In this document: positions 1 through 32,983 of the stretch, one piece after another
Position numbering within the stretch: position 1 is the first letter of the stretch
How the letters are laid out: every line of letters begins with the position of its first letter
NCBI GenBank assembly: GCA_030596405.1
Contig: JAUVKB010000002.1
Coordinates: 1 to 32,983 of the forward strand
DNA from: Deltaproteobacteria bacterium
GTDB taxonomy: Bacteria; Desulfobacterota; Desulfobacteria; Desulfobacterales; JAUVKB01
Length of the DNA: 32,983 nt
Direction of reading: 5' to 3'
Notes under the pieces: generated by a model
Database searches by the model: none
The model's input: the letters and a program-made list of their open reading frames with translations, nothing else
What the model was told of the DNA's origin: nothing
Position numbers and translations under genes: made by a program

Positions 1-1205
1 AACTCGATACCAAAAACAGCCTGCCTTATTTGCTGTTCGATGTTGTTTAACGCCATGATATTTAAAACTGAACCAACTGGTAAAATGCGAATTTCAGGAT
101 CAACACTTTGGGCGATTTTTTGGTAACTTAATCTGTCAATACTTGAATCTTCTCCTTCTACAAAAACTAGTTTTTTTCCGACTGCAAACAGGCCCAAATT
201 TTGCCCAACAACTTGGACCAAATCTGGATGCTCATTGACGATATCTCCGAGTCTATGTGCTTGATTTTCACCGGTTTGAGATGAGTCTATAAAATAAACA
301 TCTCCAGTACTGTAATAAGTAGAAATCAAATCCGATGAGTGGGTCAGGAAAATATATTGGTTGGTGTGGTCTCCAATCCCCTTGAGTGATTCAATTAACT
401 GAAATGCAAGAGTTGGGTGTAAGTGCAATTCAGGCTCATCGACAATTATAATGGAATGTCGAATATCCTTTCGCGCAACATCAAATAAAATCTTGATTAT
501 TTCCTGTTCGCCAGAACTAAGGCTTCTAAAGGGTAGGGTTAAACCATCTGGAGTCTTGTATTGAAACTCAGCCGGTTTTGCTGGGTTGATATCAAGAAGC
601 TCTTTTCCTGGTAAAGTTTCTTTAAATATTTTTTGATATTTTTTAAATGGATCTGGGTATTTACTAAGTATTTCAGTTCCGGTCTGCAGAGGATCAGATT
701 TCATTACCTCTGCTAACTTCTTATCTCTAGCCGCAGATTTTTGGTGGATATAATTTACAAATTGTTGCCATCTGTTTGTAAATGTAGAAAAGTAATAATT
801 TCCGACTCCTTCAACGTCATCGGGGTCGCCGCCAAGCCAATTTACTTGACTGTATTTAACTGCTTGCACACTTCTTGTTGAATCTATCTGAACTAGAGAT
901 CCTACATATCTGCTGGAGCCATATGTCCGGCTATTAATATATTTGGCTAATGCCTGACTAGGAGTTCCTTTTGAAATTTTAATTTCACTACCATTGAAAT
1001 ACTTCTCCGCTTCCTCCTCCGGTCTGGTAGACTGAATGGTCATGTCCATCAAAGCATTCCCTTGTATTATGGAAACAATTGCATCCTTCAGCCTAGTCTT
1101 ACCCGAACCATTTGCACCAGCGATAATCACAGTATTTCCAAGACCTTCTACTGCAAAATGTTTGATAGGGCTGAAATCAGTCAACCGCATTGAGCTAATT
1201 TTCAT
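1..1205 (-). CDS. Partial CDS (C-terminus off the left edge): ABC/AAA-type ATPase fused to a DUF4435/Toprim-like region (OLD-family or fused PARIS AriA-AriB-like architecture)
   Basis: Absent from the ORF track because it runs off the window. Hand translation of the minus strand from ATG at 1205 stays open to position 1 (~401 codons): MKISSMRLTDFSPIKHFAVEGLGNTVIIAGANGSGKTRLKD... Motifs seen: Walker A GANGSGKT, ABC-signature-like LSSGEQ, Walker B IIIVDEPELHLHP, then KKLVFVEGEDSSIDRL ... ILPVGS, which resembles the Toprim/DUF4435 VEGxxD...G motif. AAAGG lies upstream of the ATG. Confidence 0.6.
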   Translation of the reverse strand, partial: MKISSMRLTDFSPIKHFAVEGLGNTVIIAGANGSGKTRLKDAIVSIIQGNALMDMTIQSTRPEEEAEKYFNGSEIKISKGTPSQALAKYINSRTYGSSRYVGSLVQIDSTRSVQAVKYSQVNWLGGDPDDVEGVGNYYFSTFTNRWQQFVNYIHQKSAARDKKLAEVMKSDPLQTGTEILSKYPDPFKKYQKIFKETLPGKELLDINPAKPAEFQYKTPDGLTLPFRSLSSGEQEIIKILFDVARKDIRHSIIIVDEPELHLHPTLAFQLIESLKGIGDHTNQYIFLTHSSDLISTYYSTGDVYFIDSSQTGENQAHRLGDIVNEHPDLVQVVGQNLGLFAVGKKLVFVEGEDSSIDRLSYQKIAQSVDPEIRILPVGSVLNIMALNNIEQQIRQAVFGIE

Positions 1206-1540
1206 ATTGGAACCTTTCTGGCGTAATTATTTTTGTCACACAACGAATTGTATTAAGCAGAAAAAAATCTGCATATTAACCCTATATATTTTCTTTATAA
1301 TATGATATTTTTGTATTTAATACAGCTTTAAAAAAAATATTATGGCATATAAGTAGAGAACATGTAAAGGAAAGGTTTCGTCCAAAACCAGGCAAGCTTT
1401 TAGAGCAGTGCGGCAGGTAATGCGTTATCATCATTACGTAATCCGGACAGAACAAACGCATGTAAATGGATAGTGGCAATTCCGGGGACACCTTAGTAAT
1501 GCCGCAATTCAGGCACAACTACTTGAAAAGACAACTCTTA

Positions 1541-1573
1541 GAAAAACGAAACCCCGCATCAATGATGCGGGGC
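1541..1573 (-). terminator. Rho-independent terminator-like hairpin downstream of tRNA-Asn (possibly bidirectional)
   Basis: Perfect 9-bp stem CCCCGCATC (1552-1560) / GATGCGGGG (1564-1572) with a 3-nt loop. The minus strand continues TTTCGTTTTT and the plus strand continues CTTTATTT. Confidence 0.6.
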
Positions 1574-1617
1574 TTTATTTGTTAAGCAACCGGTTCGAAA
1601 TGGGTTGCATTTATTGC

Positions 1618-1693
1618 TGGCTCCCCAGCACGGACTCGAACCGCGGACTTGGTGGTTAACAGCCACCCGCTCTGCCAACTGAGCTACTGGGGA
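1618..1693 (-). tRNA. tRNA-Asn (anticodon GTT), 76 nt, CCA encoded
   Basis: The reverse complement reads TCCCCAGTAGCTCAGTTGGCAGAGCGGGTGGCTGTTAACCACCAAGTCCGCGGTTCGAGTCCGTGCTGGGGAGCCA. It has a 7-bp acceptor stem, D-loop AGTTGG, anticodon arm GGTGG-CTGTTAA-CCACC and T-loop GGTTCGAGTCC. Confidence 0.9.
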
Positions 1694-1808
1694 TTATTAT
1701 AAGCAAGGGCTATTAATAGAATACTGATTAAAAATCAAGCAATTTTTTACCGTATTTTTAAAAATGTTATGTCTCTTTGTGCCCTGGTTTAAGAAAAAAC
1801 CGCTATTT

Positions 1809-2513
1809 TTACATCATTACCTCGTTACCAGGCTCAAGCACCACCACCTCAATGCCGGGGGATTCTTCTTTAATAATTTTTTCAAATGCTGAAGTATCCT
1901 GCTCCAAAATAGGGAAAGTTTTGTAATGCATGGGGATGACTTTTTTTGCACCCAATAACTTTGCCGCAAGGGATGCCTGTAGCGGATCCATGGTAAAAAC
2001 ACCACCAATGGGCAATAACGCCAGGTCAATAGGATAAAGTTCACCTAAGATTTTCATCGAATAAAATATTCCCGTGTCACCGGCATGGTAAATGGTAAAA
2101 CCGTTTTCGAGCTTTATTATATAACCTGTAGGGCTTGCTGTCTGGGAAGAATGGAAGGCCTGAGTCATTGTTATTGATATACCGTCAAAAACGACAGTGC
2201 CTCCGATATTCATACCCATTCCAAAAACAATCTGGGAATCGGGCAGGTCACCCTCCTGTTTTATTCTTTCCACCGTTTCGGGCATACCGATCAGAAGTGA
2301 ACCTGTGGCTTTTAAAATTTGAGCGGCATCCGCTGCATGATCAAAATGATCATGTGTGACCAGTACAAAATCGGCTTTTGTAATCTCATCAGCTTTAAAT
2401 GGGGCTAAGGGATTCTCCGTCAACCAGGGATCAATTATTATTACCCTTCCATTTTCAGATGTTATCTGAAAACCTGCATGCCCAAGTGATTTAATTTTAA
2501 GACTTTTTTCCAT
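1809..2513 (-). CDS. Metallo-beta-lactamase-fold metal-dependent hydrolase (UPF0173-like)
   Basis: 234-aa ORF with HAGFQI...IIIDPW...VLVTHDHFDHAAD (HxHxDH zinc motif) and a later YHAGDTG. AGGAGG lies upstream of the ATG. Confidence 0.8.
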   Translation of the reverse strand: MEKSLKIKSLGHAGFQITSENGRVIIIDPWLTENPLAPFKADEITKADFVLVTHDHFDHAADAAQILKATGSLLIGMPETVERIKQEGDLPDSQIVFGMGMNIGGTVVFDGISITMTQAFHSSQTASPTGYIIKLENGFTIYHAGDTGIFYSMKILGELYPIDLALLPIGGVFTMDPLQASLAAKLLGAKKVIPMHYKTFPILEQDTSAFEKIIKEESPGIEVVVLEPGNEVMM

Positions 2514-2700
2514 GTATGCGCCTCCTTTGTCTATAAGTGCTCATATTTTAAACCCTTGCACCGTGCGAGAAAGGGCTTGGCCGTCATGTTAATACCGATC
2601 TGGAAAATACGGATAAAAACAATATTATCTGCAAATTCTCTTTTAGATATCACTTCAAAATGTTATTTATAGCTTTTAGCCGTGATTTACTTGAATTTAG

Positions 2701-2776
2701 TGGAGCCGGCGGGCGGATTCGAACCGCCTACCTGCTGATTACGAATCAGCTGCTCTACCAACTGAGCTACGCCGGC
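2701..2776 (-). tRNA. tRNA-Thr (anticodon CGT), 76 nt, CCA encoded
   Basis: The reverse complement reads GCCGGCGTAGCTCAGTTGGTAGAGCAGCTGATTCGTAATCAGCAGGTAGGCGGTTCGAATCCGCCCGCCGGCTCCA. The cloverleaf arms pair perfectly; the anticodon loop is TTCGTAA. Confidence 0.9.
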
Positions 2777-2786
2777 GCATGCAATA

Positions 2787-5700
2787 ATGCAACATACATT
2801 TAAAATAAATAATCTTAATATGGTACAAAATCAAGAAAATATTTCACTGTTTTCATTGGTCAGGCAAGTCCATGACAGGACTTCACACATTGAATGCTCG
2901 GGTCTGGAAGGATCTGAAAAGGCTTATCTTGTTTCAAAATTATATATTGAACAGAAAAAACCTGTTATTATTATAGCGCCTTCTCAAAGAGACGGGGAAA
3001 GATTTTTGGAAGACCTCCATTTTTTTTTAAAAGATATCTCACCCCCTGTCATATATTTCCCCTCTTACAATATCCTGCCGTTTACGCCTGTCTCCTATCA
3101 CACGGAAACGGCTGCGAGACGGATCAGCGCTCTTTTCCGGTTAACTGAAGGCGGCAAAGAGGCAATTGTGATTACAACGGTTCAGGGTTTGCTGCAAAAA
3201 CTTATCCCGAAACAGGAAATTTACGATTACGCAGAACTTGTAATGGTTGGAGAAGATATTGAACAAAATTTTTTGATAAACAAATTGATTTCGGGTGGTT
3301 ATGTCCGTTCAACGATCGTTGAGGAACCCGGAGATTTTTGTGTGAGAGGGGGGATTATCGATATTTTTTCCCCGCTTTATCCTGATCCGGTAAGGGTAGA
3401 ATTTTTCGGTGACACCGTTGATTCTTTAAGATTTTTTTCCGCGGCCAGCCAGCGGAAAACAGAAAGTATATCTGAAGCCGTTATCCTGCCTGCAAGGGAA
3501 ACAATTTTGAAAATGGAGCGTATTGATCATATTGTCGAGACGATAAGGGAGTATGCATACGACTTTGATATGCCCGCAACCAGGGTGAGAGAGCTGATTG
3601 ACAAGATCAAAAAAGAGGGTGTATTCCCCGGAATTGAGAGCCTTATCCCGTTAATCTATCCAAGGCTTGATACTCTTTTTAATTATGTTCCGGAAAATGC
3701 GATCTTTACACTGATCGAACCGAATGAATTAGAAAAGGCGGCAGACAAGTTTGAAGAACAGATATCAAAAAGCTATATGTCTGCGCTAAAAGAAGATGTT
3801 CTTTGTGTTAAACCGGATGCCCTTTATCTAAGATGGGCGGAAGCGCGAGAGACAATTTCGCAAAAAAAGCCGTTGGTCCTTAAAATGCTCCCCGTGGCCG
3901 TAGAATGTGACAAAAGAGCAGAACCGTCTCCCCGGTACAATTTTTCCGTAAAAAATAATAGCGCGGTATCTGCCGAAATAAAGAATTACCGGGGAAAAGA
4001 CAACCTGTTATCGCCCGTTGCAAACTGGGTATATGACAAAAAGGAGTATGGATGTACTGTAATTTTTGTTTGCAGTGTCCGGTCACAGGCTGACAGATTA
4101 ACATCGCTTCTGGCGCCGTATAATATCCAAATGGAGATTATTGACGGCTTTCCGGACAGTTCCCGCATAAAAACCGGGCATGTATATGTCTGTCTTGGCC
4201 TGATTTCCTCTGGTTTCTTCTGGCAGAATGAATCTCTTGCCATAATTTCCGAAAATGAAATTTTTGGCGCAAAACACCACGGAAGAAGAACAGACAGACA
4301 AAAGCTCCAAACAAAACTGCTTGCATTTGAAGATTTGAAAAAAAGTGATCTTGTCGTACACATCGAACACGGCATCGGCCGTTATGAAGGCCTGGTCAAA
4401 ATGAAGATAGAGGGAGCAACAAATGATTATCTGCTTTTAACCTATAAGGATGAGGACAAACTTTATCTGCCCGTTTACAGGATGAACATGGCAAGCAAAT
4501 ACATGGGCGTGGACGGAATTGTGCCGGTCCTCGATAAAATGGGCGGAAAATCATGGAATCGTGTAAAATCAAAAATAAAAAAATCGGTGGAGAAAATTGC
4601 CGGTGAGCTCCTTAAGCTATATGCCGTGCGGAAAGTGCAAAAAGGTATCGCCTATAAAGAGCTTGACGGTTATTTTCAGGATTTTGCGGCTGGTTTCCCA
4701 TATGAAGAAACAGCGGATCAGTTAAAAGCCATAGATGATGTCATAGATGACATGAAGTCATCTATGCCCATGGACAGGCTTGTGTGCGGTGACGTGGGAT
4801 ATGGAAAAACCGAGGTGGCGCTGCGCGCATCGTTTTTAACCGTTAATAACGGCAAACAGGTCGCAATACTCGTCCCTACCACGGTGCTCGCACAGCAGCA
4901 TTTTGAAACTTTTACCGAGAGGTTTAAGCGGTATTCCGTAAATATTGAATGTTTAAGCAGATTTAAAAAAGCTAAAGAACAGCGTATCATCATAGATAAT
5001 ATCAAGACGGGTAAGGTCGATATTGTCATAGGAACCCACAGGCTTCTTCAGAAGGATATAAATTTTAAAGATATTGGGCTTATTGTTCTTGACGAGGAGC
5101 AGCGGTTTGGCGTCAAACATAAAGAAAAATTGAAAAAAATAAAGGGAACTGTAGATGTGCTGGCATTAACGGCAACCCCAATACCGCGAACACTTCATAT
5201 GTCGATGATGGGCATACGCGATATAAGTGTGATTTCAACACCGCCGGAGCAGCGCCGTGCGATTATCACATATATTTCAGAATTTGATGATACGATTATT
5301 TCGGAAGCAGTTAGAAGGGAGATCAATAGAAAGGGACAGATTTTTTTTGTACACAACAATATCAAGAACATATGGTCTGTCGCAAAAAAATTACAGGAAC
5401 TTGTACCGGAAGTCAGGCTTGACGTGGCCCACGGTCGTTTGACCGAAAATGAGCTGGAAAAGGTAATGTTCCGGTTCCTGCACAAAGAGATAGATATGCT
5501 GGTTTGCACCACGATCATAGAATCCGGCCTCGATATATCTTCAGCCAACACCATACTGGTAAACCGGGCGGACAGGATGGGACTGTCTCAGATTTACCAG
5601 TTGCGGGGGCGTGTTGGGAGGTCGGATGAGCAGGCATATGCATATCTTTTTATCCCCAATGAAAGCATTTTAAGCAAAAATGCCAAAAAACGTCTTAAGG

Positions 5701-6338
5701 TGCTGATGGAACACAGTGATCTCGGCTCAGGATTCCAGATAGCCATGAGTGATTTGCAGATCAGGGGAGGCGGCACAATACTCGGTGCGTCCCAGTCGGG
5801 GCATATCGCCGCGGTGGGCTATGACATGTTTCTTAAGCTCATGGAAAATGCAATGTCTGAATTAAAAGGAAAACCGGTTTGCGAACCTCTGGACCCGGAA
5901 ATTAATATTACTATATCCGCTTTTATTCCCGAATCTTATATACCTGATATTGATCAGAGACTTTTGGCATACCGCCGCCTGTCAAAAATGGCATCACTTA
6001 AAGAGATTTCAGATTTTAAAATAGAGCTAAAAGACCGTTTTGGCGAATTGCCGGTTGAAGCCGCCAATCTTCTGATAAAAATCATGCTTAGAGTATTGGC
6101 CATAGAAGCAGGGGTGAAAAGGCTTGACTTGAGGGATTCACAGCTTCTGATTCACCTTTCGGAAGCGCACTGGAAATCCTCTTTTGCTATTATTGACATG
6201 ATCACTGCAGGCAGAAAGCTTTTTGATGTTACCAGGGATAACGTGCTTAGAGTAAAGCTGTTAAAACAGGGGACAACCGGTCTTTTTTTTCAGGCCAAAA
6301 ACATCTTGAAAGAAATTGCGCAGCATGTTAACGGCTGA
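2787..6338 (+). CDS. mfd: Transcription-repair coupling factor
   Basis: 1183 aa. It has a CarD/TRCF-like segment (VVHIEHGIGRYEGL...DKLYLPV), helicase motifs GDVGYGKTEVALRA, DEEQRFGV, TATPIPRT and QLRGRVGRS, and a C-terminal TRCF domain. The start may instead be the ATG at 2820 (MVQNQ...), because 2787 lies only 10 nt from the divergent tRNA-Thr. Confidence 0.95.
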   Translation: MQHTFKINNLNMVQNQENISLFSLVRQVHDRTSHIECSGLEGSEKAYLVSKLYIEQKKPVIIIAPSQRDGERFLEDLHFFLKDISPPVIYFPSYNILPFTPVSYHTETAARRISALFRLTEGGKEAIVITTVQGLLQKLIPKQEIYDYAELVMVGEDIEQNFLINKLISGGYVRSTIVEEPGDFCVRGGIIDIFSPLYPDPVRVEFFGDTVDSLRFFSAASQRKTESISEAVILPARETILKMERIDHIVETIREYAYDFDMPATRVRELIDKIKKEGVFPGIESLIPLIYPRLDTLFNYVPENAIFTLIEPNELEKAADKFEEQISKSYMSALKEDVLCVKPDALYLRWAEARETISQKKPLVLKMLPVAVECDKRAEPSPRYNFSVKNNSAVSAEIKNYRGKDNLLSPVANWVYDKKEYGCTVIFVCSVRSQADRLTSLLAPYNIQMEIIDGFPDSSRIKTGHVYVCLGLISSGFFWQNESLAIISENEIFGAKHHGRRTDRQKLQTKLLAFEDLKKSDLVVHIEHGIGRYEGLVKMKIEGATNDYLLLTYKDEDKLYLPVYRMNMASKYMGVDGIVPVLDKMGGKSWNRVKSKIKKSVEKIAGELLKLYAVRKVQKGIAYKELDGYFQDFAAGFPYEETADQLKAIDDVIDDMKSSMPMDRLVCGDVGYGKTEVALRASFLTVNNGKQVAILVPTTVLAQQHFETFTERFKRYSVNIECLSRFKKAKEQRIIIDNIKTGKVDIVIGTHRLLQKDINFKDIGLIVLDEEQRFGVKHKEKLKKIKGTVDVLALTATPIPRTLHMSMMGIRDISVISTPPEQRRAIITYISEFDDTIISEAVRREINRKGQIFFVHNNIKNIWSVAKKLQELVPEVRLDVAHGRLTENELEKVMFRFLHKEIDMLVCTTIIESGLDISSANTILVNRADRMGLSQIYQLRGRVGRSDEQAYAYLFIPNESILSKNAKKRLKVLMEHSDLGSGFQIAMSDLQIRGGGTILGASQSGHIAAVGYDMFLKLMENAMSELKGKPVCEPLDPEINITISAFIPESYIPDIDQRLLAYRRLSKMASLKEISDFKIELKDRFGELPVEAANLLIKIMLRVLAIEAGVKRLDLRDSQLLIHLSEAHWKSSFAIIDMITAGRKLFDVTRDNVLRVKLLKQGTTGLFFQAKNILKEIAQHVNG

Positions 6339-6462
6339 ACACTTTTTGCCTGTTTATTAATGTCGCGAAACCTTCTTGCCGGTTGTCAATGATAAAATTT
6401 TATTGTGTTGTAATATTTTAGCTTTTACATGATGCTCAGGACAATCGGGCAAATCAGGACCA

Positions 6463-7515
6463 TTGGAATCAGATAGTTTTAGCCGGGATTTTGGAAATAT
6501 AATGACAACCTTTTGTTTTAATAAAATAATTAATAGTTTTGCATATCGTGTTTTATATATTGCTGTTTGCTGTCTGTTCGGTTTTTTCACAATTGTCGAG
6601 GCAAAAGAGGCAAAAATTGTTGATCGGATCGTTGCGGTGGTTAATAATGATATAATTACACTTTTCGACTTGAACCAGGCGACTGGCCCCTATCTGGGAA
6701 AAATCAAAGAGGATGAGTACCCTGCTGAAAAGGAAAAACAAATTCTCTTTAAGCTTCGAGGGGATATTTTGAATCAACTTGTCGATGAAAAACTTACGGA
6801 TCAGGAGATAATACGTTCCAGCATTTCGATCAGCAAAAACGAAGTTGACAATGCAATTGAACATATCAAGGAGCTAAACTATTATACTGATGAAGATCTG
6901 AGAAAACAATTGCTCATGGAAGGGTCCAGCCTTGAAAAGTATCGTGAAAATTTAAAAAAACAGATGCTTAGAGCAAAACTTATCGATTTTGAGATAAAAT
7001 CCAGGATCGTAATTACCGAAAAAGATATAAGTTCATATTATGAAAGCCACCAGGAATTGTATGGCGGGGAAGAAAAATACCATCTTAAAAACATTATCAT
7101 GAAGGCCCCTATTTTTGCCGACAAAAAAGAAAAACTTGCTGTATTGAAAAGAATGGAGATGGTAATGGAAAAGATAGAAAAGGGGGAATCTTTTGAAGAA
7201 ACGGCAAAAACTTACTCTGAATCAAGTTTGGCTGCCGAAGGAGGAGACCTTGGCCTGTTTAATATAAACGATCTGTCCCCACAGCTCCAGGATGCGATCA
7301 GAGGGCTGAAGGCCGGTGATTTCACGCCTGTTCTTGATACCGAGCAGGGATATCAGATCTTTTTTATTCAGGATATCGTCACGACTGAAGGAAAATCCTT
7401 AGAGGAGGCATCTGCCGATATTAGAGACAAGCTTTACCGTGACATAGTTGATGAAAAATTTCGCACATGGATAAAAGACCTGCGCAAGCGGTCTCTGACC
7501 AAAATTATAAGATAG
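6463..7515 (+). CDS. SurA-like periplasmic chaperone / PpiC-type peptidyl-prolyl cis-trans isomerase
   Basis: Signal-peptide-like LYIAVCCLFGFFTIVEA, a SurA_N-like IVDRIVAVVNNDIITLFDL, and a C-terminal parvulin motif GGDLGLF...GYQIFFIQD. A more likely start is the ATG at 6502 (MTTFCF...). Confidence 0.8.
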   Translation: MESDSFSRDFGNIMTTFCFNKIINSFAYRVLYIAVCCLFGFFTIVEAKEAKIVDRIVAVVNNDIITLFDLNQATGPYLGKIKEDEYPAEKEKQILFKLRGDILNQLVDEKLTDQEIIRSSISISKNEVDNAIEHIKELNYYTDEDLRKQLLMEGSSLEKYRENLKKQMLRAKLIDFEIKSRIVITEKDISSYYESHQELYGGEEKYHLKNIIMKAPIFADKKEKLAVLKRMEMVMEKIEKGESFEETAKTYSESSLAAEGGDLGLFNINDLSPQLQDAIRGLKAGDFTPVLDTEQGYQIFFIQDIVTTEGKSLEEASADIRDKLYRDIVDEKFRTWIKDLRKRSLTKIIR

Positions 7516-7585
7516 TATTTGCGGCGGCCCCGTAAAAAATCCAGCTTGATTTTAATCGTTAATCAATTTTTTCAAAAAAATTGGT

Positions 7586-8395
7586 GTGGCTATGGAAAAA
7601 ATGCCGGACAACAATTCTCTTTCACCCGAGCCTATTTCACCCGGGTCTCTTTCATTTGGACGTTATCTTAAAACCGTCAGACTTGAAAGGGGTATAGAGC
7701 TTGAAACGGTCTCGAAAAAAACCAGGATAACAAAAGACAATCTTCTGCTTATTGAGGCCCAGGACAATGATCGACTCCCTGCGGAAGTTTATGTGAAGGG
7801 TTTTTTACGTTCCTATGCAGAAGCCGTGGGTGCGGACAGTAAAGAGGTTATTAGACTTTATATGTCCCGGCACGATGTTTCACGGAAAAAATCGAGGCAT
7901 TCTTGCATCTGTTATAGAATATTAAATATAAAAGCATGGCCTCGTATACTGATATCTTTTGGATTAGCGGGTTGTATTATTGCTTTATCTGTTTTTGTTA
8001 TATCTGCTTTTCATGGCAAGCAGCCCGCAAATGACATATTAAACCACACGGCGCTCAGTAAAGAAAAACAAAACATGGAGCCCGATTTCACAAAATCGGA
8101 TATTTTTAATAAGGATGCTCCAATAAAACAGTATGCTGAAAATATTCAGAACAAGTTGTTGCTAAAGATAATAACAGTCGAAAAAACCTGGATGAAAGTC
8201 ATTATTGACTGCCAGAGTCCAAAAAAGTATAGCCTTAATCCCGGAGACCGATTGGAGATTGAGGCATCTTCCGGTTTTAACCTTTTAATCGGCAATGCAG
8301 GCGGGGTCAAACTGACCCTGAACGGCAAACCCGTTAGTATTCCGGGAAAACCCGGGCAGGTGATAAACCTGCAAATTCCGCAATCTGACGGATAA
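7586..8395 (+). CDS. RodZ-like protein: XRE-type HTH, single TM segment, C-terminal DUF4115-like domain
   Basis: FGRYLKTVRLERGIELETVSKKTRITKDNLLLIE...VYVKGFLRSYAEAVG (RodZ-type HTH), TM segment ILISFGLAGCIIALSVFVISAF, and C-terminal TWMKVIIDCQ...LLIGNAGGVKLTLNGKPV. GTG at 7586 or ATG at 7592. Confidence 0.7.
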   Translation: MAMEKMPDNNSLSPEPISPGSLSFGRYLKTVRLERGIELETVSKKTRITKDNLLLIEAQDNDRLPAEVYVKGFLRSYAEAVGADSKEVIRLYMSRHDVSRKKSRHSCICYRILNIKAWPRILISFGLAGCIIALSVFVISAFHGKQPANDILNHTALSKEKQNMEPDFTKSDIFNKDAPIKQYAENIQNKLLLKIITVEKTWMKVIIDCQSPKKYSLNPGDRLEIEASSGFNLLIGNAGGVKLTLNGKPVSIPGKPGQVINLQIPQSDG

Positions 8396-8398
8396 ACC

Positions 8399-9754
8399 AT
8401 GATGGAAACCGACCGAAATAAAATACTTATTGAAAGCATCAAGAGACTGCTGAGAAGAGGGTCTACGACCCATTTGCGCAAACTCGTGAACAAAACTCAC
8501 GGGGCTGATCTGTCTGTGCTCTTCCGTTCTCTATCGCTTTCCAACCAGCATAAGCTTTTTGGCATGATAGAAGACGTCGAACAAAAAGCCACCCTTTTCA
8601 GCGAATTTGATGAAGTAGATTTCATAAATTTCATTGAGAATATGGAGTTGGATGAGGTCGTTGAAATTTTAGAACACATGCCTGTCGATGACGTTGCCGA
8701 TCTGATCGGACGCATGCCCGAAGAAAAATCCGGCAAGATTCTTGAAAAGATGAAAAAAGAGGGTTCCGATGAGGTCGAAGATCTGCTCCGTTATGAAGAT
8801 GATACGGCAGGCGGGATCATGGTTCCCGATTTTATCGCATTAAAAGAGGATACAACGGCAAAAAAGGCGATCGAATCTCTTCAAAAGGAATATATGGACG
8901 TTGAGATGCCGTTCTATCTTTATGCGGTGGATGAATACGACAAACTGGTGGGGGTCAGCTCGTTAAGAGAGCTCGTGGTGGTTCCGCCTGAAACACCCCT
9001 TAAAGACTTTATGACAACAGACGTATTTGCCGTCAGAACCGACATGGATCAGGAGGAAGTTGCAAAGATTGTTGCGCGTTATGACATTCTCGCCGTGCCG
9101 GTTGTGGATGACACAAACAGGCTGGTGGGCATAGTCACTGTTGATGATGTTATCGACATTTTCAGAAAAGAAGCAACAGAAGACATATTAAAAATGGCCG
9201 GCGTGGGCGAGGAGTTTGTTGAGACCCAGTCTATTGTCAGAAGCACGAAGATACGTCTTCCCTGGCTGCTTGCAAGCTGTATGGGGGGAGTAGTCGCTTT
9301 TTTCATAATAAATCATTTTGAACAGAGTCTGAATAAATTTATATATCTTGCGGCATTTATCCCCGTTATTATGGGTATGGGTGGAAACGTGGGAACCCAG
9401 TCCTCCACCATTGTAGTGCGGGGTCTTGCAACAGGGCGGCTCCATGTAAGAGACATCTGGTCCGTTGTTTTTAAAGAATTTTCCGTCGGTTTGATTCTCG
9501 GTCTGGTTTATGGAGCGCTAATCGGTATAGTGGCACAGGCCCGGTACAGCATGCTGTTTCTTGCCTTAACCGTAGGAGTTTCGGTAGTCAGTTCCATGAC
9601 CATTGCCGCATTGGTAGGATCGATGGTGCCGATGATATTTGCAAGGATAAATGTCGATCCCGCCGTAGCTGCAGGCCCTTTTGTAACAACGGCCATCGAT
9701 ATCATCAGCGTCTTTTTCTATTTTCAAATCGCAACAACTCTGCTTGGCATATAG
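8399..9754 (+). CDS. mgtE: Magnesium transporter MgtE (MgtE_N + CBS pair + TM domain)
   Basis: 451 aa. It has an N-terminal acidic MgtE_N region, a CBS pair (LVGVSSLRELV..., LVGIVTVDDVIDI) and a C-terminal TM domain with PVIMGMGGNVGTQSST and PFVTTAIDI motifs. Confidence 0.93.
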   Translation: MMETDRNKILIESIKRLLRRGSTTHLRKLVNKTHGADLSVLFRSLSLSNQHKLFGMIEDVEQKATLFSEFDEVDFINFIENMELDEVVEILEHMPVDDVADLIGRMPEEKSGKILEKMKKEGSDEVEDLLRYEDDTAGGIMVPDFIALKEDTTAKKAIESLQKEYMDVEMPFYLYAVDEYDKLVGVSSLRELVVVPPETPLKDFMTTDVFAVRTDMDQEEVAKIVARYDILAVPVVDDTNRLVGIVTVDDVIDIFRKEATEDILKMAGVGEEFVETQSIVRSTKIRLPWLLASCMGGVVAFFIINHFEQSLNKFIYLAAFIPVIMGMGGNVGTQSSTIVVRGLATGRLHVRDIWSVVFKEFSVGLILGLVYGALIGIVAQARYSMLFLALTVGVSVVSSMTIAALVGSMVPMIFARINVDPAVAAGPFVTTAIDIISVFFYFQIATTLLGI

Positions 9755-10526
9755 AATCATGGCAAGCTTTTCCACACCCGCAATCATGCTTCGCCGTATC
9801 GATTACGGGGAGTATGATCTTATTATTACCTTTTTTACGTTAAACATGGGCAAAATCTCCACGATCGCAAAATACGCAAAAAAGAGTGTAAAACGCTTTT
9901 CAGGCATCCTTGAACTTTTTTCCGTTTTACAGGTGGTATGCAGCCCGGGCCGTGGAAAAGGGCTTCCTGTTCTTCAGGAGGCATCATTGCAGCGCCCTTT
10001 TCCGAAAATCAGGGCCGACATAAAAAAGACGGCTTATGCAAGCTACTGGGCTGAATTGATCAATGAATGGCTGGAAGACGGAAAAAAACAGATACGGCTT
10101 TATCATCTGTTCCAGTATGTATTAAATGAACTCGATCTGGATCAAACGCCGGAATCAGCCGTAAGCATCCTGTTTCAGATGAGGTTTATGAGCATATCCG
10201 GTTTTTGTCCGAATTTGAGGCATTGCTGTATCTGCGGAATCGAAACCAAAAAAATGAAGACGGATAAAATCTTTTTTAATATTAAAAAAGGCGGACTTGT
10301 ATGTGAAAACTGCGTTCCTGGATCATCAGGTAATATATATCTTTCAAAGGGGACGATTAAACAGCTTTTGTGGGTCGGAAACGGTGATTTGGCCAGGGCA
10401 AAAAGGCTCAGGTTTTCGCATAATGCTTTAAATGAAAGCACAAAATTTCTTGAGGCATTTGTGCCGTATCATCTGGGCAGGGAGACTAAGAGTTTGAAAA
10501 TTTTGAAACAGTTACGTCAGGAATGA
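9744..10526 (+). CDS. recO: DNA repair protein RecO
   Basis: RecO N-terminal OB-fold pattern (PAIMLRRIDYGEYDLIITFFTLNMGKISTIAKYAKKS) and a Cys4 zinc-finger (CCICG ... CENC). The likely true start is ATG 9759 (MASFS...), just after the mgtE stop at 9754. Confidence 0.9.
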   Translation: MAYRIMASFSTPAIMLRRIDYGEYDLIITFFTLNMGKISTIAKYAKKSVKRFSGILELFSVLQVVCSPGRGKGLPVLQEASLQRPFPKIRADIKKTAYASYWAELINEWLEDGKKQIRLYHLFQYVLNELDLDQTPESAVSILFQMRFMSISGFCPNLRHCCICGIETKKMKTDKIFFNIKKGGLVCENCVPGSSGNIYLSKGTIKQLLWVGNGDLARAKRLRFSHNALNESTKFLEAFVPYHLGRETKSLKILKQLRQE

Positions 10527-10530
10527 GGCA

Positions 10531-11658
10531 GTGAAAAACGGTGATTTGAGAAAAATTCTTGAGATGCAAAATATTGAGGCATCGGCTCCGTGCAGGATCG
10601 ACATGGGCGGGACCCTTGATATCAGCACATTCTATTATCCGCTCAGGCATTTTTTCCCATGTACGTTTAACCTGGCGATCGACTTGAGAACACGGGTCAG
10701 GCTTCTTCCGCATAATGAAAAGCTGGTAAAGGTCACTTCAATGGGGTTTGAAAGCGTTGAATATCCTCTTGAAAAAGCCCCTTTTGATCATCCCCTCGGT
10801 CTGATGTTTGCCGTTGCAGCCTATTTCGGAGCCGAAGGCGTAAACATAGTAATCGAATCGTCATCACCGCCGCGCAGCGCTTTAGGCGGTTCCTCTGCGG
10901 CGGCAGTCGCTCTTGTTGCGGCCTTTTCAGAAGTTTATAAACAGATGGGCGATTCAAAAGATAGCCCCATGGGCGGTACGGGCATTTCAAGGCAAAAGGC
11001 CGCCATACTTGCCCATGCCATTGAAGAAAGCGTGGCAGGCGTGCCGTGCGGCCTCCAGGATCAGCTTGCAGCAGCATACGGCGGGGTTAATGCATGGCGC
11101 TGGCGCTCGAATATTGACGAGCCTTTGTTTAAACAAGAATGCGTTGTTAAAAAATCTTTTTTCAAGGATCTTGAAAGGCACATTCTTCTGGCCTATTGCG
11201 GCGCGCCTCATGAATCAAAAAACATCAATAAAAGATGGATACAACAGTTTGTTTCAGGCAAAAACCGCAATCTTTGGATCGAAATAGTAAAATCCACAAA
11301 AAAATTTGTCGAGGCGATATCTGTTTTTAACTTTAAAGACGCTTTAATATTAATGAACAACGAAACAGCCATAAGAAAGAAGATGACTCCCGACGTACTC
11401 GATGATATGGGGGGAAGACTGGTCGATTCAGCCGTCAAAAACGGTTGCGGAGCAAGGTTCACCGGTGCGGGAGGCGGCGGCTGCATCTGGGCATTGGGTG
11501 ACATGGAAAAAATTGACAGGTTGCGGGAAGCATGGGGAAAAATCCTTTTTGACAGGCAAGAAGCCTGTCTGCTTGACTTAAAAATTGATTCAAAAGGGGT
11601 TTTATATAAAAGCAGTAAAAAAACCTGTTTAACCTGTTTAAATTGTTTGGATTGTTGA
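10531..11658 (+). CDS. GHMP-family (sugar/heptose-type) kinase with an unusual Cys-rich tail
   Basis: APCRIDMGGTLDI N-terminus, GHMP ATP-binding motif PPRSALGGSSAAAVALVAA, and C-terminal TGAGGGGC. GTG at 10531 or ATG at 10564. The tail is TCLTCLNCLDC. Confidence 0.75.
   Translation: MKNGDLRKILEMQNIEASAPCRIDMGGTLDISTFYYPLRHFFPCTFNLAIDLRTRVRLLPHNEKLVKVTSMGFESVEYPLEKAPFDHPLGLMFAVAAYFGAEGVNIVIESSSPPRSALGGSSAAAVALVAAFSEVYKQMGDSKDSPMGGTGISRQKAAILAHAIEESVAGVPCGLQDQLAAAYGGVNAWRWRSNIDEPLFKQECVVKKSFFKDLERHILLAYCGAPHESKNINKRWIQQFVSGKNRNLWIEIVKSTKKFVEAISVFNFKDALILMNNETAIRKKMTPDVLDDMGGRLVDSAVKNGCGARFTGAGGGGCIWALGDMEKIDRLREAWGKILFDRQEACLLDLKIDSKGVLYKSSKKTCLTCLNCLDC
11623..11658 (+). repeat. 9-bp tandem repeat x4 at the 3' end of the GHMP kinase gene
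   Basis: ACCTGTTTA ACCTGTTTA AATTGTTTG GATTGTTGA. Two units are perfect and two degenerate. It encodes TCL-TCL-NCL-DC-stop. Confidence 0.8.
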
Positions 11659-11667
11659 GGAAAGAAA

Positions 11668-12555
11668 ATGAATTTCCAGGAAATTATAATGTCATTGCAA
11701 AAATATTGGGCGCGCAAGGGTTGCATGCTGCTTCAGCCTTACGATATGGAGGTCGGCGCAGGAACGTTTCATCCGGCTACACTTTTAAAAGCTCTAGGGC
11801 CTGAACCATGGAACGCAGCTTATGTGCAGCCTTCCAGACGCCCGACCGACGGCCGCTATGGTGAAAATCCCAACAGGCTGCAACACTACTACCAGTTTCA
11901 GGTCATACTGAAACCTTCTCCCATGGACGTGCAAAAGCAGTACCTTCAGAGTTTAAGGGCGCTTGGGATAGAGCCGCTTGAACACGATATAAGGTTTGTG
12001 GAAGACGACTGGGAATCACCTACCCTCGGCGCATCCGGTCTTGGCTGGGAAGTCTGGCTCGACGGCATGGAGATTACCCAGTTCACCTATTTTCAGATGG
12101 CCGGCAGCATAGAACTTTCCCCCGTATCCGTGGAGATCACCTATGGTTTAGAACGTATCGCCATGTATCTCCAGGGGTTAGGCAATGTTTACGACCTGCA
12201 ATGGAACGACAATATTATATACAAAGACGTGCATCACCAGCAGGAAGTTGAACAGTCCACATACAATTTTGAGCAGGCCGACGTCGATATGCTCCTTGAA
12301 CTTTTTAATAAATACGAGGCTGAAGCAAACAGGATAATCAATGAATCACTTGTTATCCCGGCCTATGAATACTGTCTGAAATGTTCACATACTTTTAATC
12401 TTCTTGATGCGCGCGCAGCCATCAGCGTTACGGAAAGAACAAGCTATATCGCGCGCATAAGGCATATTGCAAGAGCCTGTGCTGAAAAATATTTAAAGCA
12501 AAGGGAGGCTGTCGGTTTCCCACTAATGGAAAAAGATAAAATGGAAAAGAAATAA
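11668..12555 (+). CDS. glyQ: Glycine--tRNA ligase alpha subunit
   Basis: The highly conserved [38 protein letters not shown]...[29 protein letters not shown] is diagnostic of GlyQ. Confidence 0.97.
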
Positions 12556-12569
12556 AAAAAGAGATAGAT

Positions 12570-14663
12570 ATGAACATATTATTGCTTGAAATAGGAACCG
12601 AAGAAATCCCTGCCGGATATATCGAACCTGCATTAAAGGCGCTTTCCACAAATCTTTTAAAGGCATTGTCCGATGCCCGCATAGAACACGGCGATGCTGC
12701 AACATTTGGAACGCCGAAAAGGCTTGCAGTTGAAATTAAAAATGTTGCATCCAAACAAAAATCGATAACAACCGAGGTGACAGGGCCTCCTGAAAAGGTG
12801 GGATTTAATGCAAACGGTCGGCCCACCGTTGCCACGGAAAAATTTGCCGAAAAGATCGGCATCCCGGTAAACAGGATAAAAATAAAAAATACAAAAAAAG
12901 GCCCGTATCTATGCGCAACCAGGACGGAAACGGGTCTTTTGACAAAGAGACTTCTTAAAAATATCCTGCCGGAGACTATTTTATCGATACCTTTTCCAAA
13001 GACCATGAGATGGGCCGATCTTTGCCTCGATTTTGCAAGGCCTATACAATCGATTCTGGCCCTTTTTGGAAACAGCGCTGTCTCTTTTAAGCTGGGGAAT
13101 ATAAAAAGCGGCAGGTATACTTTCGGCCATCGGTTTACACATACGGGAAAGATAAAAATTTCAAATCCGCAAGAGTATATCAAAAGCCTTGAGTCTGCGG
13201 ATGTGCTGGCTGATATTGACCAGAGGAAAAAATGCATAGAGGATAAAATATCAAAAGCCGCAAACAGGCTTGGAGGCAGGGTTCTGCCTGACAGCGCTCT
13301 TGTCGATACTGTAACCAACCTTGTTGAATATCCCGCAGTTACGGCGGGAAAGTTTGATATAAAATATTTAGAGCTTCCCGGTGAGGTATTGATCACTTCC
13401 ATGCGCGAACACCAAAAATACTTTGCCGTGATTGACGAAAGCGGCAAGCTTATGCCGTGCTTTATTGTGGTGAACAACACTCCTGCAAAGGACATGGCTG
13501 TAGTTGCAAGAGGGCATGAACGGGTGTTAAGAGCCCGGCTCGAAGACGCGATGTTTTTTTATCAAAAAGATTTGGAAAGTTCCATTGAAGATCTGACGGA
13601 AAAATTAAAAAGGGTTCTTTTTCAGGCAAAACTTGGTACCATGTATGAAAAAGTGATCCGGGTTCAAAAGATCGCCGGGTTTTTGGCGGATGCTGTTGAT
13701 GGGGGGGCGGATTTTAAAAAGCAGGTTCAAAGAGCGGCTTTTTTATGCAAATTTGATCTTGTCAGCCATATTGTGGTTGAATTTCCTAAATTACAAGGGG
13801 TTATGGGAAAAATTTATTCCTTGCTCGCCAAAGAGCCGGATGAAGTTGCCTCTGCAATCAAAGAGCATTACATGCCGATCTATTCAGGCGGGCCGCTTCC
13901 GGGAACCGATTCGGGAGCCATACTCGGCATCGCCGACAAGATCGATTCCATATGCGGATGCTTCTCTGCCGGGCTGATACCGACGGGCGCTTCAGATCCA
14001 TACGCGCTTCGGCGGCAGGGCATCGGTATCGTGCAGATTATGCTTGATAAAGGCTTGACTTTTTCCTTAAAAAGCTTGATTGAAAACAGCGTCATACTCT
14101 TTGGAAGCAAAAGTGAGCATGAAACAAAGGAGACAGTCGGCAAGGTGCACACTTTTTTGCAAAACAGAATATCGCATCTTCTGGCTGAACAAGGGTTTGC
14201 AAAAGATACAATAGCCGCCATTATCAGTGTTTCAACTGATAATGTGCCCAATGTATGGAACAGGGTGCGCGCATTGGAAAACCTTAAAAGCAAACCGGAT
14301 TTTGAGCCTATAGCGGTTGCTTTTAAGCGCGTTGTCAATATAATAAAAAAATCAGGGCAAACTGAAATATATACGGTTAATAAAGAGCTGTTTCAACATG
14401 AATGCGAGCATGCTCTGTTTGCGGCCTATAGTGAAGTTAAAATAAAGGTGCTGGAAAATCTTGACCAGTCATATTTTGATCAGTCGTATTTTGATAGGGC
14501 GCTTGCCGACATGGCTTGTCTGCGTAATTTTGTGGATGATTTTTTTGACGGCGTCATGGTAATGGCAAAAGATGCCGGCCAGCAGCACAACAGGCTTGCG
14601 CTCCTTGGACTTATTGCCGGCCTGTTTGCTTTGTTTGCCGATTTTTCAAAAATTTCAACTTGA
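12570..14663 (+). CDS. glyS: Glycine--tRNA ligase beta subunit
   Basis: 697 aa, immediately after glyQ. N-terminus LLEIGTEEIPAGY, then FGTPKRLAV, MREHQKYF, DPYALRR and a C-terminal anticodon-binding-like domain. Confidence 0.95.
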   Translation: MNILLLEIGTEEIPAGYIEPALKALSTNLLKALSDARIEHGDAATFGTPKRLAVEIKNVASKQKSITTEVTGPPEKVGFNANGRPTVATEKFAEKIGIPVNRIKIKNTKKGPYLCATRTETGLLTKRLLKNILPETILSIPFPKTMRWADLCLDFARPIQSILALFGNSAVSFKLGNIKSGRYTFGHRFTHTGKIKISNPQEYIKSLESADVLADIDQRKKCIEDKISKAANRLGGRVLPDSALVDTVTNLVEYPAVTAGKFDIKYLELPGEVLITSMREHQKYFAVIDESGKLMPCFIVVNNTPAKDMAVVARGHERVLRARLEDAMFFYQKDLESSIEDLTEKLKRVLFQAKLGTMYEKVIRVQKIAGFLADAVDGGADFKKQVQRAAFLCKFDLVSHIVVEFPKLQGVMGKIYSLLAKEPDEVASAIKEHYMPIYSGGPLPGTDSGAILGIADKIDSICGCFSAGLIPTGASDPYALRRQGIGIVQIMLDKGLTFSLKSLIENSVILFGSKSEHETKETVGKVHTFLQNRISHLLAEQGFAKDTIAAIISVSTDNVPNVWNRVRALENLKSKPDFEPIAVAFKRVVNIIKKSGQTEIYTVNKELFQHECEHALFAAYSEVKIKVLENLDQSYFDQSYFDRALADMACLRNFVDDFFDGVMVMAKDAGQQHNRLALLGLIAGLFALFADFSKIST

Positions 14664-14943
14664 CAAAAAGCGTTTCGCAAAAGTTTCGCTTTTAAGGAGT
14701 AAAAAAATTACAGAAATTATAGAAATCATTAAAATAGTTCTTCTGGTATGGATCTGCTGCTGGCTTTTGAGTTCCCTTGCGTATCTTATACCTTTGTTCA
14801 TTAAGGCAAAACGCAGCGGCGCCAAGCTTTTAAGCAAGGAAACCATAGACCGCATATCCATCTTAATAATAACATGGCCGGTTGTTATTTTTGTCTATTT
14901 ACATGCCTACGCACAATTGAAAAATAAAAAATAACCACTCAGA

Positions 14944-15633
14944 ATGAAGCTTGCCATCAACGAAATTGCGAAATATCTGGATCTTCCTGTAAACACCGTG
15001 GAACGATGGATACGGCAGGGAAAGATACCTGTGCATAGAGACGGCCCTGATTGTATATTTAAAAAATCGATTCTAAAAAAATGGGCTGTATCCCGCAATC
15101 TTTCTTTTACACTGCCAAAAAATAGTGAAACAAAACATCCGGGTATTGAGATGGAAAACCTTTTGCCGGCGATTAAACGCGGCGGACTGATCCATAATAC
15201 CAAAGGAGACAGTGTAAACGCAGTGCTGAAAGCTGCTGTGGATAAAATAGGCATGTTGTCTGCTGACGCTAAAAAGGAGTTATATGAAAGACTCCTTGAA
15301 AGGGAACGGTTGACATCGACAGGAATCGGCAACGGAGTTGCGATCCCCCATCCGCGCACGCAACTGCCGGAAGTCAAAGAGAATGCTTCAATAACAACAT
15401 GTTTTCTTGAAGAACCGGTAGATTTCAGCGCGGTAGACGACAAACCTGTATTTGTAATGTTCATCCTTTTAAGTCCGTCTGTAAAGATACACCTCCGTCT
15501 TCTGTCAAGGCTCGCTTTTTGCTTGCGGGATGAATCTTTTGTGAAGTTTTTAAGAACAACTCCCGATACGGATGCTTTTTTTGAGAGAATAGCAGCCTTT
15601 GAGAAACAGATAGACAAAACAGACGCCCTTTAA
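14944..15633 (+). CDS. Fusion of an excisionase/MerR-type HTH with a PTS EIIA type-2 (PtsN-like) domain
   Basis: N-terminus LAINEIAKYLDLPVNTVERWIRQGKIP (HTH_17-like). The C-terminal ~150 aa carry ERERLTSTGIGNGVAIPHPR (EIIA-2 phospho-His motif) and PVFVMFILLSP. Confidence 0.75.
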   Translation: MKLAINEIAKYLDLPVNTVERWIRQGKIPVHRDGPDCIFKKSILKKWAVSRNLSFTLPKNSETKHPGIEMENLLPAIKRGGLIHNTKGDSVNAVLKAAVDKIGMLSADAKKELYERLLERERLTSTGIGNGVAIPHPRTQLPEVKENASITTCFLEEPVDFSAVDDKPVFVMFILLSPSVKIHLRLLSRLAFCLRDESFVKFLRTTPDTDAFFERIAAFEKQIDKTDAL

Positions 15634-15644
15634 ATTCCAAAGAT

Positions 15645-17369
15645 ATGCATAGTCTAAAATCATGGCGTTATCCAGCTAAATGGATTCTTTTTCGCACGGA
15701 CGACCGTTTGCTGCTCATATTTATTGCCGTTATTGTGGGGATATGCAGCAGTCTGGCGGCTATTTTGCTGAACCGTTCACTTATAGCGATATTAAGCTGG
15801 CTCCATCCTTTCCGCCAAATCTGGTGGGCATTTGTGCTTCCTGGAATAGGGGCCGCCATGTCATCACTTTTTCTTGAAAAGATTGTAAATGAAGGAGCGG
15901 GGCACGGCGTGCCTGAAGTTGTTTACAGTGTGTCGCGTTACGGCGGCTTGATGCGCTTTCGCTCAAGTTTTTCCAGATTGATTTCCAGTTGTCTTACCAT
16001 CGGCAGCGGCGGATCAGCAGGCCCGGAGGCGCCCGTCGTTATGAGCGGAGCCGCCATCGGTTCCAATATCGCCAAATTTTTTTCCTTAAACGACCGTCAG
16101 CGCGTTGCCCTTGTCGGCTGCGGGGCCGCCGCCGCCATATCTTCCATATTCAATGCACCGATTGCAGGCATGATCTTTTCCATGGAGGTAATATTAGGAG
16201 AATGGTCTTCTGCGTATCTTATTCCGATCGCTATCGCTTCTGTCGCCGGAACTGAAGTCAGCCGGATACTTCAAGGAAATCAGATTGTTTTTTCACATCG
16301 TCACTTTGACATAGATCTGATGAATATTGTCGTTTGCCTCGGTCTTGCAATTATTACCGCGGCTGCGTCGATTCTTTTAACCCGTATGATAAAATATATG
16401 AACGGCAAATACGGCAAGGCGCCTGTTCCCTTGTGGATGCGGGCAGCGCTCGGAGGCTGCACGGTCGGCCTTATCGGTCTTTTTTTTCCCGTTGTCCTCG
16501 GAGAAGGGTACAATTCGATACACATGATGATAGAAGGCGTATTTGCGCAGGGCTTTATTATCGTCGTCCTGGCCGCATTTTTAAAAATCCTGGCTACTTC
16601 TCTTACTTTGGGATCGGGTGGATCGGGTGGAATATTTGCTCCCTGTCTTGTTATCGGCAGTTTCACGGGTCTGGCCTATCACCGGGGCCTTGTTTTATTG
16701 TGGCCTTCCGTATCATGGGTCAACGAAGGATGTTTTGCTCTACTCGGAATGGCAGGTTTAATCAGCGGCATGCTGCAGGCCCCCATGACGGCAATTTTCC
16801 TTATTGTTGAAATTACAGGTGGTTATGAAGTTATTTTACCGCTTATCATTGTCTCGACCATTTCAACAACATTTTGCCGCTATATTGAATCAGCATCTTT
16901 TTATTTAAAGGATCTGACTGAAAAGGGCCATTTGTTGAGGCCCCGCACTGATGCCCGCGTGCTGACGGAATTGAACGTTCGGGAACTTCTTGAAACAGAT
17001 TGCATCGGCGTAAAACAGAACATGCTGCTCAGGGATTTTATCAATATTGTAAAAAAATCGCATAGAAACTATTTTCCCGTAGAAGATGAAAAGACCGGCC
17101 ATTTTCTTGGAATGATCTATCTGGATGACATCCGGCCCTATCTTTTTAATCCCGGAATGTATGATGCTGTTTTACTGGGCCAGATAATGGATATCAATGT
17201 TCAAACCGTTGCCCTTGACGATGACCTGACGGAGATATTGGACATAATGGATATAAACCATCTTTACAGTATGCCGGTTGTTGCAGATAATAAGTTCGCA
17301 GGTATGATTTCAAAGGCAACGCTTTTAAATCAATATCGTAAAGAGCTTATGGTTCAAGCTAACGATTAA
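15645..17369 (+). CDS. ClC-family chloride channel / Cl-/H+ antiporter with C-terminal CBS pair
   Basis: 574 aa, multi-TM. ClC selectivity-filter-like motifs GHGVPEV, GSGGSAGPEAP (with a gating-Glu candidate) and GGIFAP. The C-terminal CBS segments include FLGMIYLDDI and FAGMISKATLL. Confidence 0.9.
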   Translation: MHSLKSWRYPAKWILFRTDDRLLLIFIAVIVGICSSLAAILLNRSLIAILSWLHPFRQIWWAFVLPGIGAAMSSLFLEKIVNEGAGHGVPEVVYSVSRYGGLMRFRSSFSRLISSCLTIGSGGSAGPEAPVVMSGAAIGSNIAKFFSLNDRQRVALVGCGAAAAISSIFNAPIAGMIFSMEVILGEWSSAYLIPIAIASVAGTEVSRILQGNQIVFSHRHFDIDLMNIVVCLGLAIITAAASILLTRMIKYMNGKYGKAPVPLWMRAALGGCTVGLIGLFFPVVLGEGYNSIHMMIEGVFAQGFIIVVLAAFLKILATSLTLGSGGSGGIFAPCLVIGSFTGLAYHRGLVLLWPSVSWVNEGCFALLGMAGLISGMLQAPMTAIFLIVEITGGYEVILPLIIVSTISTTFCRYIESASFYLKDLTEKGHLLRPRTDARVLTELNVRELLETDCIGVKQNMLLRDFINIVKKSHRNYFPVEDEKTGHFLGMIYLDDIRPYLFNPGMYDAVLLGQIMDINVQTVALDDDLTEILDIMDINHLYSMPVVADNKFAGMISKATLLNQYRKELMVQAND

Positions 17370-17380
17370 AGGAGAATTAA

Positions 17381-18208
17381 ATGGAAGCACAGCTATTTCA
17401 TATTTTCAGAAACACGCCTTTGGGGAGGGAAACGCTGTTTCAATCCACGTATTTTTGCAGTAAGACCGGCGCTGCTATAAATATCTATGTTCCCGAATTC
17501 ACTAAATTTTTGATGTACTTTGAAAATGACGTCATTCAGATCAATCTTGACGAATCGTATCTTACGGCCCCTGGCAGCGCTCTTGAGCATGCAACCGAAG
17601 TAGTTATGCAAAAAAATATAAAACCAAAATTTATCAAGCCCAAGCATTTTACGGCCTCGACTCTTCCCGACATACCGACCGGCTTTGATTTTATGTGCTG
17701 TCCCCGCAGCATAAGCGATCTGTCTTCAAAGATAGGCATAGGATACATCGGTCCGCGAGTTAGACGTATTGTAAAATCCGCTCGGTTTCCGGTTTTGATA
17801 ACCAGCCCTGTTTATAAAGAATGGAGCAGTATAACTGTATTTTTCGGGGGATCAGCCAATGCGGTCAATGCGCTTAAGCTGGGCTTTCGTATCAAAAGGG
17901 CAACTAAAATGCCGCTTTATATTTTCACACAGGCGGAAAAAGGACACAAAAAGACTTGTAAAGATGTTATAAAACATGAAAACCTTGAAAAAGAGATGGA
18001 ACAACTTGCAGACAGGTGGCAAATATTTGAAAAGGGGAAATTTGAAGAAAATCTTTACAAAGTGCCCCATGATTCACTTGTCGTTTTAGGCGCATACGGC
18101 CACGGTTTTATAAAAGATATTGTTTTTGGAAGCAAAATGGAAAAGATCCAGTCTACTGTTTCCAACAACCTTTTAATTGTAGGACCGAATTACACGGCAA
18201 CCGTGTAG
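17381..18208 (+). CDS. Tandem universal-stress-protein (UspA)-like protein
   Basis: Two halves each end in a Usp-like motif (IGYIGPRVRRIVKSARFPVLI and VVLGAYGHGFIKDIVFGSKMEKIQSTVSNNLLIV). It sits 11 nt downstream of the ClC gene. The family call is tentative. Confidence 0.5.
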   Translation: MEAQLFHIFRNTPLGRETLFQSTYFCSKTGAAINIYVPEFTKFLMYFENDVIQINLDESYLTAPGSALEHATEVVMQKNIKPKFIKPKHFTASTLPDIPTGFDFMCCPRSISDLSSKIGIGYIGPRVRRIVKSARFPVLITSPVYKEWSSITVFFGGSANAVNALKLGFRIKRATKMPLYIFTQAEKGHKKTCKDVIKHENLEKEMEQLADRWQIFEKGKFEENLYKVPHDSLVVLGAYGHGFIKDIVFGSKMEKIQSTVSNNLLIVGPNYTATV

Positions 18209-18248
18209 TTCTTGTTTTTAACAATTTATCAAATTAATAGAGGATAAT

Positions 18249-18500
18249 ATGGCTTTTGATTCGGAAAAAGATAAAATTTTAAAGAAGTGGCAGTGTGATG
18301 AAACAGGACTTGTTATTACAATTAATCGATATGGCGATGGCGAGGCAAAACTTCAGATAGGCCCCAGGATTTTTATAAAAAAAGACGGCGGCGAAAGCCA
18401 GCGAAAGGCAGGACGCCTTACAATAGAAGATCTGATGTGGTTTTACGATATTATTGATGAAATAAAAGAAGAACTTTCCGATCTGGCAAATCCGGTTTGA
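18249..18500 (+). CDS. Small hypothetical protein (83 aa); weak resemblance to PC4/YdbC-like ssDNA-binding fold
   Basis: GAGGA lies upstream of the ATG. The pattern LVITINRYGDGEAKLQIGPRIF...KAGRLTIEDLMWFYDIIDEI is reminiscent of YdbC/PC4-type proteins. This is impression only. Confidence 0.4.
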   Translation: MAFDSEKDKILKKWQCDETGLVITINRYGDGEAKLQIGPRIFIKKDGGESQRKAGRLTIEDLMWFYDIIDEIKEELSDLANPV

Positions 18501-18504
18501 TGAA

Positions 18505-19257
18505 ATGACATGTCATGATGCAATAATAAATCCGGTAAAAAGAAAAAACTCACCGAAATTAGGACCTGTGGCTGTATTGGTAAGCGGTGAAAGCGATCTG
18601 TTTTTACTTTGCAGGTTGCTGAATCTGAAAGAAGATAATTACCTGAACCTGTTTATGAGCAGGTTATATACCGGCAATGGCGAAATCACGGATTTTTCTG
18701 TGGCCGGGCCTTTGGTGGGAGCGCCTTATGCCGCTATAATGCTTGAAACCATTATAGCATGGGGCGCAAAAAAAATTATATTTTTTGGATTGTGCGGATC
18801 AATCTCAGATAATGTTAAGATCGGTGATATAATTGTCCCTGTCTGTTCAATTATTGATGAAGGGACATCATGTCATTATAACGGCCAATGGCATAATCGG
18901 GGTGAAAATAATAGCAGTATGGCATATTCGTCAGATTATATTGTAAAAAAGATAAAAGATGAATTGATAAAAAAAAATCAGCCGTTTCATAAAGGAATTA
19001 TCTGGTCGACCGACGCCGTTTTCAGGGAAACCCATGAAAAAATTAAATATTTCCAGGACAAGGGCGCGTTAGGCGTGGAAATGGAAACTTCCGCTCTCTT
19101 TACTATCGGAAAATTCCGCAATGTCGAAGTGGGGGCAATCCTGGTTGTATCCGACGAACTTTCAACCTTTAACTGGAAACCCGGATTCAGGGAAGAACGT
19201 TTTAAAAAAAGCTGTGAGGTCGCAGGCGAGGTGATAAGCGGTTTAAAAAACTTATAA
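18505..19257 (+). CDS. Nucleoside phosphorylase family protein (PNP_UDP_1 fold)
   Basis: GAPYAAIMLETIIAWGAKKIIFFGLCGS and GVEMETSALFTIGKFRNVEVGAILVVSD match the phosphate/ribose-binding motifs of uridine/purine nucleoside phosphorylases. Confidence 0.8.
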   Translation: MTCHDAIINPVKRKNSPKLGPVAVLVSGESDLFLLCRLLNLKEDNYLNLFMSRLYTGNGEITDFSVAGPLVGAPYAAIMLETIIAWGAKKIIFFGLCGSISDNVKIGDIIVPVCSIIDEGTSCHYNGQWHNRGENNSSMAYSSDYIVKKIKDELIKKNQPFHKGIIWSTDAVFRETHEKIKYFQDKGALGVEMETSALFTIGKFRNVEVGAILVVSDELSTFNWKPGFREERFKKSCEVAGEVISGLKNL

Positions 19258-19275
19258 AAACTTATAAAAACTTAA
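19246..19275 (+). repeat. Three tandem 10-bp A-tract units spanning the nucleoside phosphorylase stop codon
   Basis: AAAAACTTAT AAAAACTTAT AAAAACTTAA. The helical-period phasing lies 34 nt upstream of the binding-protein start codon. Confidence 0.7.
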
Positions 19276-19308
19276 AGGGTCTGAACCAGAGGATAGATTA
19301 CAAATAAT

Positions 19309-20217
19309 ATGAAATACACATACAACTATTTGGTTGTATTTTTTATCATTATAGCGCTTTCTTCCACGCTCAAAGCCCAGCCGGTTACCAGAACGGTAAC
19401 GGATCAGATGGGACGAAAGGTCACCCTTTTAAACAACCCCCGGCGTTTGGTTGCGCTGGCTCCAAGCATCACGGAAGTCATCTTTGCCCTGAAACAGGAA
19501 GACCGCTTAAAAGGCGTGACCCGGTTTAGCGATTTCCCTGCCCAGGCCGCAAATCTTCCCAAAGTAGGTTCATATGTCCATCTTGATCTGGAAAAAATAG
19601 TTGCGCTAAAACCCGACCTTTGTATCGCAATAAAGGACGGAAACCCAAAGGAGGTCATTGACCGTCTGGAGTCTTTAAACATACCTGTCTATGCGGTGGA
19701 TCCGAGAAATTTAGAGGCCGTGATGGAAACGATGCTTGAAATCGGAGGCCTGCTGAATGCTGATAAAAAGGCAAATTTTTTGGTTCAAGGGATGCGCAGC
19801 CGTGTACAACTGGTGCAATCTCTGGTCGCAAAAGCAGACCATCGGCCCCGGGTTTTTTTTCAGATAGGAATCTCCCCTATTGTTTCCGTTGGAACACAAA
19901 CCTTTATTCACGAATTGATTGTGCTTGCGGGAGGGCAAAATATTTTAGAAAGCAAAACGCCCTATCCGCGACTTTCCAAAGAACAGGTCATAGCTCTTTC
20001 CCCTGAAATTATTATCATAACTTCTATGGCAAGGGGCGAAATCTTTGAACATGTAAAAAAACAATGGCAGAGCTGGCCCACTTTACCTGCAGCACGAAAC
20101 CAACGCATCTTTCTTGTTGATTCCAATCTGTTCGACCGCCCCACGCCCCGTATCGTGGACGGCCTCGAACTTCTCGGACGCCTTATTCATCCCGAGATTT
20201 TTAAGGAGGCTGAGTGA
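19309..20217 (+). CDS. Periplasmic substrate-binding protein of a BtuF/FhuD-class (Peripla_BP_2) ABC importer (cobalamin or iron-chelate)
   Basis: Signal peptide, then PRRLVALAPSITEVIFALKQEDRLKGVTRFSDFP...LPKVGSYVHLDLEKIVALKPDLCIA, a pattern typical of BtuF-like binding proteins. Substrate cannot be assigned by eye. Confidence 0.85.
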   Translation: MKYTYNYLVVFFIIIALSSTLKAQPVTRTVTDQMGRKVTLLNNPRRLVALAPSITEVIFALKQEDRLKGVTRFSDFPAQAANLPKVGSYVHLDLEKIVALKPDLCIAIKDGNPKEVIDRLESLNIPVYAVDPRNLEAVMETMLEIGGLLNADKKANFLVQGMRSRVQLVQSLVAKADHRPRVFFQIGISPIVSVGTQTFIHELIVLAGGQNILESKTPYPRLSKEQVIALSPEIIIITSMARGEIFEHVKKQWQSWPTLPAARNQRIFLVDSNLFDRPTPRIVDGLELLGRLIHPEIFKEAE

Positions 20218-21224
20218 ATCTTAAAACTTCGTTTATTCTAAAACGATTGCTGGCTGTTTCATCTTTTATGCTGCTTCTGCTTCTTGTGTCCATGTTTCTG
20301 GGACTTTCCATGGGATCAGCCGGAAACAACTTAAAGGCTGTGTGGCAATCTGTTTTCGGAGCAGGCAGGGCGGAATCCATTATAGATACCATTATCTGGC
20401 AGATACGTTTTCCCCGGGTAATTCTTGCAACTCTGGTAGGGGCGACTCTCTCTTTAGGAGGCCTTGTCTTTCAAGCGCTGCTTCGAAACCCTCTGGCTGA
20501 ACCTTATATCCTGGGCATCTCGGGAGGAGCTGCCGTCGGCGCCATCATCGGCATACTGATGAAGCTTTCACGTTTTCCCGGTGTAACCATGACCGCCTTT
20601 GCCGGAAGTATGGCCACTCTTTTCCTGATTCTTGTCATAGCGTCGGACCAAGCTGTTCTGAAAAAGGATTCACTCCTCTTGTCCGGTGTTATGGTTAATG
20701 CATTCTGTTCGGCAATAATCATGTTTCTTGTTTCTCTGGCACAGGATTCCAGTCTCCACAACATCATTTTCTGGCTCATGGGAGATCTTTCCATGACCGA
20801 TATCAAACAGGTCTCTATGCTTGCCGCGACACTTATTCCATGTTATGTCTTAATTTTCTGGTTTTCCCACAAAATGAATCTGCTTCTTATGGGAAAAGAG
20901 ATGGCTCAAACCATGGGGGTTAATGTAAAATACGTTACCTTAATCCTGCTTGTCGTTACTTCATTTATGGTGAGCGCTACAGTGTCTCATTGCGGTCTTC
21001 TGGGTTTTGTGGGGCTGGTTATGCCTCATCTTTTGCGGCTTATTTTCGGTCCGGATCACAGGGTTCTTGTTCCGGCATGTTTGATAGGAGGAGGCGCCTA
21101 TATGGTTTTATGCGACCTGCTGGCAAGAGTCCTTCCAAAAGAGGGAGAGATGCCTGCCGGCGTCATTACCGCCATGATTGGAGCCCCTCTTTTTATTATC
21201 CTCTTGAGAAGATCCGGCCGATGA
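20214..21224 (+). CDS. FecCD/BtuC-family ABC permease
   Basis: 336 aa, ~9-10 TM segments, with motifs RFPRVILATLVGATLSLGGLVFQALLRNPLAEPYILGISGGA and GAPLFIILLRR. The GTG start overlaps the upstream stop (GTGA); AAGGAGG lies upstream. Confidence 0.9.
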   Translation: MNLKTSFILKRLLAVSSFMLLLLLVSMFLGLSMGSAGNNLKAVWQSVFGAGRAESIIDTIIWQIRFPRVILATLVGATLSLGGLVFQALLRNPLAEPYILGISGGAAVGAIIGILMKLSRFPGVTMTAFAGSMATLFLILVIASDQAVLKKDSLLLSGVMVNAFCSAIIMFLVSLAQDSSLHNIIFWLMGDLSMTDIKQVSMLAATLIPCYVLIFWFSHKMNLLLMGKEMAQTMGVNVKYVTLILLVVTSFMVSATVSHCGLLGFVGLVMPHLLRLIFGPDHRVLVPACLIGGGAYMVLCDLLARVLPKEGEMPAGVITAMIGAPLFIILLRRSGR

Positions 21225-22075
21225 CAACAGCAATCGATGTAACAAATCTGAGCTATTCTTACGGGGCTTCCAAAGTTTTGAAGGATATCTCCTTTTCTGT
21301 TCAAAAAGGCGATTTTTTTATCATAATAGGTCCCAATGGTTCAGGGAAAACAACACTGATGAAGGTTATTGCCGGAATAGCAAAACCTGAAAACGGCCGG
21401 CTGAACGTCATGGGGCTCCCTCTTATGAACTATGCCCGGAAAACCCTGGCAAGAACCGTCTCTTTTGTCCCCCAGATGATCCCGATCGAATTTCCTTTTA
21501 CCGTAACGGAAATGGTCATGATGGGACGTGCGCCTCATATGGGTTTGCTTGGACTGGAACAGGAAAAAGATCTTGATATCACACACCGGTCTATAGATTT
21601 TACCGGCATAAAACATCTGGCAGACCGCAAACTAAATCAGCTTAGCGGTGGAGAACGGCAAAGAGTCTTTATCGCCAGGGCTATCTGCCAGGAACCACAG
21701 ATCATACTTCTTGATGAACCCACGGCTTCTCTGGATCTTGCCCATCAGGTCCGCGTAATGGATTTGATGGAAAAATTAAAGGAGGAAAAGGGGATAACCA
21801 TTATTATGGTCTCCCATGACGTAAATCTTGCCGCTATGTACGGCAATAGTCTGCTCATGCTCAAGGCAGGGCAAATCGTAAGCATGGGGCAGGTTAATGA
21901 GGTTCTCACGTTCAAAACGCTGGAAAATGCTTATGGCTGCCCATTGTTGATTGACGAAAACCCGCTTGGAAAGTTTCCCCGCATCACGCTTGTACCGCAA
22001 AAATTTATGAGTCCGGATATACGCGCCGGAAAATCGGGGAATAAAAAAAGTATATCAAGAACAATATCAAAATAA
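21221..22075 (+). CDS. ABC transporter ATP-binding protein (BtuD/FepC-like)
   Basis: The true start is ATG 21221, overlapping the permease stop (ATGA): MTTAIDVTNLSYSY... Walker A GPNGSGKTT, signature LSGGERQR, Walker B ILLDEPTASLD. The track ORF from 20990 is an out-of-context N-terminal extension. Confidence 0.9.
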   Translation: MTTAIDVTNLSYSYGASKVLKDISFSVQKGDFFIIIGPNGSGKTTLMKVIAGIAKPENGRLNVMGLPLMNYARKTLARTVSFVPQMIPIEFPFTVTEMVMMGRAPHMGLLGLEQEKDLDITHRSIDFTGIKHLADRKLNQLSGGERQRVFIARAICQEPQIILLDEPTASLDLAHQVRVMDLMEKLKEEKGITIIMVSHDVNLAAMYGNSLLMLKAGQIVSMGQVNEVLTFKTLENAYGCPLLIDENPLGKFPRITLVPQKFMSPDIRAGKSGNKKSISRTISK

Positions 22076-23194
22076 TTCGAGATCTTCCATCTTTTTTTCA
22101 TCACCAATAAAGGGTCTTAATCCTATTTTTAGCATATCATATCCCGTTACCGTACGGATATCCGTTCCAACGCCTGTTGTTACAGTCACATCAACAGGAC
22201 CTGTCAGAGGATTTCGGTTAAGCATCACTATGGCGATAATAACATCTGCGCCCAGCCTGATCTTGCCTACAAACCATATATTATCATCGCCAAGGCTAAA
22301 AGAGACTCTGGAGCTGGGAGTAAAAAAGGTGTCTTTTCCTGTGATAGATATGGCGTGACGGGTCGGTATCCATCTGCTCCCGAGTATTGCTCTGGGAGAA
22401 ATCGCGTTGATAATACCCTCATTTGCAATAGAACCTGAATTGACCGTTATTTCGGCTGTATCGCTGACGCTGTTTGCGGTATCGGTTACCCTTATAATAT
22501 CGGTTGCCTGATAACCTGTGGTGTTTGTCCCTGCGGTGTACAGTCCGTTTGCTGTTATTACACTCCCTATGCCGGTTGTTTCCATTTCAAAGCTGTAAAC
22601 CGGACTCTGGCCGCAATCCCCGGCGCTTGAAGCACTAAAATTAATGCTTTCTCCTGAATCGGCCGAGGTTTCTTTAGGGCTGACAGTTACCTTGCACGAT
22701 GTAAAACTGAACTCTCCGTCAACGGCGGTTGTCTCAAGTGTATAATTGTCTTCATCAACAAGCGTTACGTTTTCCAGTTTCAAACTTCTGGTTTCGGAAA
22801 GGGGAGCGTCTTCTTTTACATCAAAGGCAACGATAAGCACCGGCCCGCTCCCCTTTGCAATCAGGCTTAGAGACATGGAAAAAGCAAGCATTCTGGCGCA
22901 CCCGTTTTCAAGTTCGCTATAATCGCAGGAAAAACCCTCGGTGCGGGAAGTGTTTCTAACGCCTGTCACGACAAGATAATCATCCGTGTCGCAGATATCC
23001 AGCTGCAGTGCCATTACAGCGTCATCAGGATTATCAAGACTTATTATCACCTCATTCCCGGAAGAACCGGCAGCGCCGGCGCCGGCTTCGATGGCAAGTG
23101 TCACCTGAGACTGCGCTTTGGGACAGGTTGTTAAAATAATAGAAAAAATTATGCTTGCCAGAACAAATATTTTAGTAGCTGATACATTTTTCAT
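22067..23194 (-). CDS. Secreted (possibly lipid-anchored) protein: divergent cohesin-like module + Ig-like (Big_2-like) domain + IPT/TIG-like C-terminal domain
   Basis: The N-terminus MKNVSATKIFVLASIIFSIILTTCPKAQ has a signal peptide and a borderline lipobox, LTTC. The cohesin-like segment is VTLAIEAGAG...VMALQLDICD...GCARMLAFS...GSGPVLIVAFDV. The C-terminal domain ends VDVTVTTGVG, as in the 280-aa paralog. Confidence 0.7.
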   Translation of the reverse strand: MKNVSATKIFVLASIIFSIILTTCPKAQSQVTLAIEAGAGAAGSSGNEVIISLDNPDDAVMALQLDICDTDDYLVVTGVRNTSRTEGFSCDYSELENGCARMLAFSMSLSLIAKGSGPVLIVAFDVKEDAPLSETRSLKLENVTLVDEDNYTLETTAVDGEFSFTSCKVTVSPKETSADSGESINFSASSAGDCGQSPVYSFEMETTGIGSVITANGLYTAGTNTTGYQATDIIRVTDTANSVSDTAEITVNSGSIANEGIINAISPRAILGSRWIPTRHAISITGKDTFFTPSSRVSFSLGDDNIWFVGKIRLGADVIIAIVMLNRNPLTGPVDVTVTTGVGTDIRTVTGYDMLKIGLRPFIGDEKKMEDLELF

Positions 23195-23212
23195 TTTACA
23201 AAACCCTTTGTT

Positions 23213-23264
23213 TTTTAAAAATGAAAAGCAAGCGGACTAGAGGTTGAATTTCATCCGCTTGCTT
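23213..23264 (-). terminator. Terminator-like hairpin between the 154-aa cohesin gene and the 375-aa gene
   Basis: Arms AAGCAAGCGGA (23226-23236) and TCCGCTTGCTT (23254-23264) around a 17-nt loop. On the minus strand the hairpin is followed by TTTTCATTTTTAAAAAA. Confidence 0.45.
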
Positions 23265-23343
23265 GTTTATGGAATACATCTCATCTTAAAACCGTGTTCT
23301 TAAAAGCAGTGCGCGGCTTTAAGGGAAGGGTCTTTAAGAAATT

Positions 23344-23808
23344 TTACAGGCTTGTTCCCTTAACTGTTACATTGACCGGCTTATTGTTGATATCGGCCAC
23401 ATTTACATCCGTCAGGGTCAAATCAGCCTTTTTTGCCCGAACTCCCGGCGCAGTCTTGTAGGCAATCTTTAATATCGGCCCGATGCCCGGGGATATGGCT
23501 TTTCCGTCAAGGGAGACTAAAATCACCTTTACCCCTTTGTCGCCCAAATCATTAAACTGGGCAAGAAACCCCTTGGAGCGGACGGTCGTCATCAACCTTT
23601 GTGCGGTTGCAATATCAGGCATATCTTTTAATATGAACTCGACTCCCAGAACCGGAACATCATTTTTCATCTTGACGGCAACCTTGTCTCCAAGATTTAC
23701 CAGTTTTAAAGTCGCAACACCTGCGGTGGCGGAAAATGCAAATACAATCGTCATGGCAAAAACCAGCGCCGTTGCCGCGATATATTTTATGTGTCTTGTA
23801 CTTTTCAT
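23344..23808 (-). CDS. Small secreted single-module cohesin-like protein (divergent class)
   Basis: The preferred start is ATG 23808 (MKSTRHIKY...), because AAGGAG sits 8 nt upstream. The track start at 23826 would place that RBS inside the ORF. Signal peptide ...FAFSATAG, then one beta-sandwich-like module with VPVLGVEFIL...GVKVILVSL...GIGPILKIAYK. Confidence 0.7.
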   Translation of the reverse strand: MKSTRHIKYIAATALVFAMTIVFAFSATAGVATLKLVNLGDKVAVKMKNDVPVLGVEFILKDMPDIATAQRLMTTVRSKGFLAQFNDLGDKGVKVILVSLDGKAISPGIGPILKIAYKTAPGVRAKKADLTLTDVNVADINNKPVNVTVKGTSL

Positions 23809-23851
23809 GTCATAAACTCCTTTCATCTATATCCTGAAAATATTTTTAATT

Positions 23852-25363
23852 TTAATAATGATTAAGACAATTGTCGCGCCCGAGAATTTCCTGCACAATT
23901 GCCATAACATCGGAAATGTTTATTTCTGCATCAGGTGCAGCGCAGCCGCCGGCCTGGGTTCCGGTGGGGACATCGCCGGCCGTAAACTCACAGTCATTAG
24001 GCGTATAATCTGCCAAAATAATTTGAATGTCACGCACTACATCAAAGATGTTTATCAGGCCGTCTCCCACGGTTAAACCATCTATCGACAGTGGGTAGAC
24101 ATCTCCGAACAAACCGAGAAAAAATATGCCCGGATCTTCTCCGGCAGTCAAAGGAAGGTCGTCCGGATCGGTAATAAGCAGATTGCCGGAACTAAGTCCT
24201 ACGCATGACTGTGTTGCGGCTGCATCAACATCATAGTTAAGGGTAAAAATAGGCCCGTCGCCGGCAGCAATAACAGCTCCGGATTGAGCAAATAATATAA
24301 TCCTTGCACAACCGGCCACAGGATAGTCATCCTGCAAATCGACCGTATAGCCTGCTGTCCGGTCTGTCAGTGTAACCAAAGGCAGACTCAGCACATCCTG
24401 GCCATTGGTGATATCCACCTGAATACCGCCGACCGCAACCTCATTTGTAAGACAGACTTCTACTTTTTTACCCGTATCTCCGGGCATACCGGCTCCGTTT
24501 TTAATATCAAAGAGTAATCCAGCACATGACCGAACATCCTGATCACAATTATTAGCTTCATTGCTTTCTTCAATCATGCCGCCAAAGTCCGCGCATACTA
24601 TAATGGTATCCATTGCATCTGAACAGGTGATATCTGCAAAAGTCTGTATGTGGGAAGCGCCCGGATCAAGCGCAGGGCATCCTTGAGTTGCTGCAGGCGT
24701 TCCGTCAATGGTAAGAGATGTTATACTTGCAGGTGCCAGGACATCTCCATTATTTGTTACCGTGCAGACTACACTGTAAGTAGGGTCGGTAGTTTCTTCA
24801 TGCATCTCGCTTATAACAAGATCCGGCGCGGGAGGCGGTCCTGATCCGGTTATTACAACATCACCGCTGGTTACAGTTGACGGCACTTCAGTGCCGGTCA
24901 AGTCGCCCACTATGACATCCGACAGGTCAAGTGGACTGGTGCCCGAGGCTTCGGCCGTGAAGGTAAGGGTAGCAAAGATTCCTTGACCTGAAACCTCACA
25001 CCCTGCTCCGAGTACAACCCCTGCAAGGCCATCGATAAATCCCTGGTCCTGATAAAGTCCGCCCATGATTGAAACAAAAGTGCCGCATCCGGGAGGATCC
25101 TGGCTAAGCAGGTCACCCTCTGTCCAGCCGTCAAATTCCAGAAGATCCGGATTCCAGTTAATGTCAAACTGGACACCTGCAATCGGTGTATCCGGCGTGA
25201 CAACGATATCAACGGTAAAGGTATCTCCCGGATCCACGGTCTGGGTGGAAGGCGTGAGCACCATCGTTGTAGCAGCCGGCGCCGACGATACAAAAAACAT
25301 ACTCAGCAAAGATACGGCAAAAACCGTGAGTATAATTTTTGAAAGACTTCTTGTTTTTTTCAT
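23852..25363 (-). CDS. Scaffoldin-like secreted protein: cohesin (class 1) - CARDB - cohesin-like (class 2) - divergent dockerin-like C-terminus
   Basis: Signal peptide. Cohesin 1: DPGDTFTVDIVVTPDTPIAGVQFDINWNPDLLEF...GIFATLTFTAEASGTSPLDLSDVIVGD. CARDB: PDLVISEM...VCTVTNNGDV...LDPGASH...IEESNEANN. Cohesin 2: GKKVEVCLTNEVAVGGIQVDI...GCARIILFA...GDGPIFTLNYDV. The C-terminus has two segments, GDGLINIFDVVRDIQIIL and PDAEINISDVMAIVQEIL. Start ATG 25363 is favoured over 25369 by AGGAGA spacing and by alignment with the paralog. Confidence 0.8.
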   Translation of the reverse strand: MKKTRSLSKIILTVFAVSLLSMFFVSSAPAATTMVLTPSTQTVDPGDTFTVDIVVTPDTPIAGVQFDINWNPDLLEFDGWTEGDLLSQDPPGCGTFVSIMGGLYQDQGFIDGLAGVVLGAGCEVSGQGIFATLTFTAEASGTSPLDLSDVIVGDLTGTEVPSTVTSGDVVITGSGPPPAPDLVISEMHEETTDPTYSVVCTVTNNGDVLAPASITSLTIDGTPAATQGCPALDPGASHIQTFADITCSDAMDTIIVCADFGGMIEESNEANNCDQDVRSCAGLLFDIKNGAGMPGDTGKKVEVCLTNEVAVGGIQVDITNGQDVLSLPLVTLTDRTAGYTVDLQDDYPVAGCARIILFAQSGAVIAAGDGPIFTLNYDVDAAATQSCVGLSSGNLLITDPDDLPLTAGEDPGIFFLGLFGDVYPLSIDGLTVGDGLINIFDVVRDIQIILADYTPNDCEFTAGDVPTGTQAGGCAAPDAEINISDVMAIVQEILGRDNCLNHY

Positions 25364-25380
25364 TTTCATTTTCTCCTAAT
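24846..25380. repeat. Copy 1 of a ~535-bp direct repeat (RBS + signal peptide + class-1 cohesin module)
   Basis: Hand alignment with 26778-27312 gives no indels and about 37 mismatches (roughly 93% identity). Similarity stops abruptly at the module boundary (VVITG|). Confidence 0.85.
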
Positions 25381-25477
25381 GTTGAATTTTTTCCTGGGGA
25401 ATTTAATCTCACCCAGTATAGTTTTTAAACAGCTTGTCCAGGCCAATAAGAAAGAGAAGATAATTAGATTCTAATTT

Positions 25478-27295
25478 TTATTGCCCTGCCAAAATAAAAC
25501 TTCCATCCTGTAATACATACACAGTCCCGCCGGATACAGACACTTCATAGATTGGCCGGAATCTGGACTGATTATACCCTTTGTCCCAGATCAATCGGAT
25601 TTTCCAGTCTTCAATCGGTTCAACCGGTTCAACGGGTAACGGTTTAATCTCTCCATGTTTAATCTCGATTGCCTTTTTTGCAAAACCCAAAGCATTTTGA
25701 GCAATTTTCAGCGCCTCTTCTTCAGCCAGATATTTTTGGTCTTCCAGACTCCAAGATGCCTGGCGGAATGTCCCGGTTTCACCTTTCACCATCAGTGCCA
25801 CGGAAGCGGTATTTTCTACCTTTGACTGACTGAAAAGTATCAGGTCATAGTCCTCCCCGGACTCCAGATCAATCACGTTCATGGCTCCACTGAGTCTGCT
25901 CTGGGAATAGATATTTATAAAATCAGGAGAAGTATAAAGCTCAACTGGGATAACCTTATCCCAGTTTACCTCTTTGAACACTTCTTCAATCTCTTTTGGT
26001 TCAATATCTATTTTGGACTTGGAAACTCTGGACATGGCAACAAAACCAGAAGAAACATCCAGATCTTTTTTTGCATCCAGAGCGCTTGCAAGTTCTTGAT
26101 CCGGCTTGCTTTCCACGTAGGTGATATTAATGGAATCCAGCGCGGCATCCAGTTCATCCATGTCAACATCCTGAGGCGGTTCTGCCACATAGCACCAACT
26201 ACCTTCAGTGGCTTGATATATATTCCTGAACTCGTCACCGGTCTGGTAAACGTTATATCCCATTCCCGTTGCCTTTGGATCATTAAGCCATGCCCCATAA
26301 AACTCTAAATCAGACGGCATTTGCCAGTCAACCCACGGGTCCTTGTTGCTTACAAAACCCCGCACCGTTTTCCAGTTATTGCTATAGGAACCGTCGGTGG
26401 GCACATGGGCCGGGGCGTTGGTCTCAGCCACATCCGGCACTTCATAGTCTATCCAGTATATCATCCGCTTGATGGCATGATCCTGGTCAGAATCCGAAAA
26501 ACCGATAAAATTATATCTTGCGGTATCAGGATTCTGGTTGGTCTGATCAGTCAGCATCCAGGCCAAATCACTTTCGTTCATGTCCTCTCCTGGAGTGCCG
26601 GTATGATATGTATTGTACAAATCAACCTGACCCGGCCAACTATAAGAGTCGTCAAAGAACCTCAGGGCTTGCAGACCAGAGGCTGCACCGGTGCAATAAA
26701 GTTCTTGCGCCTGTTCCTGTGGGAAATAGTCATTACCTTGATCATCGATCCCCAGATGATTTATGTAAATCGATGTGCCGGTTATTACAACATCACCGCT
26801 GGTTACAGTTGACGGCACTTCAGTGCCGGTCAAGTCGCCTACTATGACATCAGAAAGAACAAGAGGACTGATGCCCGCGGCTTCGGCCGTAAAGGTAAGG
26901 GTTACATATATTCCGGGGCCTGAAACCTCACACCCTGATCCGAGTACAACCCCTGCAAGGCCATCGATAAATCCCTGTTCCTGATAAAGTCCGCCCATGA
27001 TTGCAACAAAGGTGCCGCATCCGGGAGGATCCTGATTAAGCAGGTCACCCTCTGTCCAGCCGTCAAATTCCAGAAGATCGGGATTCCAGTTAATGTCAAA
27101 CTGGACACCTGCAATCGCTCTATCCGGCGTGACAACGATATCGACGGTAAAGGTATCTCCCGGATCCACGGTCTGGGTGGAAGGCGTGAGCACCATCGTT
27201 GTAGCAGCCGGCGCCGGCGATACAAAAGGCATACTCAGCAAAAACACTGCAAAAACTGCGAGTATGATTTTTGAAAAACTTCTTGTTTTTTTCAT
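25478..27295 (-). CDS. Secreted protein: class-1 cohesin fused to a ~430-aa uncharacterised region (possible clan-CA peptidase-like core and PepSY-like tail)
   Basis: The N-terminal 172 aa are near-identical to the 503/505-aa scaffoldin-like protein. After VVITG the sequence becomes unrelated: ...QEQAQELYCTGAASGLQALRFF...APAHVPTDGSYSNNWKTVRGF..., ending ...ALKIAQNALGFAKKAIE...IYEVSVSGGTVYVLQDGSFI. Confidence 0.75.
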   Translation of the reverse strand: MKKTRSFSKIILAVFAVFLLSMPFVSPAPAATTMVLTPSTQTVDPGDTFTVDIVVTPDRAIAGVQFDINWNPDLLEFDGWTEGDLLNQDPPGCGTFVAIMGGLYQEQGFIDGLAGVVLGSGCEVSGPGIYVTLTFTAEAAGISPLVLSDVIVGDLTGTEVPSTVTSGDVVITGTSIYINHLGIDDQGNDYFPQEQAQELYCTGAASGLQALRFFDDSYSWPGQVDLYNTYHTGTPGEDMNESDLAWMLTDQTNQNPDTARYNFIGFSDSDQDHAIKRMIYWIDYEVPDVAETNAPAHVPTDGSYSNNWKTVRGFVSNKDPWVDWQMPSDLEFYGAWLNDPKATGMGYNVYQTGDEFRNIYQATEGSWCYVAEPPQDVDMDELDAALDSINITYVESKPDQELASALDAKKDLDVSSGFVAMSRVSKSKIDIEPKEIEEVFKEVNWDKVIPVELYTSPDFINIYSQSRLSGAMNVIDLESGEDYDLILFSQSKVENTASVALMVKGETGTFRQASWSLEDQKYLAEEEALKIAQNALGFAKKAIEIKHGEIKPLPVEPVEPIEDWKIRLIWDKGYNQSRFRPIYEVSVSGGTVYVLQDGSFILAGQ

Positions 27296-27312
27296 TTTAA
27301 TTTTCTCCTAAT
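26778..27312. repeat. Copy 2 of the ~535-bp direct repeat (RBS + signal peptide + class-1 cohesin module)
   Basis: See copy 1. Same orientation, with copy starts 1932 bp apart. The repeat includes the TTTTCTCCTAAT (AGGAGA RBS) upstream segment. Confidence 0.85.
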
Positions 27313-27396
27313 ATTTTTTTTGTTAAACTTGCAATTTTAAATAAATAAACCCGAATCTGTAATCACCTCCCTTTTTTGTTTTTAAAATTGTATTTT

Positions 27397-28803
27397 CTAT
27401 TCTCCCCAGTGCTGGCCGATCAAGACCATATCGAGCACATTTACACTGCCGTCCTGATTAATATCTTCTCTGATCCAGCCGGGGCTGCCGGTTTCTCCCC
27501 AGTGCTGGCCGATCAAGACCATGTCGAGTACATTTATATTGCCGTCCTGGTTGACATCCCAGTCAGGATAAGCAGGACCAAACGCGTAAACCTTGCCGTC
27601 TGCTCCGTGCGGGGTAAAAACCCTGCCGTTTGCAACCGCAGGCGATGATCCGCCTGCATCATAATGCCAGACTTCAGCGCCGGTATAGGCATCCAGGGCA
27701 TAAATCCCTGAATAGCAAAAATAAGTAACAGGATCAGGTTTTCCCACAAAGACCTTGCCGTCGGCCACCGCCACAGAGCATGTCCAGTTGCCGACTCCGA
27801 AGGCTGTGGAAGTTTCCCAGACCAGGGTTCCGCCGGTCGTAAAGCAGTATGTCTGTGAATAAGAATACCCTGTGCACCCGCCGCAGACATAAACATTCCC
27901 ATATGCCACAGCAGGAGTGGAATCGGTCCTTTGCACTATTTTTACCCAGTTTGTCGATCCGTCTGAAGCATCAAGTGAATAGAGTTCTCCGTCCCCGGAA
28001 AAGTTATAGGTAGTGACATAAACCGAACCGTCTGCCACAGCGGCCGAACCGCAGGCATCAAGATTGGTAGTTACATGCCATACAAGATTGCCCGAAACCG
28101 CGTCCACGCAATAGACATGCCCGCCCACATAAAGCCAGCTTGTAAGATATAAATAGCCGTTTTCATACGCTGCGGTGCCCTGGGCATATCCTGACACGTT
28201 AAACGTCCAAAGAAGGGCGCCGGTATCTTCATTAAGACAGTAGTAATGCCCTCCGTCCCAGTCGCTGCAAAAGACCTTGCCGTCGGCGACAGTGGGGCCT
28301 CCGTTGCACGAGGCATTGCCCGAGGGGTTGGTAAATGTCCATATCTGGGCTCCATCTGAAGCATTAAGACACCTGGTCTCAGGCCCTGATGAAACAAAAA
28401 CCTTGCCGTTGTGATAGGCTGGTGATGACCAGGAACCCCATTCTGATGGAAGAAGTGTTGTTGTCCAGATTGTGGCGCCGGTCAACTCGTTAAGACAGGA
28501 GAGAGCAGAATCCCCGCCATACATATCCGACGGCGCGGAAAAGGCAAAAACCTTGCCGTCCGCCACAACCACGGATGATGAACCGTTGACGCCGATATCT
28601 GCGCTTTCCCATAAAAACTCCGCGGTGTCGGGCGCGCTGGATGCGGAATAGCCGACATTTGTTGCATCGCCGTGAAATTGTTCCCAGCTTGTGCCGTCAG
28701 CCAAACTTGCAAACGCGCAAACAGGAACAAGCGCCGCAGCCGTCCAAAGAATCGTGGCGGCAAATAACATTTTTGAAATAATTTTCGATTTAAAAATTTT
28801 CAT
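27397..28803 (-). CDS. Secreted PQQ-like (BamB-like) beta-propeller protein with C-terminal duplicated dockerin
   Basis: Signal peptide ...VCAFASLA. Repeated propeller blades of the type DGKVF..S.D...YCLN..TGA..WT. The C-terminus is DVNQDGNINVLDMVLIGQHWGE-TGSPGWIRE-DINQDGSVNVLDMVLIGQHWGE (two F-hand Ca-binding repeats). Confidence 0.85.
   Translation of the reverse strand: MKIFKSKIISKMLFAATILWTAAALVPVCAFASLADGTSWEQFHGDATNVGYSASSAPDTAEFLWESADIGVNGSSSVVVADGKVFAFSAPSDMYGGDSALSCLNELTGATIWTTTLLPSEWGSWSSPAYHNGKVFVSSGPETRCLNASDGAQIWTFTNPSGNASCNGGPTVADGKVFCSDWDGGHYYCLNEDTGALLWTFNVSGYAQGTAAYENGYLYLTSWLYVGGHVYCVDAVSGNLVWHVTTNLDACGSAAVADGSVYVTTYNFSGDGELYSLDASDGSTNWVKIVQRTDSTPAVAYGNVYVCGGCTGYSYSQTYCFTTGGTLVWETSTAFGVGNWTCSVAVADGKVFVGKPDPVTYFCYSGIYALDAYTGAEVWHYDAGGSSPAVANGRVFTPHGADGKVYAFGPAYPDWDVNQDGNINVLDMVLIGQHWGETGSPGWIREDINQDGSVNVLDMVLIGQHWGE
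27400..27564 (-). repeat. Dockerin-encoding segment with a 93-bp internal duplication
   Basis: TTCTCCCCAGTGCTGGCCGATCAAGACCAT occurs at 27400 and again at 27493 (period 93 bp = 31 aa). In frame, it encodes both F-hand repeats. Confidence 0.85.
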
Positions 28804-28847
28804 TTTGTTTTTTTCTCCTTATCTTTTCAGTTAAACCTGATTAAAAC

Positions 28848-29690
28848 CTAACCGGCGGGAACTACAGAAAAAACATCTTCTCCGATAATTACATCTCCCT
28901 TGCCGGTTGTAACCGTTACATCATAAATACCTTCGGAGATACCTGCCTTCCTGATCAGGACAAAAATCTTTAAGGTTTCATTATTTACCGGTGTTACAGA
29001 CAAGACCCGGACAGCCGGGCTTCCAAATGAGACCCCGTTTCTTGCCACACCGTCATCCTTAAAACCGGTATTTTCACCGGTAATTACAAGACGACGGACA
29101 ACACCGCGTGAAATTCCCACTTCCACGACCGACGGTTCTACAGATTTAAAAACCGGCTGTGGAACCCCGCCTGTTACCGTTATAAAACCGTCTGCTGTTT
29201 CCGACGGCACTTCAGTGCCGGTCAAGTCGCCCACTATAACGTCGGTAAGGGCAAGGGAACTTGTGCCGGAAGCTTTGGCGTGAAAACTCACCGTGGCAAA
29301 TATTCCCGGCCCTGAAACCTCACACCCTGCTCCGAGCACGACACCTGCAACACCGTCGACAAATCCATCATCAGGGTAAACGCCGCCCATGACCGCAAAG
29401 TAGGTGCCGCATCCCGGGGGATACTGGCTGAGCAGATCTCCTTCAGTGACTCCCGTGTACTCCAGAACAGCAATGTCCCAGGTTATGTCAAACTGGAGAC
29501 CCGCAATCGCGGTGCCGGGTACGACATAGACATCCACGGTAAAATCATCGCCGGGATCTACCGTTAGAGCAGAAGGATGAACTTCTACTGTCGTCGCCAC
29601 TGTTGCCGCTGCCGTTACCGGCAGTAGCAACATCGGCATAAGTAATAGAAAAAGCATAAAAACGATGGTTGAAAATCTTGTTTTAGCCAT
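28848..29690 (-). CDS. Secreted class-1 cohesin protein with IPT/TIG-like C-terminal domain
   Basis: Signal peptide. Cohesin: DPGDDFTVDVYVVPGTAIAGLQFDITWDIAVLEY...GIFATVSFHAKASGTSSLALTDVIVGDLTGTEVPS. The C-terminal domain has LVITGENTGF...VSFG...YDVTVTTGKG. Confidence 0.8.
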   Translation of the reverse strand: MAKTRFSTIVFMLFLLLMPMLLLPVTAAATVATTVEVHPSALTVDPGDDFTVDVYVVPGTAIAGLQFDITWDIAVLEYTGVTEGDLLSQYPPGCGTYFAVMGGVYPDDGFVDGVAGVVLGAGCEVSGPGIFATVSFHAKASGTSSLALTDVIVGDLTGTEVPSETADGFITVTGGVPQPVFKSVEPSVVEVGISRGVVRRLVITGENTGFKDDGVARNGVSFGSPAVRVLSVTPVNNETLKIFVLIRKAGISEGIYDVTVTTGKGDVIIGEDVFSVVPAG

Positions 29691-29751
29691 TTATGTTACC
29701 TCCTTTGTTAAAATGTTTTTGGTTTAAACCTGAAAAGTTAAACCTGAAATA

Positions 29752-31398
29752 TTAAGAACCCCAGTGCTGAGCTATCAGTATCAGGTCGTTTAAGTTTACT
29801 ACCCCATCGTCATTAACGTCTTCCCTGATCCAGCCGGGGGTTCCGGTTTCGTCGAAATGCTGAGCCACTAAAAGCAGATCAAGCATATCCGTGCCGCCGT
29901 CAAAATTTACATCCCAGGCAAAGGCACAGTAGAATTCCGGCGCGGGGTACTGGTGGATACTGGTTCTGGTATCGATTTCGGCATAGGGCCAGAAGTGTCC
30001 AGCATCATTCCATGTAAAAGTCAGTTCGCCATATCCATCCGTGTAATCGACAAGTGTTCCTGGCGCAGGTTCCCATCCGCCCCATGTATCACTTACAAAA
30101 ACACCCGCATTTTCAACCGGAGATACTGTGCCGTATCCGTCTGTCCAGGTTACCGTTGCAGTGATATCATCTCCGGGGAGTATTTCGGTTTTATCAACAG
30201 ACAAAAGCATCTGGTAATATCCGAGCAGATAGTTAAACCAGTGCACGCTGTCGCCGTCTCCCACGGGCTGGGCATCCGCGCCAACCATGGGCACACTTTC
30301 GTTGTAAGCATACATCCACATATTCTCATTGGCCGGATCAACCCCGATCTGGACAACATAAGCTCCCCAGGATTCTGTTATTAAAATCTCTATGCCGTAT
30401 TCCTGGCAGTAACAGATCAGAACGCCCATTGCCGTCTGCTTGTCCACGGTAATCCCGTCTTCGGTTACATCCCCTTCGGAAACGCTGTAGCCGGCGACAT
30501 CAATAATGTCTGCAGAATCACCGCCGGTAGCCCGCAGATCAACAGAGATCGGCTGAGGCGGTGTGCCTACTTCGATAACACGGTGACAATCAGCAATCAA
30601 AGTATTGCCATTTGACAATCTTTCAGCATCCAGAGGCCCATTTAGCCCTGTATTATATTCCCAGACTATATTCCTGTCGGGATCTACCTCAATAACGCGA
30701 TTATTATAATGATCGCTAATCAAAGTATTGCCATTTGGCAATCTTTCGGCATCTATCGGGCCACTAAGTCCCATGTTGTAAGACCAGTCTATTTCACCTG
30801 CAGGGGTTATTTCAGTAATCATGTTCCAGCAATTGTTAGTAATCAAGGTGTTGCCGCTTGCTAATCGCTCGGAATCGATGGGACAGCCCTTATCGTTCAT
30901 ATCATATTCCCAGACTATATTGCCGGCAGGATCTACCTCAATTAAACCAAGGTCAAAGAGGTTGGTAATTAAAGTATTGCCGTTGGATAACCGTTCGACA
31001 TCATAAACATAGTAAAGACCGGCGCTGTATTCCCAGACTATATTGCCGACAGGGTTTACCTCAATGACACGGTTATTTTCGGCATCGGCAATCAGGGTAT
31101 TGCCGTCGGGCAATCTTTCGGCATCAACCGGGAGGTTAAGCCCTGTGTTGTACTCCCAGACTATGTTGCCTAAAGGGTCTACCTCGATAACACGATTATT
31201 GATGGAATCGCTAATCAAAGTATTACCATTTGTCAAACGGTCGGCTGCAGATGGATAGTCAAGTCCGGTGCTGTATTCCCAGACGATTTCATCAGCAGCC
31301 AGCACCGGTGTTACCAGCATCGCTACCCCTGATACCAGAAAGGCGCAGACTATGAGCACCGTGAATAAAATTCTTTGAATACCTTTTGTTTTAAACAT
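29752..31398 (-). CDS. Secreted six-bladed beta-propeller (ASST/NHL-like repeats) + transcobalamin-like DUF4430 domain + Ig-like domain + dockerin
   Basis: Six repeats of about 41-42 aa of the form IVWEY.TGL..P.DAERL.NGNTLI.D..NNRVIEVDP.GN. Then ...DGITVDKQTAMGVLICYCQEYGIEILITESWGAYVVQIG...WMYAYNESVPMVGADAQPVGDGDSVHWFNY (DUF4430-like). The C-terminus is DVNFDGGTDMLDLLLVAQHFDETGTPGWIREDVNDDGVVNLNDLILIAQHWGS. Confidence 0.8.
   Translation of the reverse strand: MFKTKGIQRILFTVLIVCAFLVSGVAMLVTPVLAADEIVWEYSTGLDYPSAADRLTNGNTLISDSINNRVIEVDPLGNIVWEYNTGLNLPVDAERLPDGNTLIADAENNRVIEVNPVGNIVWEYSAGLYYVYDVERLSNGNTLITNLFDLGLIEVDPAGNIVWEYDMNDKGCPIDSERLASGNTLITNNCWNMITEITPAGEIDWSYNMGLSGPIDAERLPNGNTLISDHYNNRVIEVDPDRNIVWEYNTGLNGPLDAERLSNGNTLIADCHRVIEVGTPPQPISVDLRATGGDSADIIDVAGYSVSEGDVTEDGITVDKQTAMGVLICYCQEYGIEILITESWGAYVVQIGVDPANENMWMYAYNESVPMVGADAQPVGDGDSVHWFNYLLGYYQMLLSVDKTEILPGDDITATVTWTDGYGTVSPVENAGVFVSDTWGGWEPAPGTLVDYTDGYGELTFTWNDAGHFWPYAEIDTRTSIHQYPAPEFYCAFAWDVNFDGGTDMLDLLLVAQHFDETGTPGWIREDVNDDGVVNLNDLILIAQHWGS
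29755..29919 (-). repeat. Dockerin-encoding segment with 93-bp internal periodicity
   Basis: TGCTGAGC occurs at 29765 and 29858 (93 bp apart). It shares the 14-mer TGATCCAGCCGGGG (encoding PGWI) with the other two dockerins. Confidence 0.8.
30565..31287 (-). repeat. Six tandem ~123-126 bp coding repeats (beta-propeller blades)
   Basis: IVWEY / IDWSY recur at residues 38, 79, 120, 161, 203 and 244 of the 548-aa protein. DNA-level similarity is visible, for example ATTGCCATTTGNCAATCTTTC recurs near 30604 and 30727. Confidence 0.8.
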
Positions 31399-31466
31399 TT
31401 TTAACCTCCTTTAAATTATAATTTTGAATTTTAGCTTAACAAATAAGGCGCCCTCAGTTTTCTTCA

Positions 31467-32915
31467 TCAAAAACTGAAATGCTGGCCCACTAAAATAATA
31501 TCGAGCATATCGATGCTGCCGTCGTCATTAACATCCTCCCTGATCCAGCCGGGGGCCCCGGTTTCTGAAAAATGCTGGCCCACTAAAATAATGTCGAGCA
31601 TGTTGACCGAGCCGTCTTCATTCACATCCCAATCCTCATAGAAATCACTTGAAAGGGCATAAAGACGGCCTCCGGCATTGCCGAAATATATCCGGTCGTT
31701 ATAGATAGCCATTCCTTGCAGTGTGTAGCCCCCGGAAGTGCCGGCTTCATCGCTGGTGAAATGCCACATCTCGGTACCGTCCTCATCGAGACAATAGGCT
31801 GTTCCGTCAGTACAATTGGAAGTGAAGTAAATATAAACCTGTTCTCCTTGAACACTTAATGCCGGCGAGGACTGGACACCGCCGTTGGGAATAAATGCCC
31901 AGATTTCTTCGCCGGCGGCTTCGGTTAAGCAGCAAAGTCCGCCCTGGGAGGAGAAGCCTCCCTTCCCGACATAAACTCTGTCATCATAAATTACCGGACT
32001 GGATGTGCTGTAACCGATTTGGACGTGCCACTGGTATGTCAAAGTGCCGGTAGCGGAGTTAAAATTGTAGGCCCAGCAGTTACCTCCCTTGCAGGTAAAA
32101 TAGACACGTCCGGCAGACTCGCTGTATGTGACTGAAGATCGGATTTCCCCGGCGCCTGAATCTACATCCTTCAGATTTTCTTCATCAACAAGCAGTCCGG
32201 TATCCTTATTGACACAGGTCAGGATTGAAGCATCATCGCCGTAGATCAGGTAATCACCTATGGCGCAGGCGCCGGCCCAGTAGTAGCCTCGTCCACTGGT
32301 GGAAGGCCGGTTCCATACAACATGACCGTCAGTGACGTCCAGGCAGTAGTATATTTTTCCATTCCAGCTCCCGATATAAATCTTGCCGTCTGCATACTTT
32401 ACCGGGGTGTTCAACTGGTCATAGGCGCTTGCTGTTTCATTTGCCCAGATTTGTGATCCGTTTGCGGCGTCAAGCGCGTATACGTGCCCGTCGTTGGTGG
32501 CGGCAAAAATCTTCCCCGCGGCATATGCCGGAGTGGAAAGTTGAAATAACATTCCTGTGCAACTTAAATCGGTCTGCCATATCTTATCGCCTGTTTCTGC
32601 GTCGAAGCCCCACATTTCCCCGAGGGCATCGAGAACAAAAATTTTTTCTTCGGCAATTATTGATGATGTGTCGATTCCGGCCATTCCGGTACTGCCGACC
32701 TGCTGTTTCCAGGAGACAGTCGCATCGGAAACAGGGGCTGTGTCACAGGTGATGCCCGAGTTTATTGCATCTTTTTGAAATTGTGCCCACCCGGAAAAAG
32801 ATTCTGTACCAACTCCTTCAGGAGTCGGCATCGCGGTTGAAACAGATGAAAAAAGCAAGAAAATTACGGCATAAAAGAAAATAATTTTTCTGCTTATTTT
32901 TAAATATTTTTCCAT
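31467..32915 (-). CDS. Secreted PQQ-like beta-propeller protein with C-terminal duplicated dockerin; first gene of the cluster
   Basis: Signal peptide. Blades of the type GKIF.A..DGHVYALDA.NG..IW. The C-terminus is DVNEDGSVNMLDIILVGQHFSETGAPGWIREDVNDDGSIDMLDIILVGQHFSF. Confidence 0.85.
   Translation of the reverse strand: MEKYLKISRKIIFFYAVIFLLFSSVSTAMPTPEGVGTESFSGWAQFQKDAINSGITCDTAPVSDATVSWKQQVGSTGMAGIDTSSIIAEEKIFVLDALGEMWGFDAETGDKIWQTDLSCTGMLFQLSTPAYAAGKIFAATNDGHVYALDAANGSQIWANETASAYDQLNTPVKYADGKIYIGSWNGKIYYCLDVTDGHVVWNRPSTSGRGYYWAGACAIGDYLIYGDDASILTCVNKDTGLLVDEENLKDVDSGAGEIRSSVTYSESAGRVYFTCKGGNCWAYNFNSATGTLTYQWHVQIGYSTSSPVIYDDRVYVGKGGFSSQGGLCCLTEAAGEEIWAFIPNGGVQSSPALSVQGEQVYIYFTSNCTDGTAYCLDEDGTEMWHFTSDEAGTSGGYTLQGMAIYNDRIYFGNAGGRLYALSSDFYEDWDVNEDGSVNMLDIILVGQHFSETGAPGWIREDVNDDGSIDMLDIILVGQHFSF
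31470..31634 (-). repeat. Dockerin-encoding segment with a 93-bp internal duplication
   Basis: ATGCTGGCCCACTAAAATAAT occurs at 31479 and 31572 (93 bp apart). In frame, it encodes both F-hand repeats. Confidence 0.85.
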
Positions 32916-32983
32916 ACCTGCCTCATACCTTAAGAATAAAAGTGTAAAATTTTGACAAGGCCTTAAAACAAAAAAAGCCGGAT

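Follow-up and report, generated by a model that had tools for sequence, protein, structure and literature searches.

A cohesin-dockerin gene cluster with beta-propeller cargo in a Desulfobacterales bacterium, proposed as a two-tier, non-cellulolytic assembly

Introduction

Cohesin/dockerin systems outside the cellulosome are already on record. In the sulfate-reducing bacteria (SRB) that are partners of ANME archaea, proteins with cohesin/dockerin and CARDB domains are conserved, highly expressed putative adhesins, which were reported absent from free-living SRB and apparently exchanged between clades (Murali 2023, PMC10553843). ANME archaea also contain many cohesin/dockerin proteins (Chadwick et al. 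2022, PMC9012536). The locus described here is therefore not the first of its kind, since clusters of cohesin/dockerin and CARDB genes are catalogued as putative adhesins of syntrophic SRB (PMC10553843). It lies in a window of 32,983 nt (contig JAUVKB010000002.1, positions 1 to 32,983) from an uncultured Desulfobacterales bacterium of sulfate-reducer type, and its cellulosome-type modules appear to hold beta-propeller binding proteins, not plant-degrading enzymes.

Layout of the cluster and its host

Eight minus-strand genes, running from g8 to g1, span 22067-32915, and their ORFs were recovered where they had first been annotated (the module classes A and B are set out below):

g8, 31467-32915, minus strand, 482 aa: signal peptide, 8-blade-type PQQ_2/BamB-like beta-propeller, class-A duplicated dockerin (430-479)
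g7, 29752-31398, minus strand, 548 aa: signal peptide, NHL/ASST-like six-blade propeller (about 35-283), DUF4430 (322-387), beta-rich region (about 390-490), class-A dockerin (495-547)
g6, 28848-29690, minus strand, 280 aa: signal peptide, class-A cohesin (41-172), C-terminal Ig-like domain of about 100 aa
g5, 27397-28803, minus strand, 468 aa: signal peptide, PQQ_2 beta-propeller, class-A duplicated dockerin (416-462)
g4, 25478-27295, minus strand, 605 aa: signal peptide, class-A cohesin (38-171), two-lobed 430-aa domain g4C (175-605)
g3, 23852-25369, minus strand, 505 aa, or 503 aa from M3: signal peptide, class-A cohesin (40-173), CARDB (181-275), class-B cohesin (about 285-415), Cys-containing dockerin-like tail docB (about 420-505)
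g2, 23344-23826, minus strand, 160 aa, or 154 aa from the M7 start at 23808: signal peptide, single class-B cohesin
g1, 22067-23194, minus strand, 375 aa: signal peptide, class-B cohesin (about 30-165), Big/PKD-like domain (about 165-255), C-terminal Ig-like domain

The gaps between these ORFs are 25-149 bp. The earlier figures for g2 (154 aa together with a 25-bp gap) were inconsistent with each other, and with the M7 start the gap becomes 43 bp. A Shine-Dalgarno site had been ascribed to every gene; it is strong, AGGAG(G), before g3-g7 and the M7 start of g2 but weak before g1 and g8. All the proteins (8/8) begin with an n-region rich in K/R and then a hydrophobic h-region, in agreement with the signal peptides called before, and none of them (0 of 8) contains a further TM segment, both by heuristic scans. 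The first gene of the operon is probably g8, and the contig ends 68 nt upstream of it, in which a terminator-like T-run and a promoter-like site can be seen by eye. The last gene is g1, whose stop overlaps a convergent ABC ATPase gene by 9 nt.

The flanking genes (Mfd, SurA, RodZ, RecO and GlyQS) are bacterial and diderm in character, and the best matches of GlyS are Desulfobacterales MAGs with 65% identity. Because SurA and RodZ are encoded, the host is taken as diderm, and the earlier idea of a Gram-negative anaerobe is supported. Seven syntenic Desulfobacterales relatives lack the cluster in their 10-kb downstream flank, which marks it as an accessory trait.

Cohesins, dockerins and propellers

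The first-pass annotation counted six cohesin modules in five proteins, and this count stands on Pfam, profile and fold matches together. It turned out that Pfam Cohesin is above threshold in g3 (E 1.9e-14), g4 (4.1e-9) and g6 (5.1e-10), sub-threshold in g1 (E 0.004) and without a match in g2 or the middle of g3. A 13-sequence profile of g1, g2, the middle of g3 and their homologs (profile A2) matches the solved cohesin 2xdh (E 4e-5), and the g3 tail, as modelled by AF2, resembles CARDB folds and numerous cohesin structures, the latter with a probability of 1.0.

These cohesins form two classes, A (g3 N-terminus, g4 and g6) and B (g1, g2 and g3-middle). By BLAST, the identity is 65-90% among the members of class A, in which the g4 cohesin is a duplicate of the g3 N-terminus (90%) and the g6 cohesin is 65-67% identical to both, and 24-35% among those of class B; hhalign finds only weak similarity between the classes. 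The class-A profile matches the scaffoldin cohesins 5lxv and 5n5p at E about 1e-6, while class B is closest to the non-cellulosomal 2xdh. The earlier calls of cohesins and dockerins were right, but they had not brought out the division into two classes, the part of g3 as an adaptor or the g3-g2-g1 module.

Three propeller proteins had been said to end in canonical duplicated dockerins, and Pfam Dockerin_1 confirms this in g5 (E 6.6e-9), g7 (8.5e-7) and g8 (3.7e-9). Besides, their joint profile matches 23 solved sequences (best 7e-12), nearly all of them dockerin-bearing cellulosomal proteins. The dockerins contain duplicated DxNxDGxxNxxD loops, of which the first loop of g7 is slightly degenerate; they are 62-65% identical and have an LDxxL(I/V)(G/A)QH(W/F) helix in common.

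As to the propellers, Pfam PQQ_2 matches g5 (E 9.6e-35) and its paralog g8 (E 1.6e-33; 30% identity between the two). The best PDB matches of g8 are designer propellers, 3hxj and BamB, and its homologs (n=722) have ANME-1, Methanosarcinales, Peptococcaceae and Ca. Desulfofervidus among their hosts. In g7, DUF4430 scores 29.6 bits against a Pfam cut-off of 23.8, Arylsulfotran_2 covers 34 residues only, and the PDB matches are the PknD NHL sensor domain and Pizza propellers; the gene has internal repeats of 123 nt. No characterised relative of the propellers was found by the PDB sequence search.

The C-terminus of g6 is weakly similar to that of g1 (E 0.012). The g4C domain has 269 representative homologs, which conserve W/Y/D/E/R but no Cys or His, and its AF2 model reaches a pLDDT of 87. 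For g1-g8, Pfam gives no match to GH, CBM or SLH domains at E<=0.01, so the earlier claim that CAZyme, CBM and SLH domains are lacking holds, with the caveat that some g4C homologs carry other modules upstream: a GH clan-A TIM barrel in 3/10 of those tested and CBM4_9 in 1/10.

The g3-g2-g1 module and related loci

The genes g3, g2 and g1 are a conserved three-gene module. Three related loci (L038, L122 and L123) each encode one or more tail proteins of the form X-CARDB-cohB-docB, a g2-like protein and a g1-like protein, where X is an unknown domain, CBM96 with a metallophosphatase, or a beta-helix with PKD. The g2 orthologs (46-48%) come directly after the tail gene in L038 and L123, and in L122 there is a tail gene on either side; the g1 orthologs are 56-57% identical, and the g1 family comprises only 16 clusters, all metagenomic (16/16). 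Within the window, g2 matches g1 at 2e-7 and g3-middle at 1e-5 (BLAST), and g1 is 35% identical to g3-middle. The CARDB domain of g3 has a Pfam E of 2.2e-14, and the g3 tail is 51-58% identical to tails attached to other N-terminal domains. Because the tail protein elsewhere carries enzymes in place of the class-A cohesin, g3 would be an adaptor that joins two systems. As a second, C-terminal dockerin of g3, docB is no more than a candidate: its AF2 model has a pLDDT below 50, it matches no PDB sequence, its match to Pfam Dockerin_1 is weak (best E 0.009), and hhalign gives 6% probability over 12 columns.

The cargo set (a g8-type propeller, a g5-type propeller and a DUF4430 protein) is found again in further metagenomic loci and among homologs from ANME-1/alkane-oxidising archaea and Firmicutes; there, its parts frequently form fusions with one another or bear SLH in place of the dockerin. 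The three genes are adjacent in L035, L036/L037 and L041, with g5-type orthologs (52-58%) adjoining g8-type orthologs in L035, L036 and L041, and the g7 ortholog in L035 has 548 aa with 56% identity. Among the loci seeded with g8, 23 of 80 also contain a g5-type propeller, which is fused in a single ORF in 12 of these 23. Other fusions are cohA-DUF4430, DUF4430-cohA-docA and prop5-cohA-docA, and prop8-DUF4430 and prop8-SLH occur in ANME-1 and Peptococcaceae. The ratio of three cohesins to three dockerins pointed out before is true of this cluster but is not conserved, as in L035 a single cohesin protein stands against six dockerin proteins.

Proposed assembly and its alternatives

We infer the binding partners, localisation and biological role as follows. 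It seems fairly probable that the eight genes specify a non-cellulolytic cohesin-dockerin assembly in two tiers, in which a set of propellers is scaffolded for ligand binding, adhesion or matrix organisation; the broad proposal of the first-pass annotation, a defined assembly of several proteins that is not cellulolytic, is supported. In the first tier, the three Sec-exported propeller proteins (g8, g5 and g7), with near-identical, internally symmetric Ca-loop dockerins, would plug into the class-A cohesins of g6, g4 and g3, probably interchangeably, as the helix motif common to all three dockerins makes promiscuous binding likelier than 1:1 pairing. In the second tier, the CARDB, class-B cohesin and docB tail of g3 would belong with g2 and g1 as the class-B module, and through this tail the propeller set could be tied into a larger scaffold, which displays enzymes in other organisms. 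The second linkage is proposed from synteny alone, docB being only a candidate dockerin. The conserved aromatic/acidic 430-aa g4C may serve as a glycan- or matrix-binding or anchoring arm. Because they are syntenic or covalently fused elsewhere, the two propellers and the DUF4430 protein would act as a single functional unit outside the cytoplasmic membrane, and, rather than being catalytic, they would most likely bind ligands, mediate adhesion or organise the matrix in anaerobic and syntrophic consortia of the sediment.

The place of the complex was also considered. The first-pass annotation had put it at the surface or outside the cell, which is not demonstrated in a diderm host, as g1-g8 have only Sec-type signals, and a lipobox, TM anchor, SLH domain or known OM-export signal is lacking in all of them. 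A periplasmic complex is conceivable, with BamB-like propellers as envelope-biogenesis or scaffold factors, and the propellers do match BamB models (NCBIfam) and BamB structures (about 1e-14), while a SurA-like PPIase adjoins the g4C genes in L039 and L040. We regard this reading as unlikely: the scores are far under the BamB equivalog cut-offs (104 vs 285 bits), the lipobox is lacking, T2SS/pseudopilin genes near the class-B triad in L038 offer a possible export route, and the same propeller family bears SLH anchors in archaea and monoderm Firmicutes and is therefore outside the cell there. A polysaccharide- or EPS-processing, cellulosome-like machine, with g4C and possibly the propellers as unrecognised glycan-active or -binding modules on biofilm matrix polysaccharide, seems rather improbable. 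The GH or CBM4_9 modules preceding g4C in homologs, its conserved Trp/Tyr and Asp/Glu/Arg, the CBM96 and beta-helix (NosD/pectate-lyase-like) cargo of class-B tails elsewhere and a weak match of g8 to the lambda-carrageenase propeller family PF25292 speak for it, but GH, PL, CE and CBM Pfam domains are found in 0/8 proteins, the propellers are nearest to non-enzymatic BamB-type and designer propellers, and g4C resembles no solved CAZyme, since a search with its model yields no PDB fold at E<1e-3.

It is quite unlikely, in our estimate, that the assembly scavenges a corrinoid or metal chelate for a BtuFCD-type ABC importer, with DUF4430 as the binding element. DUF4430, above threshold in g7, is the family of the C-terminal domain of transcobalamin in vertebrate B12 carriers (PMC4350170), and ABC substrate-binding proteins are common dockerin cargo in ANME (PMC9012536). 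Besides, a Peripla_BP_2/FecCD/ABC importer immediately adjoins g1, a Peripla_BP_2 gene neighbours the class-B triad in L038 too, and some seep SRB are cobalamin auxotrophs. However, the importer and the cluster converge instead of sharing an orientation, and none adjoins the loci L035, L036, L041, L122 and L123. There is no cobalamin riboswitch, even at Rfam E<=1, and no TonB-dependent receptor in the window; the DUF4430 profile matches none of the solved B12 binders, and BtuH is not a DUF4430 protein.

Comparison with known systems

In Clostridium perfringens, whose cohesin-like module 2jh2 is among the fold matches of the g3 tail model, non-cellulosomal cohesin-dockerin pairing joins secreted proteins of toxin/glycosidase complexes, as is proposed for this cluster; there, the joined proteins belong to GH families and the organism is a monoderm pathogen, and neither propeller cargo nor a conserved triad module is known from them. 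The clostridial and ruminococcal cellulosomes (for example R. flavefaciens ScaA/ScaB/ScaC) also have clustered genes, duplicated Ca-loop dockerins that enter cohesins and an adaptor combining cohesin(s) of one specificity with a module of another, and the class-A profile matches the ScaC cohesin 5lxv. In contrast, the cluster described here lacks GH, PL, CE and CBM cargo as well as anchoring by SLH or sortase, its scaffoldins have only one or two cohesins, its cargo consists of propellers of unknown function, and its host is diderm.

Among archaeal non-cellulosomal proteins, the Archaeoglobus fulgidus cohesin 2xdh is closest to the class-B cohesins and comes from a non-cellulolytic context, and members of the propeller cargo family are numerous in ANME-1, Methanosarcinales and alkane-oxidising archaea. 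The host of the window is bacterial and diderm, however, and the ANME cargo reported as typical is ABC substrate-binding proteins (PMC9012536), not propellers.

The clusters of ANME-partner SRB (HotSeep-1 AMM40420-AMM40427; Seep-SRB1g; Seep-SRB2 PXF58214-PXF58216) share with this one a Thermodesulfobacteriota/Desulfobacterales-type sulfate-reducer host, clustered cohesin, dockerin and CARDB genes (in HotSeep-1 a run of eight consecutive accessions; also a three-gene CARDB set), an accessory, patchy distribution without CAZymes, and signs of transfer between clades and domains; besides, a Ca. Desulfofervidus protein is 45% identical to g8. They are described by domain keywords only, and the likeness is drawn from those descriptions; they belong to syntrophic clades, of which the window's lineage is not a demonstrated member. 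Those descriptions mention neither the two classes of cohesin nor an adaptor like g3 nor propeller/DUF4430 cargo.

Genomic context and organization of the cluster

The genes flanking the cluster encode Mfd, SurA, RodZ, MgtE, RecO, a GHMP kinase, GlyQ, GlyS, an HTH-EIIA protein, a ClC channel, a phosphorylase-family protein and a Peripla_BP_2/FecCD/ABC importer, and the window also contains two tRNAs:

1618-1693, minus strand, tRNA-Asn(GTT)
2701-2776, minus strand, tRNA-Thr(CGT)
19309-22075, plus strand, BtuFCD/FecBCD-type ABC importer (Peripla_BP_2, FecCD, ABC ATPase), convergent with the cluster
22067-32915, minus strand, the eight cluster genes, from g8 (31467-32915) to g1 (22067-23194)

The best matches of GlyS come from Desulfobacterales/Thermodesulfobacteriota MAGs (52-65% identity), and the mfd-glyS block is syntenic in all of these GlyS-matched MAGs (7/7). 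We searched the eight cluster proteins by tblastn against the 10-kb downstream flanks of the seven syntenic MAGs, and it turned out that there were no matches. Taken together, these results indicate that the host is an uncultured diderm lineage of Desulfobacterales and that the cluster is accessory.

Several flanking details deserve mention. The tRNA-Asn and tRNA-Thr genes bracket a metallo-beta-lactamase-fold gene upstream of mfd. Between glyS and the ClC channel gene, a 229-aa protein (14944-15633, plus strand) combines an HTH_17 DNA-binding domain with PTS EIIA-2, while a 275-aa ORF between the ClC channel and phosphorylase-family genes (17381-18208, plus strand) has no Pfam match at E<=1e-5. 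The importer ATPase, listed as a 361-aa ORF (20990-22075), is over-extended, and its true start is probably near 21227, right after the end of FecCD.

The eight minus-strand ORFs have exactly the coordinates assigned by the first-pass annotation. Each protein starts with a signal peptide, as had been claimed, with a K/R-rich n-region and a hydrophobic h-region by a heuristic criterion, and a heuristic scan found no further transmembrane segment or C-terminal anchor in g1-g8. Neighboring genes are separated by 25-149 bp, and each of g3-g7 is preceded by an AGGAG(G) ribosome-binding site. Since g2 has an AAGGAG 8 nt 5' of its second Met and the ribosome-binding site of g3 is better spaced for its third codon, the lengths originally proposed for these two proteins (154 and 503 aa) are supported. 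The window makes up its entire contig, as homolog tables place its own proteins on one of 32,983 bp. Only 68 nt precede g8 before the contig ends; by eye, they contain a promoter-like TTGTCA...TATTCT after a T-run, which suggests that g8 is probably the first gene of the cluster. A promoter/terminator scan gave no promoter-like matches other than generic ones, and it found no intrinsic terminators between the cluster genes, as would fit their co-transcription. The opposite border is an overlap of 9 nt between the g1 stop and the convergent ABC ATPase gene. An exact-sequence look-up of g6 in public assemblies returned no record.

Two classes of cohesins

Six cohesin modules in five proteins had been counted at first sight, and this count is correct according to Pfam, profile matches to solved cohesins and a model of the g3 tail. 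All-against-all BLAST divides the modules in two, class A (the N-terminus of g3, g4 and g6) and class B (g1, g2 and the middle of g3). Pfam PF00963 recognizes the class-A modules of g3, g4 and g6 with 54.5, 37.2 and 40.1 bits respectively (gathering cut-off 24.1), and the class-A profile matches the R. flavefaciens ScaC cohesin 5lxv_A at 8.7e-7 and the putative cellulosomal scaffoldin protein 5n5p_A at 1.1e-6.

For class B, the g1 cohesin stays below the Pfam threshold (17.7 bits), and Pfam Cohesin has no match in g2 or the g3 middle. A 13-sequence class-B profile matches 2xdh at 4e-5 over nearly its full length; this structure was deposited as "COHESIN" and is named a non-cellulosomal Archaeoglobus fulgidus cohesin in the fold search. 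The AF2 model of g3 residues 176-505 has a mean pLDDT of 62 (60-88 in the beta-sandwich parts, about 60-78 in the g3 middle). It matches CARDB structures with a TM of 0.8 and a long list of cohesins with probability 1.0, and the g3 middle itself matches 6kgf_A, 2xdh, 5nrm and 1aoh (probability 1.0, TM about 0.5-0.6). By homology, g1 and g2 are predicted to adopt the cohesin fold as well.

The class-B modules share 24-35% identity with one another. In class A, g3 and g4 carry copies with 90% identity over 174 aa and, in DNA, 93% over 300 nt, which marks a recent tandem duplication of the cohesin-coding 5' parts of the two genes, and the g6 module is 65-67% identical to both (71% in DNA):

24846-25145, cohesin DNA of g3, 93% identical to the g4 copy
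26778-27077, cohesin DNA of g4
29170-29469, the corresponding g6 copy

Such duplicated DNA in g3 and g4 could serve as a recombination site or cause mis-assembly of a metagenomic contig.

Canonical dockerins and the tail of g3

A type I dockerin consists of two tandem F-hand segments of approximately 22 residues with DxNxDGxxNxxD Ca loops. Dockerin_1 (PF00404) is found in g5, g7 and g8 with 36.3, 29.5 and 37.1 bits (cut-off 22.9). These dockerins have two Ca loops each (loop 1 of g7 has Thr at position 8), are 62-65% identical and internally symmetric, and have a common LDxxL(I/V)(G/A)QH(W/F) helix. Their profile matches 23 solved sequences (best 7e-12), nearly all of which are dockerin-bearing cellulosomal proteins. 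Because the dockerins are alike and the class-A cohesins are alike, the sequences argue for interchangeable rather than one-to-one pairing within class A.

The end of g3, a Cys-containing stretch of roughly 90 aa that we call docB, is strongly conserved among homologs and carries the F-hand-like motifs GDGxINIFDV and PDxxINISDV. Its Dockerin_1 E-value is 0.089 in g3 and at best 0.009 among 9 homologs, hhalign against canonical dockerins gives 6% probability over 12 aligned columns, its sequence has no match in PDB, and its AF2 pLDDT is <50. Both loops, as read from sequence, are without Ca ligands at positions 1 and 3, and docB can be called dockerin-like only. A role as C-terminal sorting signal is unlikely, since docB is internal in a 1276-aa protein of the metagenomic locus L122.

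Propellers and DUF4430 in the cargo proteins

By Pfam, g5 and g8 consist of PQQ_2 propellers and Dockerin_1, while g7 combines an NHL/ASST-like repeat propeller, DUF4430 and Dockerin_1. NCBIfam gave only sub-threshold BamB and PQQ-enzyme similarities for the cluster proteins. BamB (TIGR03300 / NF008351) was rejected for g8 and g5 (103.8 and 66.4 vs 285.2 bits; no lipobox), and so was PQQ-dependent alcohol dehydrogenase (TIGR03075) for g8 (65.6 vs 480 bits); the PQQ_2 propellers have about 380 aa, compared with about 550-600 aa in such dehydrogenases. For g7, ASST PF05935 reaches 21.8 bits, below the cut-off of 24.2, PF14269 reaches 38.5 bits only when summed over repeats (the best stretch has just 34 residues), and among solved sequences the PknD NHL sensor domain comes closest. 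The ASST resemblance of g7, judged from these scores, appears to be generic six-blade repeat similarity. Its propeller is encoded by a repeat array:

30589-31248, minus strand, tandem 123-nt (41-aa) repeats of g7 with 65-76% identity, encoding NHL-type propeller blades (NGNTLI...NNRVIEV...GNIVWEY)

Residues 322-387 of g7 match DUF4430 (PF14478) with 29.6 bits (gathering score 23.8), and this region is 44-62% identical in seven syntenic homologs and 27% identical in one distant member.

A candidate new domain in g4

The remaining part of g4 is a two-lobed domain, g4C:

25481-26773, minus strand, g4C (g4 residues 175-605)

It has no match in Pfam, NCBIfam or PDB sequences. Exhaustive HMMER searching yielded 269 representative homologs, in which the domain is mostly placed close to the C-terminus of large proteins with many domains, the longest of 4,789 aa. 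The AF2 model is good (pLDDT 87, pTM 0.86), and the fold search with it gave no PDB match at E<1e-3, with weak similarities to UfSP2 (papain-like) and to a fungalysin propeptide. A C39-like Cys peptidase, suggested by "YCTGAAS", was rejected, for the Cys is unique to g4, the family has Tyr at this position and no Cys or His is conserved. The conserved residues are Trp, Tyr, Asp, Glu and Arg. We consider g4C a candidate new domain family; it would serve in glycan or matrix binding or in anchoring, and may be a new enzyme.

The cluster had been described as having no GH, CBM or SLH domain, and Pfam indeed finds none in the eight proteins at E<=0.01. Among 10 g4C homologs scanned, 3 have a GH clan-A TIM barrel upstream of the domain and one has CBM4_9, associations that qualify the statement on CAZymes and do not overturn it. 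In locus L090 the g4C gene adjoins a g8-type propeller gene. The closest g4C homolog (54% identity) is found in L039/L040 (JGI 3300021493 / 3300021509), where a NusG-family gene and an HTH_17 gene lie 5' of it, and a second g4C paralog (833 aa, 25% identity) and then a SurA-like PPIase lie 3'.

Recurrence of two modules with g3 as their probable adaptor

Homologs of g3 match its C-terminal two-thirds alone (CARDB, class-B cohesin and docB), ahead of which they carry other N-terminal domains, such as PKD, beta-helix/NosD, CBM96 with metallophosphatase, or another cohesin. In three independent metagenomic loci (L038, L122 and L123), these tail proteins are contiguous with g2-like (46-48% identity) and g1-like (56-57%) proteins, and the order tail, g2-like, g1-like in L038 and L123 is that of the window. 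The g1 family comprises 16 clusters, all metagenomic, and none of them (0/16) has a Pfam domain. Two of these loci contain further features:

L122 (ENA ERZ27237542 k141_120275), 3157-12053, three consecutive large proteins combining CBM96, metallophosphatase and CARDB domains
L038, 7378-12796, type IV pilin/T2SS pseudopilin-like genes (N_methyl, T2SSG, PilO) and a Y1 transposase, just 3' of the class-B triad (the g3-, g2- and g1-type genes)

In L122, class-B cohesin with docB is present in two of the three large proteins, once internally, and the class-B system appears to display phosphatases. In L038, a Peripla_BP_2 gene adjoins the class-B triad.

The cargo proteins recur in other loci. A metagenome scan seeded on g8 gave 80 loci, which were analyzed with local HMMs of each module. 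A g5-type propeller occurs in 23 of them, 12 of which encode a one-ORF fusion with the g8-type propeller; a canonical dockerin occurs in 6 of 80, 4 of which also have a class-A cohesin; and class-B modules occur in none (0/80). Locus L035 encodes in a row g5-like, g8-like, g5-like plus dockerin, DUF4430 plus dockerin, a 548-aa g7 ortholog and a cohesin protein, and g5-like, g8-like and DUF4430 proteins are consecutive in L036/L037 and L041. Fusions of class-A cohesin with DUF4430, of DUF4430 with cohesin and dockerin, and of the g5-type propeller with cohesin and dockerin were seen, and in the Pfam strings of homologs the g8-type propeller is fused with DUF4430 (ANME-1 and Alkanophagales) or with SLH (Peptococcaceae and Desulfotomaculum). 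By Rosetta-stone logic, this adjacency and these fusions suggest that the DUF4430 protein belongs with the two propellers in a single unit, both physical and functional, whose attachment varies by organism among dockerin, SLH and direct fusion.

As for individual loci, one or two g5-type propellers accompany the g8-type propeller within an ORF in L065-L072, L076, L079, L080, L098 and L101. The cohesin-DUF4430 fusions are encoded by L036, L037 and L041, and the propeller-cohesin-dockerin protein of L051 could in principle self-polymerize. The balance of three cohesins to three dockerins, to which the first-pass annotation had drawn attention, is true of the window (three class-A cohesins, three canonical dockerins) and is not conserved, with dockerin to cohesin proteins standing at 6:1 in L035.

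Since g3 is the sole protein of the window with both a class-A cohesin and a class-B tail, its domain content identifies it as the probable adaptor between the two modules.

Proposed assembly and alternative explanations

The locus is real and well-formed, and most likely it encodes a multivalent binding or adhesion complex. In this model, three Sec-exported propeller proteins would dock by their Ca-loop dockerins onto the class-A cohesins of g6, g4 and g3, g3 would link the docked propellers to the class-B scaffold (g2, g1), and g4 would add a binding or anchoring domain. The data establish which modules are present, their two classes, the synteny and the fusions; binding partners, location and role are inferred. 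As for localization, the host is diderm and nothing in g1-g8 explains passage across the outer membrane; the T2SS/pseudopilin genes beside the class-B triad of L038 may offer diderm hosts a way of export or attachment. A lipoprotein anchor in g1 ("ILTTC") was rejected, as a Thr occupies position -1 and the L038 ortholog retains not the Cys but the AxS|QVTL signal-peptidase I site of g1. We regard a purely periplasmic complex as quite unlikely.

What the complex might do instead can be weighed on the same evidence. The domain associations of g4C speak for a cellulosome-like system that processes EPS, which we consider unlikely. Capture of corrinoids or metals is suggested by DUF4430, the family of the transcobalamin C-terminal domain (PMC4350170), and by the BtuFCD-type importer next to the cluster; however, this adjacency is not conserved, the DUF4430 profile matches no solved B12 binder and has no match in PDB at all, and the window contains no cobalamin riboswitch or other cis-regulatory RNA even at E<=1, and we consider this function quite unlikely. 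BtuH, considered as a DUF4430 B12 binder, was set aside, as its paper speaks of a domain without known homologs.

The adhesion complex may also be part of a broader picture, speculative and rather doubtful as a whole. In it, sediment Thermodesulfobacteriota would possess in the class-B triad a self-contained and as yet undescribed system for display or polymerization, made up of diverse cargo that bears CARDB, an archaeal-type cohesin and an F-hand-like tail with Cys, and of two free cohesin proteins. Here the triad would have captured a canonical cohesin to mount a cargo unit shared between domains (two propellers and the DUF4430 protein). Consortia that oxidize methane or alkanes anaerobically would have in this unit a conserved device outside the cell, for partner attachment or for capture of a cofactor (e.g. 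corrinoid) between archaea and bacteria.

Cohesin/dockerin proteins have repeatedly been flagged, as keyword hits only, as candidates for what makes syntrophic sulfate reducers and methane- or alkane-oxidizing archaea cohere and recognize each other. The locus offers a testable wiring diagram, with three cargo proteins of proposed interchangeable dockerins, three class-A cohesins, one adaptor and the class-B triad, and a cargo unit common to domains whose anchor is swapped among dockerin, SLH and direct fusion. Experimentalists gain defined recombinant pairs and a candidate extracellular module to localize in consortia. Besides, three uncharacterized families can be curated, namely the docB tail, the g1 and g2 proteins and the g4C domain. 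The locus is useful as a concrete model, amenable to testing, of how syntrophic microbes of sediments assemble structures outside the cell.

Comparison with known systems

Non-cellulosomal cohesin and dockerin modules are well known in the three domains, as the relevant passage of PMC9012536 states with reference to Peer et al. 2009, and ANME archaea have many cohesin/dockerin proteins, including scaffoldin-like ones (PMC9012536). Murali et al. 2023 treated cohesin/dockerin "complexes" and CARDB proteins as putative adhesins, which are conserved in HotSeep-1, Seep-SRB1g and some Seep-SRB2, are reported absent from non-syntrophic SRB, were apparently exchanged between clades and are highly expressed in consortia (PMC10553843). 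Their lists contain eight consecutive HotSeep-1 accessions and a three-gene CARDB set in Seep-SRB2, and the SRB cluster accessions are AMM40420-27, OEU53285/7 and PXF58214-16 (PMC10553843). The original interpretation of the locus as a non-cellulosomal cohesin/dockerin assembly is right in outline; its novelty was overstated, the kind being already known, and a surface location had been presumed in it. New here are the two cohesin classes with the g3 adaptor, the class-B triad with its unclassified tail, the cross-domain propeller/DUF4430 cargo unit and the g4C domain without known family.

Compared by description only, the SRB clusters of Murali et al. are defined at keyword level, without propeller/DUF4430 cargo or a two-class architecture; the supplements, which give accession numbers only, contain no propeller or DUF4430 annotations (PMC10553843). 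The sole link to them, an indirect one, is the Ca. Desulfofervidus protein P0086, which is 45% identical to g8.

The cellulosome differs in cargo, scaffold and anchoring. Its cargo is CAZymes, whereas the cargo here is PQQ_2/NHL propellers and DUF4430, with no GH/PL/CE Pfam match at E<=0.01. Its scaffoldin has a CBM and multiple cohesins, whereas there is no CBM here and at most two cohesins per protein (g3), which belong to different classes. It is anchored by SLH or sortase, whereas the present proteins, from a diderm host, have no SLH and no C-terminal TM or LPXTG-type anchor. In conclusion, the defining features of the cellulosome are absent, and the likeness would lie in the assembly principle, the predicted pairing of cohesins with dockerins.

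Follow-up and report, generated by a model that had tools for sequence, protein, structure and literature searches.

Type II and type III XDoc dyads, such as those of CipA from C. thermocellum and of CttA and ScaB from R. flavefaciens, consist of a beta-sandwich located N-terminal to a dockerin without a linker, and the two domains form a rigid pair. XDoc scaffoldins combine cohesins of the enzyme class with a dyad that docks to anchoring proteins through cohesins of a second class. In C. thermocellum, the X module and type II dockerin of CipA bind the cohesins of SdbA and OlpB, and in XDoc dyads the rigid interface is compatible with binding in trans. Archaeoglobus fulgidus has a non-cellulosomal cohesin (PDB 2xdh), and the parent protein also carries a dockerin bound by its own cohesin. 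A cohesin and a dockerin on one polypeptide are also present in Amy4 of the Ruminococcus bromii amylosome, where the two modules recognise each other, predicting self-association, and Amy4 docks to other scaffoldins as well (PMC4611034). In syntrophic seep SRB/ANME, cohesin/dockerin and CARDB proteins have been discussed as 'adhesins' (Murali et al. 2023, PMC10553843; Chadwick et al. 2022, PMC9012536). Cohesin/dockerin proteins are highly expressed in ANME/SRB consortia, and Table S10 of the former study distinguishes cohesin groups 1 and 2 as well as dockerin groups 1 and 2, and it also contains a three-gene run of CARDB adhesins (PMC10553843). Outside cellulose degraders, cohesin-dockerin systems are known mostly as domain annotations.

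The protein described here is encoded at 23852..25369 on the minus strand of the window, i.e. the whole stretch of 32,983 nucleotides that was analysed. It shows the layout of an adaptor scaffoldin, with a class-1 cohesin and a dockerin-like module (Y) on one secreted polypeptide and the two classes separated by sequence. With moderate confidence, we read it as a mosaic adaptor scaffoldin that works in a two-tier, XDoc-like manner within a non-cellulolytic cohesin-dockerin system, probably a cellulosome-like assembly at the cell surface, for which we infer the partners, the Ca dependence and the anchoring. Like the XDoc scaffoldins, it would join cargo of one class to receptors of a second class. 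In contrast to them, the module that buttresses the dockerin (X) has a cohesin fold and is not an Ig-like X module, and the dockerin itself has inserts in both Ca loops as well as conserved cysteines. The host also differs, being a Gram-negative cold-seep bacterium of the Thermodesulfobacteriota type (sulfate-reducer type), and its gene cluster is devoid of glycoside hydrolases and of SLH or sortase anchors.

Amy4 resembles the window protein in its combination of modules, but these are canonical, are located on an amylase of a Firmicute and were not described there as a portable conserved cassette. The A. fulgidus protein shares the non-cellulolytic background, and its cohesin is one of the best matches of X by fold as well as by profile; however, it is archaeal, has a canonical dockerin and lacks the CARDB cassette. 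The seep SRB/ANME adhesins share the habitat, the phylum of the nearest named relatives and the organisation in multi-gene cohesin/dockerin/CARDB clusters without cellulases. The likeness to the seep SRB adhesins lies in the domain content, with specific genes (PXF58214-16, AMM40420-27) as possible counterparts. In addition, the seep studies are based on library domain annotation, whereas X and Y escape Pfam and NCBIfam. No description of a linker-less X-Y cassette, a loop-expanded dockerin or head swapping was found in PMC10553843 and PMC9012536.

Mosaic architecture and the CARDB-X-Y cassette

The open reading frame yields a protein of 505 aa from the first ATG and of 503 aa from the second Met. 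The latter, at 25363, is likely the true start judging from the sequence, and it corresponds to where the paralogous 605-aa protein begins (MKKTRS). A Sec-type signal peptide was read from the sequence at residues 1–32 (MKMKKTRSLSKIILTVFAVSLLSMFFVSSAPA, followed by A; 25274..25369), with the putative cleavage site placed by its AxA motif. It is followed by the class-1 cohesin (residues 40–173, 24851..25252), CARDB (residues 181–275, 24545..24829), X (residues 283–418, 24116..24523) and Y (residues 419–505, 23855..24115), all on the minus strand. The cohesin (PF00963, E 1.9e-14, 54.5 bits, cutoff 24.1) and CARDB (PF07705, E 2.2e-14, 53.9 bits, cutoff 22.7) are above the Pfam gathering scores, while Pfam gives no match above threshold for residues 280–505. 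All peptides quoted in the original prediction were found, and the proposed order of cohesin, CARDB, cohesin-like and dockerin-like modules is borne out by Pfam, the fold model and profile comparisons. The gene cluster contains six cohesins and four dockerins in total, of which library models missed three and one, respectively.

The class-1 head is 90% identical to the cohesin of the 605-aa protein and 67% identical to that of a 280-aa protein; mutual identities of the three class-1 cohesins in the window are 63–91%. A block comprising ribosome binding site, signal peptide and class-1 cohesin (24845..25379, minus strand) is shared with the 605-aa gene. Sliding-window DNA identity to this gene is 0.77–1.0 from 25379 to ~24845 and 0.07–0.27 thereafter. 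This abrupt stop places the junction between head and cassette at ~24840. Relatives of the cassette align from residue 182 on. The 505-aa protein is a mosaic, in which a duplicated class-1 cohesin head is grafted on a CARDB-X-Y cassette. From the sequence comparison, the head is a recent duplicate of the head of the 605-aa neighbour. A word-index homologue search with the class-1 head alone added almost nothing.

Residues 182–505 are 44–58% identical to the C-terminal parts of relatives in BLAST alignments, and residues 280–505 alone are 53–62% identical to cassette relatives. Heads found on these relatives include beta-helix, PKD, metallophosphatase and cohesin domains, and CARDB is kept together with X and Y in nine relatives bearing different heads. 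X-Y also occurs without a head, directly behind a signal peptide, in several sub-lineages. The cassette can be internal, with more domains following Y, as in P0013 and in a 1276-aa protein of the related locus L002. CARDB-X-Y is a portable conserved cassette common to unrelated heads. The original prediction needs revision in this respect: the combination of a cohesin-like and a dockerin-like module is not confined to this scaffoldin, and the linker-less cassette occurs on many unrelated heads.

A query with the 224 residues of X and Y matched 425 cluster representatives (50% identity) at E ≤ 1e-3 and 113 at E ≤ 1e-10, which puts the X-Y pattern above chance. Architectures among the top matches were XY (50), XXY (11) and XYX (13), where the combined query favours proteins with both modules, and tandem arrays comprise up to eight X modules. 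Y directly adjoins X (gap ≤ 12 residues) in 86 of ~96 cases. A search with the subfamily alignment yielded only four loci in reference genomes, which belong to two Thermodesulfobacteriota MAGs from tar biofilm, along with 13 short metagenome loci. The nearest named relatives are Thermodesulfobacteriota.

The X and Y modules

In a Pfam search of residues 282–505, X was not above the cohesin gathering score and gave no match. The module of a related 375-aa protein likewise remained below the threshold of the Pfam cohesin model (17.7 bits compared to 24.1, E 0.0042). The AlphaFold2 model of X (pLDDT 95) shows a nine-stranded jelly-roll cohesin fold. The top 50 Foldseek matches of this model are all cohesins, with 6kgc_A (CaCohA2) as the best match (E 6e-13, TM 0.77); 2xdh was matched with an E value of 2.3e-11 (TM 0.77), and the entries 4fl4, 3kcp, 5k39, 5m0y and 4wkz, listed here for the type II/III XDoc dyads, are also among the fold matches. 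Absence of a cohesin fold from the class-2 modules, which would have spoken against the original prediction, was checked for X, and the fold is present. A comparison of the X profile with PDB cohesins gave E 2e-7 over 137 positions for 6kgc and E 0.0077 for 2xdh. Judged by its predicted fold and its profile matches, X is a genuine cohesin, though a divergent one.

X is 33% identical to the module of the 375-aa protein (E 3e-11) and 25% identical to that of a 160-aa protein (E 5e-7), which corresponds to the '154-aa' protein of the original prediction when counted from its second Met. Matches across the two cohesin classes yielded only E values of 0.002–0.8 over short stretches. The division into two classes and the closer relationship of the second module to these neighbours than to its own N-terminal cohesin are both in line with what had been proposed. 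In a phylogenetic tree, X modules group by context: those of the cassette form a clade with a support of 0.999, and its sister group consists of solo X modules, the 375-aa type among them.

Y was aligned to canonical dockerins by hhalign with a probability of 90.6% (E 1.3e-6) over both repeats. The score against Dockerin_1 (PF00404) is 13.6–13.8 bits, covers only the second repeat and is below the gathering score of 22.9. Sub-threshold matches to this model were obtained for 23 of 41 members of the Y family (E 5.6e-4 to 1), and no library model of Pfam or NCBIfam recognises Y. No dockerin was matched among PDB sequences by phmmer with residues 282–505 or by the Y profile, and a word-index homologue search with Y alone added almost nothing. 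In the model, Y is ordered (pLDDT 87–98) and has the three-helix topology of dockerins, with helices at residues 441–451, 459–465 and 485–495 and a hairpin at 469–477 (DSSP). A tail that is disordered or not dockerin-like, named beforehand as an outcome contrary to the original prediction, is thus not what was found.

Column counts revealed two F-hands. F-hand 1 (residues 422–452, 24014..24106, minus strand) comprises G0 and D1 (G422, D423), D436-G-L-I-N440-I-F-D443 and helix 1. Its putative ligand columns are D1, D5 (D/N/E), position 9 (D/N) and D12, each conserved in 41 of 41 sequences. F-hand 2 (residues 465–496, 23882..23977, minus strand), defined by column counts and DSSP, comprises D466-VPTG, a hairpin insert with C476, P-D480-A-E-I-N484-I-S-D487 and helix 3. 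Here, D1 (D/N), D5 (D/N), D12 and C476 are conserved in 41/41 sequences and position 9 (N/D) in 39/41. The spacing between D1 and D5 in F-hand 1 is 12 residues (6–16 across the family), compared to three in canonical dockerins; in F-hand 2 it is typically 12 residues in the family and 13 in the window protein. Position 3 is displaced as a result. With an insert of ~9–10 residues in each Ca loop, these are not canonical 12-residue F-hands. Judged by its alignment, Y is a divergent dockerin, homologous to dockerins, that keeps the putative Ca ligand positions. It occurs once in the window, alongside three canonical dockerins, in agreement with the earlier view of the C-terminus as the single class-2 dockerin candidate, dockerin-like and unlike the other three. 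Y was also considered as a C-terminal sorting signal, which was rejected as it can be internal, lacks a hydrophobic segment and can be aligned to dockerins.

The AlphaFold2 model of residues 282–505, built on a 46-sequence alignment, reached a pLDDT of 95.1 and a pTM of 0.89. A previous full-length model from a 10-sequence alignment (pLDDT 54, tail < 50) was uninformative. X-Y is predicted to be one rigid didomain without a linker. Four cysteines are near-universal, namely C389 in X and C460, C476 and C501 in Y. Cysteine columns of both modules occur together (phi up to 1.0), a pattern that is suggestive of a possible disulfide between the domains but is confounded by phylogeny. Compared to XDoc dyads, a beta-sandwich immediately N-terminal to the dockerin and a predicted rigid unit were found, but an Ig-like X module homologous to that of CipA or ScaB was not. 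Since the module has a cohesin fold instead, X-Y would be XDoc-like in its working and is not a member of the XDoc dyads. A dockerin carrying a hairpin insert in each Ca loop and rigidly fused to a cohesin would represent a variant that is structurally new.

Candidate partners and alternative readings

Two genes for secreted proteins with X-type cohesins are located downstream of the cassette gene. The 160-aa (or 154-aa) protein (23344..23826, minus strand, X-profile E 2e-28) has one X-type cohesin only and is a candidate partner of Y. Its orthologs in the related loci L001 and L002 (47–48% identity) are encoded directly downstream of the cassette gene. The 375-aa protein (22067..23194, minus strand, X-profile E 2e-44) combines an X-type cohesin with a middle part that is Ig-like and a C-terminal Z domain (residues 269–375), which it shares with the 280-aa class-1 cohesin protein (residues 191–280 there), and is a candidate anchored receptor of Y. 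In L001 and L002, its orthologs (56% identity) are found at the equivalent position. An X-only open reading frame comes after the cassette gene in L008 as well, so that this gene order is found in four loci (the window, L001, L002 and L008).

The loci L001–L006 harbour X and Y modules, but no class-1 cohesin or canonical dockerin; their contigs are short (2–13 kb), and the lack of class-1 modules there is thus weak evidence. In other lineages, X-type cohesins are found alongside canonical dockerins (XYX proteins, L007). As X and Y are the only cohesin and dockerin types in the related loci, the proposed role of class 2 as a second docking tier is plausible.

Two observations make the two-tier, XDoc-like adaptor the best reading, namely the X-only genes that follow the cassette gene and the presence of X and Y as sole types in related loci. 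The class-1 head would hold the canonical dockerins of three propeller proteins. Y would plug, in a Ca-dependent manner, into the X-type cohesins of the proteins encoded just downstream, with the 375-aa protein (X and Z, a candidate anchor) and the 160-aa X-only protein as receptors. Such docking would mount the class-1 socket and its propeller cargo on a second tier. The cassette's own X would stabilise Y and may take a further Y, allowing limited chain extension. Tandem arrays of up to eight X modules and head-less signal peptide-X-Y proteins are in favour of binding in trans. The linker-less X-Y, predicted to be rigid, is explained no less well by an XDoc-like docking module or an intramolecular pair than by unrestricted head-to-tail polymerisation.

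In an intramolecular pair, Y would permanently cover the binding face of the X module next to it and might be held there by a disulfide. This would make CARDB-X-Y an inert stalk or spacer, stabilised by Ca, whose sole function is to display the variable head, and the X-only neighbours would bind something else. The missing linker in most cases, the single rigid body in the model, the co-occurring cysteines of both modules and the internal cassettes are consistent with such a closed state. However, the phylogenetic confounding applies to the cysteines here too, rigid interfaces and trans binding coexist in XDoc dyads, and Y is the sole dockerin type seen in related loci. Head-less signal peptide-X-Y proteins would be left without an obvious role, while tandem X arrays and conserved X-only neighbour genes indicate that X modules have ligands in trans. 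We regard a closed pair as unlikely. Polymerisation, a generalised form of the head-to-tail assembly in the original prediction, in which Y of one cassette binds X of the next to give fibres or a matrix, with the 375-aa protein as anchored chain start and the 160-aa protein as cap or competitor, appears similarly doubtful. Every cassette has a socket and a plug that belong to a single class, head-less X-Y proteins occur in several sub-lineages, a small X-only gene is conserved beside cassette genes, and multimers are predicted for Amy4, whose cohesin binds its own dockerin (PMC4611034). On the other hand, the separate, well-supported clades of cassette and solo X modules suggest different roles, and the rigid packing of X and Y may occlude one of the two faces.

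A reading of Y as a dockerin-derived Ca-binding cap without docking function, with X-Y as an adhesin for a non-protein ligand (exopolysaccharide or the surface of a partner cell), is very unlikely. The remodelling of both Ca loops by inserts, the failure of library models to recognise Y and the discussion of seep SRB cohesin/dockerin and CARDB proteins as adhesins (PMC10553843) would be in line with it. Nevertheless, dockerin helices and ligand positions of Y are strongly conserved, X-type cohesins co-occur with canonical dockerins in the XYX proteins and L007, and the conservation of X-only genes in the neighbourhood suggests protein partners. In the most far-reaching reading, X-Y, with a dockerin expanded in its loops and clasped by cysteines, would be a widespread, undescribed and self-complementary 'socket-plus-plug' assembly tag of uncultured anaerobes; it was found in 425 clusters, with many heads, on its own or next to poly-cohesin arrays. 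By means of such a tag, surface proteins of seep sulfate reducers would be daisy-chained to one another as part of the extracellular matrix of consortia that oxidise methane, with X-only proteins as anchored chain starts and caps. We consider this rather improbable.

The analysis defines a portable cassette of CARDB, cohesin and dockerin together with conserved X-only genes as candidate partners. For the two-tier adaptor, it offers a wiring diagram in which class-1 sockets would receive the propeller cargo and the second tier would be served by the X/Y pair. The dockerin variant fused to X might be of interest for designer scaffolds if orthogonal to known pairs. Three metatranscriptomes from the same study contained no contig of the cluster, which is uninformative because of the low depth of the organism. 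The window recurs in cold-seep metagenomes.

Gene cluster and mosaic origin of the 505-aa protein

The 505-aa ORF (23852-25369, minus strand) encodes 503 aa when counted from its second methionine, the position at which the paralogous 605-aa protein starts. Pfam recognises a cohesin (residues 40-173, E 1.9e-14) followed by a CARDB domain (residues 181-275, E 2.2e-14). The last 225 residues gave no above-threshold Pfam match, the final repeat yielding a faint sub-threshold match to Dockerin_1 (E 0.07-0.08), and a comparison of the protein with NCBIfam gave no match. Residues 283-418 are referred to here as X and the directly following tail, residues 419-505, as Y; the Pfam-recognised cohesins of the window are termed class 1 and the X-type modules class 2.

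The gene belongs to an eight-gene cluster on the minus strand, which also encodes three beta-propeller proteins, each with a canonical dockerin, and the small 160-aa and 375-aa proteins. The 505-, 605- and 280-aa products of the cluster carry class-1 cohesins. The plus strand of the window harbours bacterial housekeeping genes (Mfd, SurA, RodZ, RecO, GlyQS and an ABC importer). The window was found again in cold-seep metagenomes, and its nearest named relatives are Thermodesulfobacteriota MAGs. The feature is real and its domain identities are secure, whereas its mechanism is not.

Positions 25379-24845 share about 93% DNA identity with the start of the 605-aa gene. The duplicated block (24845-25379 versus 26778-27312, about 535 bp) comprises the ribosome binding site, signal peptide and class-1 cohesin. 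Since identity between the two genes drops to background at about 24840, right behind this cohesin, and since alignments with relatives of the cassette begin at residue 182, the 505-aa protein is a duplicated class-1 head joined to a CARDB-X-Y cassette. The sharp breakpoint shows recent shuffling of the head onto two different bodies. Relatives of the class-1 cohesin of the 605-aa protein (25478-27295) are very scarce among 5.8 billion clusters, namely the three paralogs of the window and two further proteins, P0164 and P0165 (45% and 40% identity). Class 1 is rarer than the X class.

X as a cohesin and Y as a remodelled dockerin

X shares 33% identity with the N-terminal module of the 375-aa protein (E 3e-11) and 25% with that of the 160-aa protein (E 5e-7). 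Among themselves, the three class-1 modules share 63-91% identity, while comparisons between class-1 and X-type modules reach E values of 0.002-0.8 at best. Residues 282-505 were modelled with AlphaFold2 from an alignment of 46 X-Y units (pLDDT 95.1). The original prediction was a scaffoldin with two cohesin classes and a divergent dockerin, and the cohesin fold of X is borne out: Foldseek returned only cohesins, the best match being CohA2 of C. acetobutylicum (6kgc_A, E 6e-13, TM 0.77), and an A. fulgidus cohesin (2xdh) also reached a TM of 0.77. Because, in addition, the X-Y alignment profile matches solved cohesins in sequence (6kgc, E 2e-7), X is a genuine cohesin overlooked by the Pfam model.

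Several lines of evidence concur that Y, present in one copy in the whole window, is a remodelled dockerin, and the predicted dockerin character of the tail likewise held, with ordered helices and dockerin homology. Dockerin_1 was the sole recurring Pfam family in 41 Y sequences (23 members, all sub-threshold, best E 5.6e-4). Profile-profile comparison with five canonical dockerins, three of which originate from the window, aligned both repeats (90.6% probability, E 1.3e-6). The Y profile also detects canonical dockerins of other proteins, and the canonical-dockerin profile detects Y of a relative at E 2e-4. In the AlphaFold2 model, predicted helices 441-451, 459-465 and 485-495 follow the order of dockerin helices 1, 2 and 3, and residues 469-477 form a beta-hairpin.

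The calcium-ligand positions D1, D5, D/N9 and D12 are conserved in 39-41 of the 41 Y sequences in both repeats, and the opening G0-D1 pair is retained (G in 40/41, D in 41/41). The calcium loops are not canonical. Where canonical dockerins have 3 residues between D1 and D5, repeat 1 of Y has 6-16 and repeat 2 about 12; the window protein itself has 12 and 13, respectively. Position -1 is aromatic or Cys, and together with a C-terminal Tyr or Cys this suggests a putative clasp; such a clasp of dockerins has been described (PMC3821032).

The CARDB-X-Y cassette

The main new finding is that X-Y with its preceding CARDB domain is a portable cassette, a framing that replaces the scaffoldin-specific one, as X-Y sits on unrelated heads. 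Nine other proteins match residues 280-505 with their C-terminal parts at 53-62% identity, and alignments from residue 182, i.e. through CARDB, show 44-58% identity. The heads of these nine are unrelated (right-handed beta-helix, PKD, metallophosphatase/CBM96, cohesin). Among 48 X-Y proteins they include CARDB, cohesin, TSP3, PKD, beta-helix, metallophosphatase, NosD, Kelch, LRR, cytochrome c554 and others; some complete proteins consist of a signal peptide, X and Y and nothing else.

An exhaustive search with X and Y yielded 425 representatives at E<=1e-3, the best 156 of which were parsed with X and Y profiles. Their architectures were XY (50), X only (27), XYX (13), XXY (11), XX (10) and tandem arrays of up to 8 X modules. 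The gap from X to Y was <=12 residues in 86 of about 96 cases among these 156, a count skewed toward two-module proteins because the query held both modules; at 13 further metagenome loci Y likewise lies close behind X. The two-module model (AlphaFold2, pTM 0.89) indicates a predicted fixed X-Y arrangement.

Where XYX proteins end in T9SS-like tails, a canonical dockerin takes the middle position. Two of them, P0091 (926 aa) and P0137 (493 aa), read cohesin(X)-canonical dockerin-cohesin(X) followed by a T9SS-like tail (…YQNYPNPF…), and therefore a linker-less cohesin-dockerin layout exists with ordinary dockerins too; their hosts look like FCB-group bacteria. At locus L007 (1-4339), the 932-aa protein P0017 has four tandem X-type cohesins ahead of a dockerin of canonical-like type and an FGE-sulfatase domain, and its upstream neighbour, a 482-aa protein, bears a canonical dockerin. 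In this lineage, X-type cohesins accompany ordinary dockerins.

The cassette is internal in a 1276-aa protein (locus L002, 6449-10279) and in P0013 (1000 aa; locus L004, 1-3000). About 500 residues follow Y in these proteins, in the L002 protein with a second metallophosphatase domain. A role as C-terminal sorting signal is ruled out by these internal cassettes.

Partner genes and proposed mechanism

In the window and at the related loci L001 and L002, the gene after the cassette gene encodes an ortholog of the X-only 160-aa protein (47-48% identity) and the next one an ortholog of the 375-aa protein (56%); at L008, an X-only ORF lies behind the cassette gene. X and Y are likely a cognate pair, since they are the only cohesin and dockerin types at loci L001-L006, class-1 cohesins and canonical dockerins being absent there, although these contigs are short. 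A tree built from 274 X modules groups them strongly by context (41 label changes versus about 111 in shuffles). Cassette X of the window's type forms a clade (0.999 support) with solo X modules, the 375-aa type included, as its sister, which suggests specialised roles for cassette and partner X.

The best-supported mechanism is a two-tier adaptor, all binding steps of which we infer. The class-1 cohesin would take the canonical dockerins of the propeller proteins, and a rigid X-Y unit would act as the X-module-dockerin dyad of type II/III cellulosomal dockerins does, in that Y would dock onto the X-type cohesins which the neighbouring genes encode. Alternatively, X and Y could form a closed intramolecular pair or bind a non-protein ligand instead. 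Polymerisation could also occur head-to-tail, for which the existence of head-less X-Y proteins speaks and R. bromii Amy4 provides a precedent (PMC4611034).

Both cohesin classes may be attached to the cell surface through Z, as we call a shared C-terminal domain of some 95 aa. Z terminates both an X-type and a class-1 cohesin protein, namely the 375-aa protein (residues 269-375; 22070-22390, minus strand) and the 280-aa protein (residues 191-280; 28851-29120, minus strand), and had no Pfam or NCBIfam match. Z also occurs in 435/454-aa and ~585-aa proteins of L001, L002, L004 and L005, one of the latter with a weak CBM96 match, and in the proteins P0011 and P0127.

In seep SRB and ANME, adhesins with cohesin/dockerin and CARDB domains have been documented via domain annotation (PMC10553843, PMC9012536); in this literature, we found no description of a linker-less X-Y cassette or a loop-expanded dockerin. 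The highly expressed 'Adhesin 28, CARDB domain' (PXF58214.1-PXF58216.1), three consecutive genes of Seep-SRB2 with ANME-2c, may be the counterpart of the cassette/160-aa/375-aa triad (PMC10553843, S10 table). A run of eight HotSeep-1 cohesin/dockerin genes in that table (AMM40420.1-AMM40427.1) may correspond to the eight-gene cluster of the window.

Follow-up and report, generated by a model that had tools for sequence, protein, structure and literature searches.

The target gene of the window (the whole stretch of 32,983 nucleotides of DNA analysed here) codes for a secreted modular protein of 548 residues which possesses a confirmed transcobalamin-beta-like DUF4430/SLBB domain and belongs to an island of cohesin and dockerin genes. 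It is tentatively read as a Sec-exported cohesin-dockerin subunit of an uncultured member of the Desulfobacterales, with a cassette that may capture a corrinoid or a related tetrapyrrole for a membrane importer.

The modules of the protein are, in order, a signal peptide, a six-bladed NHL-type propeller, the DUF4430 domain, an Ig-like sandwich and a dockerin (Table 1). A six-bladed propeller before the DUF4430 domain and an Ig-like domain and dockerin after it had been proposed in a preliminary description of this DNA, and this order is borne out by Pfam, AlphaFold2 and Foldseek. Residues 2-25 form an N-terminal helix in the AlphaFold2 model. The propeller is visible in the sequence as six repeats of ~41 residues and is modelled with 24 strands in six blades (pLDDT >90), its best Foldseek matches being the NHL domains of TRIM2, Brat and Thin (TM 0.75-0.79) and its PDB sequence matches the PknD sensor and Pizza propellers. 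It has more than 3,500 homologs, with varied C-terminal modules. The dockerin has the duplicated calcium-binding loop-helix motif by which such modules are recognized, with a score for Dockerin_1 of 29.5 bits (cut-off 22.9) and a match to the dockerin of PDB 2y3n (E-value 4.9e-7) whose alignment spans both repeats. No toroid domain was found in the 548-residue polypeptide with Pfam or AlphaFold2, the N-terminus being occupied by the propeller. The host is a two-membrane bacterium, and no signal for outer-membrane export or anchoring was identified.

Table 1. Positions in the window of the target gene, its domains and the neighboring genes.
Feature	Position	Strand	Evidence
btuF (19309-20217), btuC (20214-21224), btuD (~21221-22075)	19309-22075	+	NCBIfam, PDB, orthologs
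375-aa protein, N-terminal second-type cohesin-like module	22067-23194	-	Pfam (weak), BLASTP
160-aa secreted protein, second-type cohesin-like module	23344-23826	-	BLASTP
Scaffold-like protein, 505 aa: cohesin, CARDB, second cohesin-like module	23852-25369	-	Pfam
Cohesin protein, 605 aa, C-terminal ~430 aa of unknown fold	25478-27295	-	Pfam Cohesin
PQQ_2 propeller and dockerin, 468 aa	27397-28803	-	Pfam
Cohesin protein, 280 aa, C-terminal Ig-like region	28848-29690	-	Pfam Cohesin, 40.1 bits
Target gene, 548-aa secreted modular protein	29752-31398	-	ORF list, Pfam, AlphaFold2 models
Dockerin (C-terminal), residues ~494-548, two Ca-loop/helix repeats	29755-29919	-	Pfam, PDB
Ig-like beta-sandwich (macroglobulin/CARDB-like), residues ~395-493	29920-30216	-	Model, Foldseek
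Transcobalamin-beta-like SLBB/DUF4430 domain, residues ~284-392	30223-30549	-	PF14478, Foldseek, family profile
Six-bladed NHL-type beta-propeller, residues ~37-280	30559-31290	-	AlphaFold2, Foldseek, PDB sequence matches
Sec-type signal peptide, residues 1-34	31297-31398	-	Hydrophobic core and VLA-AD, read from sequence
PQQ_2 (BamB-like) propeller and dockerin, 482 aa	31467-32915	-	Pfam

The transcobalamin-like domain itself had been proposed from a peptide placed at residues 285-390 (nt 30229-30546). This peptide is present at exactly these positions in the ORF translation and the assignment holds. PF14478 matches residues 322-387 with 29.6 bits (gathering cut-off 23.8, E-value 9.8e-7) and the alignment covers profile positions 3-68 of 72. 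In the AlphaFold2 model of residues 283-495 (pLDDT 83.6, one of five models being confident), a beta-grasp domain is followed by a beta-sandwich. The beta-grasp domain is matched in Foldseek by human transcobalamin (2bb5, E-value 1.7e-3), the isolated transcobalamin beta domain (5no0, TM 0.59) and the bacterial DUF4430 protein 3u7z (TM 0.62), annotated in the PDB as a putative metal-binding protein, and the second domain of the cassette by macroglobulin and CARDB Ig folds. At the level of sequence, a family profile which includes the target domain matches haptocorrin (4kki, 1.1e-5), the transcobalamin beta domain (5no0, 1.6e-3) and intrinsic factor (5e-3). Identity to transcobalamin is ~17-21% in the Foldseek alignments. 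The residues common to the target domain and the transcobalamin beta domain are GxY and W, and as the fold itself has these as its core motif, a conserved pocket does not follow from them. The literature searched holds no experimentally shown ligand for any prokaryotic DUF4430 protein.

Across its family, the Ig domain is always paired with DUF4430, the two forming a fixed cassette that is fused to differing N-terminal domains in relatives. A word-index homolog search with the cassette alone gave three proteins, and an exhaustive profile search was needed to recover the family. A pair of cysteines covaries, both being present in 23 of 31 cassettes, and a histidine specific to the cassette subfamily, in the sequence VHW, is conserved in 28 of the 31. 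Cysteine is the cobalt ligand of BtuM, and the subfamily-invariant cysteine was considered for such a role here. This was rejected because it covaries with a second cysteine ending the Ig domain, which makes a disulfide likelier; from this covariation, the DUF4430 domain is probably locked to the Ig sandwich by a disulfide bond.

The island around the target gene comprises four cohesin or cohesin-like genes and two PQQ-propeller-dockerin genes. Pfam cohesin matches above cut-off occur in three genes adjacent to the target. A second, more divergent cohesin-like module is present in the 505-aa, 375-aa and 160-aa proteins, with homology of the module in the 505-aa protein to the 160-aa protein (BLASTP E-value 6e-7) and to the 375-aa protein (3e-11), the latter also showing a weak Pfam Cohesin match (E-value 0.0042). 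The C-terminal region of the 605-aa cohesin protein has no Pfam or PDB sequence match. A lipoprotein anchor was considered for the 375-aa protein and discarded, as its LTTC is not a canonical lipobox. Scans for promoters and terminators were uninformative, terminator-like sites being fewer than expected by chance. In tetranucleotide profile the island agrees with the remainder of the contig (r 0.82) and with Desulfobacterales loci from elsewhere, and less well with other cassette loci (0.35-0.57), and the GC3 of its genes is similar to that of housekeeping genes. The possibility of archaeal DNA or an assembly chimera was rejected on these compositional grounds, which make a chimera unlikely.

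A Peripla_BP_2/FecCD/ATPase importer of the class that includes BtuFCD had been described as lying convergent to the island, and both its position and its class stand. The best NCBIfam matches are BtuF and BtuC, with BtuF under its equivalog cut-off, and against the PDB the binding protein is nearer to BtuF (E-value 3.7e-34) than to the heme-binding ShuT (1.1e-26). The true start of btuD is probably position 21221. Orthologs of the binding protein, 66-69% identical, are found behind cobalamin riboswitches and near cobU, cobS and cobT along with TonB-dependent receptors (RF00174 riboswitches in loci L038 and L040, cobU/cobS in L040 and L042, cobT in L040). Judged by these matches, the neighboring genes are a real BtuFCD-class corrinoid ABC importer. 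The copy in the window lies outside the island with no riboswitch or cob genes found beside it, and its adjacency to cohesin-dockerin genes is specific to this contig.

A different genetic partner is suggested by the loci of relatives. Of the 15 loci that reach 4 kb, 10 have PQQ-dockerin or cohesin/CARDB genes together with the cassette, and four of those loci have orthologs (50-58% identical) of the window's own PQQ-dockerin genes, that of the 468-aa protein being present in L035, L036, L037 and L048 and that of the 482-aa protein adjoining the cassette in L035, L037 and L048. Three mutually divergent loci (L047, L036 and L048) also possess, oriented like the cassette gene, a gene for an alpha/alpha-toroid protein followed by one for a second DUF4430 protein, a lipoprotein. 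These lie directly after the cassette gene in L047 and ~4-6 kb downstream in L036 and L048, past further cohesin and PQQ genes. CbiQ is next in L047 and L048, and a fused (double) ECF ATPase is found in L047, so that L047 has all four genes, while L048 ends after CbiQ and L036 at the second DUF4430 gene. The module is visible in only three of 23 cassette loci, and neither the island, of which the window contains 11 kb, nor L035, the closest relative, has it. The set of genes marking a transcobalamin-like capture operon (DUF4430, toroid, CbiQ/EcfT and ABC ATPases) is absent from the window, the contig ending 68 nt upstream of the 482-aa PQQ_2-dockerin gene. The operon type of L047 and L048 matches the annotated DUF4430-ECF operons of Lactobacillaceae and Bacillus. 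One further cassette cluster adjoins Feo iron-uptake genes and a DtxR-type regulator.

No cobalamin riboswitch was found in the window, searched with a permissive threshold, in 15 cassette loci, or in the DUF4430-ECF operons searched from Lactobacillaceae and Bacillus. In Collinsella, a DUF4430 operon is preceded at a distance of 180 nt by an element resembling the AdoCbl-II riboswitch (L069, positions 1284-1372), scoring 32.9 bits, just under the cut-off of 36.5 (local E-value 5.8e-6).

The association of the cassette with PQQ-dockerin and cohesin genes, together with the toroid, DUF4430 and ECF genes of relatives, supports the capture of a corrinoid or another tetrapyrrole by scaffold-mounted proteins, with a transporter other than BtuFCD. 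The preliminary idea of a scaffolded scavenger feeding a transporter is therefore retained in part, its choice of BtuFCD as that transporter being unsupported, as the adjacency is not conserved. From these features we infer ligand binding, the nature of the ligand, the cellular location and a hand-off, as follows. The C-terminal dockerin would plug the protein into the co-encoded cohesin proteins, alongside the two PQQ-type propeller-dockerin subunits. The functional core would be the rigid DUF4430 and Ig cassette, making first contact with a soluble ligand, and the NHL propeller may serve as an accessory binding platform. By analogy, the ligand would most likely be a corrinoid (a cobamide or a cobinamide-type precursor) or a related tetrapyrrole, to be passed on to a membrane importer; in relatives, the conserved genetic partner is the toroid protein with the DUF4430 lipoprotein and the ECF (CbiQ/double ATPase) transporter. 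The cassette is read as a first-contact module because the beta domain of transcobalamin contacts B12 before the alpha domain closes and selects (PMC11107200), and the isolated beta domain binds cobalamin and cobinamide alone (PMC5599065). A wider version, which we consider unlikely, would make the island a cellulosome-like harvester, shared horizontally between archaea and sulfate-reducing bacteria, whose extracellular cassettes capture cobamides or their precursors, with closure by the toroid and import by an ECF transporter or, in this bacterium, by a TonB/BtuFCD route.

That the dockerin-mounted protein captures a corrinoid for the adjacent BtuFCD, both gene sets being one functional locus, was the original suggestion and is now improbable. 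The importer is a genuine BtuFCD ortholog and chance adjacency is uncommon (~1-3% by a rough estimate counting any B12-related neighbor). However, the two gene sets are convergent with overlapping 3′ ends, the 375-aa gene running 9 nt into btuD, and the window has no riboswitch. Synteny with a relative 93% identical in DNA stops precisely at window position 22064, where btuD has its 3′ end, and the relative continues with a glucan-phosphorylase-like gene; the break is seen in L044 and L067, taken as a single lineage given their mutual identity of 98.9%, and L066 ends before the junction. BtuFCD, cobUST and TonB receptors are missing from the surroundings of all 23 other cassette loci, and no cohesin or dockerin genes occur in the three btuFCD ortholog regions with their flanks (L038, L040, L042). 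Furthermore, BtuF of a two-membrane host is periplasmic and would require BtuB, which is TonB-dependent and absent here. Adjacency as a conserved feature was rejected on the synteny break and the cassette loci, and the position of BtuFCD beside the island appears to be coincidence. BtuFCD is plausible as an inner-membrane route for a captured ligand, its partnership with the island being putative.

A stronger competitor, although itself somewhat unlikely, is that the complex is an adhesion or matrix subunit attaching cells to each other or to a matrix, for example in syntrophic consortia, with propeller, SLBB and Ig domains that bind surface polymers or partner proteins and with no nutrient capture. 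In syntrophic Desulfobacterota and ANME, clusters of cohesin, dockerin and CARDB genes show high expression and have been assigned roles as adhesins or in partner recognition (PMC10553843, PMC9012536). Polysaccharide is the supposed ligand of other SLBB clades such as Wza and ComEA (PMC1796856), and most cassette loci show PQQ propellers and cohesins alone, with no transporter in view. Adhesion would also suit the lack of riboswitches or other nutrient-linked regulation in the window and the 15 cassette loci. [quoted passage not shown] Capture and import of another ligand, whether heme, another tetrapyrrole (siroheme, F430 or a precursor) or a metal chelate, is quite unlikely. It would agree with the effect on heme uptake reported on deletion of the homologous Lactobacillus sakei operon (bioRxiv 10.1101/864751), with the archaea that have these proteins but are often B12 producers themselves, and so may scavenge another compound (PMC1796856), with the Feo-linked cluster, the conserved histidine and the metal-binding annotation of 3u7z, and with the lack of riboswitches at most loci. 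On the other hand, the only structurally and biochemically characterized homologs bind corrinoids (PMC5599065), the Collinsella operon has a B12-riboswitch-like leader, and the L. sakei assignment rests on docking and indirect uptake assays. Very improbable is an extracellular enzyme with a catalytic (arylsulfotransferase- or lyase-like) propeller, the cassette merely positioning a substrate or cofactor, although SLBB domains have been suggested to supply B12 to fused extracellular enzymes (PMC1796856) and virginiamycin B lyase is among the Foldseek propeller matches. The Arylsulfotran_2 score exceeds its Pfam cut-off through repeated partial matches to the propeller, but the sole stretch reported is profile positions 267-300 of 301, a ~34-residue end segment and not the catalytic domain, and the Arylsulfotrans match (21.8 bits) is under its cut-off. 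A full-length catalytic ASST propeller was not found with Pfam, the 50 best Foldseek matches include no ASST, non-catalytic NHL domains are closest to the 240-residue propeller, and in relatives the propeller gives way to a cohesin or a different domain beside an unchanged cassette.

Scaffold-mounted capture has precedents, and the claim that such a scavenger would be entirely new is overstated. Bacterial transcobalamin-like B12 scavengers were predicted in 2007 (Burroughs et al., PMC1796856), in a study which catalogued secreted DUF4430-SLBB surface proteins of the same family with Ig and beta-propeller fusions, and ANME archaea have dockerin-tagged substrate-binding proteins of ABC transporters (Chadwick, 2022; PMC9012536). 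The DUF4430-ECF systems (PMC1796856; L. sakei Lsa1836-1840, bioRxiv 10.1101/864751) share the operon of L047 and L048; the one study of a homologous operon favors heme (bioRxiv 10.1101/864751). They are held by an LPXTG, lipid or membrane anchor, whereas the target has a fixed DUF4430 and Ig cassette with dockerin-cohesin attachment, a window showing no toroid or ECF genes, and a two-membrane host. The eukaryotic carriers (transcobalamin, intrinsic factor, haptocorrin) have a beta domain homologous by profile and fold but also an N-terminal alpha6/alpha6 toroid, for which the target polypeptide has no counterpart; the proposed order, beta first with the alpha/alpha toroid closing, is borrowed from them (PMC5599065, PMC11107200). 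The non-cellulosomal systems of ANME and syntrophic sulfate reducers resemble the island in cohesin, dockerin and CARDB content and come in part from the same bacterial group (PMC9012536, PMC10553843), those of related sulfate reducers being read as adhesins (PMC10553843), but the DUF4430 cargo, the conserved PQQ-propeller pair and the toroid/ECF link are not described there. Bacteroides BtuG, BtuH and BtuJ, surface high-affinity corrinoid binders feeding a transporter, offer an analogy only (PMC10404256, PMC8941943). BtuH was dropped as a possible DUF4430 protein, the paper on it mentioning neither DUF4430 nor transcobalamin. The comparison drawn earlier with BtuG has no structural basis: BtuG is a BtuB-bound lipoprotein, the target propeller is of the six-bladed NHL type with no homology found, and BtuG is missing from the top 50 Foldseek propeller matches, all of them NHL, Pizza or lyase propellers. 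The BtuG propeller is presumably that of a seven-bladed lipoprotein.

Cobamide exchange shapes anaerobic communities, and to our knowledge the capture of corrinoids from the surroundings is poorly known outside the Bacteroidetes. Some sulfate-reducing partners of methane-oxidizing archaea appear to be B12 auxotrophs (PMC10553843). Should the cassette fail to bind corrinoids, these clusters would keep their reading as adhesins, with a caution against deriving function from adjacency on one contig. If it does bind them, a small and easily expressed module of ~210 residues is now defined for testing, and the enigmatic non-cellulosomal cohesin-dockerin systems would gain a concrete biochemical role. 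Were the wider harvesting reading true, it would help to explain the corrinoid supply of B12-dependent partners in anaerobic consortia.

The protein of interest is modular in structure, possessing a Sec-type signal peptide that ends between VLA and AD (read by eye from the sequence), a propeller, a DUF4430 domain, an Ig-like domain and a dockerin. The ORF list gives it 548 residues, and the peptide quoted for it in the preliminary description is present there at the correct coordinates. Pfam places DUF4430 (PF14478) at residues 322-387 (E 9.8e-7; 29.6 bits against a gathering cut-off of 23.8) and Dockerin_1 at the C-terminus (29.5 bits, cut-off 22.9), together with repeated partial matches to arylsulfotransferase-type propeller profiles. 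Among PDB sequences a cellulosomal dockerin (2y3n, E 4.9e-7) ranks first, with the six-bladed PknD sensor and designed 'Pizza' propellers next. Residues 38-277 form a propeller of 24 strands and six blades in the full-length AlphaFold2 model (pLDDT >90), grouped by Foldseek with NHL domains, among them those of TRIM2, Brat and Thin (TM 0.75-0.79); the top 50 matches include no BtuG and no arylsulfotransferase.

The DUF4430 and Ig-like domains, here termed the cassette, were modelled over residues 283-495 from an alignment of eight relatives. The best model (pLDDT 83.6, pTM 0.71; the remaining four were poor) shows a beta-grasp domain and then a beta-sandwich. In Foldseek searches of the PDB the first domain matched human transcobalamin with cobalamin (2bb5; E 1.7e-3, 111 columns, 21% identity), the isolated transcobalamin beta domain (5no0, TM 0.59) and a bacterial DUF4430 structure (3u7z, TM 0.62), and the second matched MG domains of complement C3 and alpha2-macroglobulin and one CARDB domain. 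By sequence alone, a profile of 25 diverse DUF4430 domains, that of the target included, matched 3u7z (2.8e-6), haptocorrin 4kki (1.1e-5), transcobalamin beta (1.6e-3) and intrinsic factor (5e-3). Given these matches, the transcobalamin-like assignment proposed in the preliminary description is sound. The target stretches SWGAYVVQI and NMWMYAY align to transcobalamin 357-366 (G360, Y362) and 376-380 (W377), which are ligand-contacting strands; since the same residues are also the core motif of the fold, the alignment gives no evidence for a conserved pocket.

The cassette is a fixed unit. It is fused to the same propeller in protein P0002 (56% identical to the target over its full length), to an unrelated N-terminal domain of ~270 residues in P0011 and P0015, and to cohesin in P0065, P0067 and the protein of locus L048. 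The family is small: when 1.84 billion representative proteins were searched exhaustively with a profile, 37 full-cassette clusters emerged at E <= 1e-30 and 548 at E <= 1e-3. The subfamily has conserved residues of its own. Two cysteines, one in the DUF4430 helix (YCQ) and one at the Ig domain's end, are found together in 23 of 31 cassettes, and no cassette without the first has the second, a pattern that suggests an inter-domain disulfide. A last-strand His (VHW) is shared by 28/31. Archaeal members occur among the relatives' loci encoding the cassette, L061 having the archaeal-type marker CTP-dependent riboflavin kinase and L036 and L065 having DUF7839 regulators. The L061 cassette protein is solitary: its gene lies amid housekeeping genes, and 10 kb of sequence there contain neither cohesin or dockerin nor transporter genes. 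The protein's Ig-like part has a weak match (E 5.8e-4) to DUF4198, a domain also present in the riboswitch-controlled btuF locus L038.

The target is encoded in an island of eight tightly spaced, co-directional genes, cut by the contig end 68 nt upstream of the 482-aa gene (the window is the entire NCBI contig). As the 505-aa protein carries both types of cohesin module along with CARDB, a two-tier scaffold is suggested; the last 90 residues of this protein are dockerin-like by eye, without Pfam confirmation. The C-terminal ~430 residues of the 605-aa protein have no match in Pfam or among PDB sequences, and no membrane or cell-wall anchor was found.

Features of the contig and of relatives' loci, with the evidence for each
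Feature	Sequence	Coordinates	Strand	Evidence or remark
Two tRNA genes	window	1621-1693; 2704-2776	-	Rfam, 64.5 and 72.5 bits
PNP_UDP_1 nucleosidase/phosphorylase	window	18505-19257	+	52 nt upstream of btuF
btuF	window	19309-20217	+	
btuF/btuC/btuD	window	19309-22075	+	
Island	window	22067-32915	-	eight genes
375-aa protein	window	22067-23194	-	second cohesin-like module, divergent; BLASTP to 505-aa protein E 3e-11
160-aa protein	window	23344-23826	-	second cohesin-like module, divergent; BLASTP to 505-aa protein E 6e-7
505-aa protein	window	23852-25369	-	cohesin and CARDB (Pfam); second cohesin-like module recurs
605-aa protein	window	25478-27295	-	cohesin (Pfam)
280-aa protein	window		-	cohesin (Pfam)
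Target, 548 aa	window	29752-31398	-	dockerin (Pfam)
468-aa and 482-aa PQQ_2/BamB-like propellers	window		-	dockerin (Pfam)
bAvd/23S_rRNA_IVP	L035	16557-16913		directly after PQQ/cohesin/cassette cluster
MarR-like HTH regulators with DUF7839	L036	364-5776		directly upstream of cassette cluster
MarR-like HTH regulator with DUF7839	L065	8922-9734		directly upstream of cassette cluster
Cassette gene	L061	89-1255		archaeal contig
AdoCbl-II riboswitch-like element	L069 (NZ_OY725717.1)	1284-1372		32.9 bits (Rfam gathering 36.5)

Genes in the contig's housekeeping half (mfd, surA-like, rodZ, mgtE, recO, glyQS; GlyS 65% identical to Desulfobacterales MAGs) assign the host to the Desulfobacterales, so that the cell has two membranes. 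An assembly chimera is unlikely, as the tetranucleotide profile of the island is close to that of the rest of the contig (r 0.82, compared with 0.93 between the housekeeping halves and 0.35-0.57 between the island and other cassette loci); the island looks resident. At the far end of the contig a metallo-beta-lactamase-fold gene lies between the two tRNA genes, which are unrelated to the finding.

The neighbouring importer is the feature that first drew attention. In PDB sequence searches its binding protein is closest to solved BtuF (5ysc 3.7e-34, 1n2z 1.1e-32), ahead of heme ShuT (1.1e-26) and siderophore binders, and BtuF and BtuC rank top in NCBIfam with scores below the equivalog cut-offs. 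Its orthologue group is large, belongs to the Desulfobacterales, is 65-72% identical and carries the NCBI name 'cobalamin-binding protein'. Among orthologous loci, btuFCD is followed by cobU and cobS in L040 and L042 (cobT too in L040), and L038 and L040 have TonB-dependent receptors and cobalamin riboswitches (RF00174, 93-107 bits) directly upstream of btuF. The BtuFCD class first proposed is upheld, BtuF being favoured over siderophore and heme binders, and the window copy is predicted to be a real corrinoid importer. No cobalamin riboswitch was found in the window, even at E <= 1; since the PNP_UDP_1 gene stands where the orthologous loci have theirs, an arrangement kept in L044 and L066, riboswitch control seems to have been lost from this copy.

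Four results speak against the functional link to the island that had been proposed, the lack of a cobalamin riboswitch in the window being one. Island and btuFCD are convergent, their 3' ends overlapping by 9 nt. Over 18060-22064 the window shares 93% identity with loci L044 and L067 (themselves a 98.9% identical pair), and this similarity stops exactly at 22064, the btuD/island junction, beyond which the two loci have an alpha-glucan-phosphorylase-like gene. The junction reflects insertion of the island or a rearrangement; an assembly join is less likely. The three orthologous btuFCD regions whose flanks were viewed (L038, L040, L042) lack cohesin and dockerin genes, and BtuFCD, cobUST and TonB receptors are missing from all 23 cassette loci. 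Coincidence is the best explanation for the position of BtuFCD next to the island.

The genes that do accompany the cassette encode PQQ-propeller-dockerin or cohesin/CARDB proteins: among the 15 cassette loci 4 kb or longer, 10 have such genes adjoining it; L035, L036, L037 and L048 have orthologues of the window's PQQ-dockerin genes (50-58% identical). The clusters of L036, L047 and L048, with proteins 35-49% identical to one another, also encode a prenyltransferase/squalene-cyclase-like alpha/alpha-toroid protein with Ig domains and a second DUF4430 protein (320-333 aa), the latter with a lipoprotein-type signal at its start in L047 and L048 (read by eye). Transcobalamin has these same two halves, a toroid and a DUF4430 domain. 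The toroid gene directly follows the cassette gene in L047 and lies ~4-6 kb downstream in the same orientation, past further cohesin and PQQ genes, in L036 and L048. CbiQ, the ECF T component, is next in L047 and L048; the L048 sequence stops there, L047 continues with a fused double ABC ATPase, and L036 breaks off inside the second DUF4430 gene. Annotated records of Latilactobacillus and Lactiplantibacillus show the same operon type, comprising a surface-anchored protein, DUF4430, ECF-T, fused ATPase and ECF-S in varying order, and so does a Bacillus record, judged by ORF order only. This type is matched by L. sakei lsa1836-1840 (bioRxiv 10.1101/864751) and by the gene neighbourhoods from which Burroughs et al. 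predicted B12 scavenging in 2007 (PMC1796856). No toroid/ECF module is present in the window's 11 kb of island, nor in the visible part of L035, its closest relative.

L035 also has a bAvd gene. bAvd is an accessory protein of diversity-generating retroelements, and such an element might diversify one of the L035 surface proteins. In L036 the DUF7839 regulators lie on either side of a FeoAB/DtxR iron-uptake block, a hint that archaeal-type cassette loci are under metal-linked regulation.

In the best-supported reading, the target would be exported and would attach by its dockerin to the island's own cohesin proteins, beside two PQQ-propeller subunits, at the cell surface or in the periplasm. 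The cassette would be the first-contact binder of a soluble ligand, most likely a corrinoid or related tetrapyrrole, which would be handed to a toroid/DUF4430 pair and a membrane importer. Architecture, homology and gene associations are established; binding, ligand identity, location and hand-off are inferred. The main rival is an adhesin or matrix role for the cohesin-dockerin complex, the reading published for comparable clusters of syntrophic sulfate reducers and ANME archaea (PMC10553843, PMC9012536). In favour of a corrinoid, all characterised homologues bind cobalamin: the isolated transcobalamin beta domain alone binds cobalamin and cobinamide (PMC5599065), and it contacts the ligand first, the alpha domain closing after (PMC11107200). 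A further point in its favour is the riboswitch-like element of L069 in Collinsella aerofaciens (local E 5.8e-6, with a conserved core and a 37-nt insertion), which sits 180 nt upstream of an operon of two DUF4430 genes and may be an unannotated B12 riboswitch variant controlling their products. Other points weigh against a corrinoid or are neutral: 15 cassette loci and the Lactobacillaceae and Bacillus operons yielded no riboswitch, Feo iron-uptake genes border one cassette cluster, the L. sakei study makes a case for heme as ligand (bioRxiv 10.1101/864751), and archaeal owners often make their own B12 (Burroughs et al.; PMC1796856).

Extracellular transcobalamin-like SLBB proteins, propeller and Ig fusions included, were already known with ECF genes in 2007 (PMC1796856), dockerin-tagged transporter binding proteins of ANME archaea in 2022 (PMC9012536) and cohesin-dockerin clusters of this bacterial group in 2023 (PMC10553843). 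No paper was found tying cohesin-dockerin systems to corrinoid or ECF uptake. Three points are new here: a cohesin-dockerin system carries the conserved DUF4430 and Ig-like cassette as cargo; the cassette is constantly associated with two PQQ-propeller-dockerin genes; and in some lineages it is linked to a transcobalamin-like toroid/ECF module. The capture hypothesis is attractive and cheap to test.
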